Below, piece by piece: positions 1 to 64,000 of a stretch of 64,000 bases of DNA. Position 1 is the first letter of the stretch. The number at the start of each line of letters is the position of its first letter. Both the position numbers and the translations under genes were made by a program. Source of the DNA: Curvularia clavata (Eukaryota); NCBI GenBank assembly GCA_023920165.1, contig CP089276.1, positions 434,001-498,000 of the forward strand, in the 5' to 3' direction. The notes under the pieces are model-generated. The model was not told where the DNA came from and searched no databases. It saw only the letters and a list, made by a program, of their open reading frames with translations.

Positions 1-1367
1 GGTTGCCTGCGCGTGGACCTATGGACCGAGCGTTGTTATCTCGCTTGCCCTGGAGAGAGGGGTGTGCTCCAGCGAGCTGGAAGGGCGCTCTGGAACGGTT
101 TGCGCAAGCCATTGACAGCGGGAACGGAACAAGACAAATGAGCAGAGGCCTCTGCGACGGACATAAAGTGGTCTCGCTCTTGCCGAAGGGCCAAATTGGG
201 CGGCGTGGAGTGAGCAAGAGTCCAGATCGGTCTGGTAGCGACGGATTAGGAGAAGCAAAGCCTGAGGCGCTCAGCACGAAGCGAGGACACGATGCGCTTG
301 TGGGCGCAAGCCTGGAAGCGTTCGCAGCATGTATTGATCTGCCGGATGAGCAAAGCAAAGAAGAAAAAATTTATGTTGAGGACACCGCACGAGGCGTTGC
401 GGAGGCGACAGTTGTGAGGGTGGTGTGTCGTGCATGGAGGGAGAGTAGAGGGGTAAAGATCGCCGGCAGCGGAAAGGCATTGAGGATGCCAATGGCGAAA
501 GATAACGCCTTCAGTGTCGCAATAGGTGACGAGGCATGGCAAGGCGGAGCCAAGGGCCAGGATGCACAAGGGTCCATGGCAGTGTACAAATGCGGGCAGG
601 GGAGGAGGGTGCATAGATGGATTCAGATGGGCGGCTTACGCGAGCAGCAGCAAAGAGGAAAGGTGAGTATATTTGGGCGTCGTGTTTGTGAGCAAGGCGG
701 GCAGCAGACGGGGAGCGGCGATAATCGACAGAGCAGCCCCCATGACTGCTGCTGGGCTTCGCTTGGTGAGAGGGGACGTTTGGCCTCAGTCATCTGCGCA
801 CCGGGGGGTAGAGCCGGGCAGATGACTAGTAGTAGCCAAGTCACGCAGTTGGATCGGAGGCGGAGGTGTCAGCAGGTAAAGGGTTTGGGAGCGGCCATGA
901 CGAGTACGAGCAGGCCCGCGGCCGAAGACGAGAGACGAATGGCGTGCTGGGTGGGTGAGGGGGTGCAGGCGTATGCAGAGGCTACAGCGCTTGCGACAAA
1001 AATTCAGACGTCGATGCTTGGCTGCATGGTCAGGCCGTGCGGAGAGGACCCTGGCCGCCTGCTGAGGTGACTGGGGGGAGTGCTAGCGCGGTGAAAGCGT
1101 GGGTGTGGGTGTAGTCGAGTGGGTATGGCTCAGGGTGGTGTGCTGCCAGTGTGCCTGAGCGCGACTTAAGTATATGCCCCATCTTCCTCCCGCCGCCTGC
1201 TCCACTCCCACGCACGCACGCACGCTCCTCCGCACCTCTCTCTATCCGCTGACTCCCACCTGAGGCATTTTGTTATAACCTGCTGCCTGCCCCTCTCTTT
1301 CTCAGACTACATATCCACCACACCCCTCGTCGACTCGGCCTCACCACCCACATCCACATCCTCCACA

Positions 1368-1844
1368 ATGGCTTCCCAGATGGAGTGCTTCAACGACTTC
1401 TGTCTCTCCTGCGACCGCCAGATTGCCGAGAACGGCGTCTACTGCTCACAGTCGTGCCGCCTCGCCGACCTCGAGAGGGCCGGCAGCATTGCACAAGCAC
1501 CCTCGCAGCTCTCGTCATCGGCCTCATCATCGTCGTCTTCCAACAGCGGCTTCTACCTCGCTCCAGCAATCAACTTCTCCGCCTACAAGGCCTCGTCAAG
1601 CTCACCACAAGCTCCCTCGAGCCCCTACCACTACTACCCCACGGCAAACGGCAACTACTTTGCTCCCCCCTCAGCGACCACCCAACAACGCAGCCTGACG
1701 CCCTCATCATCACGCTCATCACTGGCCTCGTCATCGTCTCGCACCCAGTCGGGCATCTCGCAGCAAGCCGCCTCTCAGCTCAACAGCTACGTCCGGTCCT
1801 TTGACCAGACCCGCGACGTCAAGAGGAGGTACACTCAGTACTAA
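1368..1844 (+). CDS. Ecl1-family (extender of chronological lifespan-like) small Cys-motif protein
   Basis: 158-aa ORF with good start context (cacaATGG). N-terminal FCLSCDRQ..YCSQSCRLAD Cys motif is typical of Ecl1/2/3, followed by a Ser-rich tail. Confidence 0.8.
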   Translation: MASQMECFNDFCLSCDRQIAENGVYCSQSCRLADLERAGSIAQAPSQLSSSASSSSSSNSGFYLAPAINFSAYKASSSSPQAPSSPYHYYPTANGNYFAPPSATTQQRSLTPSSSRSSLASSSSRTQSGISQQAASQLNSYVRSFDQTRDVKRRYTQY

Positions 1845-4800
1845 ACTACTCCTCCTCGCCCAATCCTCGCGGTTGGTTTCACGACTCTAACGACGACAAG
1901 GGAGCCATGAGCGTTTTGGGCTCCCTCCCTTCTACCCACCCTTCTTCATCATCATCATCGTCATCATCTCAGTTTTGCATTGGGCCCTACGCCCTTGACC
2001 GGCAGGGACAGGCATGGGTCCTCGGAGTTCACCAGCATAGCCATCACCGCTGCTCTGCGTGTTTAGTGTTTCTGTACCGTTTGTTTCCTTTGTCACGATA
2101 CGTCGAAGCGCGGTGTACGATCAAAAGTATTCTATATCGATATCCCCTTTTGTCTTTTTTTTGGGGGGGCGCAGGGTCATGGGAGCCCCAGAGTTTGGTC
2201 TTTTCTGGAGCATTTGCAGCCCCGGCGATGGGTTTGCCAGTAGTCGGGACGGTCGGATACGTCCCTCTTGTTTGTGCGGGCCGACGGTCGCACCTGCTTT
2301 TCTCACCTCTCCATAGCCTAGTAGTAGTAGCCACTTCTCGAATGGATCAACGGCCACGGGCACAGACTCGTGGCCTGACACACACACAACAAACTTTTTC
2401 TCTCTCCCTCTTACTTGTGCTCCCACCTGATACTTGTCCCACCCCCTCGCCGAAACGCGACATGGTCCGTTTCCCATCTTATCTCATCTCATCTCATCCC
2501 ATCCTATTCCATCCCGCTCCGCTGCATCCTATCGAGCCTGTGGCATCCGATAAGCTCAAACTGGGACACACGCAGGCCGCAGACGTGGCGCCGTAAACTC
2601 TATGTGCCGTCGAGTCTTACAGGGTCCGAATTGGCTCAAGGCACAAGGCACGTCCGGCCTTTGGCTCCGAATTGCTTCTGGCCCGTTGGTCGTTGACTCT
2701 TGGGCCGACCAGGAAGAATTTTTTCGCCATGATCCAGAGCCAGCCACTCCGCAGAGCATCCGCAACACCCAGGGCGGGCGGGCGCGGTGGCGATGGTCAG
2801 ACACACCGGGGGGGGTACTCTTGTTCCCAACGAACAGGGCGCACCCACTCTGGCGCCGCGACCCCTCTGCTGGGAAGGGCGAGGGAGTTGGGCGTCTTGG
2901 AAACATGACCAGGTAGTCGCCTGCATCTGCGCTTGCCGGCTCCTGCCGCTGTGATTGGCCCTGGCCGTGGCCGCTGTGGGGCGCCTCGTCCTTGGCTTCT
3001 CCGCACTTTGGTGAACGGCCCGTCCATCGTCATGGGCCTCCGGCGACAGGCTGCTTGGAAAAAGCAACAGTCGCTCCCTTCGTCATGCCGCGTTTCTGAC
3101 AGAGGGCAATCTGTCGCCATTGCGCAACCCGGCCACATCATCCCCGACTGCCCAATCCAGCAATGCCATTGTCGTCATGTCATGGCCGCCCTGTCCGCGG
3201 TGCTCCATGGCCTCATCACCACCACAATCACGCAACCCGCCCGGCGTGTTTTTTCTTCCTGTTACCCACAACCCACAGCCGCGACGACTTTGGCTCGGTC
3301 CCCCATCCGCGCGCACTGCCAGCTCAGCAGGCTCCACTTGGCAAGCGAGCCCCGGAGTCGACAGTGGGCCGTCCGGGCCACGGCTTTGCCTGCCCACGGC
3401 ACACTGCCTCTCTGCTATTCGTACCGACCCCGAGCCTTAGGTCGTCATTCATTGCCATGCAGGTGCGACGACTGTCGACCCTTCGTCGTGTGACATGGCG
3501 CTAGTCCCCTATTCAGTCACACCACTCACAGCCCACCCGGCGTGAACGATTCCGACTTCCGACCTTTTTTTTGCACTTCGTCCCCGAAACAACCTGTTGA
3601 CTCAGCACTCGTAGCATGCAAGCTGCCTGCTCCTTTCGCATCTCGTCCCGTCTCTAGCTAGCCCCAGCGCGCGGCTCTCTTGTTGCAGGGTTAGGCTGGC
3701 TCGTCTGTTGAGCCAAAGCAATGGCCACTTGTCGCGACGGTCCGGAGAAGCCTACCAAGTCCCCGACGGCAAACCCGAGGCTCACAGGGCGTCTTGAGCC
3801 TCTTCCAGACTCTCAGGAGCCGAAGCTCGCTACCAAGCCGCAACACACAAAAACAACTGTTTTTTTCTTCAACAAACGGCAGCTTGCAGCCGGCATCCGA
3901 GTGCCCCTATGATTGGCAGCACCCGCCCGCAGCCTGGTTGCCATTTTCCGACGGCCAGTCACCATGGCTCGATGCTGTAAGATCGCCTTGCACGCTGCGT
4001 CGCGTCGTCCTTACTTTATTGCCTCAAAGATTTGCACCTAGTCTCCAACTGCGTACCAGCGGAGAGGCCGTCCATGCAGCCGTTCCTGTCGCAATGCTGA
4101 TCACTCTTGCAAACATGAGGGACGCCTATCGCCTAGCCCAACGACAGCGTGCTCAACCGCTTCGAGTGTGGCTCAGTGCAGGCACCAGCCTATGCGAAAC
4201 CATAATGGCAGCCTTCTCGCCCCCAAGAAAGCGTATCAATACTCATAGCATGCTGAACCATCCGATGATCATGTTTGGCTCATGCAAGGCACCCGCATGG
4301 CAGGTGTCAAGCGTCATGACTATGTATTGATACTGCCACAGAGCGATCAGCTAACCTATCGTGTCTTCTCGCTTATCGCACTCGTCTCAACCCGTGAACT
4401 TTGGGTTTCACCCTTACACCCACGCAGACCCACCTTACCTTTGTTTACACACGACCACAGTTTACATCCATCGCTTCGTGCCTTGATTCCTGGCAAAACT
4501 GGTGCCGTGACCGTACCATTCGCACGGTATCAACTGCCGGCCCTAGTCGATAACCAAGCGCCTGTGCCCATAATGTCTCAAAGGAGGCGTGGGATATACG
4601 ACGGCTGATGACTCGACAATTAGGAATTGTAGAAGCGCATAATTGCATCACGATTACTTATCAATGAAACACTAATCGGCGACTGCGCGATCGAACCCCC
4701 CTGACTCGCACACGATCTGCCCAATACAGAAGTTACCCTGCAGGACGACACGGCACGCGCCGTCACGATCAGATCGCCAGATCTCAGGATCGTTTTTATG

Positions 4801-6747
4801 CTATTAGCATGCAAGCAATTTGTTCCAACCACCTGGCCGTAACAGCATGATGCACAAAACTCTTGCTGAAAAGTTATGAATGTCATGCCCCTTCGCTAAA
4901 ACAAGCCTATGCCTTTGCTACACACCCTCACTTGACTTAGTGCACTGAGGACGAACGACGCCATGTCCAAAGTGCCGACACTAACGTAACGCACGTGGAC
5001 ACAAGGCAGCGCAAACAGGTCGTACAAGACTCTACATTCAGCATTATACGTTTTGGTCTAGCCACAAGGACAAGGCGACGGCTTTTACAATTTTCTGCTT
5101 TTTCTCTACGCCTCAGAGCTGAGGCTGAGCCCAACAGGTTTTGGGCTGCCAGCCAGCCACATCCGGCGCCTACAACGATTCATCACCCTCCGAAATTCCA
5201 CCGTTGTGGCCAAACAAAAGCGACCATGAACTCTTCTACCACTGCCTGGCGTAACTTGGCGTTTGACGCGGCAGAACAAAAAAAATCGACGTGAAATGGA
5301 ACGGTCATAACTTTTGTCGCAAAGTGTATGATGTGTTTTTGTGATCGTGTCATGATGTAAGAATTGGGCAGCAAAGACTCAGAGGACTAAGATTTTGTAA
5401 ATTCCCCTGACTGTGGGTCCGGTGAGCTGGAGTATTGCGAACCCGCGCATATGGTTCAACGTACACACTTGTCGCCCTCTATCTGGATCCACGTCGAGGT
5501 GTTTTTGTGGATAACACGTTGGGCACTGCAGTGGCAAACATTACTGCAACTTGAATCGATTTTAGGAAAGAACGAACTTGCCAAACGCGTCATTACGTAG
5601 ATGTGTGGGTTCGCTCAAGGATAGAGATGTTTTTCGGGTACTGTACATTGTTGGGCAATGATGTGCGGTGCAACGTGTGCGCTGGCGCAAATCGCGGTAG
5701 AGCGGCCAAACGACATTGACAGAAAGGAAGAAGAGTAGCGTCGAGTGACTAAAGGCAAATTTACTAGATAGAATATCGTTCTTAGTAAACATAATCAATT
5801 AACAGATTGAGCGAAATCCGCAATGTCGTGGCCAAACAGTATAGCTGTATAGCTAAACGGCTTTTTTACTCCTTCTCCATCCACATTGTCGATGTATCCA
5901 CTTTCAACTGCAACATAACCATCTTTTTCACACAATGGAAACTTTCTTCTTTCTCTCCTACTTCACCATCCATTGACTAAAAATAACCCTCTCCTCTAGA
6001 TATACCAGCAAGTGTAAGCATACACCCGTCTCGCTCTAGTTCTGACATTTCTATGTATAGACCAAAGTGTTCACCTTCCAAATCCTAATATCACTGAAAC
6101 GGTGGACTGGACCGAAGAAACAAAAAGGGTACAACTTTGGGCTCTGCTAACCTAATGTTGAGTACCAAGGTTCTTGTGGAACATTGGGTAAAAGGACAGC
6201 CTACTTGTGATGTTGTAGACATTTACTAGTAGAGAGGAAGAAGGAAAAAGAAATGTGCCCATAGATACCCATATCCGTAGTCTATTGCTAGCTCCTTTAG
6301 AGAATAGGCGCAAGAGAGTACTCTCCTATTCTCGCACGTTTCAGAGCAGAGAATGGGGTTCAGACACAAATTATGGTTCAAGCACTGGACTGAAAACCCC
6401 CCCCCAAAGGCTTAATTGAAGCTGATAAAGCCAAAAGCTACAGGTCCTCCCCCACAGAGAGGGGGAGAAATAAAAGTAAGAGTAATCTATAATACAAGAA
6501 GCGAATTAAGCAAAGAAAAAAAGTAGAAGAGGTATCCTACTTCGCCCATAATAGTTGAGCCAACCCCTAGAATCCAGGAAAGCGTAAAGTTCGACAAACA
6601 GCACTCTTTGCAAAAAATCCAACAATCCCAAATCTTACCAAAACCCCTCAAGAAATCCAGAACGCAGTGTATCGCCGTTCTTCCAAGTCCAGAAGGAAAA
6701 AGAAAAACAACAAGAAGAAGAATTTGTGCAAATCCAAGACCAGAAAA

Positions 6748-9057
6748 TCAAGCACCACCACCACCACCACCACCCGCCATAGCCATCATTTTTCTCCTCT
6801 GCTTCTCCGCCCACTCCCTACTCGCTATGCGTCCCCTCTCCGCGGCCTCTGCCCTCGCTCTCTTCGCCGCCTCTTCCTTTTCTCTGCGCTCACGCTCTCT
6901 CGCTTCCTTCTCCACACGGTCACGATTAAACACCTCTTTGCCTTTGAGCTTAAGCAGCACCGCGTCTTCAGGTGTAACGACCGCCTTGGGAACAATGATG
7001 CTACTGCGATTGGCTGAGGAAGTAGATGTGGAGCGAGATTGAGACAAGGGCTGGGAGAGCGACATGCTGCTTCGCTTGCTGGCGAGGGAAGTGGAGCGTT
7101 GTTGCTGTTGCTGTGGCTGTAGCTGTGGCTGTGGGGGAGGCGGTGGAGGACCAATTGTCACGCCAGGTGCTTGTTGTGCTGGTCGAATAGGGACAGAGAC
7201 GGGTTTGCGGACAGGAGCTGGTCGTGGCTTGAGTGCTTCTTTTTTCGCTGCTTCGGCTTCCTCCATGCGCTTGAGACGCTCTTCCTTTTTCAGGCGCAGC
7301 TTCTCGGCCACGGCGGAACCGGGGAGCTCAAAGCTTGCCTTTGTGGGCGCTTTTGTTGATTTTGCAAGTGGTGCCATGCTTATGCTGGCTGGACGCTGCG
7401 TGGGTGCGGGTTGCTCAGCCTCCCGCTTCAGCCGTTCTTCCTTCTGTGCCTTGAGCTTCTCGGCTATCTTCTCCCCTGGTAGCTGAAAGGTAGGCTTGGT
7501 GAGCGGTTTATTTGATTTTGGTGGAGGTGGCATGCTGATTGGTCGTGCCTTTGGTGCTGTGCCCTCTGCTTCTCGCTTCAAACGCTCCTCTTTCTGCGCC
7601 TTCAGCTTTGCTACGACGTCACCACTTGATAACTGAAACGTTGGTCGGGTAGGAGCGCGTCCCTTTGGTGGCGGAGCTGGCGTAGGGAATGACATGCTGA
7701 TCGGCCGACGTTTCGAAGCGAGATAGTTCACCGTCTCTGCATGAGCTGTCTTGACTTCCTTGTTAGATGCAGTACGCGCATTGGACGCACGAACTGCTGG
7801 AGGCTTGTTCGATTTCATGCTCGTTGGGGCGGCAGCACTGGGGGCTTTGGATACTCTTGCAGCTATAGTCGTGGTTCCGTGAATCGATCTTGGGCGTGCG
7901 CCTGTTGTACCAGTTACATGCATTGATTTTGGGCGTACGCTTGTTGCACCAGCTACGTGCATTGACTTCGGGCGCACGCCTGCCGTACCAGTAGTCTTGG
8001 AGACTTTTGTCCTCTCGGGTAATGTCTCCTCGTCCAATGTGTCAATTCTGGCCACTGAGGTGACATTCTCCAGAGCCTCTTCAAGTGCATCAATCGCTTC
8101 AAAAGACTCCTCGAGACGCATGGGCGACTTGGAGGGGCTACGTGATGCCCGTCGACTTGAGGTCTGGCTTCTTAGTGGGGTCATTATATCTTCACTGGGT
8201 TTCTCGGCTGCAAGTGTCTTTGGCTCTGCTACTGAACTGATTTCGACGGAGGGTGCCGGGACGTCAGCTGCTGCTTCGGAGACCTGGTTCTGAGGCTCTT
8301 CGACCTGGGGCATTACTGGTGAAACATCTGGGGATGTTTCAGGCTTGTCTACGGACTCGACTATAGGCTCGTGTTGGACCTCTTCAGCAACCGCCTCTGG
8401 CTCCACGACAGGGTTTTCCTGCACAATTACATTTTCTGTTTCCGGTACCGCATCCGCAACCTCCTCTGGCACTTGTTGATGTGTTTCTGTGGCTTCGACC
8501 ACATCTGCTGTCGACTCTGAAGTCTCAGCCACTGGCTCCTCGACTGGAAGAGAAGCGCTCTCCGCCTGTCTCTTCTCCTCTTCTTGCATGGCCAATTGGC
8601 GGCGGGTCAGTCGGACAGGCTTGGGCGGCGGTGTCACGGGTCGTTCCATCTTTGCAGGAGCCTCTGCATCACCCGGAGCGTCTGCTGAGGAGTCCATAGC
8701 GGGGTTTGTAGGGGCAGCAGTCGCATCCTGAGATTGGATGACGGTTTGCGACTCAAGCTTGCCATGGTCGGTGCTTGTAGACACTTCGATGGCCTCGAAT
8801 GCTGCCTGCTCTTCTTCCTCCTCTTCCTCCTCAGCAGCTTTGCCTTTTTTTCCTTTCTTTGCGCGACCCTTCCCTTTGCCCTTCTTCGCGGGAGTCTTTG
8901 CAGGTGTTTTGGCGGGGGTTTTTGCAGGCAGATCCTCTTCCTCGTCGTGGACTTGTTCGGTTGACGCATTCGATGTTATTTCGTTGAGCGGCGCGCGCTC
9001 GGTCGCGTCGGTGGTCTCATCATGGCCCTGCTGGGCGCGCGCACGAGTCACACGCAT
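6748..9057 (-). CDS. Conserved fungal low-complexity/coiled-coil protein with internal repeats (function unknown)
   Basis: Long single ORF, first real ATG at 9057 (MRVTRARAQ). Acidic N-half, three TFxLxG..KLKxxKEERLKR repeats, charged C-terminal helix (RARAEAAERGRIASREWAEK). Confidence 0.8.
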   Translation of the reverse strand: MRVTRARAQQGHDETTDATERAPLNEITSNASTEQVHDEEEDLPAKTPAKTPAKTPAKKGKGKGRAKKGKKGKAAEEEEEEEEQAAFEAIEVSTSTDHGKLESQTVIQSQDATAAPTNPAMDSSADAPGDAEAPAKMERPVTPPPKPVRLTRRQLAMQEEEKRQAESASLPVEEPVAETSESTADVVEATETHQQVPEEVADAVPETENVIVQENPVVEPEAVAEEVQHEPIVESVDKPETSPDVSPVMPQVEEPQNQVSEAAADVPAPSVEISSVAEPKTLAAEKPSEDIMTPLRSQTSSRRASRSPSKSPMRLEESFEAIDALEEALENVTSVARIDTLDEETLPERTKVSKTTGTAGVRPKSMHVAGATSVRPKSMHVTGTTGARPRSIHGTTTIAARVSKAPSAAAPTSMKSNKPPAVRASNARTASNKEVKTAHAETVNYLASKRRPISMSFPTPAPPPKGRAPTRPTFQLSSGDVVAKLKAQKEERLKREAEGTAPKARPISMPPPPKSNKPLTKPTFQLPGEKIAEKLKAQKEERLKREAEQPAPTQRPASISMAPLAKSTKAPTKASFELPGSAVAEKLRLKKEERLKRMEEAEAAKKEALKPRPAPVRKPVSVPIRPAQQAPGVTIGPPPPPPQPQLQPQQQQQRSTSLASKRSSMSLSQPLSQSRSTSTSSANRSSIIVPKAVVTPEDAVLLKLKGKEVFNRDRVEKEARERERREKEEAAKRARAEAAERGRIASREWAEKQRRKMMAMAGGGGGGGA

Positions 9058-9520
9058 CGTCAATGCCCAATTGCAGCCAAGGGGTGTTGTTTGGGGATTT
9101 CCAATCGTCTCTGCCGCGCTGCGATGCTCGAGTGTTGATGCTGCACAAGGGTGGATCCGCCTCACAACAAATATCCCTGCCGAGTAAGGCGCGTGCGCAC
9201 GTGCCAGGCGTTCAGCACGTGACCGTGTGTGCTTCACTCGCACGCGACGGCCACGCGGCGCCCCAACATCCGTGCGTGCGTCCGCTTTCGGACGACAGCG
9301 AGTTTTTTTATAGAGACGGTAGAAGTAATGGCCACTTGATGGTCAATTGCCGGTCAAAAACATTGATTGCCGACATTAAACCCCGTGTTTGACTCGTCTG
9401 CGCGGACTGAGCATTGTGTGCACCGACCGCACATTGGAATTGAGACCGTGCGACTATTCCCTTCCGTACCAGCGCTGCTCTTCATCTGCGCTCCTCACAG
9501 CGCAGGTCTCCGAATTCCGG

Positions 9521-11098
9521 ATGTTTGCAGCCCCGCGCTTGCGTTTCCTTGCCGTGAACAGCCGTCGTCAACCCCGCATAGGCATGTCGTCACCTCGTTC
9601 GCGGGCTGCGTCCCGCCTCATCCAAGTCTCCAACCATTTAGATGCGAAGAAGCCCTTCCTCGAATTGAACACTCCCTTTTCCACCGAACGCAGCGCACGC
9701 ATCGAAGACGAACAGGGCAACCGCATATTGCCCAAGAAGACAGAACCACCAAAGCCCCAAGTCAAGCCTGTCCAGCCAGCCGAGGCAGTCAAGCAGGAAG
9801 CCAAAGACATCAAGGAGACCGCAGAACCACCACGGAAAATGTCTAACCAACCGCCACACCCTGCGTTGCTCATTCCTGGGCCCATTGAGTTTGACGATGC
9901 CGTCCTCAACTCCATGAGCCACTACAGGTAAACTCCGGTTACGTCTTAACAAGACCCCTTGACTAAGTACATGCAGCGAATCGCACGTCGGCCAGCCCTT
10001 TGTGAACACCTTCAGCGAGGTCTTGGGAAACATCCGCAAGCTCTTCGTGTCCAGCGATCCTGCCGCGCAGCCCTTTGTCATCTCCGGCTCTGGTACTTTG
10101 GGATGGGATCAGGTCGCCGCCAATCTGGTGGAGCCAGGCGATGAAGTGCTTGTTCTGCACACCGGTTACTTTGCCGACTCGTTTGCCGACTGCTTCGAGA
10201 CATATGGCGTCAAGGCAACACAGCTCAAGGCCCCCATTGGCGAGCGACCACAACTCGACGAAGTTGAGGCGGCATTGAAGGAGAAGGAGTACAAGATCTT
10301 GACCGTCACCCACGTAGACACCTCTACCGGTGTGCTGAGCGAGATCAAGGCTCTGAGTGAGCTCGTTCACCGAGTGAGCCCTGAGACACTGGTCGTTGTA
10401 GACGGTGTCTGCAGTGTTGGCTCTGAAGAAATCCGCTTCGACGAATGGAAGCTTGACGCCGTCCTCACAGCTTCGCAAAAGGGTATTGGCTGCCCAGCGG
10501 GTTTGAGCATTATGATGGTGTCTGGTCGTGCCATCGAGAGGTTCAAGGCAAGGAAGACACGGCCAACTTCGTACTTTGGCTCATGGAAGAACTGGCTACC
10601 AAGTAAGCAGCCATTATTCACTCTAATCACTGCTAGCACCCACCTAACGCGATTCTAGTCATGCAAAACTACGAGGCAAAGAAGCCATCCTACTTTGCAA
10701 CTCCCTCCCCACAACTCATCCATGCCCTTGACACTTCCCTCAAGCAAATCCTCTCGCGACCAATTGAGGACTACTGGGCTGCGCACAAGGCTGCGTCGCA
10801 AAAGGTCAAGAAGGCCGTCGCGGATCTGGGCCTCAAACAACTGGCCTCAAAGCCCGAGAACCAGGCTAACGGTATGACTGCCATCTACCTTCCCGATGAC
10901 ATGACTCCTCCCCAGGTCCTGCCCAACCTGCTCAAGAAGGGTGTCATCTTTGCCGGTGGTCTGCACAAGGAGATCGCTACTAAGTACATTCGGTTTGGCC
11001 ACATGGGTGTTAGTGTGACAGACCCGAACCGCCCAGATATCACCAAGGCCATTGAGAGCTTGAAGGAGGGTCTGGTTGAGGCCGGATACAAGGCCTAA
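9521..11098 (+). CDS. AGX1: Alanine-glyoxylate aminotransferase (class V PLP enzyme); exons ~9521(or 9839)-9927, 9977-10602, 10659-11098
   Basis: Motifs LLIPGPIEF, SGSGTLGWD, THVDTSTGV, VVDGVCS, TASQK (PLP lysine) and IRFGHMG. GT-AG introns 9928-9976 and 10603-10658 join the three ORF pieces in frame. Confidence 0.93.
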
Positions 11099-11713
11099 TT
11101 CTGTGTTTAGATTGATGCTATACGAAAAATATACAGGAAAGATAAATACAAGAATAGATCAGTAGAGGCTCGTCCATGTTGTTGTTACAAGGAGAACGTT
11201 TTTTTTTGTATCTTGAGTTTTGTGACTATGTTTGGAATTGAGCTCTCGTTTCGACTATTCCCACCAACAGCAATCAACATCTTATCTACCTAACTCGCTC
11301 TAGGATCTTTACTGCTTCCGGATACCAGAAACCGAGCCTATTAGGCGTGTCCAAGACCAGTTTGCCAAGTGTCGCCCAGGAACAACAAGAGCCTACGAAG
11401 CGGACACAGGGCCCGCTCAAATTGCCACGGAAAAGTGAAATCATCGATACTGGTTATAAACTTCCAAGACGCGGTAAGTGGGTCCAACGAGGCTGTGTCA
11501 GTATGCTGGGTGATGGATTGGGGAAAAGATGGCCGTCAGTTCGCCTTTTTACGAGCAAAGTAATGGGTTCAGTTTGCTTGCATCTATCTACAGGAACCTT
11601 GGATCAAGAAAGCAATCACCCTCTTGTACTCTCTTTCATCAATACTCTCCCTTACCTTTATCCCTTCACGCTCGCTTTTGTCTTTCCGAACTCTCTCAAA
11701 TGCACCCATAACC

Positions 11714-12772
11714 ATGACCACCCCCTCACGAACCCACCACCAAACCTGGTCCCCAACCTGGGCCACTGCGCCCCCTTCCTCTTGCTCCACGTTGCGTAAC
11801 CTCAACGGCGCCATATCCTGGGGCGAGCGCTGTGTCTTCGCCCAAGAAGACGGTGACCCCTTGCCTTTCAGCATAGACACCGCTTGCATGCCTTGGATCA
11901 CATCGACTGCTTACCCCCCTGCATCCGCCTTTTACTCACCCGCTACCGCCTGTCCTGATGCGTGGACAGCGGTTGCTACGCAAAGCGGCGTGGCGAGCAG
12001 AGAAGGGTGGCTAGAGGGGGAAACAGGGTTGCAGTGTTGTCCGGCGGGGTTTGAAGCGGATGGCAAAACGAGATGTAGACTTGGTGGGCAGGGGAAGTGG
12101 CCGGTTGTGGAGTGTGGAGAAGCCGATGCGGAGGAGAATGAGTTAAGGACATACGATGCGGCGGCGGGGAGTAAGGGTGCAAAACCGACGGCTGCGGCAC
12201 TGATGTTGAGGTATAGAGGTGGAGATGTTGGGCCTGAGGCGAGTGGGACGGGGAGTGGGAGAGAAGGAGGTGATGGTGGTGGGATATCAACGGGTGCGGT
12301 GGCAGCTGTTGCTACTGTTATCCCACTTGCATTTGTTGTCGCTGCGATTGTAGCGTGGATTATCTGGCGTCGAAGACGAAGTAGAACAAGTGGTCATCTC
12401 GCACTGTTGACTAAGAGCAGCGAGAAGGGAGAAAGTGCATCTAGTTCCATGGATACAGTAGGGCATACTGGGTCCAAAGGCACTGCCGCGAAGTATACTA
12501 TGGGCTCTTTTTCGTCTCAGTTTCCCCACGAGACTCCAGAGTGGAATGCGGAAATGGATGCTACGGATACTGAGCGGAAGCAACTCGTCACTTCTCGTGG
12601 AGCTAGAGCAGCAGTGGGAAACGAAGCAACAGGAGAAGCGGCAGAGTTGGGAGGTGTGATGAGGGTGCCGAGAAAGCAAATCGCACCCGTTGAGATCGAC
12701 GGTGTGCAGATTGTTCCGGAGATTGGGGACGCGTATATTCCATATCGTCCTGGGGTTGAAGCGGGTGGATAG
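11714..12772 (+). CDS. Single-pass membrane protein with Cys-containing ectodomain (Mid2/Wsc-like architecture)
   Basis: ATG at 11714. CMP..YSPA.ACP..W and CCP.GF motifs, Gly-rich linker, TM segment AVAAVATVIPLAFVVAAIVAWIIW followed by RRRR, and cytoplasmic AEM/AEL/VEID motifs. Confidence 0.75.
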   Translation: MTTPSRTHHQTWSPTWATAPPSSCSTLRNLNGAISWGERCVFAQEDGDPLPFSIDTACMPWITSTAYPPASAFYSPATACPDAWTAVATQSGVASREGWLEGETGLQCCPAGFEADGKTRCRLGGQGKWPVVECGEADAEENELRTYDAAAGSKGAKPTAAALMLRYRGGDVGPEASGTGSGREGGDGGGISTGAVAAVATVIPLAFVVAAIVAWIIWRRRRSRTSGHLALLTKSSEKGESASSSMDTVGHTGSKGTAAKYTMGSFSSQFPHETPEWNAEMDATDTERKQLVTSRGARAAVGNEATGEAAELGGVMRVPRKQIAPVEIDGVQIVPEIGDAYIPYRPGVEAGG

Positions 12773-13631
12773 GTAGTTAGGCAGGTGTGTAAGGAGAGGA
12801 AGCATTGCATCGTATAAACTTCATGTCCTAGTGAAAGCCCCTGTAGAGTATGCGGAGGAACGAGGCTCTAAAATTATAGTACTGAAGCACTGCCTGGTCT
12901 CCCTAGTTCATTTGGAGAGAGGAAGTACGATAGCGGACGTATTATTACACCGTTATCGTACTAATGGCCTGAGAGACGACAGGCACCACAGTGGTCCCAT
13001 TTTCTGATCCAATCCGCGTCACGGAGTGTGTAGACGTTATTATGTAAGCTAGAGACTCATATGTGAAGACTGATCGGATAAAACTTTTGCAAATAATTTA
13101 GTGATTGCTTGCTCTCTGACATTTGATCCTTCTGACTTCGATGAGACTTTTGTTCACGCTGGAAGACTTCAGGGTCGTGTTGCTGAGTGATTCTCGTATC
13201 TAGATATCATGCCATTTTCTAGATATCTTTGTTATTTTGATGAGATCAAAGTCGAATTTGCGACAGTCAACTTGTTTGCTGTAGGGTTGGCTGCGATAAC
13301 CAAATGATCATATTCATAGCGTTAACATCTATCAGTACGTCTTGAAACTACAGATATGGTACTCTGCATACAAACCGGTTTAATTGTCGTAGTTAAGAAA
13401 AGGGTGACAAACCATTTCGGGGCGGAGATACCAGGTCTAAGGAAATTCACAGCGAATCCCCTCAGGGCACTATCAAGACGGAGCTAATAGACGGAGCAGT
13501 ATGAAAAATGTTATTTCAACAACTTTGGGTTTCAACGCCTGCAGAGCGAATCACCTCAAGTATGTATGCGAACGGCTTAAAAGCCGCTATAACAAAAAAA
13601 CATTGGCCTCCGACTACAAAGATACCCTCTC

Positions 13632-14120
13632 TTATGTTGTCATGAACCACCAATGCCTCCGTTTTCTTCTCGTCAAATCGTATTCCTCTGCATCTGTCCG
13701 TCCGAGGATTGCATCGTAGCACGGCCTCTTAGTCGATGTGACCCAGAACCGTGTGGTTTGTATTCGCTTATTATTATTTGCAAAACACCAAGTAAGATCC
13801 ACGTATCCTTCTATTCTATCTCCCCGATAATATGTAGGTGCACTCGGCTCCGTCTTCTCGTCGATGGCATGCACTATTACTTGGAGCACTTGCGTGACCA
13901 GATCAAGCGAGATGACATTGAAGCCTATTCCCGGATCGTTGGTGAGAATGGCATGGTGCCAGTTATCTGATCTGTCCTTTTGCGGCGCCTTTATTTCAAT
14001 CTGAGTCGGCTGGTATAGTCGTAGTTTTTTCTGCATTGCGTCAACAATAGCTGATGAAGAGAGGAAATAACTCACCGTGAATAGCCAAGAAATAAACAGT
14101 CCGCAGTTGATTGAAGGCAT
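13632..14120 (-). CDS. Small retropepsin-like (clan AA) aspartic-protease-fold protein with atypical DPG motif; probable 45-nt intron 14031-14075
   Basis: ILTNDPGIGFNVIS lies at the D-T/S-G position, then G.V.L.W, RFWV and YDAILGR (retropepsin C-terminal hydrophobic-LG motif). In-frame GTGAG...TTGAC...CAG intron. Confidence 0.6.
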   Translation of the reverse strand: MPSINCGLFISWLFTVSYFLSSSAIVDAMQKKLRLYQPTQIEIKAPQKDRSDNWHHAILTNDPGIGFNVISLDLVTQVLQVIVHAIDEKTEPSAPTYYRGDRIEGYVDLTWCFANNNKRIQTTRFWVTSTKRPCYDAILGRTDAEEYDLTRRKRRHWWFMTT

Positions 14121-15190
14121 ATTTCGAAATACACGTACTCTTGCAACAAAAGTATGACACTCGCTGCCGTGGTTATATCAGATGCTCTTAGTTTGACATC
14201 TGATGCGTGAGCTGAAAGACTATGCGAAGGTTGTTTTTTGAAGGACTTTTCTGATATACATAGGTCATAGGCTGAGCCAATAGTGTCTGAGGAACCAAAC
14301 GTCCTTCATCGGGTCTCATGCGGCTTGTGATCGGTGCACCACTTGCCACTCCTAAGGTTATTCGGCAGTGCCACATTCAATAGTAGGACATGGGGCATCC
14401 CAGAACTTTGGCGTATGGCTGAAAAGAAGGCAGCCAGGCTGAGCGTCGCACAGTGGCTTACGGTAACCGGTCAGGGCAGGGCTAAATCGTGCTAGCGTAG
14501 GCTACAGGAAACAGTTTTCAAGGAAAATTTGTTGCCTATAATAAGGCAGTGCACGCTGGGAAATGTCGAAGTCCCGTCCTGAAGGACGCGTTACTTGGCC
14601 ATTGTTGTACGGAGATGCGGGTGCGCTGCAGGACCATTAGCGCCGGAACACGCGTGTCGCCGCTGATGGATGACAATCACCCAATGACACCTTCATTTAC
14701 ACGTGAGTGCACATTATGGCGCAGCCACTTCCAAAGGCGTCTTACCGGTTTCCAAGATATCTGTTTCGTGGCCCAGATTCGCAATTGATACCTTCACGTG
14801 TTCCTACATTGCCGTCATAGCAAGGTACAAATGTCGTTCAGGAGGAAACCCTATTGAAGTCATTCTCATTATGTTTAGAAAGCCATGTCTTTAAGCCATG
14901 GTTGTAATAGCAGCCGCCCTTGCGATGAATGGGGCTGAGCAACAGGAATGACGTGTTTCAGAAAGGCTGGAAGGACTCTCAGCCTGGCGCTTAAGGCAGC
15001 CACCTGGCGCTTCAGTCCCGAGAGGCCTCCCAGCATCTTCATGCAGTTGGGAGTCACTATGCAGAATACACCGGACTATGAAGAAGGACTGTTTGGCAGT
15101 GTTATATGCTTTGCCCAGGATACATGGCTATAATGGAAAGTCTAGTCCGCTACCACAAAATCAACGATACCTCCGGATAACGACAAGAAC

Positions 15191-16188
15191 ATGTCTGTGC
15201 CGCACGATCCACTTCGCGAGCATGTTGTAGGATATCCGAAGCTAGCTGCGCAGATAGGGATACTCCCCGAGCTTGCTATATTCCGCCGGTTCGGTGCTCT
15301 CAATGCCCAAAATCTCCTGTACATGCAGGCTGAACTGGCGTACCTAGAAACGAAGCTGAAGGAACAACAACAGGTTGATAGTACCAATCCGTCCGGGAAA
15401 AGATCAGTATACGCGCTGAACTGGTATTGGCTGAAAGCATCGGAGGGTACCGGCGCAGACGAGCAGCAAACACTGATTCTAAGGATTAGGGAGGTGCTTA
15501 AAGAGTACAGTCCGTAGAAGTCCAAGGCAAGAATAGTCATAAACTTGTACTGACGATGGCAGATGATGCGCTCATTCAACAAGCCGAAATCCTCAAGTAT
15601 CCTAAGCCCGGCAACTGGGATCTTCACCATATGCAGAATTACCTCCATTCAGAAGCAATGGGAGAAGACTCATTGCTTGGTTATGACTCGAATACATGGG
15701 GCTCCGTGTTCGATCGCAAGTCTCAGAAGCCAGACTTGGTCACTCTCTGCCCCCGTGAGAAGAAGGACGCCTTCTCCACTTGGGCAGCTGAGAATGCCAT
15801 CGGCGGTCTTTTCAAATGTGGCTGTGCTCGATTCATGAAGCCATCAAAAACTCATGGGGTCGTTGGCTATCGAGATAGCACGGTATACCATATCACATTC
15901 TGGATTACCAGTATCGTCGCCTCTCTTATCCCAATAGCGTCCATTGTGGTCCTGTACGTAGTCAAGTCCATGACTGCTCGACTTGGAATCATTGCTGCCT
16001 TCAACGTCCTGGTGTCGGTTTGCTTGGTGGGTTTTACAACCGCAAAACGCGCCGATATTTTTGCCATCACAGCCGCGTAAGTACCTTAGAGAGTACCACT
16101 CTTGATACTCGAAATTTTGACACAAAATTCTAGGTTTGCAGCTGTACAAGTCGTTTTTGTAGGTTCAGATCAAGTCACAAGAAGCTGA
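15191..16188 (+). CDS. DUF6594-like fungal membrane protein; exons 15191-15509, 15563-16076, 16134-16188 (a further 5' exon is possible)
   Basis: Family motifs GYPKLAA, IFRRFGALNAQNLLYMQAEL..LE, LKEY/NDAL, DLVTL, three C-terminal hydrophobic segments and terminal TAAFAAVQVVFVG. GT-AG introns restore the frame. Confidence 0.85.
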
Positions 16189-16738
16189 CTCTGATGGTGG
16201 TGTAAACTTCAGCGGGTGATCGTTCAGACAACTCAAATTTTATAATAGTAGATTCACAAGTACATTAAATTCATAACTTAAATACCCGTGCTAGGGAAGC
16301 CACAGTAAGACTTAATCAGTTATGCTAACTCCATGCTTGAGATAATACACATTGCGAAAACAGAGAAAAAAAATCCAAACGCCACCGGTAAGTTGGCCTT
16401 CGAGGGCGCTGTTGAATGCAGCACATGCCGTGTCCAGAAAGGCTAGTTCATGCACGCAAGCGTCAGCCCCGAGGTGGGGGAGTCGTCTTGGATCACTCAG
16501 CTAGCAACTTAAATTGCCCTCGCCCCCACCAAAGATGCAGCACGAAAATGAGTCTACTATGAAAGCCAACCTGGTACCTACCCCCTCTCCCATGTGTCAT
16601 TTCTGTGGCCGCCCTGATCGTAAATGCTGGTTTTTGTTTACGGCGATTGCTGAAAGATGGTTTCAACCAGTGGTCTAGTATCCATGAAGTCGGTAATTCG
16701 TTAACCTTTTTGTCGAAAACAGTGGACACTGGGTATCG

Positions 16739-17665
16739 CTAGCGTGAATGGGAGTTGGAAGCCTTAGCCTTGCGTGCCTAGACAGGTCAGTATCATCGTC
16801 CTGGTTCAGTTGACACAGCTACATACCTCTTCCTCAGCCTTCCTCATTTCCTCTTGTTCTTTCTGCCTTTTCTGTTCAAGCTCTTGCTGCTTCTCGATGG
16901 TGATACTAGCTGCTACATACGTGTTAGTAACTGGGCTACTATAGCTAAAGGGCACAACATACGCTCGACGGGTGGGCGACGTCCACGGAAATTTGCGAAG
17001 AATCTTGGATTTAGTTGCACCAGCCGCAGTTCGTTGATGGTAATGCTGCCGATGATCAGGTCGAAATTGTTCGAGTCGACAACCTTGAACGTGCAGATTT
17101 CGTAGCGTGGCCGGAAGGTGTCATCTTTGTCGTGTTTCAACGGGTACCATCTTCCCTGAACCTCACCCAAAAACTGGATTTTATCATCACCCAGCTGGAC
17201 AATACTGGTGGCACTGATAGAGGGTTGCCACTCGACCCCATTATCTTCGAGGAATTGGCGAGTGACCAAGTTGTACGTGCTCCCGGTATCAAACAAGACT
17301 ACCCCATGGATGTAATGGGGAGGCCAACATGAGTTCTCCCCATCCCGAAAATGGATTTCGACTCTCCGCACGAATGCTTCATGCTCTTGGGATGGAACAA
17401 CGGTTTGAGTGGACCGAGTATCAAACGATACTGTCCCATGTATGTAATCAGGAGACGAGAACGAATTCTCTACATTCCGAATGGATATGTCGACTGTCCT
17501 GTCAACGTTTCCATTTTCCTGGGGTGGAATGGAGGTTTGAGTGGACTGGGGCGGGGTCGAGGCGGCGTGGTGAGTTGAGACAGAGGACGGCAGGCGAGAT
17601 CTGATGAAGGTCCTGAGCCTTACGTAGGAGGCACGTATGTGCCCACGCAGCTTTGGTTTCTTCAT
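16739..17665 (-). CDS. Retropepsin-like aspartic protease with C-terminal coiled-coil tail; exons 17665-16963, 16912-16827, 16777-16739
   Basis: VLFDTGSTYNLV (catalytic DTG at ~17290), LGEVQGRW and FKVV..FDLIIG. Two GTATGT...(CTAAC/CTGAC)...TAG introns give the tail EKQQELEQKRQKEQEEMRKAEEEARKAKASNSHSR*. Confidence 0.8.
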
Positions 17666-19386
17666 CCCCCCTTACTGTCTTTAGTGGGGTGTGAACACGA
17701 GATGAGGAGTAGCTTAGTTGGTTCTAGCTGTCTCTGGCTGCTTGTAAGCTTGAGCTCAGCTGCTTGTGAGACACGTTTTTCTATCGAGCACTCACTGAGA
17801 GTTAGAAGGAGGTCCCTTGTACTTATTGGGTGTACTGTCAAATGTAGCTGTGACTGTTACTTGGATGACAACGAAACCAACACCAGGGAGAGGGGGCTAA
17901 AATCACGACGGCCACAGCTTCCGGAAACAGTGATCTATGTAACAAGACGGAAGTAGGCAGTGTTGTTAGTTTTGAAGCTCGAAGAGTCGCCTGCGTCCTG
18001 TGGCGCAAGGACGGTGGGACTTCTACACCAGGCTGACTACGAGCAGATTGCTAGGTCCTCAGGCTATCTTTTGCCTTCCGGATCACTCGCTCATTTGCTG
18101 CAACCTCTACTGCGCCTCAACAAATGGTGTGGAAGCGCCCATTCGGGAAGTCAACCTCTCGCCGGACGTGCGGGCTACACGAGGAAAAGATTCTGTGTGC
18201 GAATGGGATCCACGCTTCCCATAATCCAGCTGAGTTCGAGCACGCACATCCCTGTCTCGAAATCATTTGCCTGATGGTCCTCCTCTCCAGCCACAGCACC
18301 AGAACCTCAAAAGGCAGAGAGGTCGCACAAAGACCGCACGTTTGCACGCGCAAAAAGCCACATGATCTCATTTTTAGTGTTTGTGACGGCTAAGTCGTGA
18401 ATTGTCCTCCTCGGGCGCAAGGTTCGAATTGTCTCGTAGTTGGTCACATTACCTAACCCAAACCTTGGGCACCATTAACCGACAGTGGTGACCAGCACAA
18501 ACGATCTCAACACATACACTCTCGAAGGACCTGAGGCGCAGTGCAGAAAGGTAACAAAAGAATATGTACGCGTCCATTACGTCCCTACAGGACCTGTGTC
18601 ATTGAACGGATGCCTCAGTAACAATATTGCGATCACGTTTTGGACCCCAAATCACTGCTCTGCTACCACGTCCTCCACGCTCTTTTGCCACATCATCGTA
18701 AACGTGTTGTATTTAAACCTGCCAACAAGCACCTAGACAACGGTTTTTTCGTCACCAAACTCGCGCTCTTCTAGCGACCCCCTAGCATTTTATAGCATAT
18801 ATCATAGCAATGTAAACTTCATATATTTTTAGTTTCAATACAGATCATATCCCACAACATAACTACCTTCAAACCTTTCTTTCTCATGCATGACTATCTT
18901 CGTTGTGAGTAACTGGACATATAGGTAAACGTTCATGTTACTAAAGACTAAGTTACATTTGGAATCTAAGGCAGGTGTACAGTATTGAAACGCCGCTGTT
19001 TGCTAGATTACACTTAGTTGTATTGTGTTATCCATGAATACGTTCGCAAGTAGTCAAGTATACTAGACCCCAAATGCCATTCAGAACTTCATCACTAGGC
19101 CACCAGACGACTTGACTCGTTCCAAGACCAGAAGGAAGCATGGCAAGTGATTGAAGATATTTCTGCAAAAACCCATGTAGCTCGCATCTGATGCGTAATG
19201 TGTCCCGAACCCGGGTTTCATGACCAAAGCCAAGATGGAAAGGGGAATGGGAACTGAAGGTGAAAAGTGGAGTGGCTATACCAAACAACACTTCCTCACT
19301 GTGCGTATGAGTCTTCACATGATCCCCTGGCTTTGGATTCACAGACTTCATTCAAACTAACTAAACGTATCTTGGCCCAGCTCCCC

Positions 19387-20223
19387 TCAAGCATCCACCT
19401 TGGCTGCAGAATCCGCGACCTCATCCGCCGTCTGAGCAGCCTCCTTGTCCTCCTTTTGTTCCTTCTTTTCCACCTGTTCCTTACTCGGCACAGCGTCCTT
19501 GTTGTCTACAAGCTTCTTCACCACCTGGACGGTAGCAGCGGGACCGCCGGGTTCAGCAGCCAGCACCTTACCGGCCTTGTCGACAACAAAGACGCCGCGG
19601 GTGGTGCCCTTGGGCGCCTTCTTGAAGCCGATGGCTGAAATGAGAGTCTGTGTCGGGTCGCAGAGCAGTGCATACGGGAGCTTCTGCTTGGTCTTGAAGG
19701 TGGTGTTGGCTTTGGGGCTGTCGGACGAGAGACCGTAGATCGAGTACCCGGTAGCCGTCAGGGCCGTGTACGAGTCGCGGAAAAGACAGACTTGTGTTGT
19801 ACCTGTGCGAAGATGTGTGTGAGCTACCGCTATATACGCGATGTGTGGAGGGGTATGACGCGACTTACATCCGGGGGTTGAGGCTTTAGGGTAGGTGAAG
19901 AGTACCACGCCGCCCTTGCTTTCTTCTACGAGCTTCGCAAGGGTCGTCTTGTCTCCGTCGTTGGTTTCGATCTCCCCGCCAAACGAGGCGAGGTCAATTG
20001 TGTCACCGACCTTGGGCGCGCCGCCAGACGCAGCAGAGGCGCCATTGCTCTTGCCAACAACGGCTTTCTTCACAGCTTCCACTTTCTCAGTGACCACATC
20101 CTGTACCTTTTCGACGACAGTTGGCTCGGTTTCAGCCTTTTTGCCCTTGGTAGGCGCCTTTTTCTTTGCTGGCGGTGCTGGCGCTGGGGGCGCCTCTTTG
20201 CGCTTCCGAAGCTCGACTGGCAT
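19387..20223 (-). CDS. DOT5: Peroxiredoxin Q/BCP family (Dot5-like); 66-nt in-frame intron 19803-19868
   Basis: FTYPKASTPGC|TTQVCLFRD (peroxidatic and resolving Cys after splicing), YGLSSD, LLCDP, RGVFVVDK. Basic N-terminus resembles a nuclear localisation signal. Confidence 0.9.
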   Translation of the reverse strand: MPVELRKRKEAPPAPAPPAKKKAPTKGKKAETEPTVVEKVQDVVTEKVEAVKKAVVGKSNGASAASGGAPKVGDTIDLASFGGEIETNDGDKTTLAKLVEESKGGVVLFTYPKASTPGCKSRHTPPHIAYIAVAHTHLRTGTTQVCLFRDSYTALTATGYSIYGLSSDSPKANTTFKTKQKLPYALLCDPTQTLISAIGFKKAPKGTTRGVFVVDKAGKVLAAEPGGPAATVQVVKKLVDNKDAVPSKEQVEKKEQKEDKEAAQTADEVADSAAKVDA

Positions 20224-20940
20224 GTTGAGACAAGGACAACGAGTTGAGTCGCGGTCGCGGTCGCGTTAGTGTCGCGGGAGTATCAAGGCTAACTAAGAGT
20301 AAGAGCAAAGAGTTGGGCAGCCGGAAGCTCGGGGCTGAGTGATTGAGGTCGTGGGGAGTTTAGGTAGGACAGTTGGTGGACCGTCTATGTACGAGCCAGC
20401 AAGCTGTGGTACCACTGTCGCAGGAGAAGCAATGGCACAGCTAGCAGTACCGTGTCGTCGACGAGAGATGCTGAGTGCGATGAGCGCGAATCAGCAGAGC
20501 AAGGAGGTGTGTCTCATAGTGATCTGACCTCCGAGGGCCAGGTCGTCCAGCCTCCTCACTTGGCGCTGCCGTCCATATTAACATTAGCCAGATTACATGA
20601 GCCTGCGTCTGGTCTCCGAAAACAGCTTATCTGGGACGGGCACTGGGGTAGGGAGACGCTTGTTATTGGCTGGGTGACGTGAGGAGTCGTGAGGAGCGTG
20701 CCGATGCGCTGCACCGCAGGAAGCATGTCCCCGGTCGCGCCAAAACGCCGCTCCCGAAATCCACCAATTCATTCAAGTCTCGACTCCAACACTGCATACT
20801 GCGCGTGTCTGTTGAGCGTATGCGCTTTGTGCGATTATGTACTGTTCAGGATATTCACATCGTAGTAACCAGCCCTGGGTGGAACCCGTCATTGGGGAAG
20901 AGCTCCCTCCCAACGCATAGGTAATCCCAACGTACATGGT

Positions 20941-22819
20941 TCAGCCGTCATCCATGCCTCCCGCTGCCCAGCTGACGGGATGCCAATTGTCCTCGCAAGA
21001 AAACACCTTGCCGCCTGAACCATCATGCAGGGCCCGGCCGGACGACCACATGCCCAAGCCAAACTGTAGCACAAAGTTAACCCACGCGTCCACCTCGAAC
21101 GAGGAGAGCAAAAGAGACTTACAATAGCCATTCCCAGCACGACAATAGAGCAGTTGATGATTGTAAAGATTGCCAGCCGCTTCGACGAGAACAGTCTTCC
21201 ATTTGCTTTGTTGTGCCACAGCCAGAGCAACGGAGGAAAGGCATCTGCTCATGTTAGTGAACTGGCCGAATTTCGTTGCTCGGAACAAAAAAGCTTTGCA
21301 GCAACTTACAGCTGAACCAACTCCCAAAGAGCGCGCCGATCAAGCCCAACAGCAAGTTGAAGCTTGGAATTGCCTCCGCCAAAATCCAACTTGCTAGCCA
21401 TGCCCCCGAGCAAATCCCCCACCAGCTGCCCAAGCTTTTCCAGCTCTTGGTGTGTACCTCGTCTGTGCCCTTCCACATCCGGAGGTAGATGTACTTGGTA
21501 GCTACTGATCCATTGACCACTCCAGCAATTATAATCGTTGGCAGTGCTATGCCAAAGCAAATCTTGCTGACTAGAGGCGATGCGGAACCGATAGCGGGCG
21601 ACGAAACGAGCGGTCCGGCGTAGTAGTATATGACGGCTGAGATGAGCAGGTAGAAGGTTACTGCGATGCCTTGTTCAAAGAAGAGAGCTTTTCGGAAGTC
21701 GCGCGGATCCTTGAGTTCAGATGCAAAGGAGAAAAACGCGACATGCCCGGCTACAGTGCGTCAAGGGTGATGCTCTTCTCAAGCAAGAGGCATGTACTCA
21801 CTGTAGGCGAGCACAATGTTCATGACAGGTCCAAGGCCTTTGTCCAGCGGTACATTGGGTCGTATAGCCACCATGTGGTTCATGTCTGGCTTCTGGATGC
21901 CAATTGCACCCATGGTAATTGTCACCCCTATGATAACGGAGAGACAAGCTATGGGTTGGTAAGCCGAACCGCCCGTACTTCTGTGCGCGCCTTGACTTAC
22001 AGAAGATGCTAAAGTAGCTGATATTCTTAAATGTCCTTGGGAGCCCCAATAAGAAGGAGATAACCAGCCCAGCAACACTAAAGATGATTGTACAGGTACT
22101 ATGGTTAGTCATTGCGTTCATGGCCACGGCAAATGTTAGGATGTGCGCGCCCATGATGAAGATCAACACCAACACTTGTCCCACGGCAATTGCTTCGTAG
22201 GCGACGCGTCCACTCATAAGCTGCCCGCAGTCAGCATATGATTGCACCGATGGATGTACAAGTTTGAATTCGCCAATCAGGTATCCGGTGTATGTGGCGA
22301 TGATCCCTAGTAGGCATATGCAGAGCATGCCTGGAATGATCCCGAGGATTGCTAGAGCTTGAGGGAGCGCCAGAACACCAAGAGAAACGTTTTCGGCTAG
22401 CATTACTTGGTATTGTCAGAGTAGGACAGTGCAGTTAGAGAGGCAGATCTCACAGATGCCTACGTTCCTATGGTCTCGGGTCAGCAAGGACTCATGAAAG
22501 GATGGCAAATGTATTAGGTTGCGTCGAGTAGCTTTGGTTCGACGCCGTACTTGAACGCTTTGCTGGATTAGAGAAGACGTTTCAACACTTACCACCATTT
22601 GCACGTCTTGTACTGTACTTCGGCGCCCTCTTCATTACCGAATACATCGTCCTCCACAGCTGGTCTGATTTGTGTTTCAACATCGGACGCTGCGGACAAG
22701 GGTTGCGGCAAGGATTCTTGTTTGATTGCAGTGGCCTGTTTGGCAGTCTGAACTGCGGCGTGGTTGAGGCTTGTGTACGGACGACTGTTACTCGAATTCA
22801 CTGCGCTGAGTTTAGCCAT
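20941..22819 (-). CDS. Neutral amino-acid permease (AAAP/Aa_trans family, Neurospora Mtr-like), multi-exon
   Basis: YKTCKWW-NVGI-LMLAENVSLGVLALP, YTGYLIGEFK, LPRT, VNGSVATKYIY and AEAIPSFNLLLGLIGALF. Several GT-AG introns, including a 14-nt micro-exon. Confidence 0.9.
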
Positions 22820-23785
22820 TGTCGACGGAGAAGCAATGGCGCCTACGAATGGATGGTAAATAGAAAGAGAATCGATTTTCGTGCCAAAGAGACCTTTGTA
22901 TGTAGAGAGAGGTGTCCCAATAAGTCGAGAATGGTACCTCCATACCAACTGATAGGTCAAAGATACGGGAACCGTAATAGTCGGCTCCAAAACAGGTGCA
23001 TACATTCATGTGCCTTTGAGGGGGTGCCATATTTCCAATAGGACATGACGTTTCCCTTCGGTATTGGAAGGGGCTGACCAAACATATCTTGCGGGATTTC
23101 AAGCACAGCCTTTTGCGGCCAAGGTTGTGGGTAGTGTACCATGGAACTTGGGGATATGAACACAGCAGCCAAAAAGATGTTACAGTGACACAAAACTCCA
23201 TATAATGTGTATGATAAGGGTTCCAGACGGTGTGATACTCACAGGTGCAATTGTCTTCACAAAATATCAGATGTCAACACCTGCTGCTAACCATGGTTGA
23301 AGTCATGCCGCGCAGCATGGACATCATTCATACAATCTCATAATCCGATAAGAAATGTGAGGTGATGTGGCTATTGGTTCTGCTCAACATGCGTGCATAT
23401 GCACTAAAGGACGATGGCTTCTGCTCGCATTGCGCACTTGATGATGAGTGTAAGATTGTTGATTTGGAGCACGTCCAGTTGCATCGAATCGACAACCCGT
23501 CATTCTAGGCGATTTCCTTCTGAAGCGTATGGAGCATGATTTTGTAGTGTCGTGTATGTATAGCGGAAGAATACCTACTTACCGCAGAACCACCGACGTC
23601 ATCACGTGGGTTGGCGAAACTCGCGCGACGTCAGGTCATCGTTGTCGATTCCGCCACTTCCCCAATACACTTTCCACGAACGTAACTCCACCCGCAAAGC
23701 CGTAATTCATTGCCAACGTGGAACTCCCATGTTAGCAGCCTTCACAGTCGTCTTGGAGATATATTAACGCCTCCTGAACAGCGAA

Positions 23786-24751
23786 ATGTCGTATCCAACT
23801 CGCTCTCGATCAGGAGTAACGCGCAAACGCAATTTTGCGACCTACGCCGACGATGCGCCCGTCCATTACCAGTCGTCCCCCACAGCACCTTCGAGTAGCA
23901 AAATAGAAGTGATTGATCTCACACAAGATTCGCCCAAGAAAGTGCACGTTCAGAAGAAATCCAAGTGTCATGGCGATGCGCCGGTCCCAGAGAAGCGAGC
24001 CAAGATGTTTCGCAAGAAGGCGCCACAAAGCTACCTGACTGTGAAAGAAAGAGCTCTCATACAGCGCCTGACAGTACTTTCGCGCGAGCGCTGTGGCAGC
24101 GACGATGTACCCGAGGAGAAAGTTACAATTGCAGGCTCGACAGGCAACGTCTATACCGTTTCAATTGGCCTCATTCCCTCATGTGACTGTCCACACGCGA
24201 AGAAGGGCAATCAATGCAAGCATGTTGTATATGTCATGCTCCGAGTTTTGAAGGCACCAGAGAATATCGCCTACCAGCTAGCTCTTGTCAGCTCTGAGCT
24301 GCGTGAGCTCATCAAGAATGCGCCGCCAATCCCAGGAATTGAGACGAATGGAATGAATGGCACTGAGCAAGACGGTAACCGAAAACCTATTGAAGGCGAA
24401 TGTCCCATCTGCTATGACGAACTTGATAAAAAAGAAGATATTGTCTACTGCAAGAGTAGTTGTGGAAACAATATACACAAGGTTTGCATGCAGAATTGGA
24501 TGGCCGCAGCGCGGGGCAAGGCAACGTGTCCGTATTGTCGGGCCAAATGGGAGGCAGAGGCGGGTTTGGAGGGCAAGCTTGGCAGCATAGACACCAAAGG
24601 GCTACAGAGGAACGAAGATGGTTACGTCAATGTCGCTGCTCAGTTAGGGTTGTCTGGTCAGAGAGATTACTCTACGTACCACCCATTCTGGGTACGATCG
24701 CACCTGGGTTACAGTGGAAGAAGAGGCTATGACTCCTACTACGATGATTAA
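23786..24751 (+). CDS. SWIM zinc finger + RING finger protein (putative E3 ligase)
   Basis: GSTGNVYTV..PSCDCP..CKHVVYV (SWIM) and CPICY..YCKSSCGNNIHKVC..W..CPYCR (RING). Confidence 0.9.
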   Translation: MSYPTRSRSGVTRKRNFATYADDAPVHYQSSPTAPSSSKIEVIDLTQDSPKKVHVQKKSKCHGDAPVPEKRAKMFRKKAPQSYLTVKERALIQRLTVLSRERCGSDDVPEEKVTIAGSTGNVYTVSIGLIPSCDCPHAKKGNQCKHVVYVMLRVLKAPENIAYQLALVSSELRELIKNAPPIPGIETNGMNGTEQDGNRKPIEGECPICYDELDKKEDIVYCKSSCGNNIHKVCMQNWMAAARGKATCPYCRAKWEAEAGLEGKLGSIDTKGLQRNEDGYVNVAAQLGLSGQRDYSTYHPFWVRSHLGYSGRRGYDSYYDD

Positions 24752-27264
24752 TTGGACCTCGAGGAGTGTCGTTTGTACTGTCAAAGAGAGAAGGAGTTTA
24801 TTCGGCGTTCAGGACAGTGATACCCGGTTGACATAGTAGGCATGAGGCCTCAAAGATGTATATTGTAAATATTTCTTCATTGAACGTTTCCCTTGTCAAT
24901 ATGTTCACCAATACAGCATATCATCAAGTGCAGAGCTAGAAAAAGGAGGTTCCTGGTGATCAAACTTCGGAGGTATATCGAACTTTAGTGGTTGATCAGC
25001 GTGTAGATGCTAATCTACTGTATACCTCTACCCAGCGAGCTAGCAGAGGAAATGTTGATGAGAGTCGGAATGAGCCAAGATTGTGATGGAGCGATACCAG
25101 ACAGACTGCGTTCAATAGGGTGTATCGCTTCAGCTTGTTCGCCGTAACAGAATGCCTCAAAGCACTAAGTCGATATATCACCCCACTTTACCCAGACAAC
25201 GATCAGACGGTGATTCCACAACGCCTAGTGACGATCCGCACAACTGACGCGTCCCAACCCACCGACACCGATCCCCAGCCCCGGACTCATTAACGTCATT
25301 CTGCAGAATGCGCCCCATACCCTACCCACCGATCAACAAAAAGTTTGTCCTTTCACCACACCAGTGCTTACTAGTTGATGAACCGAAGCTCATGACTAGC
25401 GCCTGTACATGCATTCTCCGATCCACAAATTCCTTGTCGCCAAAAAGCTTCTTTCGGTTCCATCTACCCCCGAAATCAACACGCAATCAAAGACGTTCAA
25501 AAAGGTTTGTTGCCGAGATGCGGCCGAGGTAACGTTATAGACCGGACAGGCATCGGAGATTGAATAGCGAGGCGAGGTGGATGAGACTTGTTCCTTCTTC
25601 TCCTTTTCTATCAAAGAAGAATATTTCGTAGACGACGTGTTATGCCTACGTCATCTTTTATTTGTGCAGCAACCCTCCCAACAGCCCAACAAGACAAGCA
25701 CAGGGCATGCATAGTGGAGGATAAGAAAGAGATCCATGCCATTCAACAGAGAGTTTTGAACCCTGCAGCATGAAGTGGCTGTAGAACGATGCGACAAGAA
25801 GGTTTGACCGACGAAGAAATCAAACACCTAGAGAAAAGTACCTGCACGAAGAAAAATTGGTCGAAAGAATAGTCCATGCGCTAGGTAGAGCGCTGTAGGT
25901 GAGAGCTAGTTGTTGTGCAAAGCACGTACACACTACTCTCAGATCCGACACAAAGTAAGAAAAACCAAGTGAAGCAACGAGCAAAGAAAAGGCCAGCAGA
26001 CGTGATACACCACGATGACACAATTCATGCAAGCAAGACTACACTTACGCATACTGTATGCACTGCACACAACATGTCCGCGGGAAGGAAAAAGATTGAA
26101 GAATGATTACATTCATCATTGCCGCGCGCAAATTAGATCCACCATCCAATTATCCCGCAAGACATCCGCCCCATCAACACAACCAATGTATGTACGGTGT
26201 ACTCCACGGAATCCCCCGCACAAAAATTTCCAATACCGGGGGATGTGCTCACTTCCCTTAGTCACAATCATTTCTCTCCTTAGACCCCCCACCTTAGTTG
26301 ATCAGACATTCGGACACCGACAAATCCCAACACACTTTTCTAACCCTGCCTTGCCCCGAGGCGTGTGTCATCATAGGCCGTGCGCACCTTTTCTTACATA
26401 CATACTACATACAAACATGCACCACATATGCATCGATGTACATAATCTACAAGGAAGAACTCACAAGAAACAAACGAGCGAGGGGCAGCGGCATAATAGC
26501 ACGACATATACCATGGCATGCATGTCATCTTTTTTTGGTCCTCCGCGGCGAGCGCGCGCGCGCGGCTGGGAAATGAAATGAGTGCCAGTGTGCTGCGAGG
26601 TGATTGGTTGGGAGAGTGGAAATTGCAGGCGGGCATGGTTAAGTGAGTAAGGTAAGGCAAGGGGCGACTAAAAACGGGTGAGTAGGGGTACACAGCCTCG
26701 TTTCAGATGGCAATAGATCGAAGACTAGGGTAGTCGGGAAGGTCACGTGAATAGCAGACGACAAGTCAAACAAGGGAAATCAATTGGGAGATGGTAAACG
26801 TCACAGCAAGCATGAAGAAAAGGGAATTGAAGTTCTAAGTAAAATTCAAAGGCGAAGAATATGCTAGACGACTAAATGAGTAAAACAATGACAAAAAACC
26901 GCCATCACCCGATGGTCTTTTTGGCAAATACAAGTCAAGCTGTACAAACATAGGAAAAAGAGGGTTGGAACAACCGAGGGTCATGAAGACATGTCGCTCG
27001 TCGCCAAATATCTCGTCCCAAGGACCAAGCGCGACAAACACGGGAGTAGATGCTGAACGGATTCATCGTTTTGTGCCAAAAGGATATATTGTCGAGTATA
27101 CACGGAAACTGTCTGACCTAGATTTGCTCTTGATTCGACCACAAAGGAAACCCGCCCATCGCTTCTAGCCCCTGCCTGAGGAGACTTGGTACAATGGGCA
27201 GACTAGATAGGCAAGAAAATGGGCCAAGTGACCCTTACTACACAAACTAAGCGTTATTCAACGC

Positions 27265-29547
27265 TTAGTAGGTGGAGTATCCGCTGCCGTAGCTGCCGGC
27301 GGGAGCTGGGGTGGGAGTGGTCTCAGCCTCGGGGACAGCTGGGCTGGAGGAGGGCTTAGCAGCACCGTACTCGCCACCGGCGGGGTAGCCGCTGCCATAG
27401 CTGCCAGCGGGAGCGGGGCTGGGAGTGGAAGCGGACTCAGGGACAGCGGGGGTCGAGGGCTTAGCAGCACCGTACTGGCCACCGACGGGGTAGGCAGGGG
27501 AGGACTCAGCAGCGGCAGGGGTGGAAGGAGAGGGCTTAGCAGCGCCGTACTGGCCACCAACGGGGTAGGCAGGAGAAGACTCGGCGGCAGCTGGGACCGA
27601 GGGGGAAGCAGCTGGGGTCGAGGGCTTAGCAGCACCGTACTGGCCGCCTACGGGGTAGGCAGGAGCGGACGAGGCAGCGGCAGGGACGCTGGAGGCGGGA
27701 GTACCGGCGGTGGGGGTAGCCTTCTCAGAGACAAAGGTGAAGCTGGGGAGGATGGAGGTGGCGCTGCTAGATCCAGTGCCAACGGGCTGGTAGGGCATGG
27801 CGGAGGTCTTGAAGCCAGTGGGACCAGCGGGGTAGGGGTTGGTGCCGTTGCCGGGAACGGGGTACATGCCAGTGGGGACAGAGGGGACGCCAGAGGTCTT
27901 GTCAGCGGGGACAGCAGGGCCGGAGGGGTAGCCGTTACCGCCGGCAGGGCCAGAGGGAGTGGAGTCAGAGCCAGCGGGGACATCGCCAGAGGGGGTAGCA
28001 CCAGGGTAGCCAGCGGTCACGGTGATGGTCTCCTTGGCGGTCACGGTGACAGTGGTAGGAGCAGCGCAGTCCTCCTCACCAGCAGGGCCAGTGGGGTAGC
28101 CGTTGCCGCCGGCAGGGCCAGCAGGGCCAGATGGGACGGAGTCAGAGCCAGCGGGAACGTCACCGGAGGGAGTGGGCTTGACGGTGATGTACTTGGTCTG
28201 AGTGGAGGTGGAGCTGATAGTGCTGGTGATGTCGCCACCAGCAGGGCCAGTGGGGTAACCGTTGCCGCCAGCAGGAGCAGAGGGCGAAGCAGAGGTCTTG
28301 TCAGCGGGAACAGCGGGGGAGCTGCTGGGGTAGCCAGCACCACCGGCAGGGCCAGTGGGCTTGGCTCCAGGAACAGTGACAATGATGGTCTTGTACTGAG
28401 TGGAGGTGGAGACAGTGGTGACCTCGGTGGTAACGGGGCGAGCAGTGGTACCGACACCGATGGTGTAGATGAGGGTCTCGGTGTAGGTGTTGGTTACCTC
28501 AGAGACGGGGACCTTGCTGGTGATAGCCTGGCCAGTGGGCTTGGGAAGCTCACCCTGGGGGCAGACGGTGGTGCCAACGGGAACAACGCTGGTGACGAGC
28601 GAGGTGGACCTGGCAGGGCAGTCGGTGACGGTTGGTGGGCAGGCAGTCTTGGTGAAGACCTGGGTGCTGTAGATGGTGCTGGTGACCATGTCGCTGACTG
28701 GAGTGGAAGAGGCTGGGACAGAGCCAGTTCCGGTGGGGTAGAGAGGGTAGCCAGTTCCAGCCATGCTGCTGGTGGCAGCCTCAGGAACAACCGGGGAAGG
28801 AGAAGAAGGCTTAGCCTGGCCGCCGGTGGGGTAAACACCGGATGGGTAGGCACCAGAGGGGACAACGGAGCTCATCGAGACGCCAGCAGGGACGGAAGAT
28901 GAGGTAGCAGCCTCAGGGACAACTGGGGAAGAGGGCTTGCCGGCAGGGTAGCCAGTGCCGTAGTTGCCAGCGGGAGGAGCTGGGCTAGGGGTGGTAGCGG
29001 CCTCTGGGACAGCTGGGGTGGAAGGCTTAGCACCATACTCGCCGCCAGCAGGGTAGGCAGGGGTGGACTCAGCACCAGCTGGGACGGAAGAAGAGCCAGC
29101 TGGGACTGAGGGAGCAGCTGGGGAGGAGGGAGAAGCAGCTGGGACGGAAGGAGCCGCTGGGGAAGAAGGAGAGGCCGCTGGGACGGAGGGAGCAGCTGGG
29201 GAGGAGGGAGAGGCAGCCGGGGAAGACTGGCCACCGACGGGGTAGCCGGAGCCGTAGTTGCCAGCAGGAGCAGGGCTGGGGGTGGTGGCAGCCTCGGGGA
29301 CAGCTGGGGAGGATTGACCGCCAACGGGGTATCCGCTGCCGTAGTTGCCAGCAGGAGCTGGGCTGGGGGTGGTAGCGGACTCTGGGACAACTGGGGAGCT
29401 GACGGCGGGAGTGCTGCCGGTACCGACGGGAGCAACTGGGTATCCACCGTAGGAGCCGTAGTTGCGGCGAGCCATGCGCTGGCTGCGAGCCTCGGCGGCG
29501 TCGGCAGCGGCGAGAGCGGCCAAGAAGGCGACAGTAAGCTTCATCAT
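27265..29547 (-). CDS. Secreted Pro/Ala/Ser/Thr-rich repetitive cell-surface/cell-wall protein
   Basis: Signal peptide MMKLTVAFLAALAAADA, RR site before NYGSYGGY, multiple tandem repeats, TSTIYSTQVFTKTACPPTVTDCP motif. Strong C-ending codon bias suggests high expression. Confidence 0.88.
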   Translation of the reverse strand: MMKLTVAFLAALAAADAAEARSQRMARRNYGSYGGYPVAPVGTGSTPAVSSPVVPESATTPSPAPAGNYGSGYPVGGQSSPAVPEAATTPSPAPAGNYGSGYPVGGQSSPAASPSSPAAPSVPAASPSSPAAPSVPAASPSSPAAPSVPAGSSSVPAGAESTPAYPAGGEYGAKPSTPAVPEAATTPSPAPPAGNYGTGYPAGKPSSPVVPEAATSSSVPAGVSMSSVVPSGAYPSGVYPTGGQAKPSSPSPVVPEAATSSMAGTGYPLYPTGTGSVPASSTPVSDMVTSTIYSTQVFTKTACPPTVTDCPARSTSLVTSVVPVGTTVCPQGELPKPTGQAITSKVPVSEVTNTYTETLIYTIGVGTTARPVTTEVTTVSTSTQYKTIIVTVPGAKPTGPAGGAGYPSSSPAVPADKTSASPSAPAGGNGYPTGPAGGDITSTISSTSTQTKYITVKPTPSGDVPAGSDSVPSGPAGPAGGNGYPTGPAGEEDCAAPTTVTVTAKETITVTAGYPGATPSGDVPAGSDSTPSGPAGGNGYPSGPAVPADKTSGVPSVPTGMYPVPGNGTNPYPAGPTGFKTSAMPYQPVGTGSSSATSILPSFTFVSEKATPTAGTPASSVPAAASSAPAYPVGGQYGAAKPSTPAASPSVPAAAESSPAYPVGGQYGAAKPSPSTPAAAESSPAYPVGGQYGAAKPSTPAVPESASTPSPAPAGSYGSGYPAGGEYGAAKPSSSPAVPEAETTPTPAPAGSYGSGYSTY
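29100..29220 (-). repeat. Three ~39-nt coding tandem repeats (AASPSSPAAPSVP)
   Basis: Visible in the translation and as near-identical ggagcagctggggaggagggaga-like units in the DNA. Confidence 0.85.
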
Positions 29548-32500
29548 GATTGCGAAATCAAAGGTTCCTTGCTCTTAAACAATGAATGGTCTTGACACGA
29601 AACGAAGTGCGAGAAAAGGACAATCGGGCGTGGAAGCGGGTTGAAAATCCAGGAAAGAGTGACTGGATGATTCAAAGAAAGTGGCGTCCGAAGACAGATG
29701 GATAGCGAGTGTGAGAAGGAATGGTGCCTTGCGGTAGAGAAGAAAAATCAAGGAGCGGAGGGGAGCAGTATATGAACTTCCCGGGCGTGCATGGCGGGCG
29801 GGGGGCCAAGCATAGTGTGGGTTGCTATTGGCAGCACAGATGAGTGAGGTCGACAGGCCCCTGGCGGCTGTTAATTTCGTTCAGGAACAACCGGTGACAG
29901 GGGCCAGTAGGTGGGCAGCATTAGCCAGGTACGCTGCCCAGGGGCGTCTCCCGGCCAGCCACTCACAGACGCCCACGGCCAACGTCGCCTGCGCCGCCCG
30001 CACGCCGTCACCGCTACGCTTTTCGCCATGCCATTGCAAATCAGCGAAGCCGCCGGGCGACAGCGCACCACGCCGCACCATGCATGTCTGCTCTCTCACT
30101 CGCGCCGTCGTCTGCGGGCCCACGGCCTGCCGCACAAGTCAGGCGCCCAGCTGCCTCTGAACCCCATCTTTTTTTGCTCGCCAGCGGCCCCCTTGCCATG
30201 GTGTTTCATGGCGCTTGGCCAGAATAGAAGCCGGCTAAGCGCAGATCCTCCCTGCCACCACATGCAGGCGGGTACCTCGCAGAATCCAGTATGGGCCCTG
30301 TCGGCGAGCATGCCCCATTGCGCTCCTTCGAGCCTGCTCCAGAACCGCCTGCAAAGGCGATTTCGGCCTATTTCCCACCACCGGCGCTATTCTCCAGAGC
30401 ACAATGCCATGCCTTTGTGGTACCAGTCGCTGCGCCACCATCGGCTTCCGCTATCATGACTGGCGGCGACGACGACGCTTTGGTGATGCTTTGTCGATAG
30501 GCGTGTGGCTCGGGGAACGGGGCATCGGTGGATCGACTGGTTGACGCCTTTGTGCAAGCGTGGGTCATGGTGCGACGCGCGACCTGCAGCCAGCGCCCTG
30601 CGCCCTCGCCTTCACAAGTCTGCACAAAAGAACCAAAGACGCCCTCACCGTCTGTTAGCATGAATCGACGACGCGCAAGCCACCACTGGCTCGTCATTGG
30701 CGTTGGCTCTGCGCCGCATCGTCATGGGCGATTGCGAATCAACGGTGCGCCAACCGAAGGCCTCAGTGCTTACTCGGCACCTTTCATAGTAGTCGCACAG
30801 TCGGTGGTTGCACAGCAGCTTCCCTTCAGCTCCGAGACATGCCCTCGCCGTCTTTCCGTCGTCGCATAACACACAGCCACAGTCGGCCGTGGGGTGTCGG
30901 TCTCAGGCTGTTGCAAGATGGTCGGATACCCCTAATTCCCAATCTGGTCGTCGCTGTCACAATCGTCGGCATCGGCTTTTGCGTACCGGTTTGCGATGCC
31001 GTAGGGGTCAAGGTGCCCGGGTGCCAGGTGCTGGGCCCACCAAAGTTGCCTTTTCCGTGCCGGGTCCCTGTTGTCTCTTGCAATGCAATGCACCGGGAAC
31101 ATGGCATGTTCTCGACTCTCAGCGAACATGCACCCCATTGCTCGGAAATGAGGGCGATCCGTCACTGTTTCCACTTCGTTTCTGGTCTGTGTCTTGATGC
31201 CCTCGCTCGTCACTGGCTGAGCAGCCATGTCCTGACGGGGATTCGTTCCGCAATCGACATGTGCGAGGTAAATGAGGCAATATTGCAGATGAGCAACACG
31301 AACAATCCGATAAATATGGTCCAAGGAGAGAGGGCGAGGCCCAGCAGCCATCGAATGTTGTGTTGGGATATCCACAAAGGTGCGTGGTCGAGGTCCGAGG
31401 TCGTCAACAGGCCAAGCAGCGGTCATGTTGCCACAACATGGCAAGAGCCTCGCCGTCGTGTTTTTTGTTCTGGAAGGCGCCCTCGGTCGTTCACGCCAAG
31501 CACCAACGGTTGTGCATTCCAACAGTCACCGCCACACCCCTCTTGCACTGGCACGAAACACTACCCCTCTTTTGCTTCATGCCGCTTGCTTCCCACCCCC
31601 GCACCACCACGACTACTACCACCACTCTCACTGGGTGACGTACTCTGTCTGGTCCCCCTCTTGTGCGGCATCAACGACCCATACCAAGCCCTTCCCTATT
31701 ATCAAACTCGTCGCTAGCCTACCAATCTGCTGCAGCGGTTCGCCCCGCTCTTCGAAACAAAGTCTCGGGACTGACATGAAACGAAACAATAGGCCATGAC
31801 AACGTGTAACTGGTCATGTTTTCAAGACACCGTTCCGCCAGCAGGACGTCATTGTTGCTCAATCGTATTGGTCGGCCAAGACGACGTCCTTGTAGGTGGC
31901 AGATGGAGCCGCGGTACTGCAACTTGAAGGCAATATTCATGCATCCATCTCATCCTGACTACCATCTCAGCCATTTCTGTCATTCGCTGATGACCAAGCC
32001 ATCTGCAGACTTGCTTCTAGGGCCAGGTTCTGGCCTATCGATACGCTCAGCCGCATGTAACGCCTGTTTCAGATCGTCCCATGGTACTATTGAGCCACTA
32101 CATGGCACCAAGGTGTCATGCTAGCCCTACCGCCAGAGCCAAACTATGCTTGCTTTTTTTATTCTGGTCGAGCCCGGCGCCACTGGGCGAGCACCGGCGT
32201 GAAACAAAGTCTAAACCGTTGATGTGACGTATGCAGAGTTGACATCTCGACAGCATTGCGTGTCTTCTTTTGGAGAAACTTTCTGGCTAGTGCACGTGGT
32301 TGTGAAATATTTACTTTCTACATAGTTACCATTTGGAATTCTTCTTTACGCTGCCCCAACTATGATGAGTAGTCAGCGTAGTATATAACGATTATTATTC
32401 TATTGAAAATTAAATTTTATTCACGTCATCCAATAAACTCTTTCAACTTGACAGAAGCAAAATTATTGATCTTGGTATCATCTCACCCTGATAGCTGCAA

Positions 32501-35255
32501 GTCGTGATTAATCCATACACCCGTCATATACCTCATACACCCATTCCTTCCACACCTTAATCTCCATCCAGCCTACCAAATCCTTCAACCTCGGCTTGAT
32601 CCTTCACACCCTGCCCAATCCAACCTTTCTTTTCCCACCCACCTCATTCCATGTCTCCAGCCTCAAAATCTCACTCAAAATCCTGCAAACGCCACATCCC
32701 CTCTAGCCGCGCACCGTCCAAACACAAAAGAGAAAGAAAAAAAAAGGTTTCGCTCCACTAGCGCCCGCGCGCCCGACCCCGGCTTACCCGCTCCGCTGCA
32801 CAACCGCCAAACTATCTCTCGTATATGCACACAATACGAAGCGCCAGTTTTTTTAGGTCAATAGAGGAGTCTGTGCACTGGAGTGTGCGTGAGATGTTCT
32901 ATCTTTCCATGTATTATATATTATCGCCATAGCAAGCCTGAGCCCTGGATGGGTTTGTTGAATATATCATGTAGTTGTCGAGCAGCTGTTTTTATATACC
33001 TAGGTGCGAAATGGTTTTGGATTGTAGAGACGTATGAACTATATTTTGAGTTAGAAGATGTGCGATTTTATGGAATTAATGTAAGTAACTTGAGTTCAAG
33101 ACTATTGTCGAGATTTTTTTGAAGCAAGTAAGCGGAAATAGAAGAGGGGGAAAAGAGCAGGACTTGAGCTTGATGAGAACTTGGAGTTGCCCACCTAGTA
33201 TTATGCGCCCAGGAGTATTTAAATCATAAAGCCCAGCTCTCCTCTCATGTTGGATTCTTTCTTAAATAAAGGACTCAAAGACTTTGCTCGTCTTCGATTG
33301 CGATGCCACTACAGCATTTTTACATGGTCATTTCATAGAGATATGCTCCACCTCCTTCAATCGCCACTCATTCAATCCCGTTACGCTGAATATACAAATT
33401 ACCACACAAGTCCACAGCTAAACAAGGGCAAACACGTATGAGTAGCTTGTAAGGGGCCTGAAACTGCTGTGCCGCTCTCTGCCTAATCGCTGCTCGCTGC
33501 CTCGCCTTGTTCTTCAAATACAGGACGAATTGCTCGTACTTAATACTTCGCATCTACCTTTGCATTCTATTTGACTACATACTTCCTTAGCTACTCTTCT
33601 TTTTTGGATTTCTCACTACCATGACAATCGCTTCCAAGATTCATCGAAACTCTCTACCACATCCCCAAAGAAAATATCGAAAAACTAGAAGAAGAGCATA
33701 ACCCCTGAGGCAGTCGCAAGATGATACAGCATTTCGCCTCGATGCACGTTCCGTTCCAGACATCTTAGACGGATTGAAGCTGGACGAAGCCCAGGGATTT
33801 TATCAATAAGGAACTGGAGCTCAAACGATGAATAACAACAATAGCCCATGGCGCGTCTTCCACTCCGCAGATGCTGAGATACTGGAAGATCCTGATCTCT
33901 GCCTACTCACGGTTGTAGGAGCTGGTTATGACCCTGCTGCCGTGCATAGAAATACTCGGGTTCGGAAGGTTTATTTTGGATGGACAATTATGTATGCCAC
34001 AATCATCTTGGGTTTGTATCACCAGCTGGACTTGTTCTCATTAAGGATACTGGCCAGTCATAGGCCTGGAGTATTCTGGGACCCGAGAGATCACTACTAA
34101 AACGTGTCTCGTATGCGAGAGACGATTGTGAAAAGGAAATCGGAATGAAAATATTCTGATAGAACAATTATAAGAGAAAGAAGAGGTCGCATTCTGTGCA
34201 GAATCGTATCACTTTGCAATATGAACTTCTGTAGGGTGTTCACAATAATTATTATGCGTCCTTTTTTTTGTTGGCGATCCGGGAGCTGCAATGTTAATAA
34301 TGCCTCACACGTTTAGCTGAAGACCTTTGCTGATTCTGATATGATGGTACTGATCATGCAGAGGCATGGTGTTCCGAACTCTGTTCGCTAAATGTGGCGG
34401 AAAAGGGGTTCTCTGCGGAAGACGTGACGCGTTCTCGGCGGTTTGACACGCGATTCACCGAGCCACTGTTAAGCGCGTGAGAAGAGCGGCAAGGATCCTA
34501 ATGCGTGTGTACGGCATGCTGCATACAGCTTTCAACGCCATTTTTCAGAACTTACTCAAAGTAGTATCTACGCTTTACAGTCGTTGCGGTATTATGCCTC
34601 ACTGCATAAGCGCTAGTGGAATCTGTGTACTCGACCTCAGAGTGGCGTGACCAAGAGCAGTCTACACATGCACGTGTCTATACCCAGACATGATGAAGAC
34701 ACTGTGACTAAAGAATATGTACGTCCAGCGGACTGAAGCTTTTCTTACCTACTGTCAATACATCTGACTAATATTTCAAGGTCAATAGCTGTTCTGGGTA
34801 ATGACTAGCTTAAAGACGTGTCATGACTAGCCCTAGAATGCTACTCTACGAGTGCTGACGTATGTCTCTAGGATTTTGAGAATCATCCCACGTTGTTTGA
34901 AGTTTTCTTGTTATGTAGAGGTGTGGTCCAAATCGTACCGAAGCCGACCCTGGCCCATTTCCGTCTACTATTTCGATACCATGCTTCAAGAAACCACCCA
35001 TATACCTCACCTGAGTTGAAGAGAGAGAGAGAGAGCTGAAAGGACTAGCGATTGTGCAGTTTAAAACAGATACTGTGTTATTTAGCGAGATACTTCTGAG
35101 AGAAAGACGGATGCTAGTTCTGAATCTGCTAATCTAAAGTCCATGCTCTCGTCTGCAAACAGCTGGCAAACGACTCAGACGAAAAAAATTGTACTTTTTG
35201 ACGCCGCTATACCTCGATCGCTGTATCATTGACTGAGCTTGAATCAGACAAGGCT

Positions 35256-35546
35256 ACTGCGGTCCCTTCAAATTGCATGTCGTACCCGAAACCGTCGGAC
35301 AATATGTAGTAAGTAATCGTCCATACCTGCCGTTGTGAACATCGTTAGCTGCAAATATCAGGTGCCTCGGTTCAGAAAACGGCTACATACCTTCCCGCTA
35401 CGTGTGCAGTAGGAGTCCTAAGCATAACCGTTACAGCAGTTGTCCCCAGTAGAGGGCAGTTTTGTTCCAATATTGCCGTCGGGCATGCATGCGAGTGCTT
35501 GAGAGCTCAGGAGAGTGAGAGGAGAGGTCAGTAGAATAAAACGCAT
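35256..35546 (-). pseudogene. Probable disrupted small secreted cysteine-rich protein gene
   Basis: MRFILLTSPLTLLSSQALA-CMPDG...NCCNGYA*DSYC with an in-frame TAG. Canonical intron 35327-35390 (GTATGT..CTAAC..CAG), then a downstream Cys-containing frame. Confidence 0.5.
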
Positions 35547-36063
35547 TTTTGATTTTTGGCTCTTGCTTAAGTAATGCTTGCCTCGCGCTTTAATAGTAAG
35601 AATAGAAGGCGAGGAAGAGAGGTTGCGACACTCCTGTGATTTATATACTATGAGATACAAGCTTACCTGTATGATGTAAACGAATAAGGTGGGAAATTGG
35701 CAAGCCCTATTAACATAGTGGAGTCTCGGAGGTTTAATATGTAAAGCTGTACTACAGTGGGGTATCGTATTGATAACACTAAACGTACTCGTATGTAGAG
35801 AAGCGCCTATTGTTGTAATAACTGACTCTCATCCCCTGTCCCCAAGTAAGCCGGATGTGTAGGAAAATCATTGCTGATAGCATCTACAAGCTTTCTGCTT
35901 CCTGAAGTGCTAGTCTTATACGTTAGGCATCATGTTCTTTGAGACACCTTCTCCATGGTTTCACCACGCAAATAGCAAGATATACGGATCAACTACGCAT
36001 TTGAATTGGGCTGCGCGACAGTGTATAGCAGTAGTAAGAACGAGAAGTCTATAGTGACCAAGA

Positions 36064-39000
36064 TTACTGGGCCTGACTAAATTTAAGTACAACCACACGC
36101 CCTGTCACACTTCCAAAACATATCATGTTCCCATGTTCTGCTTCAGTATAAGGCCGATACTCTACCGGAAGCCATAGGATGGGCCGATTTTGAACCAATA
36201 CCCAGTCATGCTCTCTTCCGATAGAGTATACTCGTAGACGTTGGAGGAATATTGGTTCAGGCATTACAGGAATAGTTGGAGTAGACCAGAGATGCGAAGG
36301 CAAAATGATTTCACCTTTGTTAGTGCGGATTGTCCGACCATCTGGAGAGAATTCAACGTCGAGAGTCGGTGAAGGCTGATCTATCACCCAGCGACACCGG
36401 CCTGTTGCTGTATCCCATAGCTTCAATCTCTTTTGGTAAGATGCTGTAGCAACCAGTTTTGAGTCTGGCGAGAATGCTACCACAAAAATATGATCTAGGC
36501 CACCCTTTGATAATACTGTATAGCCCTGACCTGTTATGTCCCACAGCCACGTTTCACCGTATTCATACACGGAGGCAACGAGCTGCCTGTCTGGAGAGAA
36601 TCTCACCGTTTCCACAGGATTAGAGCTGCGTTTTGATACACCGCAGTGGCCTTCTGTCTCCCAAATCCGCAATGTAAAGTCGTACGATGCTGAAGCAACC
36701 AGTTTCCCATCTGGCGAGAACGCTACTGCGACAACTACCGATGAGTGGCCCTCTAATACTCTGCAGCTTCGATCTGCTATATTCCATAGCTGTAACGCAT
36801 AGTCGACAGATACTAAAGCAAGTAGCTGGCTGTCTGGCGAGAAAGTTACGCTTTTAACCTTGTCCGAAAAGCCCTCCAATAGTCTGCGGTCTGGATCTGC
36901 TACATTCTGCAGCCGCAATTCATAATCGTCAGATACCGAGGCAACGTAGTGGCCATCTGGAGATAATTCCACTTTACTGACACCACCCGAGCAACCCTCT
37001 AACAGCTGGGAATAGTCGCCTGTAGCCGTGTTCCATAGCCACACTGTGCCATCTTTAGATACTAAAGTGATCAGTTGCCCGTATGAGGAGAAGACTAGCG
37101 TTATAGCCTCACTCGACTGCACCTTGCGGCAGTGGCCTGTGGCAGTCTCCCATAGTCTCACTGTGCCGTCGTCGGCTGCTGAGGCAATCAGCTTCCCATC
37201 AGGAGAGAAGACTACTGCATATACAAAATAGAAGTATGAGTCACCATCTAGCATCTGGCAACAGCAGCCTGTAGCAGTCTCCCATAGTCTCACCGTGCCG
37301 TCGTCGGATACTGAAGCGACTAGCTTCCCATCTGGGGAGAAGACGACTGCCCTAACTCGATATGAGCGACACTCTAGCACCTGGCGACAGCAACCTGTTG
37401 CGGTCTCCCATAGCCTGACTGTACAATCATCGGACGCTGAAGCAACTAGCTGCCCGTCCGGTGAGAACGCTACCATCCTAACGGGTCCTGAGTGACCTTT
37501 AAGCACGCTATAACACTGACCTGTGACTGCCTCCCACAGCCACACTGTACCGTCGTAGAATGCTGAAGCGACTAGCTTTCCATCTGGAGAGAACACTACT
37601 GCAATAAAATCATCTGAGTGGCTCTCTAGTGTGCTCCGGCATGCGTTCCATTCCGTGTCCCTCCCCAAAACCATCTCCACGACTTGCGGCACCTGCTTTA
37701 CAAACATTTTCCGTACGAGGCTAGCCTCAGGCGAGAAAACAAGAGCAGATGAGTATATCTGGAGGGGTGCTTCCTTAAGTATGGATACGAATCGCAGCAC
37801 GAATCGATGTGCATCGCGGAGAAAGCATGCAACAGTACTTTCAGACAGCTAGAACTCAAGTCAGCGTCAAACGCTATTTTCGGCTCATTAGGAAAGGCCT
37901 ACCGCTGCCAGACTTTGCAGCCTCGCCACTAATCGCACGCATAGGCCTGTCTCTTGGATGAGGCTCATAACTTCGAGCCAGTGAAGGAAGTGTTTCTCAA
38001 GGAATCGATGTGCAATACCTCCATCTTCAATGTTGCACCCGCTACGTTCTAGGTGGGTTGCCCAGTAGCGACACGCATATTGGAGCTCGGGAGATATGCT
38101 AGCCATGATTACATCCTCTTCAATCTCACCTCTTAACACCCCAGGCTCAGAAAGACTGCATATATCTTGTCGAAGGCCGCTTGATGCAGACATAAGCTCC
38201 AAGCAGCGCGACGCCAGCGTCTTGTGTGCGCTCTTTTCGTCGACCCGAAAGTTTTCGTCACTACATCTCTCTTTATTGAACAAGAAGTCGCGGAGCGAAG
38301 GGTGGTGTAGGCGGACGGGTAGGTCAAAATCGTTTGGGATGTCAAGAATTGCGTGGAGATCTTCCAGTATCGGCCGAATCCCCTCTGCAACACGTAGCAG
38401 TTGATCTAGAGATTTTGTGGAGAGCGGAGATAACAGTACTACTATGCTTCCAAGAATATAACGAATTGCACTAGATTGCTCTTCTTTTTCTTCGTCCATG
38501 TAGTCTCGAATTGAGTTCTGTAGCACTGTAGTGTAGAGCTCGTTAAGGTGCTTCTCTGGGGCGACAGAGGTAGCAGTATCTCTGCAAAGTATCGTTTCGA
38601 GTCTCTTAGGGGCACGCCCCTTTCCCTCTCGGATAAAGCGACAGGCTGTTTCAGCCCAGATGAAGCGGCTGCTTGCACTCTCAACGAGCTTCGTGACTAT
38701 CTCCGGACCTGGCCAACCATCTCTTAGGCAACGTTCCTGTGCAATGCTTTGAAGGTTCTCTCGCAGAAAAAGGCCTATATCGTGGTCAACAACGGACTGC
38801 GATATATCGTGCAGCACAAAGTCCTGATGGTCTCCATCTGCCATTTGCTTAAACTGATAGCGAATCGGTACTTCCGGCCTACTTGTCAGCAGCACTCGCA
38901 GCTGGGCCGTGATGGATCGAGTCTCGGCCAACAGCTGCAAGATGATGCGGATGTTATTGTCGTTATCGCACTCGTCAAGCGCGTCAATGACTATAACATA

Positions 39001-39573
39001 TGATTCAGCCATACACAGCTTTAACAGCGGACGGCAAACGAGTTGCTGCCATTGATCTCTAAGTGACAAGTTGACGATATCGCTGCGCTCTGTAACAGCG
39101 TTACATATGTGCTTCCGCAATGCTGGGACGCTGTGCGCAAGCTGCACCGCGAGACTCGTCACAAATCTAGCTGCGTGACCAACATCGCCGCCACCTCGGG
39201 AAAAGAAGAAGCTGGCTGCAAGGCGCTGTTTGTCATAGTAGCTGCGTGCGACTGTCCGCGCGATAGTTGACTTGCCCGTCCCTGCCAGCCCGCTCAACCA
39301 GAAGATGCGCCGCTCGTCTTGCCCATCTACCCATTTGTATATCTCGCGGAGGAGGTCGACACGAGTACCGAGGAGGCAGCCTTGCTCATGCTGCTTGCTG
39401 TACGCATTGAAGGGCGCGTCTTGGGCGTAGGGTAAGTGATGGAGGGGGTCATCAACCCTCACGTGATAGCTGTCGCCCAGATGGGCTTTGGCGCCATCGT
39501 TGATATTGACATTGCCGTAACGGTGGCCCAGCGAACGTTCGCTCCCGATATTCAGTTCACCGGGATAGGCCAT
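36064..39573 (-). CDS. NACHT-WD40 NLR (NWD2/HET-E-like) with N-terminal HET-s-related amyloid motif; exons 39573-37903 and 37848-36064
   Basis: CLLGTRVDLL, Walker A GLAGTGKST, ASFFFSR, Walker B IVIDALDEC, LTSRPE, HHPSLRDFL, YACRYW and FLHWLE. Intron 37849-37902 joins to RDAHRF..APLQIY.SALVFSP, followed by about 10 WD40 repeats (AFSPDG.LVASAS.D.TVRLWE). Confidence 0.95.
36350..37630 (-). repeat. Tandem WD40 repeat array (~126-nt units)
   Basis: Near-identical DNA units, e.g. gtctcccatagtctcac(t/c)gtgccgtcgtcgg at ~37145 and ~37277. Later units are more degenerate. Confidence 0.85.
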
Positions 39574-39858
39574 GGAACAAGCAGCATTGAAAAGAAGATA
39601 GGGATGTGGAAGAGATAGAGGGAGGTTTACAGCCGTCCTTGCGATTGGTGCCGCTCAGCCTCGCCCCCATTCGCTTAACCCTGCAAGCAAGCGGAGGCTC
39701 AGCGTGTCGGAAGCTGTTGTCGTTGACCGGTAGGGGCTGAGACATGGGCGTGGCATAGCCTTACTCGTGCTCATATCTGCGTCTGAGTAGCACATATTAA
39801 TTATCTCTGAGCCTCCCCATCCATATCCTCGTGTGTCACTTCGCTTTTTACATGCTAC

Positions 39859-40701
39859 ATGGCCGAGCCGTTTGGAATCGCTGCTGGCGCTATAGGCATC
39901 ACTGCTGCCTTCACCGCCTGTGTCGACTGTTTCGACTACGTGCAACATAGCCGCCACTTTGGTCGAGATTACCAGACCGAATTGATAAGCCTCGACTGTG
40001 CTAGGCTTCGGCTAACTCGCTGGGGGGAGGCTGTAAACATCCATGAAGATCCAAACCTAGGGAGGCCAAATGCAAGAGCTTCTGAAGTACAGGTAGTGCA
40101 GGGCGCACTACTACAGATCTTGGTGCTCTTCGCGGACACAGAGAAGATCTCAAATAAGTACCGGTTAGAAAGGACGGCCGGCGACAATCTTGCCCTACTG
40201 GCACCTAACGATCTTGAGCCCACCGTTTTGGGGCTTCGAAACAAGGTGAAGGAATTGGCAGTTGGGCGCCAGAAAAGAGCCAGCATTCTTAAGACGACCA
40301 GCTGGGCGCTTTACCATCGCTCGCAACTCAAAGACCTAGTCAGTGGGATCACCTCATTGCTCGACAGCATCGAAAAGATATTCCCCGCCCCCGAGAAGAT
40401 GTCCACGCTTGTCAAGCAGGAGGCAGCAGCAATGAGCAATCCACAGGAGCTCGAGGTCATTAGGAGTGCAGCACCCGGTGTCGACGATCTATTACTGGCT
40501 GCTGTGAAGGAGGTCCTTACCGGACACCAATACCTAAAAGTCACCATTAAGGGAAAGGCACACACAGGCGATAGTTATAGCAATGACTGGAGAGGCAAAG
40601 GGCAAGGGGCATCTCATGTATACGAACACGTATTCGTCGATGAGAAAGGGAAGGCACAGGTCGGTAATAGGTATGGCGAAAAAGATTTCTGGGATGACTA
40701 G
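39859..40701 (+). CDS. het-S: HET-S homologue: HeLo membrane-disrupting domain + C-terminal two-repeat prion-forming domain
   Basis: MAEPFGIAAGAIGITAAFTACVDCFDYVQ..RHFGRDY...RLTRWGEAV, WALY..LKDLV..I..L (HeLo). Tail GHQYLKVTIKGKAHTGDSY...SHVYEHVFVDEKGKAQVGNRYGEKDFWDD resembles the HET-s C-terminus GNEYGGKGFWDN. Confidence 0.92.
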   Translation: MAEPFGIAAGAIGITAAFTACVDCFDYVQHSRHFGRDYQTELISLDCARLRLTRWGEAVNIHEDPNLGRPNARASEVQVVQGALLQILVLFADTEKISNKYRLERTAGDNLALLAPNDLEPTVLGLRNKVKELAVGRQKRASILKTTSWALYHRSQLKDLVSGITSLLDSIEKIFPAPEKMSTLVKQEAAAMSNPQELEVIRSAAPGVDDLLLAAVKEVLTGHQYLKVTIKGKAHTGDSYSNDWRGKGQGASHVYEHVFVDEKGKAQVGNRYGEKDFWDD

Positions 40702-41254
40702 GATGGATGGGTTTTACCACAATGTACACTATCCGAACTAGCCATTCTTCACCATCGTGCTGCAGGCCTGTTATATCACAAGGATTTTTCTTGGGGTGAG
40801 ATGCATCAGAACGAATACAGTTGTCCCAGTAGGTAATTCCGGTAATGGCAGTGCCTAGCCTGCGAAAATGCTCGAAGAATAAGTTCTTGGGTATTTCTCA
40901 TATGGCAGATACGAAGGCTCGTGGCGGTATTTCAAACACATTCCAAACCGAGGAATTGGCATGATTTTACTTCAGAGACTGGAGGCAGTCGAGTATTCTA
41001 ATAAGAGGCTTCGCGTTGGCCTGAGGTAGTGAACCACGGGTTGGGCACCAATTGGCTCCTCGATAGCAGAAAATGTAGGCCCCGGCTACCCTTGGGCATT
41101 GGCGGCTCGCCCCAGTTGTATGGCCCACTGTGCTAGCTGGGCTTATCGCAACGGCCACCCCGATAACGGGGTATTGTGGATACATGTGGACGGGTGTCAA
41201 AGCCAGCCAAGAAAAGACTTATTGTCGATATGCAGTGAACGGCACGAGGAGATA

Positions 41255-41313
41255 CCCGCGGGAACCGAAATGGGCCTGTCGGAAGCCGGAGGCAGCTTGG
41301 ATCCCGCGGGAAC
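41255..41313. promoter_or_regulatory. Two CCCGCGGGAAC elements upstream of the mitochondrial carrier gene
   Basis: Exact copies at 41255-41265 and 41303-41313, upstream of a TATA-like tatata at ~41428. Confidence 0.55.
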
Positions 41314-41498
41314 GCCCCCTTCCGAATTCGGCAATCCGAGCCTGCTTTCTGAACCCGTTTCATACCCGTGGATGTGTACTGCAAGCCTTGACACTGCGTT
41401 GATCAACACACAATAGGATCGCTACAGTATATACTATCTCGAAAGCCTGAAGACATGGCAAGGTCCATAGATTCTGCACCGACAACACAATTTCCACC

Positions 41499-42434
41499 AT
41501 GAGCGCGTCCGTTGCTTCAGCTCCTGTTGACAGGAAACAACCTTTCCGAAGTCTTAATACAACGCCTAATACAGCGGCTCCCAAGAAATCCCCAACAGCT
41601 ATCGTATCATTAGTTTCGGGTGCTGTCGCTGGAGGTGTTGAAGCAACAGCAACATATCCGTTCGAATTCGCCAAAACACGCGCACAGCTCCAAGTGGGTG
41701 CCTCCGGCTCAAGAAACCCTTTTACTGTTCTTGCCCAAGTCGCCAAACAAGACGGATTCGGGGCTATATACACTGGCTGCTCTACTTTGATTGTCGGCAC
41801 TGCTTTCAAAGCCGGCGTCCGCTTCCTCTCTTTCGACTCCATCCGCACCCGCCTCGCCGATGAACGCGGGGTACTCTCTCCAGCTCGCGGCTTATTAGCT
41901 GGCATGCTAGCCGGCGCAGTCGAAAGCATCGTCGCAGTTACACCAACAGAGCGTGTAAAGACTGCTCTGATCGATAATGCAAAAAATGGCATGGAACGCT
42001 ACCGCGGAGGCTTTCATGCTTCAAGAGTCATTCTGCAAACCGATGGTATAGCTGGGCTATATCGAGGGCTGGTATCCACCACGGCAAAGCAATCAGCTAC
42101 TTCGGCTGTTCGCATGGGATCATACAATGTTCTGAAGGAGTTTGCGCGACGAAAGAACCTCCCCCAGAACAGCGCAGTTACTTTTGGCATGGGTGCTGTC
42201 GCTGGTGTTATCACCGTGTATGCAACACAGCCTTTCGATACTATCAAAACACAGGCACAAAGTGCTCAAGGCGCGAGCACGAAGCATGCTTTCCGAAGTG
42301 TCTTGATGAAGGGAGGAGTGCGAGGCTTCTGGAGTGGTAGCACGATGCGTTTGGGCAGGCTGGTCTTGAGCGGCGGCATTGTATTCACGGTTTATGAGAA
42401 GGTTGCAGACATATTGACGCCCTCCACTCTATAG
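41499..42434 (+). CDS. Mitochondrial carrier family protein (tricarboxylate/citrate carrier-like)
   Basis: Three PxE/DxxKT signature motifs (YPFEFAKT, TPTERVKT, QPFDTIKT), plus KAGVRF, KQSATSAVR and RLGRL typical of CTP1-like carriers. Single exon. Confidence 0.9.
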   Translation: MSASVASAPVDRKQPFRSLNTTPNTAAPKKSPTAIVSLVSGAVAGGVEATATYPFEFAKTRAQLQVGASGSRNPFTVLAQVAKQDGFGAIYTGCSTLIVGTAFKAGVRFLSFDSIRTRLADERGVLSPARGLLAGMLAGAVESIVAVTPTERVKTALIDNAKNGMERYRGGFHASRVILQTDGIAGLYRGLVSTTAKQSATSAVRMGSYNVLKEFARRKNLPQNSAVTFGMGAVAGVITVYATQPFDTIKTQAQSAQGASTKHAFRSVLMKGGVRGFWSGSTMRLGRLVLSGGIVFTVYEKVADILTPSTL

Positions 42435-42693
42435 AAATAATACCCTTTTGGATTCTTATTAAGTTTTTTTTTGTTAGTGGTGTCTTGTAGTTGATCTGCC
42501 TTGCTCCATTTTGCCATCAATGTCGTGCATAAGTTCTTGCATAAGCTGCGGACCGTGACATGCCATACAAAAAGTTTTTTGCAGGGATGCTAAACTTCTG
42601 CATGCATACATCCACTGCCCGATTTGCACTCGCCTGATTCCCTCTCATGATTTTTTCCGATGTCCTCTGTCTGCATCACTATCGTCACAACAA

Positions 42694-42778
42694 GTTCCCG
42701 CGGTAGTATACTTTGAAGAGGCGACGGGACAAGTCTTTCTTATCCGCGGGACAGCTGAGTTCAGCTTCCCGCGGGAAC
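42694..42778. promoter_or_regulatory. Three CCGCGGGA(A)C elements upstream of the MFS gene
   Basis: gttcccgcgg (reverse copy) at 42694-42703, ccgcgggac at 42744-42752, palindromic ttcccgcgggaa(c) at 42766-42778. Confidence 0.55.
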
Positions 42779-43139
42779 AGAACGACTGTGCTCCGTCTCG
42801 AGGGCGACAAGCTCGCTTAGATTCCAACTAATCGGTTAGAACGGTTCTATTTACCAAATGACTACTGGTGTCCTCTTAGGCTGTGCCTTGGCCATCCCAA
42901 TCGTTTGTTAGTCGCGGGGCCCCGCACGCTTGGTAATTCTGGGGACACCCTAACAAGCTCGCAGAAGGCAAGTCTACCAACATGGCGCGATGCACTACGG
43001 CGACGCCTCTTCCAAGGCAAGAAGTCTATATAACATAGGCTCACATCGCTATGGAGTCATCACAGAACCTTGTCTACTTCCCAGCTCCTCTTTGAAAGAT
43101 ACCCCTTCTTGCGCTCGATTAGTGTTTTGGTTGAGCAAG

Positions 43140-44820
43140 ATGACAGAAAAGCGTTCCGTCGACATCGTTGACGAGAAGACAGCCGATGCGGAGTTCAAGG
43201 AAATTGTCGCCGATCGCAATGGTCAAATCACACCCCAGCAGATACAGGCCCGCTTTGAGACCCTTCGTCACTTGAGCGAAGACCAGATGGCTGCATTGAA
43301 CAAGCAGCTCGTCAAGAAGCTTGATTGGAGACTCATGCCTTGCATCACCCTCATGTTCCTCATGAAGTAAGATTCTGCCTAGCGAGACACGGTCTGTTCG
43401 TGAGCAAAGTTAACAATCGACCCAGTTATCTCGACCGTATTAACGTTTCCAATGCACGCCTTGCCGGGCTTCAAAAAGATCTACACATGACTGACACTTT
43501 ATGGAATACCGGCATCTCGACATTCTACGTGGGCTACCTCATCGGTCAACTTCCTGGTAACTTGTGGCTTGCCAAAGCGGATCCAAGGTGGCTTTTGCCC
43601 TCAATGATGATGGCCTGGAGTATTGGGACGATTTGTATGCCGGCCATGACCAATGGCGCAGGTTTCGCAGTATGCCGCTTCTTTATCGGCCTAGCTGAGG
43701 CGCCGTTCTTCCCAGGCATAACACTTAGTAAGTCCCTGTTCGCATCTCAAACACGATCCTACGAACCACAGTACTAATGAAACTAGTGACTTCATCATGG
43801 TACACCAAAGAAGAGAATCCGATGCGCATGGCGATCTGGCATGCAGGAAACACCATTTCCAATATCTTGTCCGGATTCTTGGCTGCAGCCATCCTTGAGA
43901 ACATGGATAACATCCTCAATCTCCACGCGTGGCAGTGGTTCTTCATAATTGAGGGCGCTGTCTCTATTCTTGTCGCAGGTGGTGCTTACTTTCTCCTTCC
44001 ATCATGGCCGCATAACACGAAGTGGTTGTCAAAGGAGGAGTCGGAGATGGCGCAATACCGAGTCCAGGTGTCCAATGGTGGCCATGACGAGGAAATTGGT
44101 GGTACTTGGGATGGGTTCAAGGATGCTGCCAAAGATCCATTTACGTGGTTCTTCTGCCTGATGCACTTCGCCCTCGTCACTGCGCAGAGTTTCAAAGACT
44201 TCCTACCATCAGTATGTTATAAACCTGCAACATCTCTTGTGGTTCTCACAACTGACCGTTCTGCTTTACAGATCATGAAGACGTTCAATTTCGACAAACT
44301 CACCACCTACCTTGTCCAGGCTCCTCCCTACGCCATCGCTTACGCCACCGCATGCGGTCTCGCATACTCCTCCGGCCGCTTCCAAGAGTCTTACTACCAC
44401 ATCGTCATCCCAATACTCTTCAGCGCGGCAGGCTGCAGTATGCTCATTGGAACTCTCAACATTGGCGCCCGCTACTTTGGCCTCGTTCTCCTCATCAGTG
44501 GTACCTACTCCGGTCTTAATCTTCAACTGAGCTGGGAAACAACACTCGTGCCAGCTCCACGCAGCAAGAAAGCAGCGCTTATTGCTATCGCCAATTGTAT
44601 CAGCCAAGTCAGTCATTGGTTTAGCCCTTACTTCTTCCCAACGTCCCAAGAGCCGTTTTACAGGCTGGGTGGTGGCTTGATCCTGGTAGGATGCCTCCTT
44701 TGCGTGGTCTCCTCAAGCTTGGTAAAGTGGCGCGCGAAGAGGTTGAACAAGAAGCTGGATGAATCAGAGGGTTGGTCGGAGCATGGAGGTGTGGAGCGTG
44801 GATGGAGATATGTCTACTGA
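43140..44820 (+). CDS. MFS transporter, anion:cation symporter (Dal5/Tna1-like) family; introns 43367-43425, 43728-43786, 44212-44271
   Basis: KKLDWRLMP..LMFLMNYLDRINVSNARLAGL, RFFIGLAEAPFFPG, SWYTKEE..R, WQWFFIIEG and QAPPY. GT-AG introns restore the frame. Confidence 0.92.
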
Positions 44821-45248
44821 TGAGATGATGTTTCGTGGAAATTTCCCTGTTACGAATTGATGACTAGTTGTTTTTTTCTTTATGGTTGGCTTGCGCTGGT
44901 ACTGATATTGTGCATTCCAATAAGAAGCTTCAAAGTTCGAATACTGTATTCAAATCCATGGCTTATCTTCATCTTCTCCACCTCCATCAGCTGATAAGCA
45001 TTTTTCTCTTCTGCAGCGCTCGTCCTCTTTGCTTCACCCGTCGTGTTCCTCTAGCCATCCTCTTGAAGATGAATATGCTGATGATTGTATAAATCATGGC
45101 TTACAAAATTAACATTGACTGTACAGCCTGATTGCATTCTTTGCTGATGGAAGAGATGACGTTGGCGTGTGGCTGACCATTTATAATGTCCAGGACATAT
45201 GAAAACTGGCCCCAAGATTTGACTCCATTTTCAAACACCGCAGTAGCT

Positions 45249-46220
45249 TCATCGTCTGCGCTTTGTTTCACCTCCCTTATCATTCTTCCAGCTTCCAGCG
45301 TAATGATGGGTCACAAGTTGTGGCGGTAGAAGTGCTTCTTGTTCTGGGGTGTATTTGTTTGCAGTCGCTGCAAATGAGCGGCCTGGCATGATTAAAACGT
45401 CCCCGATCGACACTGGCTGCATGATACTATGCACCTCGGTTGTGTTGATCGTATATTGTTCTTTCTCCAAGCTTTTGAACACACTTGTCGTTAAGCGTCG
45501 GGGACCTGTAAAGTCTACAACGTCTCCCATCATTTCTAATGTAAGACCCTCAACCGGGACCTGATATTTGGCAGTCTTTTGCCGTACTTCATCCAGAATG
45601 TCGTCAACCACCTGCATCATATGGGATGACCGGGGCTTGGACATTATAGTCCAGCTGGCGAATTGGCGCCTAAAGGGCTCTGGCCACCCCGCATCAAACT
45701 CCCATCCCACCACAAGTGAAACGTCTTGATGTTCGACTGGCACCCATTCATCGATAGGTACACCTTCACAAGATACGTCTAAATCATACCAGATGCCGCC
45801 TTGATCCCAAAGTAACAGATAGCGCAGCATGTCGGCTTTGTAGATAGGGATAGAGAATGCAAGGTAGGTTTGAACAATGTCGGGGCGGAATGCAAACGTT
45901 TTACGGACGTAGTCATCGCCGCTTTCATCCGTAATAAAGTGTGCTTGATATTCAGGATTGCCTTTGATGCAGGTGTCGGTCCAGTTGCGCACTTCGTTGG
46001 AGATGCCTTTGGGGCCCAGCTTATACCAGATAAGTCTTGGGATTCCATTTCTGTTGTGATGTAGGGCTTCTGAGGCTCCAGGAGCTTCAGCGGTTGCTGA
46101 CGTAGGAGCGATAAATTTGCCTTGGATAAAAACAAAGTGATAAACCAAACCGATTGTGCACAACGCAATCAGCGTGTAGTAATTAAAGACTTTGGCCAGT
46201 TGCGGTGGTCGCGGCAACAT
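45249..46220 (-). CDS. Glycosyltransferase family 32 (Och1-like alpha-1,6-mannosyltransferase)
   Basis: N-terminal type-II membrane anchor, IPRLIW, KADMLRYLLL...GGIWYDLDV (DxD), TGP..LT and HHYAGSWK. Confidence 0.88.
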   Translation of the reverse strand: MLPRPPQLAKVFNYYTLIALCTIGLVYHFVFIQGKFIAPTSATAEAPGASEALHHNRNGIPRLIWYKLGPKGISNEVRNWTDTCIKGNPEYQAHFITDESGDDYVRKTFAFRPDIVQTYLAFSIPIYKADMLRYLLLWDQGGIWYDLDVSCEGVPIDEWVPVEHQDVSLVVGWEFDAGWPEPFRRQFASWTIMSKPRSSHMMQVVDDILDEVRQKTAKYQVPVEGLTLEMMGDVVDFTGPRRLTTSVFKSLEKEQYTINTTEVHSIMQPVSIGDVLIMPGRSFAATANKYTPEQEALLPPQLVTHHYAGSWKNDKGGETKRRR

Positions 46221-47768
46221 CTTGAAATCTTGAAAGAAAGACTGAGAGAGACTTCTCGTTGAAGTCCTAGCCAAGATAATTCGCTGGTTGGGACATCTAA
46301 TTATTCACTCATAACATGACGCTAGAGATCCTTTAGGCACGGCTTATCTATTACTCTTGCTACGCCGCATGCATGCGCAAGGGTGTCATGTCACGCACAC
46401 GCTCATGTTAGTGGCTCGGAAGCGACACTCGCAGGGCTGTATCCAAAATAGTTTGACAAGCGTCCAATGATGGCGATTGATTTCAGGGATCCTTTCGCCT
46501 CCTGTGTGGGGGCCGATAATCTCACCAGCCATGCAAGCGCCTTAATACCCGTTCCGTCACCCTTGTACCTTACGAAAGCCAAGAGGGGTTACACTAACAA
46601 AGTCGTAGATGAGCCGCATAGGCTATATTTACTAAAGAAACCGAGATAGTTGAGTTAGATGGCTGGTGACAAAACCACGCGAGAACCATCCGTGCGGTTG
46701 CAAACGAGGCGGATAGGCCATATTTTCACGATGCACTCGACCGTCCCAACCCCCAATCGACGCACTTTACTCTCACAACCAGGAATGCGATGTTAATAGG
46801 AAGGATTCTTGAGCTTGTAAGCGCTGCATGGGAAAGCGCTTCTGTGCTTCCTCCATGCGCTTTGAGACCTTTGAAAGCAAATTGCACTGGTTGTGCGTGC
46901 GTTTGTATTGACCCTTCGCACATCTAGCCACCCGTGATCTCACTCAGTCTGCATTACCTTTTGCCGGCCATCTGTAATCTTGCATTTGACATGGTTATTT
47001 TTGCTGCTTTATCGAACCCGTCTTTGTCTGGTCTCTGAAGCAGATTCCCTTTCCTATGGCTCACCCGATCGAATGGACTTTGGCCACTGTACTATTCACA
47101 TATCTATCTGATCACATGGAATTCTCCAGCACACTGCCCTTTCAAATTGCCAGATACATTACCAGCGGTCCGACATATGTCGAGCTGATTTGATTTGCAG
47201 AGTTCAAGTGCCCTAGCAGCACCAGGATTGTGCAAAACTGCTGCAACACTTGCTATACACACTAGATCCCATTAGTTATGATCTGCTAATTGTATCACGA
47301 GCCCTTAAAAATAAGTCAGTAGTAGTGACGTCAGAGCATGCATCTACCTGTGGCCTGGTACTAGGGCACTCAGCTAGCTAGATTTTACACCTACCAGCGA
47401 TCAGAGAAACTAGATAGCCGTGTAGGCATACTAGTCTCGGCCGAGGTGTTCTCCACGCACAACTGTTTCGCATATGTGACTATACATGCTGCACATATTG
47501 TTGCCGGTTAGTTTCCTAATACGAGATCACTTTAATTAAAATCCAGTAAATTAAGAAGAAGATCGGCAAACTCGGTAATGCCAAAAGGTCGATCCCAAGT
47601 ACCCACTGTACTTTCTGACTCTCCAACGATGACTACATTGCATCTATGGTCGTGATTCACCATCCGACAGTCCGCTGCGAAAATGTGAACATAAATGTCC
47701 TTGCCCACATTGGGCTTTTCAAGGTCGCCTCTAGTTTTGCAGAACCCCTCTCTCTGCTTTGATTCGTT

Positions 47769-49457
47769 ATGGATGCTTCAGCCAACATCATGCCAGCAAA
47801 TTTGCGGCTCACCAACCCTTATGTGCTTGCCAAATCATTGGGTTTATTCATCGGCAGCGTGAGTTTGCTCGAGGATTGCACAGATAGACTCTACGTTCAT
47901 GTTTTGGGCTAATGTCTTCTAGTTTACTATATACGGGATCTATGTCGCCATCTACAATCTGTTCTTCCATCCAGCCAAGCATATTCCCGGACCATTGTTC
48001 GCTCGAATGACTCCTATCCCATACATATACCATGTTCGGGCCGGATCGATTGTCTCTTGGCTTGAGGCATTACACAAAAAGTACGGCCACGCAGTAAGAC
48101 TTGCTCCGAATGAAGTATCATTCAGCTCTGGCGATACGGCATGGCCGGACATCTATGGGTTTCGCACCGGAAAACATAAAGACGTTGGTGTTTATTCCAA
48201 GGACAAGAGCTGGTTGGCAGAGCCACCCAATGGAGTTCAGCACCTCATCAACGCCGACGAGGTTACCCACACCCGTATGCGCCGTACGCTAGCTCACGCC
48301 TTTAGTGACAAATCACTCCGCGAACAGGAACCACTGTTGCAAGAATATGCTGATCTACTCGTAGAAAGACTGAGCCAGTATGCGACCGACGGTAAGAGCA
48401 CGGATATTGTGCGCTGGTACAACTTCTTCACCTTCGATATCATTTCCGAGTTGTCGTTCAGCGAATCCTTGTTCTGCCTTCGCGACAACAAACAGCATAT
48501 CTGGATCAATCTGATTTATGGTGCTATTAAAGCTGGTAGCTCCATCGCCCTACGTCAAAAGTACGCCGTGATTCGTTGGTACGAACGCGTCACGAATGTT
48601 TTCAAGGACAACCAAGCGTCACATCGACTACGCATGGAGTTCTACGCAAAATGTAGCGACAAGGTTGGAAGGCGACTGAATACCGATACTCCTAAGCCGG
48701 ATTTCTTCAGCTCTATCCTCAAACACAACGGGGTTGAGGGCAAAGGATTATCCAGAGGTGAAATGGACTCCAATTCAGTCCTTCTTTTGATAGCAGGCTC
48801 AGAAACCACGGCAACTACACTCTCTGCTGCTACATATCTGATTCTGCGCCACCCAGAGATCTACGCTAAAGTGGTGGATGAGATACGATCTGCATTCTCT
48901 TCTTATGAAGACATCACTTTGGACGCAGTCAATAATCTCCGTTATACAATCGCATGTTTCAGCGAAGCATTGCGCCTTCATCCTCCTGTACCGACTGGGT
49001 TCCCACGCATCGCGCCACCAAAAGGTGGGGTCGTGTCTGGGGTTTATGTACCTGAAGGGATGACTGTCTACGTTTCACAGCATTCGGTATCTCACACTGA
49101 ATACAACTTCAAAGATTGCGACAAGTATGTGCCTGAGAGGTGGTTGGGTGACGAAAAGTACAAGGACGACAAGAGGGATGCGGTGCAGCCGTTTAGCTTT
49201 GGGCCACGGAGTTGCCTAGGAAGAAAGTAAGTCACCGCTTGTTTATGATTGGATGAGGGTTTGGTTAAACATCAGAACGCTGACTCGAACACTATCGCAG
49301 CCTCGCTTATGCAGAAATGCGCCTTGGGTTCGCTAAGATCCTATTCAAATACGACCTTGAACTCGTGGACCCAGATTCGAGGTGGTTGGAACAAAAGGTC
49401 TTCACGTTGTGGAATAAACCAGAGCTTCTCATTCGCATTAATCCTGTAAAGCACTAA
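47769..49457 (+). CDS. Cytochrome P450 monooxygenase (CYP65/Tri11-like); exons 47769-47858, 47923-49226, 49301-49457
   Basis: FFHP..HIPGP, AGSETT (I-helix), EALR (ExxR), PERW, and heme motif FSFGPRSCLG spliced to RNLAYAEMR. Confidence 0.92.
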
Positions 49458-50149
49458 GGCCTGTATGCGTGCTCTAGATAAGATTGGGAATGGCAGTGCG
49501 GCTCTCAGGCATAACAAATTGGAGTTTTGGGTCAAGGTCATGTTCAGAATGCAGCACAAGAGAGACAGAGATCCGACAAAAGGAGTAGGTTGAGAGGAAT
49601 GAAGCTATTCGATTATTGATGACGCAATGCTCTTGTCGACCTGTAGAACCTTATGACCAGTTCTCGTTAGGCCAAACCATCGACAAGGCAGCCGTTACCC
49701 TGTTAAACGATATACTGCCTTGCTTGCAGTATAGAAAGTGAAAGTTTTCACCATCTCATTCATGTCTAAGCTTGCTATCATCGTGACTGTCGCGAGATGT
49801 GGCCCCAATGGCTCTGGACAAAATGGGTGTGATTCGAAAAGCGGTCGACCTTGACTGTGGCGAATAGTCATGGCCTTGAAAGTATGCGCCTACGATCGCA
49901 CTGAAGTGTATTGCGGGAGCATCGTGTACCCTATACAATCGCTCTTCAGCAGTAACCGAAAACTTGTCTGGCACATACTGAAGTGCGAGATTGACCACGA
50001 ACCTTCAGCCATCTAGAGGCTTGCTTCAATCAGCATCCCACTGTAGCCACATCAAGCAGCGCCCTCGCGATGTATTTCACATTTGATCTGCCACATTTCG
50101 CGGTCCAACGCATCCCCGAATCCTCGTTCCAGGATATCTAGTCGCAACT

Positions 50150-50490
50150 CCTACTAACTGGGGACGGGCAGATGGCGATACGGAGAATTTCACAACCACA
50201 TAATTATAGTTGATATCCGCACAAAGCGATTATCCGTCTGCGAGCAAGGTGTTGGAAGATGTGTTGTTGAACAAGAGTTGAGAGAAGCGCTCTACGACAA
50301 GCCTATAGGTTTGGCGGTAGATGGACAGGGAAGGATAACTTATGTTAGTAGTGATAGCCCGGTTGAAGGGGAAAAGGTTTTGTTGGAGGGAGTGGGTGGT
50401 ATTTTGACCACGTCTTACCACAGTGAGAGGAAGACGGGAGCGAGAGTATCGAGATTCTTCGTTGATCAGACTGTCATTCCTCAAATGTGA
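50150..50490 (+). pseudogene. Possible degenerate C-terminal relic of a soluble quinoprotein glucose/sorbosone dehydrogenase-like (beta-propeller) gene
   Basis: KPIGLAVDGQGRITYVSSDS resembles the RPVGLAxDxxGRLxxSSD motif. The upstream sequence has stops and frameshifts. Confidence 0.35.
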
Positions 50491-51730
50491 TTGGATCTTT
50501 GTTCGAATAGTAGATAGCCGATCTGAGCAAAGTTTAGAATGAAAAGCTGAAGAATTTAGAAGCCGGAAGAGGTGCAGGTGAGCCACTTCACCCAATCGGC
50601 GAGGCGTGCTAGGAAAGGAAGCCACGCGCGTCACGGCACCCCCACCCGCGGTTCGCTAGCCGTCGCTGATCAGTCAACGACCAACTACACCCCAAGGCAC
50701 TTCATCCTACTGCTCCACAAGAAGGCCACATCTATGACAGCTAGCGAGGGCAAAGTTGCAGACAGAGCCCATGTGCTGAACAAATATGGACCCCTGCGTG
50801 GTCTGATGGGTTTCATGCCACTTGGCGCAGGCTCATCACATGGCAAAGACAGTAGGTATCATCCCCCTATGACTATGCCTGTCGTTTCTGATTTGATATT
50901 AATCAACGCAGGCGATTGCATTACAAACAATGACCTAATAGACCCCCATCCCCCACTCCACCCCGTCTGCCTGGGACAGCCTCTTGAAACGTAAAGCACA
51001 TGGACGCATGACACAGTAAGGGGAGATGTTGGGCCCAAACAATCCATACTCATCTACTTGTCAGGGATGGACCCACTCACATAGCCTGTGTTTTCGACCA
51101 CCTGTGGGCCTGGAGAGTAAGAGCCGGATCCAGAATGCCGGGAAGCTGACTATGGTGGGGATGTGGCGGATGAGTTGCATACTCTCAAAGACATTCTAGA
51201 AGGATGGCTTTGGAATCCATTTGCCTCTTCGACTGAAAGAGCACACGCAGGAATCATGGCTCGTATGACGCGAGATGACATTTCTGAAGCCACACTTCAA
51301 GATCAGCTTCAATGATAGTAACTAATTTATCATCATTACAGTTTGCTTGAAACTAGATGCAGAATCCCATGTAGCGAACCATTGAAAGATTTTCCTTGCT
51401 AAGGCAACATGATTGGGTCGATGCTAAAAGCCGAACACGGTAAGTCTGGAATTCGCAGGCTGAGACATGGACGGAGAGGCCGTGAAGGGCCTCAAGGGTG
51501 GGCGAAAAGATCACCGGCTTTGGATGTTAGTACGGAAAAGCGCTGGGTGCCTGTAGCCGACGGCGGCTAACCCCAAATCAAGCCCATGAAATCGGTTCTC
51601 GGATCTGTGGTAGTACATGATTGTACAGTCCGGTCTATGAAGGACCCAATTCAACCAGGGTACTGCCGGATGGGGGCAGCTGTCACGCGGTACCGAAGCG
51701 ACTCGAAAAAGATGGTACTCAACAGCATCC

Positions 51731-52280
51731 CACGTGCGGAGTTGTGATTGGATATGGCCTGCATGCCCCTTCTCAAGGTTCCAGTCGGATCTCATGTCAG
51801 ACATTCGATAGCTGCAGAGTAATTCCGTGTTTGCGTCCCCATGCAGAGACCGACTGGCGCTGATGACCCACCACACTAAGACTGCCTTGGTTGTATCCAA
51901 TCACAGCCCGTTAATAAAACCGTGCTACCAGGATGCCGGAACGTAGAGCCCTTGGGGCTAGTCCAAAGGATGCAGAACATGGGAGCCCCAGGGTATCCAC
52001 ATGCATTGTGCCTGGGCCAGAACAGAGTTGGATTGCTGGTAGTAGATACAATGCAACACCACAAGGCAGAATGCTGTGAGACGGAAAAAAAAAAGGCAGA
52101 TAGACAAGGCCCTACGACTGGTTGCCTGTTTAAGATTAATCTGGCATGTCATCGATATGCGGCAAGCAAATGCCAATGGCCCGAAGCTTCCTTGGAGAAA
52201 GCCTGGGCTGAATTAAGCGTCCGCCCCGGGTGGTGTGGGTGGGGAAGGGGTTCTGGCCTGCCATTACTAGCGGCCACGTG
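51731..52280. promoter_or_regulatory. Pho4/NUC-1/PalcA-type E-boxes (CACGTG) upstream of PHO84
   Basis: CACGTGC at 51731 and CACGTGG at 52275. TATA-like tataag elements at ~52540-52585. Confidence 0.65.
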
Positions 52281-52689
52281 GGGAAATGAATGGACTTGCA
52301 ACGTCCATTTCAACCACGCCGCCACCACACACGATCAACCACCAGGATAGTGAATCCCACCCAAGCCTCAGCTGCTGCGCCAATACGCAGCCCGGGAAAT
52401 CCTCGCAAGGCCTCGAATCCCACCATGGCGTTTGCTGCTCCGTTTGCAGCGGGATGCCCGACGCCGTCTTGGCGAAACCTCCGCGCGTGCCTCAATCTGA
52501 CGCTGGGATTGGCTACGGCCTTATCCTCAACTCAAAAATATAAGCATGCCACGACGCCTGGCACAGGCTTGGGTATAAGTATAAGCTTGGCCGAGCACTC
52601 TTGGGTGTAAGCCTTCATCTCGCTCCCACCCTCCTTTCCGGCAATCAAGCTTCAGCGAGGCCAGCATAAGCATTTGCTAAGACTTCGAA

Positions 52690-54562
52690 ATGGCTGCAAA
52701 GACGGCTGGCGGTAACTCCGCCTTCCACAACTTCAACAAGTATGTTTCCTCCGTCTGACAACCCCTTGGAAAACCCCCCTCTTGCTAACCGTCTGTTTCA
52801 GTGACTTTGCTGTTCGTAACCACCAACACGCGCCTATGCCTCGACAAGACACTGATTGATTGCAGCATATCGAAGATCCCAATGAGCGCCGCCGCCTCGC
52901 TCTTGCCGAAATCGACAAGGCCCCCTTCGGCTGGTACCATGTGCGCGCCATCCTGGTCGCTGGTACCGGTTTCTTCACAGACAGCTACGACATCTTCTGC
53001 GTGTCCCTCCTGACCATCATGTTGGGTATCGTCTACAAGCAGGACCACAAGGGTACTCTCTTGACCCAGCAGGATACCGCCATCAAGCTGGCCACTTCGG
53101 CCGGTACTGTCATCGGACAGGTCGGCTTCGGTGCGCTTGCTGATATCGTCGGACGTAAGAAGATGTATGGTCTCGAGTTGATCTTGATCATTGTCGCTAC
53201 TCTGGCCCAGTCCCTCGTTGGTCCTGGTCCCGGAACTTCGGTTGTTGGTCTTATCATCTTCTGGCGTGTGCTCATGGGCATCGGTAAGCGCTGCACGACA
53301 TCTTGTCCTACCACATTTGCTAATTACTACAAGGTATCGGAGGCGACTACCCCCTCTCTTCTATCATCACTTCCGAGTTCGCTACCACCAAGTGGCGTGG
53401 TGCCATGATGGGTGCTGTCTTCGCCATGCAGGGTTTCGGTCAGCTTGGTGGTGCCCTTGTCATGCTGTGCCTTGTCGCCGGCTTCAAGAGCAAGCTTGTT
53501 CAGGCCAGCGGCTACGACACCTGCAAGGGCGAGTGTCAGGTCGCTGTCGACCAGATGTGGCGCGCTCTCATTGGTATCGGTATTGTCCCTGCCTGTATTG
53601 CCCTCTACTACCGCCTCACCATCCCCGAAACCCCCCGTTACACCTTCGACGTGGCTCGTGACGTCGAGAAGGCCAACGAGGATGCCAAGCAATACCTTTC
53701 TGGAAAGCACGGCGAAGGCCACCCCGATGAGATCACTCAGGTCGCTGCCCGCCAGCAGTCGTCTGCCCAGCTCGAAGTTCCCAAGGCTTCTTTGAGTGAC
53801 TTCTTCAAGTTCTACGGCAAGCTTCGCAACGGCAAGATTCTCTTCGGAACTGCCATGTCATGGCTCCTTCTTGACGTCGCTTTCTATGGTCTCGGTTTGA
53901 ACTCTTCGACTGTGCTGCAGGCTATTGGTTACGCCAGCGGTAACAACCTGTACCACAAGCTGTACAACCTTGCTGCTGGTAACGCCATTCTCATCTGCGC
54001 AGGTGCTATCCCAGGTTACTGGCTGGCTGTCGCTACCATTGACACTGTCGGTCGCAAGCCCCTCCAGCTCATTGGTTTCGTCCTTCTTACTGTTCTCTTC
54101 ATTGTCTGGGGCTTTGCCTACCATCACCTCAGCGGCCACGCCATGCTTGCCATCTACGTCCTCATCCAGCTCTTCTTCAACTGGGGTCCCAACACCACCA
54201 CTTTCATTGTCCCCGGAGAGTGCTTCCCCACCCGCTACCGCTCCACTTCCCACGGTATCTCTGCTGGCTCCGGAAAGATTGGCTCCATCATTGCCCAGGG
54301 TGCCATTGCCCCTCTCCGCACTCGCGGCAACGTTACCAAGACCAACCCCAGCCCCTGGCTCAACCACGTCATGCAGATCTTCTCTGCTTTCATGTTCGCT
54401 GGTATCTTCACCACTCTGCTCATCCCAGAGACCAAGCGCAGGACGCTCGAGGATCTGGCTCAGGACTGGGATATGGGTGATGAGAGCATCACTGGTGAGG
54501 AGCACGCTCGCAAGCTGAACAGGAGTAGCGATGACGCAGCAGTGACTGAGATCAAGCCATAG
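52690..54562 (+). CDS. PHO84: High-affinity inorganic phosphate:H+ symporter (MFS, PHS family); exons 52690-52739, 52802-52811, 52866-53283, 53334-54562
   Basis: GGNSAFHNFNNDFAHIEDPNERRRLAL, GFFTDSYDIF, GIGGDYPLS, PETPRYT, LDVAFYG, GPNTTTFIVPGECFPTRYRST.HGISA.SGK. Confidence 0.96.
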
Positions 54563-56371
54563 AAGGTCTCTCGCGGTCATTTTGCTTTAAACATGTCTTC
54601 TGATACTTTTTTAAGAGGCTAATCTTCTTTCGCTGTTCCCTCTCGCGACCTGTATTGCAGCATTTGTCATAGCATAGAGAATAATTTGTCTATATCCCCG
54701 GGTTCACCCACAAAATGATATCTCTTTCTGTTCAAAATTGATTTCAAGTATACTGTGTGAATCTCAATTGAAATTTGTGAATCTTTTTCTATTTTGAGTG
54801 ATTATTGTACCACACAGGTGAAACAAAAAAAGCGCCACTTAGCAGAGGGCAAAGCCGCTAAGCTTCTTCAAAATTCCTCACCTCACGAGACTGAAACTTT
54901 GTTACAATATAATAACTTTTTTAAGAAGAGCGCTCGAAATCCCCTCTTGATGCTCTCTGAGAATTATTACGAGTTATTGGAAATGTTAGGAACAGATCAT
55001 GAGTGGCAAAGTTAGATCATCACTAGTCGTGGTCAAAGTACAAACAACCTCCTACCTCACCTTTTTTTTCCCAGGCGTATGCATTATCAAGACCCTCATC
55101 TTCACAGACTTAAACAACACGTGCCAAAACTCGGTACCACACTTGTATCTCTTAGTCAGGTACCCGTACCACGCATCCCCCCTATCCCTCCCGCCAAGCC
55201 TGGGAGGCAAAAAAACGAGGATCGTGGGTCCGCCAGCACGCCAAGACCCCTTTGTCTCCCTTGCAGCGTGGCGACAGAAAAAAGCAACAACGATTTGCCC
55301 CCCACATTCCGAGGGCGCCGGTGCCCGTTTTACTGGCTCGGCCGATGATAGTACACATCGCATGTATATTTGGAGCCTAATGTGTACGTCATAGTTCGCG
55401 AAGTGCGTTGGTGGGTTGTGGCGATACTCCAGCAGGGCGGGAGGGCTTGGATTGGTGCGGGGTTGTATGTATGAATGATGTTATAGGGATATTCCTAGAT
55501 AACTGTATGAGTTTGTACTTGTAATTTTTCATATTTACGGATGTCAAGTACTGTAGTGAATTTGATTCCGTGAAAACAGAGAGAAAGAGAGACCACAATC
55601 ATGTTATTCTAAAACGCAATCGTATCATCATATGTATACTTTTATTGTTCTCTTCTCCAATGTGATGAAGACGGCTGCTTTCTCATACCTTACCAAGACT
55701 ATATGCTGTAGATATGCCGTTGACATGTTCCGAAAGCCGTTTCTCCGTTCCTTTCTGTTTCTTTTTTGTGGCACTGGAAGATCTTTTTCAAAGACTCAGT
55801 AGTGATAATCGAACGGAAGGTCCCAGAAGACAGAAGAAGATACATCCAGATCGTGTCGGCTACTGAACTCGGCCAAAAGGAGCTGAAAGATCTTGACTCG
55901 CCTTCATGGTTCCGATGATGTGCAAACCCTTATGAGCTGGAGCTAATCACCGAGCTGTTGGGTACAGTGGCTGTGCATGCAGGGCCGAAAATCCAGACGA
56001 AAATCACGCATTGGTATTTGCTTATGCTGTGCAGCTTCCGATAGCTGGTTCCTTGCAGTTGGTACAACATTTGGCCTAGCGATGCTGCCAGACCAAACTA
56101 GAAGACTGTTCGAAGGGAAACATTTGCCACATGCACATGCATGCGCGTGATTGGCTGAGAGATCAGGGAAAGGTCCTGGCGCAGGGTCGATCGGGCCGCG
56201 GACATGGCGCAGCGGCTCCGTGTGGGTTTGGTGGGGATCAGTGTTAAGGACTTGGCCTTTTTCCAACTCCAACTACACCAAAGTATTCGTCCGAAATCCC
56301 AAGCTGTTTCAATAAAGAACCAAAGCCAGCGCCATCGCACCAATTGCCAACGCTGAGAACCTTGCACAAGG

Positions 56372-58691
56372 ATGCAACCGAAGAAAGAAAATCGCGCAAC
56401 CACGTCGTGCACAGAGTGTCAGCGCCGAAAGCAAAAGGTCTGATTCTCGACCCCAGACTGTCCCTGCATCAAACTTCTCGAGCTAACGGCACGACTAGTG
56501 TTCGCGAGAGTGGCCCTGCAACCATTGCCAGGCCAGGAAGGTGCCACAGTTGTGTCATTTCTCTGCTAAACGATCCCAACAAGAGTCTCCTCAAGAGTCT
56601 GTGCTGTATGTTGATTGTTTTGTCCTCTACCCCGCGGAGAGCTGGATCCAGTGCTGACAGCAATGGCACAGGGAGAGTTCATCCAACAACACCCAAGGTG
56701 TCAAGAGAAGTGCCTCAGATTCGGTAGATTCGCATTTTGTCAAGCAAAACGGCGAGCATGAGGTACTCGAGGATGGGCTGAAGGTGTGGGGCTACATGCC
56801 AGGCCATGTCCATTACAAAGTTGGGCCTGGCGAAGACAATGTCAGTTACCCACTTCCATAACGAGCCTCAGCTGACTGGTGCTTGTAACAGAGTCCACAC
56901 AGAGACTCGCCGACGGAGGTTACCGCAAGCGATGCTGTCCAAAGAGTGCTGCAATATATCCCGCCAAGATCTATAACTGGTATGTGTAAACATCCTAGTG
57001 CTGACATGATTGCTGACAGGGGCGCAGATGCCTTCGTCAACCACTTCTTGAACGTAGTAAACCACCGGTACAGTGCGATATACGGGCCGACCTTGGCAGA
57101 GCAATACGTGCAGTGGTGGACCGACCGTAGTGCTGGCAATAAGCTTTCGCCCGAGTTTACATGCCTTCTCTTGAGGATATGTGCTTACTCGGTGCAATAT
57201 CTTACACCATCGCTTCGTAAGATGATCGAGTTCGAACTGGCATGCACTTCCCAGACGCTTACCGAACGTTTCTCAACGGCTGCAGAGGAACTTAGCCGGA
57301 GTTTCGAAGCATCAAACACGAGCATTGAGCGGGTACAAGAACAATTCCTGAAGGGAGCCTGGCTGAAATCGGAATCCAAGATTGTCGAGTCATGGCACAC
57401 GCTTTCACGCACTATTCGCGAGGCCCAAGAGCTGGGTATCGATAAAGATGCGGGTATTGGCGAGTTGTCGGAGTTTGAGATCGAAATCAGAAGGAGAATT
57501 TGGATACTGCTCTACATCTGGGACTGGTAAGTATGGCCATAGGGTGGTACTCGTCGGTTACTAAAGTCGACCAGGCAGATGTCAGCGTGGCTGGGCCGAC
57601 CGAACCTCATCGATCAGAAGAACCTCAATTTCAAGTTTCCCAATCTGCGCCTCGACCAATCGAGCACAGAACCTAATCTTCTTTCGCCGTTCGCGCACAT
57701 GGCTCTTGCAGCACAACTGGGCCGAAGAGTCACGACCGTCATGGGAGACGCAACATCCAAAGCCGATCTCTCAGCTCAAAAGGTCTGGGAAATAGAACAC
57801 GAGTGTGAGAAGTTCATCGATGAACTGCCGGCGATCTTTCGCGTCGAGAATCCCGATACCTCACTCGACGAGGCACACCCGTACTTCGTTTTTCAACGCC
57901 ATCAGCTCCATTGCGTCATCTTTATAACGATGCTCGACTTCCTCAAACCGTATCTTACCCGCGACCACCAAGACAAACTTACTGACGAGGACGAAGCGTT
58001 TCGAAAGAAGGGTGTCGATATTGCACTCCGGGTAATGAGGGTTGCGCGCAAGCTGTTCGACCATGAGTTTCCCATCAATGCCAAATTCCACATGGTTGTT
58101 TTCTGCATTTTCGACACATCGACTCTTCTTTGCTCTGCAATCATCCATGATCGCGAGCACAAGTTGCCTCGTCGTGAGGAGATCATGGACGTCATCGATA
58201 GCTCGCTCGAGATGCTGCACCAGCTTAGCCTCACTACGAAGCTTGGCGCCACTTCGTACAACTTTCTCTTCAAGCTCGTACAAGCCACACCGGTGCTTCG
58301 ACGGCACGCTCCAATTAGTAAGCGGCAAAAGCGAGAGGTTGTGCCTGTTCCTGAGGAGCCGCCACCGCCACCAGCCCATGAGCCTGCGTTGTCAGCTGTT
58401 GTGCCTCCGCAAGCAACGGCGCCGCCCGCTCTGCAGCCACCTTACGAACCAGTCACACAGTCTTCGGGTGTCACTACAGATGCTCTGGCGAACATGCCCC
58501 TCGCGGATGATCTCTCGTTTGACATCGATCAGTTCCTCGCACAGAATCCGTTTGGTAGCGTGGGTGACCCTCAAGCTGCAGACATGGGTGGTATGGAGCA
58601 GATATGGGATTGGCAGGATTTGAATCTTGATGCATTTGCGCCAAATGGAGGACAAACTCCGGGTACAGCTGGGCAGGCCCCTCAGGAATAG
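56372..58691 (+). CDS. Zn(II)2Cys6 transcription factor with fungal-specific TF middle domain, multi-exon
   Basis: Spliced zinc cluster SCTECQRRKQK|CSREWPCNHCQARKVPQLC (intron 56438-56498, not visible in the ORF track). Further exons carry AQELGI, EIRRRIW..LYIWDWQMSAWLGRP and an acidic C-terminal activation region. Confidence 0.9.
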
Positions 58692-61600
58692 CTATGGTAC
58701 CGGTAAGAAGGACATTGTGAACGTGTTTTGCATTCTATCCTTGGGGAGTTATTTATTTGATCCTTTGCAAAACAAAGCAGGCTTTTAGGCCGCGCTAAGG
58801 AGAAATCCTATAGCAAGTAATATCAGTTTTTGCCGTAGAAATTTTACAGAAACAGAAGCAGTTGGTCCGTGTGATACGAATGGATTCATTGACAAAGCAG
58901 CAACAAGTTGCTACATTTTACTAACAAGAGAACAGCTATACTCACCTCCATTGCTCACGCACCCATTTCTCATGCCTGGTCCGAAAATAAGGAAAGAAAA
59001 ATAGAGCTCGCAAAGGGGACTAGTATCTCATCTTAAAGTCGCGCGATCGTAGAATCGATCGGAACCTGTACCCGTCCAATCGCGATAATCGCCGTTTGTA
59101 CAGTACATCGCCCAGTCGGTAAAATTCGCCAGCCAATCAGAGAAAAAGAGAGGGGGGCGACCGCCTACCACCACTTGAATCTCACTACATAGCATTGCTT
59201 CGATCTTTTCGAATTATGTGTTTTGTGTTTGATCAGAATGGTGTAGAGGGAACACGCATTTCTTTCTTATTGGATTGGAGTATACTAGACCCTGTGGGTT
59301 GCCTTCTTGAGCTAGCACATTTTTGGTTGCAGTTGAAGTATTAGCAGGGAATACTATAGGACCAGGGGTGGGCACTTTGAAGTTCAATCAACTGGTGTCT
59401 GTTGTTTCGTAGTATCAGGCATGGCCGTATTGTCTCCGGTGTCGTTTTTGTACCTTTGGGCGTACAACTGCCCCCATGTTCTGCGTGAGAAAGTCGCCAT
59501 ACCACCACCATCGCCTTCTTCAACGCTGCCAATCCTCTGATTGTTTTTAGAAGTCTGGGCATCTTTGTGGGGTTTGGATGCAGACTTGCAGCTCGGCCAA
59601 TGTATCCGCATGCATGCCAACCTTCACGTCAAGCTTCATTGCGATGTTGGGTAGCCCATAGTGCTTGGCTGTGGGGGATTCGTCTCACACAGAAATACGA
59701 TTTGTATGCGAGCGGGAGGGCGACGAAGCGTTTTTCTAGGATCAGGAGAGCGGTCACTATATATAATAGAAGAAAGTGGGATTATCGTCTGTATAGTGAG
59801 CTGCTCATAGAGAGTCTAGTGACGAAGACGGCATGGCGAATGATGAGGTTCGATTGACGACGACAATGATGATAATTCATTAAATGTTGACGTGATGCAG
59901 AGGAAACAGGAACTTGACGCCAAGGCTAGAGATGGCTGGAGGCGCCAAGGAAATATCATATGCTGGTTGCAACTGCCAAAAAGACCATCTTGTAAAGCGC
60001 GATTAGTTCCCAAGAGAGCGGGCCCCACGTGACAACAACTGCGATGGAAAGAACTATGGCGCCCTTGATGGCAGGCTTTCACCGCGAGGAGAACAACATA
60101 GTTGCTATAAACAAGCTAAATTGCGCAATATAGCGTGATGAACCAAACAAATACACTGTACGAGTATAGTTTGGTAGACTTCCATAGTCACGAACACCTG
60201 GACCACCAAAGACACCCAAGCAAGTTCGATGAAGCAGGAAGGAGCTGCTTGGTGAGGCTTCATTTTTGGACATGACTGCCTCGCAAAACGTCTCGGTTCT
60301 CCGCGGAGCCCTCGATTTTTGTTCATTTCTCTTATACACCACGGAGGACCACTGTACCAGATTCCATCAGAGACGAAATCTTTGCAGCGACTGATGCATA
60401 TACGAGTGTTCAGTGCACGACCTCAGTCCATATACCGACAAAGTGCACACCGATCGGGGCCGCCCGGGTGCAAACTGCCGCGTGATATTGTCCTGGATCG
60501 ATACAGTTGTCCCTAGACTACTTGAGATCCACATAGTAATCTTCTTACTGGCTTGGCTCCTCTGCAATTCGTCTGTACACAGCCAAGCAATGAAGCGTCC
60601 GGTGCTTGTGGGGTCAGTCAGGAAAGGGTCTGATTTACCCCCATCGCGAGCGGCAACGGTCCCAACGGCAAGGCACTCGTTTCGGCTCTTTCCCTAGAAA
60701 ATAGAAAGAGCATCGGATACCATTCTGTCGATCGCTGCTCAAAACCATCCGGCGGCCCTGCCCGAGACAATGGGGTCGAGGGACCCCCAGGAACGGCATG
60801 CCTGATGGAGACATGCGGATGAAGACCACGCTTCACCCCGCGCTTACCAGCGGTACGTGATTTGATTAACAGCATACGCGCGCCGGCGCTTCGAAGTGGA
60901 GAAGGGCGGTTTCTTTGCCCGTTTCGCGTGTGGAAAGCCTGAGAAACAAAAACGTAACCAGTACTCTTAGTCGCGTTTCGGAACCCGGCAAATTTTTTTG
61001 GAGTCGCCACAGGCCAATCTCACGCGTTGAGAAAAAGAGCAAATGACATACGATGCGCCCGGGATTGTAGAAGAGCGCCTGTTCGAGCTTGCTGGTTTGG
61101 GCTTGGCCACACATGGGCGAACCGGAGATGCTGTTGTGCGTGTCATTGCGCATGGGACGACGAGCAGCGGACCCAGGGTTCACGAGATGCTATTGTATGG
61201 AAGACTTAGGTTGTCGTTAGGGCAAGGCATTTGCCCGCTAAACTGCCGACTAAGGCGGACCAGTGAAAAATAGCGGCAAAGTTGGCTGATCATTGCAGTG
61301 AAGGGCGAGGAAACGTGACGGGTACGGCGTTGGCTCCACTAAGCACGACGTCATCGCGCACCTCCAGAGCCGCTTCCTTGGCGCAATTCACCGAAGACTC
61401 CACACGCTGCGGCCGTCGCAAAAGATTTCTGACTTGGGGGGTGGCACCAGGGTCTTCGCAGTCGTAGTATATGAAGACATCGTTTCCAGCCGTGGAACCA
61501 TGTTTGCCCGCTACTTTACCCTGATTCTCCGCGACCTCGTTGTTGCGGAATCTCACCATATAAATACACAAGCATATCCAAGCCTCACAAGCCTCTAGCA

Positions 61601-61836
61601 TCCCATGCTTGGGTGAAGACGCCGTGACGGATCGACATACACCACCGCCGCCCCATAGCTACCCCACGACTCGACCTCTTTGCTGAGGTAACGACGACCA
61701 TCCAGAGCACAATCATTCCGCTTGCGACCACCTGCCCCATTGCTGCCAATCCCTCAGTACCATAGCGCCAAACCCAAGCAACTACTCCATCCACGGTTCC
61801 TTTTGGTCTTCCAAGCAGCACCACCGCCACGCCAAC

Positions 61837-63733
61837 ATGCCTCGAACAATGTTTATAAACCCCTTCAAGTTGCACACGGTGGACGAGTTCCCCGGTGTTC
61901 ACGTGCCTCTTGAAGAATCCGTCCCCAGCGGCCCCAACGCTCCCGTCCGCCAAAGCAACTCTCCTACGCCCTCCGAAAAGGACGCCAAAGACGACCAATC
62001 TGCACGCCCCGAAAGTGATGCATCAAGCGGTGTTGTTAACCATGGAATGACTCTTGCAGCCCTCAAAGCAGATATCGAAGCAGATGTCGCCGCCTCGGGC
62101 ACAGACACCCCCTATGATCGTACGTGACTTGGCTGTGGAGTGCCACTTTTCTAATTCGTACTAAACTCGTTCTAGGCAAATCCAAGGTCATCAATCGGGC
62201 TTTGGAGGATATGGGCATGGGCCGCTATCAGTGGAAGCTTTTCATCTTGGCTGGGTGCGGATGGATGGCAGACAACCTCTGGTTGCAGGTATGTATACAA
62301 TGCGCTTGTCGCTGCCCTCCAGGCTTACCATCATCAGGGTGTCGCACTTACGCTACCACAACTCTCGGTAGAATTTGGCGTCAGTGAGACTGAAGTCCGA
62401 TACACCACTCTTGCGCTCTTCCTTGGTCTTTGCATCGGCGCGTCCTTCTGGGGTACTGCATCCGACATTGTTGGTCGCCGCATCGCTTTCAACTTTACGC
62501 TTTTCCTTGCTGGTGCCTTTGGTCTTGCCTCAGGCGGCGGTCCCAACTGGATCGGCACATGCGCTCTCTACGCTTGTATCGGACTCGGTGTCGGCGGTAA
62601 TCTTCCTGTGGACGGAGCACTCTTCCTTGAGTTTCTGCCACAAACATCTGGAAATCTGCTGACACTTCTCTCCGTCTTCTGGCCCGTTGGCAACTTGATC
62701 GCCTCACTGCGTAGGTTAAGCGCACTGGTTTTGTGTTTCATGACACTGACAAAATGTAGTTGCCTGGGCTTTCATTCCCAACTTCTCGTGCCCTACCGAC
62801 ACCCCGGTTGGTCAATGCAAGATGTCCGACAACATGGGCTGGAGGTATCTCGTTCTTACTCTCGGAGCCATTACGTTCGTCATGTTCATCTCCCGCTTTT
62901 TCTTCTTCCATCTCTATGAGTCACCCAAGTTCCTTCTGTCTCGCGGTCGTCAGGCTGAGGCTGTAGCAACTGTCTACGGAATCGCGTATCACAACAAGAC
63001 GCACACCTGGCTTACCGAGGAAATTCTCAACTACGTTGGAGGCGATCAAGAAGTGACGGGCGAGGATGTTAAGCTTAGCACGCTGGAGATCCTCAAGCGC
63101 TCCATCAGTCGCTTTTCTTTTGCCCGTTTCAAGATCATCTTCCAGGACAAGAAGCTCGGAATCACCACTCTTCTTCTGTGGTTCCAATGGACTACTATCG
63201 GTATGGCTTACCCGCTGTTCAACGCTTTCCTGCCACAATACCTGGCCCACTCTGGTGGTGAGGTAGAGAACGACACCAGCACTGTGTACCGCAACTATGC
63301 CATCACTGCCATTGTCGGTGTTCCTGGATCGCTGTTGGCATGCTACGCTGTGGAGTGGAGGTTCCTCGGTCGCAAGGGTACGATGGCCATTGCTACCGTC
63401 ATCACTGGCGTCTTCGTCTTCCTTTTCACAATCTCCAGCGACTCCGACTTCCAGCTGGCCTTTACTTGCTTGGAGGCTTTCTTCCAGAACATCATGTACG
63501 GTGTGCTGTACGCGTACACTCCTGAGGTCTTCCCCGGCCCAATTCGCGGTACTGGTACCGGAATCAGCAGTTTCTTGAACCGAGTCGCCGGATTGTGCGC
63601 CCCTATTGTTGCCATCTTTTCGAGTAGTGGCAACCCCAAGGCCCCCATCTACGCAAGTGGTGGTCTGTTCATTGCGGCATTCTTCAGCATGCTGATCTTG
63701 CCGATTGAGACACGGGGCAAGCAGACGTTGTAG
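61837..63733 (+). CDS. MFS transporter (SV2/SVOP-like sugar/organic-ion family), multi-exon
   Basis: YDRKSKVINRALEDMGMGRYQWKLF, SDIVGRR, GVGGNLPVDGALFLEFLP, ESPKFL and YTPEVFP..IRGTGTG. TATAAATA at 61559. Introns at ~62120-62175, ~62289-62338 and ~62711-62758. Confidence 0.9.
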
Positions 63734-64000
63734 AGCATCGTCGTTACATTAGGCGGGAGTTAGCAAAATTATACGCATGATAGCGTGCTTATTCCTATGA
63801 ATTAAATGATACCAGTTTTAACGTTAGTTCATCCGTGCAAGAGTACAGTTAGTTGTCAAGTTGAGTGATACCAGTGACATGTGAAATGCCTCCTGTTCAA
63901 GCCAGCACTAGTGATGGCAGCATCCAATCGTAGAGGCAAGCCCATTTGTGCCGAGGTAGGTATTCGGAGGTCATGGAGTTGATAGGGTAGGAGTCCATAG

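Follow-up and report, generated by a model that had tools for sequence, protein, structure and literature searches.

A DUF6594 gene and two cellular retropepsin-like genes kept together in Curvularia clavata and related fungi

Among described systems, the closest likeness to two of the proteins treated here is found in Ddi1/DDI2, whose RVP domain has a retropepsin fold that is cellular rather than borne by a retroelement. NRF1, on which DDI2 acts, is tethered to a membrane. According to PMC7369636, DDI2 cleaves this transcription factor. Small single-domain retropepsin folds outside retroelements are also represented by Rickettsia APRc and Pseudomonas RloA, bacterial enzymes that are secreted or embedded in membranes and whose motifs are canonical. 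The retropepsin-like fold (peptidase clan AA, family A2-like) is an acid-protease fold with a single lobe, roughly 100-130 residues in size. All retropepsins known to us dimerise, and a side chain at the Gly position of their active-site motif is expected to disturb the active site. In fungi, we know of no description of stand-alone cellular retropepsin-fold proteins besides Ddi1. A precedent of another kind is the fungal gasdermin het-Q1, which is genomically paired with the protease het-Q2; the proteases of gasdermin clusters are serine and caspase-like.

The window analyzed here is a 64,000-nucleotide stretch of Curvularia clavata DNA, in which three consecutive genes occupy 13632-17665 on strands -, +, and - (Table 1). 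An earlier note had described them as a DUF6594-like gene between two retropepsin-like genes, and ORFs, NCBI proteins, and RNA joints confirm the three genes at these positions. The short-type gene, A (13632-14120, minus strand), encodes 147 aa and has a single 45-nt intron. Its retropepsin-like domain lies entirely in exon 2 (about 13656-14015), while exon 1 encodes a short hydrophobic N-terminus whose Cys-Gly is kept in 3 of the 4 relatives that have an N-terminus; A-type proteins are about 125-150 aa long. The longer-type gene, B (minus strand, ATG at 17665), encodes 275 aa with an intact DTGS, the codon of D126 lying at 17288-17290 within LFDTGS, and its first exon is 100% identical to NCBI yc1106_03870. 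Both of its 3' introns are annotated and neither was seen among the RNA contigs of 4 runs; the donor and branch signals of the first have counterparts when relatives are translated through the intron. RNA contigs over gene B include spliced plus-strand RNA, antisense to its 3' end, with no long plus-strand ORF. The K/E-rich tail of B is kept in relatives and is predicted to be helical at residues 240-271. A degenerate duplicate inside B copies the active-site strand (residues 102-130) and is an insert relative to homologues.

The middle gene is a clear member of DUF6594, a large fungal family of which a literature search by DUF6594, PF20237, and IPR046529 found no mention. Its spliced product is NCBI yc1106_03869 (295 aa), and the ORFs at 15146-15517 and 15502-16080 match PF20237 at E 3.7e-19 (70 bits) and E 1.6e-28 (100.7 bits), where the gathering cut-off is 30 bits; the two exon ORFs cover profile positions 1-85 and 86-232 of 238. 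The three C-terminal transmembrane segments claimed for it earlier agree with three hydrophobic segments in the Kyte-Doolittle profile, at residues of about 216-239, 246-267, and 272-288. Close pairs give dN/dS values of 0.16-0.33 (A), 0.25-0.56 (B), and 0.05-0.18 (DUF6594 exon 2). Because the introns of A and DUF6594 have RNA joints and dN/dS is low in all three, A, DUF6594, and B are real, spliced genes under purifying selection, with the introns of B taken from the annotated model.

Table 1. Features of the three-gene locus, in window coordinates
Feature	Position	Strand	Basis
Gene A exon 2, including stop codon	13632..14030	-	ORF, RNA joint, model, family alignments
Gene A intron, 45 nt, GTGAGT..CAG (CT..AC on +)	14031..14075	-	spliced out in RNA contigs of 3 of 4 runs
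Gene A exon 1, 15 codons	14076..14120	-	sequence, family alignment
Divergent intergenic region common to A and DUF6594	14121..15190	.	single putative RNA contig covers the whole
DUF6594 exon 1, N-terminal helical part, PF20237 positions 1-85	15191..15509	+	Pfam, RNA, NCBI protein
DUF6594 intron 1, 53 nt, GT..AG	15510..15562	+	RNA joint, one run
DUF6594 exon 2, two C-terminal hydrophobic segments and part of the third	15563..16076	+	Pfam, RNA, hydropathy
DUF6594 intron 2, 57 nt, GT..AG	16077..16133	+	RNA joint, two runs
DUF6594 exon 3, stop codon 16186-16188	16134..16188	+	sequence; agrees with 295-aa protein
Gene B exon 3, stop codon 16739-16741	16739..16777	-	annotated model
Gene B intron 2, GTATGT..ACTGAC..TAG	16778..16826	-	annotated; canonical signals
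Plus-strand transcript intron, antisense to gene B 3' end	16786..16944	+	GT..AG joint, two RNA runs
Gene B exon 2, K/E-rich tail, predicted helical	16827..16912	-	annotated model
Gene B intron 1, GTATGT..TACTAAC..TAG	16913..16962	-	annotated; canonical signals
Gene B exon 1: basic N-terminus, S/T/P-rich linker, retropepsin-like domain (about 17003-17371)	16963..17665	-	sequence, NCBI, family alignments
Degenerate partial tandem duplicate inside gene B, residues 58-86, reads DTRS	17408..17494	-	58/87 nt identical

Judged by its AlphaFold model, a moderately confident one with a pLDDT of 64 as a whole and 62-86 in the core, gene A has a retropepsin fold, as had been proposed for both flanking genes. 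Foldseek against the PDB placed the Ddi1 RVP first (7d66_J, E 3.6e-4, probability 1.00, TMt 0.57), followed by retroviral proteases, and in a VIA-align comparison with 48,161 chains the top 14 were all retropepsin-like (Z 7.2-10.1), the best being 7d66_B (Z 10.1, rmsd 3.1 over 98 residues). The Ddi1/DDI2 RVP is the best structural match of the model (7d66, 5yq8, 3s8i, 4rgh), and bacterial retropepsin-like entries are also among the matches (5c9b, Z 8.6; 9g59, Z 7.2), the likeness of APRc and RloA to A being a structural one. For the other two proteins, the DUF6594 orthogroup profile matched no solved structure (best E 1.7), with no gasdermin likeness detected, and the model of B has a pLDDT of 39.7, so that the fold of B is inferred from homology to A and from weak profile links. 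An hhalign comparison of the B and A families (probability 98.6%, E 1.4e-15, 113 columns) indicates that the two are homologous and distantly paralogous.

A Pfam scan of A and B found no family at E<=1 and narrow A/B profiles found no match among PDB sequences; with the B superfamily profile, Ddi1 chains made up 6 of 12 PDB matches, including the best (E 0.0021). Among 92 family members, Asp_protease_2 (PF13650) was matched weakly by 24 at E<=0.1 (best 2.1e-5), gag-asp_proteas (PF13975) by 11, and RVP_2 (PF08284) by 4. These families, of retrotransposon and bacterial-type retropepsins, have the same domain size and the same motif order, D-T/S-G ... W ... hydrophobic-hydrophobic-Gly, although all but a few of the matches fall below curated cut-offs and the A and B of the window match none; as a lead only, these families are also indicated by language-model features of B residues 95-232 (scores 0.91-0.93). 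D126 and G206, the latter in the hydrophobic-hydrophobic-Gly motif (LIIGS in B, AILGR in A), are invariant in the 92 sequences. An identification of A or B as a Ddi1/DDI2 orthologue was rejected: both lack the UBL, HDD, and UBA domains by Pfam and do not match PF09668, which just 1 of the 92 members matches (E 0.015). Unlike Ddi1/DDI2, the A/B family varies in its motif (DTG, DTQ, DPQ), B carries a basic N-terminus and a K/E-rich tail of its own, and both have DUF6594 as a fixed neighbour.

The weak Pfam links to the retrotransposon-type RVP_2 and gag-asp_proteas, together with the internal partial duplication in B, are what could be cited for reading A and B as retroelement debris, or for regarding the three as unrelated orphan ORFs in chance juxtaposition. 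Between 12800 and 19400 there are no direct or inverted repeats of at least 20 bp, as LTRs would give, and no further long ORF that could encode RT, integrase, or gag, which rules out a remnant of an LTR retrotransposon or retrovirus; the neighbouring ORFs are unrelated cellular genes by Pfam scan. The genes contain spliceosomal introns, either confirmed or conserved, they evolve under purifying selection, and their chromosomal position beside DUF6594 is stable. The debris or chance reading is already refuted and keeps practically no probability, and the earlier description of A and B as cellular, intron-bearing genes holds.

An enrichment of retropepsin-like neighbours around DUF6594, which the earlier note had made the first check of its proposal, is strongly positive. 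In a sample of 60 non-redundant metagenomic DUF6594 loci, a retropepsin-like ORF lies near DUF6594 in 25. One is found downstream in 15 of the 28 loci whose downstream flank measures 1.5 kb or more, in convergent orientation in 19/19 downstream matches, and upstream in 14 of the 32 whose upstream flank measures 2 kb or more. Where both flanks could be assessed, 9 of 21 loci have the full A-DUF6594-B trio; another 8 have no retropepsin-like neighbour, and the tie is therefore one of a subfamily, not of DUF6594 as a whole. Within 4 kb of DUF6594 there are 36 retropepsin-like ORFs in 257 kb, compared with 0 in 118 kb farther out, so the adjacency is far beyond chance, and this positive result justifies the term module. 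Consecutive GenBank numbers list B, DUF6594, and A in E. turcicum (EOA85755/56/57) and B. oryzae (EUC43051/52/53), and the B. zeicola trio has EUC33621/23/24; by such accession order the trio is present in Exserohilum and three Bipolaris species, and Alternaria has a B-DUF6594 pair (A. novae-zelandiae J4E88_000915/916).

Part of this conservation is ordinary synteny, with the outer flanking genes of the window also present at six loci (L001, L002, L003, L005, L010, and L012). These plain orthologous blocks would fit a linkage that is regulatory or neutral, the products never touching, with A and DUF6594 sharing a bidirectional promoter or DUF6594 and B having overlapping convergent transcripts; the putative RNA contig that spans the entire divergent intergenic region and the spliced plus-strand RNA over the 3' end of B could be read in the same way. 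Against it, the order and orientation of the trio are kept at loci whose other flanking genes differ, and in nine non-syntenic locus pairs the trio genes alone are in common, so that the trio stays linked where the genomic surroundings are unrelated. It has also been duplicated as a unit: a single contig of 45.3 kb carries two trios (L026 and L032), whose DUF6594 genes group as sisters in the tree. Order and orientation persist in trios with DUF6594 identities as low as about 50% and in pairs with identities as low as about 30%, and both neighbours come from the same rare domain family, of which a narrow profile found just 115 representatives (E<=1e-3) in 1.84 billion proteins. We consider a merely regulatory or neutral linkage unlikely. 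The best explanation, which we favour tentatively, is that Pleosporales and related fungi have a conserved three-gene module whose products act together, and that the locus is a copy of this module; that the three proteins work together at all is probable.

What the retropepsin-fold partners of such a module do depends on their active sites. D-T/S-G is present in 0 of 12 A-type sequences (window and loci), in which motif positions two and three are not conserved and the Asp is kept in 11. The DPG of gene A, residues 62-64 of the unspliced reading, had been taken as a possible mark of a regulatory or pseudo-protease partner. By the alignments, DPG itself is a coincidence of this species (one of five close protein homologues has DSG), while the degenerate motif makes A a predicted pseudo-protease type and would fit a non-catalytic partner. 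The 24 B-type neighbours read DTG (8), DTQ (10), DPQ (3), DFH (2), or DAG (1), with the Asp in all 24, and among 113 aligned family members D-T/S-G is kept in 61, Q stands at the Gly position in 42, and the Asp is present in every one. With DTG in only 8 of 24 B-type neighbours and D-T/S-G in 61 of 113 members, protease activity cannot be assumed for the whole family, and since many members have a residue other than Gly at the Gly position, proteolysis may not be its common function.

These counts leave room for a genuine module of non-catalytic retropepsin folds, in which peptide-binding or scaffold pseudo-proteases would regulate, chaperone, or tether the DUF6594 protein and the B of the window would have kept DTG from an ancestor while not acting as a protease. 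The unconserved A-type motif, the DTQ, DPQ, or DFH of 15 of the 24 B-type neighbours, and the frequent Q at the Gly position speak for it, and the invariant Asp, Trp, and hydrophobic-hydrophobic-Gly motif would fit a structural or binding role. The near-universal retention of the Asp in B-type, A-type, and family sequences is, however, the pattern of a catalytic residue, more than half of the members keep D-T/S-G, and every characterized retropepsin-fold relative from the structure searches is an enzyme. We regard the non-catalytic reading as possible though doubtful.

An effector of allorecognition or programmed cell death, a membrane protein activated by its neighbouring protease as in het-Q1/het-Q2, was the function suggested in the earlier note, and nothing in the data points there. 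A likeness exists, in that a protease-type gene adjoins the gene of a membrane-related protein in a filamentous ascomycete of the Pezizomycotina; between loci, A and B evolve faster than DUF6594 (B is 25-33% identical, DUF6594 47-70%), and an NLR-like NACHT-WD40 gene lies 18 kb from the trio, not adjacent to it. The trio nevertheless has two protease-fold genes rather than one, of a protease class unlike that of the gasdermin clusters, and DUF6594 has no detected sequence link to any solved pore-former. It is strongly conserved under purifying selection, with 58-76% identity across Pleosporales. Nor was idiomorphic polymorphism among strains seen in the small sample of runs available: DNA runs labelled as four organisms contain 0.77-1.00 of the region's words, and the runs aligned to it differ by 2-4 letters in 4.7 kb. 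An allorecognition or cell-death role is very unlikely.

Within the favoured reading of a module whose products act together, the parts suggest a three-component system. A DUF6594 protein of this subfamily has a soluble helical N-terminal part and three C-terminal predicted membrane segments; type A lies upstream in divergent orientation with its degenerate motif, and type B lies downstream in convergent orientation and combines a basic N-terminus, a domain whose Asp is invariant, and a helical tail rich in K/E. Most likely the retropepsin-fold proteins would dimerise, as B2 or as an A-B pseudo-heterodimer, and at the membrane the dimer would bind the DUF6594 protein by its cytosolic part. Where D-T-G is kept, as in the B of the window, the dimer could cleave that part and so release or inactivate the N-terminal domain, by analogy with retropepsin-like DDI2 acting on membrane-tethered NRF1. 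The specific proposal that an A-B heterodimer controls the DUF6594 membrane protein through its cytosolic domain, by regulated cleavage or clamping, is rather improbable as stated. The distribution attached to it would be wide in Dothideomycetes and possibly beyond, with the Asp of B invariant and often in an unusual D-T-Q setting.

To our knowledge, trios of fixed order and orientation across unrelated contexts are rare in fungi outside metabolic clusters. This one offers a testable handle: the genes are three and small, D126 is the single candidate for a catalytic Asp, and there is a single membrane partner. The frequent replacement of Gly by Gln beside an invariant Asp bears on how the retropepsin fold is reused, in enzymes or in pseudo-enzymes. 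If the three-component system is true, it would provide the first functional context for the large DUF6594 family, and A and B would constitute a clan-AA family that is new, cellular, and non-canonical in its active site.

The three genes that the earlier note had set in an island of two retropepsin genes around a DUF6594-like one are real and lie where it put them in this fungal window. The DUF6594 gene corresponds to yc1106_03869 at NCBI, and its product has three C-terminal hydrophobic segments by hydropathy. The main exon of gene B, the second retropepsin-fold gene, is 100% identical to the NCBI hypothetical protein yc1106_03870 [Curvularia clavata]. The best NCBI protein match to gene A, the first, reaches 80% (JGI source), with none at 100%, and the deposited record apparently lacks an annotation for the gene, though it is spliced in RNA. 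In the gene B protein a basic N-terminus, with 9 K/R and zero D/E among the first 30 residues, is followed by a linker, by a domain carrying LFD126TGS, in which the intact DTG reported earlier can be read, and by a K/E-rich tail.

Genes, introns and repeats of the window around the A-DUF6594-B trio (X6, X15 and X16 are sequencing runs)
Feature	Position	Strand	Remarks
Ecl1-family ORF	1170-1844		
Aminotransferase class V fragment	9963-10658		
Ser/Thr-rich single-pass protein gene (left neighbour of trio)	11564-12772	+	
Gene A	13632-14120	-	147 aa once 45-nt intron removed
Gene A intron	14031-14075	-	CT..AC on +; spliced out in X15, X6, X16
DUF6594 gene	ATG 15191, stop 16186-16188	+	PF20237, E 3.7e-19 and 1.6e-28
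DUF6594 intron 1	15510-15562	+	spliced out in X6
DUF6594 intron 2	16077-16133	+	spliced out in X15 and X6
Gene B	ATG 17665	-	275 aa in annotated model
Gene B annotated intron	16913-16962	-	textbook signals GTATGT..TACTAAC..TAG
Gene B annotated intron	16778-16826	-	textbook signals GTATGT..ACTGAC..TAG
Gene B internal tandem partial duplication	17408-17494 vs 17276-17362	-	132-nt, diverged
Peroxiredoxin gene (right neighbour of trio)	19387-20265	-	AhpC-TSA (Pfam), E 2.5e-20
Amino-acid transporter (Aa_trans)	21254-22415		
SWIM + RING-finger protein	23768-24751		
NLR-like gene (two adjacent ORFs)	36064-39654	-	NACHT / NPHP3_N (E 2e-32), then WD40 repeats; 18 kb from trio, not adjacent

In the internal duplication of gene B, residues 58-86 (DTRS) repeat the initial strands and the active-site loop found at residues 102-130 (DTGS), with 58 of 87 nt identical; most homologues lack it. 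Exon 1 of gene A (14076-14120, -) and the N-termini of A-family proteins have in common a short run of hydrophobic residues in which Cys-Gly recurs (MxxxxCG[IL]), a candidate signal that may serve in lipidation or membrane anchoring.

The region 13300-18000 was compared with unstranded contigs from four runs known or presumed to be RNA. Splice junctions for the two annotated introns of gene B are missing from all four runs; contigs drop rare forms, so this is no counter-evidence. A different junction, 16786-16944 in X15 and X6, has canonical ends (GT..AG) on the + strand only, and the corresponding intron is antisense to the 3' end of gene B and spans its tail exon. The contigs carrying it extend from 16293 past 18000, and no long + strand ORF was found there. 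This RNA may represent a 3' UTR, long and spliced, that belongs to the convergent DUF6594 gene; alternatively, it may be an antisense lncRNA. The C-terminus of the protein relative P0005 reads as though a similar splice existed in another species. Since the contigs are unstranded, expression of gene B from the minus strand is putative. The K/E-rich tail is present in the annotated B relatives P0015, P0016 and P0017 and is encoded downstream of the domain in five metagenomic loci (L001, L012, L006, L003 and L054); to judge from these sequences it is a genuine part of B-type proteins. A single X6 contig (13494-16304) spans gene A, the DUF6594 gene and all of the 1.07-kb divergent region between them, and introns on both strands are spliced out of it, so the A and DUF6594 transcripts overlap or have very long 5' UTRs. 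A bacterial promoter and terminator scan of the intergenic region gave no excess, such signals being irrelevant for a eukaryote. That the three genes are linked for purely regulatory reasons is an unlikely reading.

Neither A nor B matched a Pfam model at E<=1. The narrow profile of gene B found no match in the PDB, and that of gene A found only designed helical proteins (E ~0.02), which were judged spurious. A structure model of gene B from a five-sequence alignment was unusable (pLDDT 39.7); that of gene A reached pLDDT 64 overall and 62-86 over residues 40-150. The gene A model led to retropepsins in two independent searches: Foldseek placed Ddi1 RVP domains at the top (7d66_J, E 3.6e-4, TMt 0.57) and retroviral proteases next, and the top 14 matches of VIA-align among 48,161 representative chains were all retropepsin-like, led by 7d66_B (Z 10.1, rmsd 3.1 over 98 residues). 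A profile of B orthologues gathered 115 representatives at E<=1e-3, of which 22 reached E<=1e-10 and 10 reached E<=1e-30. In the resulting superfamily alignment of 92 sequences of at most 300 aa (26 others, long proteins and some short fragments, being excluded), D126 of the active-site motif and G206 of the hydrophobic-hydrophobic-Gly motif are invariant and W173 nearly so. Scanned singly against Pfam, 24 of these 92 members touched Asp_protease_2 (best E 2.1e-5), 11 gag-asp_proteas, 4 RVP_2 and 1 the Ddi1 model, unrelated families being matched by at most two members each. Ddi1 chains made up 6 of the 12 PDB matches of the superfamily profile (best E 0.0021), and hhalign joined the B superfamily to an enlarged A family of 19 sequences with a probability of 98.6% (E 1.4e-15, 113 columns). 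A and B are thus homologous retropepsin-fold proteins without retroelement context and, as far as the gene A model, the profile links of B and the A-B alignment can tell, distant paralogues sharing that fold. The gene models of four long relatives of B (P0063, P0085, P0098 and P0121; 746-964 aa) include fusions to other regions. In one of them the fused part consists of ankyrin repeats (Pfam), and inspection by eye shows Cys-rich segments resembling zinc fingers in P0085 and P0098; such fusions could be real, or merged gene models.

The main result concerns the neighbourhood of DUF6594 genes in other genomes. Scanning metagenome contigs for DUF6594 gave 80 loci with 27-72% identity (a scan with a narrow alignment found no relative); these were translated in all six reading frames and searched with HMMs from alignments of A and of B, a retropepsin-like ORF being called at E<=1e-5. 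Merging loci whose main DUF6594 ORFs were at least 97% identical left 60 groups, and 25 of them have such an ORF nearby. It lies downstream in 15 of the 28 groups having at least 1.5 kb of downstream flank and upstream in 14 of the 32 having at least 2 kb of upstream flank. Whatever the flank length, all 19 downstream matches have the strand opposite to DUF6594, which is also the arrangement in the window; the 15 upstream matches comprise eleven of A type, divergent, and four B-like by HMM, three divergent and one on the same strand. Where both flanks reach at least 2 kb (21 groups), the full trio occurs in 9, the downstream gene alone in 2, the upstream gene alone in 2 and neither in 8. The enrichment of protease neighbours for which the earlier note had proposed a check is plain, with 36 retropepsin-like ORFs in the 257 kb within 4 kb of a DUF6594 gene vs 0 in 118 kb farther out.

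This order and orientation are conserved beyond ordinary synteny. The outer flanking genes of the window recur only at L001, L002, L003, L005, L010 and L012; among 12 other representative loci, no flanking ORF family apart from the trio genes is common to four or more, and in nine non-syntenic pairs compared one-to-one the trio genes are the sole matches. Two complete trios, L026 and L032, lie on one 45.3-kb metagenome contig; in the tree their DUF6594 genes pair as sisters (SH-aLRT 98), and the trio was thus duplicated as a unit. Trios, or parts of them, also appear in named genomes (table below). The alternative that the proteases are retroelement debris, or adjacent by chance, was rejected as highly improbable: the intron of gene A is removed in RNA, as expected of the spliced cellular genes proposed earlier, and 12800-19400 holds no direct or inverted repeat of at least 20 bp and no other long ORF.

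Trio genes in named genomes; side-by-side placement is read from consecutive GenBank accessions or locus tags, not coordinates
Genome	B	DUF6594	A
Exserohilum turcicum Et28A	EOA85755	EOA85756	EOA85757
E. turcicum, second assembly	ACJQWK_04127	ACJQWK_04126	ACJQWK_04129
Bipolaris oryzae	EUC43051	EUC43052	EUC43053
Bipolaris zeicola	EUC33621	EUC33623	EUC33624
Bipolaris victoriae	on same 401,846-bp contig	XP_014560784	XP_014560785
Alternaria novae-zelandiae	J4E88_000916	J4E88_000915	not found

On a DUF6594 tree of 49 rows (12 having been dropped for low coverage), the presence of a retropepsin neighbour requires 10 changes, vs a mean of 16.6 after shuffling, and 0 of 500 shuffles were as low. A 16-row group with the window (SH-aLRT 86) has the neighbour in 12 rows, 4 being unassessable and 0 assessed as without, and in a separate clade of 10 rows (SH-aLRT 95) no row has it. 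This clustering indicates that the tie to retropepsins belongs to a DUF6594 subfamily and not to the whole family. No clear segment discriminates DUF6594 sequences with such neighbours from those without; the DUF6594 profile found nothing in the PDB below E 1.7, and an ESM Atlas search that skipped its own family gave no usable match.

Purifying selection acts on all three genes, B evolving fastest. For unsaturated locus pairs, dN/dS values are 0.16-0.33 (A), 0.25-0.56 (B, computed from stop to stop over the entire ORF) and 0.05-0.18 (exon 2 of DUF6594). Between non-syntenic loci, identity is 25-33% for B and 47-70% for DUF6594, and DUF6594 orthologues share 57-76% across 19 aligned Pleosporales sequences. 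In DNA runs labelled as four organisms, 0.77-1.00 of the short strings sampled from 13300-18000 are present; X6 differs from the window by 4 letters and X15 by 2, and run X21 has next to none of the strings, which is no proof of absence. The presence/absence or idiomorphic polymorphism among strains that the earlier note had proposed to look for was not seen in this small sample of runs, and a role of the trio in allorecognition or cell death is improbable.

At the active-site motif, where 113 of 118 B-superfamily sequences could be aligned, Asp is present in all 113. The motif reads D-T/S-G in 61, DPG in 1 and otherwise in 9; in the remaining 42, Gln replaces Gly (DTQ, DPQ, DSQ, DIQ). Among B-type neighbours of DUF6594 genes it is DTG in 8, DAG in 1, DTQ in 10, DPQ in 3 and DFH in 2, three more being too short; both B copies of L026 and L032 read D-F-H instead of D-T-G. 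In 11 of the 12 A-type sequences the Asp is retained, with the second and third positions unconserved (DTA, DPN, DTT, DNS, DIA, DPE, DYT, DDS). Type A as a whole therefore looks non-catalytic by its motif, and the DPG that the earlier note had read in gene A, found solely in the window copy, is a coincidence of this species. Protease activity cannot be assumed for the B family either.

We infer that the products of the trio act together. Tentatively, the most likely reading is that a retropepsin-type dimer, either B2 or A-B, would form and engage the membrane-anchored DUF6594 protein at its cytosolic part, cleaving it where the DTG is intact, as in gene B of the window. NRF1 is a membrane-tethered protein. 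The nearest analogy to the proposed cleavage is that of NRF1 by DDI2, as described in excerpts of PMC7369636. A non-catalytic version of the same module, in which the retropepsins would serve as pseudo-proteases, is nearly as likely, because DTQ and DPQ form the majority among the B-type motifs; the motif of gene B in the window is canonical (DTGS).

The literature searched, with supplements and subscription journals outside its scope, holds no mention of DUF6594, PF20237 or IPR046529, and for stand-alone fungal retropepsins the same scope turned up, in the excerpts retrieved, work on Ddi1, bacterial and unrelated proteins alone. The A and B proteins are retropepsin-like, of a family without a Pfam model and with an often non-canonical motif, and their fixed association with a DUF6594 subfamily constitutes an undescribed candidate module.

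Follow-up and report, generated by a model that had tools for sequence, protein, structure and literature searches.

Does a pair of head-to-head genes in Curvularia clavata form a sensor and its executioner? The first-pass annotation of the 64,000-nucleotide stretch analysed here (the window) proposed that a NACHT-WD40 NLR gene and a HET-S-like gene constitute a cell-death module of the nwd2/het-S type that signals through amyloid, coupled by a motif occurring in both products. Both genes carry only hypothetical-protein annotation. The features of the locus are as follows.

39573-36064, minus strand: NLR gene, 1151 aa, two exons, ATG at 39573
36064-37848, minus strand: second NLR exon (stop included), encoding about 11 WD40 repeats (at roughly 36226-37620) and a C-terminal extension
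37849-37902, minus strand: predicted 54-bp intron, GT..AG (GTAGGC ... CTGAC ... TAG), with the spliced joint found in runs X1 and X17
37903-39573, minus strand: NLR exon 1, 557 codons, with R0, NACHT NTPase and helical region
38845-39345, minus strand: NPHP3_N/NACHT domain, aa 77-243 (Pfam)
39466-39528, minus strand: R0 motif, NLR aa 16-36, GHRYGNVNINDGAKAHLGDSY (BLASTP, HMM and related R0s)
39574-39858: 285-bp intergenic region between the two ATGs, putative bidirectional promoter of the head-to-head genes
39859-40701, plus strand: HET-S-type gene of one exon, stop included, encoding 280 aa (P0001; ORF, Pfam and PDB match)
39874-40458, plus strand: HeLo pore-forming domain, aa 6-200 (Pfam range), with N-terminal hydrophobic segment and His33
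40522-40578, plus strand: R1 repeat, aa 222-240, GHQYLKVTIKGKAHTGDSY, 19 residues (profile domain, E 1e-11)
40612-40674, plus strand: R2 repeat, aa 252-272, SHVYEHVFVDEKGKAQVGNRY (profile domain, E 3.2e-9)
40675-40698, plus strand: C-terminal GEKDFWDD, an aromatic tail that lines up with HET-s GGKGFWDN

Two intact, divergently oriented genes

The NLR is a single gene split over two minus-strand ORFs of 561 and 547 aa, which are joined across the 54-bp intron. The spliced model is 100% identical to a 1151-aa database protein (P0122) labelled as a Curvularia clavata hypothetical protein. The profile searches suggested as a check in the first-pass annotation matched NPHP3_N (112.7 bits, E 2.6e-32), NACHT (32.5 bits, E 9.2e-8) and WD40 (253.4 bits, E 1.3e-77, with 11 repeat units listed), and both the Walker A (GLAGTGKST, aa 95) and Walker B (VIVIDALDE, aa 193) motifs of the NLR are intact. 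In aa 1-50 no Pfam family reaches E 0.01 or better, and the NLR is therefore devoid of an N-terminal effector domain. Pfam and the position of the motif thus agree with the proposed architecture of a NACHT-WD40 NLR carrying a single N-terminal R0. Near-identical WD repeats are known from some het NLRs; a tandem-repeat scan of the WD40 region of this gene gave no sign of such repeats, recovering one 126-bp array of 1.9 copies with 77% match.

The neighbouring gene encodes a HeLo domain protein (Pfam PF14479, E 1.7e-44, 152.5 bits against a cut-off of 23.2) with 291 homologues at E<=1e-3. Over aa 1-215 it matches the crystal structure of Podospora HET-S (2wvo) at E 3.5e-44 in a PDB sequence search, and the AF2 model of the full-length protein (pLDDT 83.7) was assigned by Foldseek to 2wvo_A with E 1.1e-13 and TM 0.89. 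Together with two profile domains in its C-terminal part, these matches bear out the predicted HET-S-like executioner, a HeLo protein with a pair of C-terminal repeats. In the alignment, residue 33 is His, as in 2wvo (the HET-S state), while 2wvn has Pro; among 107 family members this column holds His in 86, Arg in 14, other residues in 7 and Pro in none.

Both genes are whole and both are represented among the contigs of two runs, X1 and X17, which come from two studies, in agreement with the earlier view of an intact module. The joint 37848->37903, which skips the 54 nucleotides of the intron, is present in the NLR contigs of both runs (2282 nt with 0 differences in X1; 756 nt in X17). Since the contigs carry the spliced joint they probably derive from RNA, the kind of run being itself a guess. 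Runs X16 and X9 cover the stretch in part.

The recomputed coordinates place the two start codons, at 39573 (minus) and 39859 (plus), exactly 285 bp apart, the distance that had been given as approximate. This spacing, together with the RNA-like contigs of both genes, is compatible with a putative shared bidirectional promoter. In X1, contigs coming from the NLR reach 39613 and those of the HeLo gene begin at 39608; along with a loose end at 39853 in X17 these positions hint at transcript starts, which contigs as such cannot show.

The R0 motif and the HeLo tail

The first 50 residues of the NLR align with R1 of the HeLo protein in BLASTP (12/21 identities, E 6e-5). An HMM built from the R1 and R2 repeats of 106 other family members, leaving out those of the window, was run against the 1623 stop-to-stop ORFs of the window (at least 25 aa, six frames). 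The HeLo ORF was recovered at E 1.1e-20 with two domains; beyond it there was a single match, lying precisely on aa 16-36 of the NLR (E 4.9e-5), with the next ORF at E 0.95. The similarity between R0 and the tail exceeds chance, and the resemblance of the NLR motif to the HeLo repeats, first noticed from the sequence alone, is recovered by both searches. R0 has the length of R2 and is closer in sequence to R1; it was also aligned with 13 related R0s.

The repeats display the expected pattern of Gly19 and hydrophobic residues at positions 5, 8, 10, 16 and 18, and the protein then closes with an aromatic/diglycine end; this pattern is conserved in 107 relatives, and a tail of the GxKDFWDD type is nearly invariant across the family. 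R1 departs from it at position 18, a core site usually hydrophobic, which reads as Thr in the sequence (PMC4518210 numbering). R1 is also shorter than R0 and R2 by 2 residues (19 vs 21), and the missing residues fall in the arc that links strands two and three, both here and in the relatives aligned, where the 21-residue length is usually kept by R0 and almost always by R2. The same 2-residue r1 gap is seen in the published alignment of relatives (PMC4518210).

Over R2 and the tail, the family profile matches the HET-s(218-289) fibril entries 2kj3/2rnm/2lbu (E 1.4e-4). The Pfam model HET-s_218-289 (PF11558) gave 13.7 bits with the HeLo protein, below the cut-off of 32.2 (E 0.065). Since only 38 of 155 HRAM proteins match it (PMC4518210), this model marks out HRAM1 and not the family at large. 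AF2, run on the full-length protein, gave 4+4 short strands in aa 223-272 (block pLDDT 83-87, with an intervening loop at pLDDT 61), a prediction from a program that has seen HET-s fibrils. Modelled alone from 19 sequences, the tail reached pLDDT 58 and pTM 0.39, and Foldseek returned nothing at E<=0.001 for this isolated model (top row 2rnm, E 2.3, TM 0.25).

Linkage in relatives and alternative readings

The conservation of the pair, another check proposed at the outset, was assessed in 11 informative loci, these being close metagenome relatives with at least 700 bp upstream of the HeLo gene. A divergent R0-NLR lies within 1 kb in 5 of them and an R0 or NACHT match about 2.9 kb off in 2; an upstream NLR was not detected in the remaining 4. 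R0 was also found in 4/7 loci with shorter upstream sequence (330-699 bp). In 13 related loci R0 sits at the extreme N-terminus of the divergent ORF, with an ATG-to-ATG spacing of 183-436 bp in 12 of the 13. In named genomes the HeLo and NLR genes bear consecutive locus tags in Agyrium rufum, Pseudogymnoascus sp. and Trichoglossum hirsutum, representing three further fungal classes. The divergent arrangement thus recurs in relatives. In the published dataset, 98/155 HRAM HeLo genes have an adjacent one-motif NLR (PMC4518210).

R0 could also, or mainly, address a second HeLo-HRAM3 protein of the same species, or several R0-bearing NLRs could converge on both executioners, so that the locus would be a node of a small network rather than a closed unit. 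A full-length paralogue of the HeLo protein (P0007, yc1106_09450), 75% identical and labelled with the same species and strain, is encoded on another contig, and the window R0 scores equally against the paralogue tail (49+43) and its own (55+38). When 11 R0/tail pairs were scored, cognate partners did no better than shuffled ones (74.0 vs 74.1, p 0.54), and the similarity is therefore family-wide and not tuned to each pair. A 2022 survey describes some genomes with several NLR-side motifs per effector-side motif, with a mean of 5.7:1 for the HRAM3-like NLR12 class (PMC9815663). On the other side stand the ending KAH.GDSY, common to the window R0 and its own R1, where the paralogue reads KAQAGDSF, and the tight divergent linkage that is found again in relatives. 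Such a network is a possibility to be kept in mind, though the less probable arrangement.

Far less probable is that the HeLo gene acts as an allorecognition locus resembling het-s/het-S, with a prion-forming non-toxic allele, and not only as an NLR-triggered executioner. Its nearest solved relative is indeed the product of Podospora het-s/het-S, and the X1/X17 alleles differ from the window at three HeLo-domain residues (V130M, N194D, I201V). However, these changes are all conservative, residue 33 is the His of the toxic HET-S state with Pro in 0/107 relatives, and no difference at codon 33 is listed in the runs, which represent few strains, seen as contigs that drop rare variants.

A coincidental or relic match between uncoupled neighbours, with the module decayed or the NLR acting by another route, would suit the 4/11 loci lacking a detectable NLR, the in-frame stops in the tail of three metagenome relatives and the lack of pair-specific co-variation, yet it is very hard to reconcile with the score of R0 against a profile drawn from other species, the N-terminal placement of R0 in the 13 related loci, the integrity of both window genes with the NLR spliced in two runs, and the four strain differences within aa 222-272, loop included, all of which are synonymous.

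The pair is thus very likely a module of the nwd2/het-S type, intact and transcribed, in which an NLR and a HeLo protein bring about cell death by amyloid signalling; it belongs to the HRAM3 subclass and sits in a Pleosporales fungus. Amyloid formation, R0 templating, toxicity and the trigger are here inferred by homology to Podospora NWD2/HET-S. On that model, the WD40 propeller would sense a ligand and the NACHT domain would then oligomerise, gathering the N-terminal R0 segments into a HET-s-like cross-beta rung. This rung would act as a template on which the disordered tail (R1, loop and R2) of the adjacent HeLo protein folds into a beta-solenoid of two rungs, and the refolding would free the N-terminal hydrophobic helix for membrane insertion, leading to cell death.

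Motif class and known counterparts

The motif variant had been considered possibly uncharacterised, a suggestion that does not hold: His at position 3, present in R0, R1 and R2 of the window pair, is the mark of the published HRAM3 subfamily, and a Curvularia lunata pair was listed in 2015 by Daskalov, Dyrka and Saupe (row 81, File S1, PMC4518210), so the motif is already catalogued. Since File S1 has no class labels, the HRAM3 assignment was made by elimination via this near-orthologue: Table 1 of the same paper credits C. lunata with a single HRAM2 and a single HRAM3, and Gln stands at position 3 in the other C. lunata row of File S1. Asn rather than His occupies position 3 of R0 in 6/11 pairs compared.

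In the literature searched, no bench work on HRAM3 (tail amyloid, seeding by R0) was found, and the pair could serve as a test case for a subclass defined by sequence alone; structural work on such motif subclasses is called for in a 2017 review (PMC5485727). We tentatively suggest that the HRAM3 branch may combine an asymmetric beta-solenoid, given a short arc in one rung by the conserved 19-residue R1, and one sensor firing two paralogous executioners, an idea that is rather unlikely as a whole. If true, the former would be a fold variant outside all solved structures; the latter might occur within the same genome because within the family R0 does not favour its own partner. The pair provides one more clean and expressed case of amyloid signalling from NLR to HeLo protein, from a plant-associated fungus of the Pleosporales, while knowledge of the NLR/HET-S system itself is unchanged.

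A close counterpart is Curvularia (Cochliobolus) lunata Coclu2_34207 with its adjacent NLR. Compared over the last 80 residues and r0, its tail is near-identical to that of the window, both having the 2-residue r1 gap, an 11-residue loop and the end YGEKDFWDD, with several substitutions in r0, r1 and r2 (r0 being LGHRYGHVSISEGAKAHLGDN in C. lunata and LGHRYGNVNINDGAKAHLGDS in the window). Pseudogymnoascus KFZ24429, also in the PMC4518210 dataset (V502_01092 with V502_01091, adjacent tags), shows the same r1 gap. The Pseudogymnoascus HeLo protein (P0068) is 61% identical to that of the window over its whole length, and the published r0, SGNQYRNIRINEGAKAQLGNI, equals the N-terminus of database protein P0164. 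Position 3 of this R0 is Asn instead of His, and the fungi belong to a different class, the Leotiomycetes. Cladophialophora psammophila W9WR11 / W9XJW2, the HRAM3 example of the 2017 review (PMC5485727), is likened to the window pair by its motif subclass label.

Podospora anserina NWD2/HET-S (HRAM1), the paradigm of amyloid signalling by a gene pair, differs from the window pair in several respects. Position 3 of the motif is Asn in Podospora and His in the window, the first repeat has 21 residues vs 19, and the loop between repeats has 15 residues in a HET-S row of File S1 (PMC4518210) vs 11. The window tail falls below the PF11558 threshold; the window gene has no known prion allele, and the WD repeats of its NLR (the single 126-bp array at 77%) are not highly uniform. 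The two systems share homologous HeLo domains (36% identical when aligned by Foldseek) that carry His33, a pair of C-terminal pseudo-repeats plus a GxKxFWD tail, and an adjoining divergent NACHT-WD40 NLR that bears a single R0 at its N-terminus and lacks an effector domain. The window pair is an ordinary further member of this known and catalogued system.

The divergent HeLo and NLR genes

The pair consists of a HET-S-type HeLo gene and a divergently oriented NACHT-WD40 (NLR) gene, with 285 bp between the two ATGs.

39859-40701, plus strand: HeLo ORF, 280 aa (Pfam HeLo, E 1.7e-44)
37888-39573, minus strand: NPHP3_N/NACHT ORF, 561 aa (Pfam, E 2.6e-32 / 9.2e-8)
36064-37707, minus strand: WD40 ORF, 547 aa (Pfam, E 1.3e-77)
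37849-37902, minus strand: intron of the NLR gene, 54 bp (GTAGGC, CTGAC branch site, TAG)

The positions that the first-pass annotation had assigned to both start codons, to the N-terminal NLR motif R0 (aa 16-36, 39466-39528) and to the first repeat of the HeLo protein tail, R1 (from 40522), were exact. The 561-aa and 547-aa minus-strand ORFs form a single gene, joined in frame by the 54-bp intron to encode 1151 aa. This model is confirmed by sequencing-run contigs that skip the intron and by a database protein (labelled hypothetical protein, Curvularia clavata) that is 100% identical to the spliced model, letter for letter, over 1151 aa. The contigs, from runs X1 (2282 nt, 0 differences) and X17 (756 nt) of two studies, join 37848 directly to 37903, leaving out 54 nt (plus-strand borders CT..AC). 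We infer that they derive from RNA, since they carry the spliced form and the X1 HeLo contig stops about 60 nt beyond the stop codon; the run type itself is a guess. Both Walker motifs of the NLR are intact (A at aa 95, B at aa 193); its WD40 units number about 11, and aa 1-50 of the protein match no Pfam family at E 0.01 or better.

A further X1 contig of 1330 nt and higher depth (45.9) matches only two short NACHT stretches of the window (37963-38004 and 38867-38902), separated in the contig by 925 other letters; it most likely represents a transcript from a paralogous NLR gene. Immediately 3' of the NLR gene, about 4 kb (32000-36000) have a G+C content of 0.42-0.48, compared with 0.51 window-wide, and contain no ORF of at least 150 aa. 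The neighbouring genes are ordinary ones, encoding a mitochondrial carrier (41451-42434), an MFS transporter (43732-44820), a glycosyltransferase (45249-46304) and a cytochrome P450 (47923-49230). Among the 18 long ORFs scanned, none was an additional NLR, HET or HeLo gene.

Runs X1 and X17 both show, in their contigs, one HeLo allele that departs from the window at nine positions. Three of these alter amino acids of the HeLo domain (V130M, N194D, I201V); the other six are synonymous, and four of them, at K231, G232, D238 and K247, fall within R1 or the loop between the repeats. The K247 change is present in X1 and X9. Small as the sample is, the tail differences are compatible with the motif being under constraint. 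Within the NLR, 3 of the 4 X1 differences in the WD40 region change residues, and within the repeats (36100-37300) other strains or runs show A749V, Y813D, V820L and Q910R versus one synonymous change. The predominance of residue changes fits a variable sensor surface. Contigs also break inside these repeats.

Motif match and the HeLo protein tail

By BLASTP, aa 1-50 of the NLR align to R1 of the HeLo protein with 12/21 identities (E 6e-5). An HMM built from R1 and R2 of other family members only was searched against the full six-frame set of 1623 ORFs in the window. Besides the HeLo ORF it picked out a single further region, the NLR N-terminus (aa 16-36, E 4.9e-5); the next ORF came at E 0.95. 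At the sequence level, the resemblance of R0 to the tail repeats is thus beyond chance. Across 11 pairs, R0 motifs were no more similar to their own partner's tail than to those of other members (p 0.54), and position 3 of R0 is Asn rather than His in 6 of them. The window R0 does equally well against its neighbour's tail (93) and against that of P0007 (92), a 75%-identical paralogue with which it may cross-talk. P0007 (yc1106_09450, on a 2.9-Mb contig) is a second full-length HeLo-HRAM3 protein under the same species and strain label, so that the genome carries at least two such executioners (HRAM, HET-s-related amyloid motif).

Residues 1-215 of the HeLo protein align to the HET-S/HET-s N-terminal domain crystal structures of Podospora (E 3.5e-44), and its AlphaFold model, with 107 relatives as input, has a pLDDT of 83.7 and a TM score of 0.89 to 2wvo_A. 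Residue 33 is His, corresponding to the toxic HET-S state, whereas the HET-s prion allele has Pro; among the relatives this position is His in 86/107 and Pro in 0/107. The tail is conserved family-wide (consensus TGHQYLNVxIKGKAQTGD ... SHxYDGVxVDxxGKALIGNKYGGKDFWDD), and its profile matches three fibril entries of HET-s(218-289), 2kj3, 2rnm and 2lbu (E 1.4e-4), in the part that spans R2 and the aromatic tail. The Pfam HET-s_218-289 model did not reach threshold on the HeLo protein (E 0.065), in agreement with its published match to only 38/155 such proteins (PMC4518210). Folding of the isolated tail gave low confidence (pLDDT 58), and a structure search with it returned no significant match.

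Three metagenome relatives (L005, L017, L038) have in-frame stop codons within the repeat/tail region, which may reflect decay of the copies or errors of assembly. In the metagenome contig L019 (1227 bp), the same R2-coding stretch occurs at both ends in opposite orientation (L019:96, minus; L019:1132, plus), probably a hairpin-contig artefact of assembly.

Linkage in relatives

From metagenome contigs, 65 loci were recovered, 23 of them close relatives (identity at least 49%, HeLo start present, at least 140 aa aligned).

Upstream content of close-relative loci
Upstream at least 700 bp (11 loci): divergent R0-bearing NLR within 1 kb in 5 (L001, L007, L012, L022, L024)
Same 11 loci: R0 ORF or NACHT match about 2.9 kb off in 2 (L008, L014)
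Same 11 loci: none detected in 4 (L002, L013, L016, L020)
Upstream 330-699 bp (7 loci): R0 present in 4 (L005, L006, L009, L035)
Upstream below 330 bp (5 loci): too short to inform

These counts agree with the published linkage of 98/155 (PMC4518210). Over all loci, 13 R0 N-termini were extracted, with an ATG-to-ATG distance of 183-436 bp in 12. Among named genomes, those of Agyrium rufum, Pseudogymnoascus sp. VKM F-4520 and Trichoglossum hirsutum give the HeLo and NLR genes consecutive locus tags; in the last of these, the NLR as annotated shows no R0 at its N-terminus.

In most relatives the R0-bearing ORF closes 35-58 codons past the motif start (L001, L005-L009, L012, L022, L024, L032, L035, L052, L056) and the NACHT match continues in another frame, implying an intron directly after the R0 exon, whereas the window NLR gene has none there. 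The closest NACHT-WD40 relatives, P0123, P0143 and P0165 (Bipolaris and Paraphaeosphaeria NLRs, 58-68% identical within aa 1-330, the part searched), have at the N-terminus another short motif, ending ...NGSVH.G, in place of the HRAM3 R0. They combine the same NLR chassis with an exchanged signalling motif.

Comparison with HRAM3 and nwd2/het-S

Five classes of HRAM were defined by Daskalov, Dyrka and Saupe in 2015 (PMC4518210), HRAM3 being marked by His at position 3. Numbered with Gly at 19, the window R0 reads L1 G2 H3 R4 Y5 ... V8. I10 ... K15 A16 H17 L18 G19, in which position 3 is His, position 15 is Lys, and positions 5, 8, 10, 16 and 18 are hydrophobic. Close relatives in File S1 of that study share the two-residue r1 gap and 11-residue loop of the window. 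The Curvularia lunata entry in row 81 is near-identical to the window in its tail, with LGHRYGHVSISEGAKAHLGDN as its r0. File S1 itself carries no class labels; we infer that row 81 is the HRAM3 entry of this species because Table 1 gives it one HRAM2 and one HRAM3, and Gln occupies position 3 in its other row. In the available parts of three papers retrieved by a limited literature search (the 2015 study, one review from 2017 and one survey from 2022), no bench work on HRAM3 was found.

The first-pass annotation had proposed an NLR/HeLo pair with matching motifs, and both the observation and its reading were correct. Within the nwd2/het-S system, the pair belongs to the catalogued HRAM3 branch, of which it is an ordinary and intact member, expressed to judge by the spliced contigs; by analogy with the Podospora paradigm it would act through amyloid signalling.
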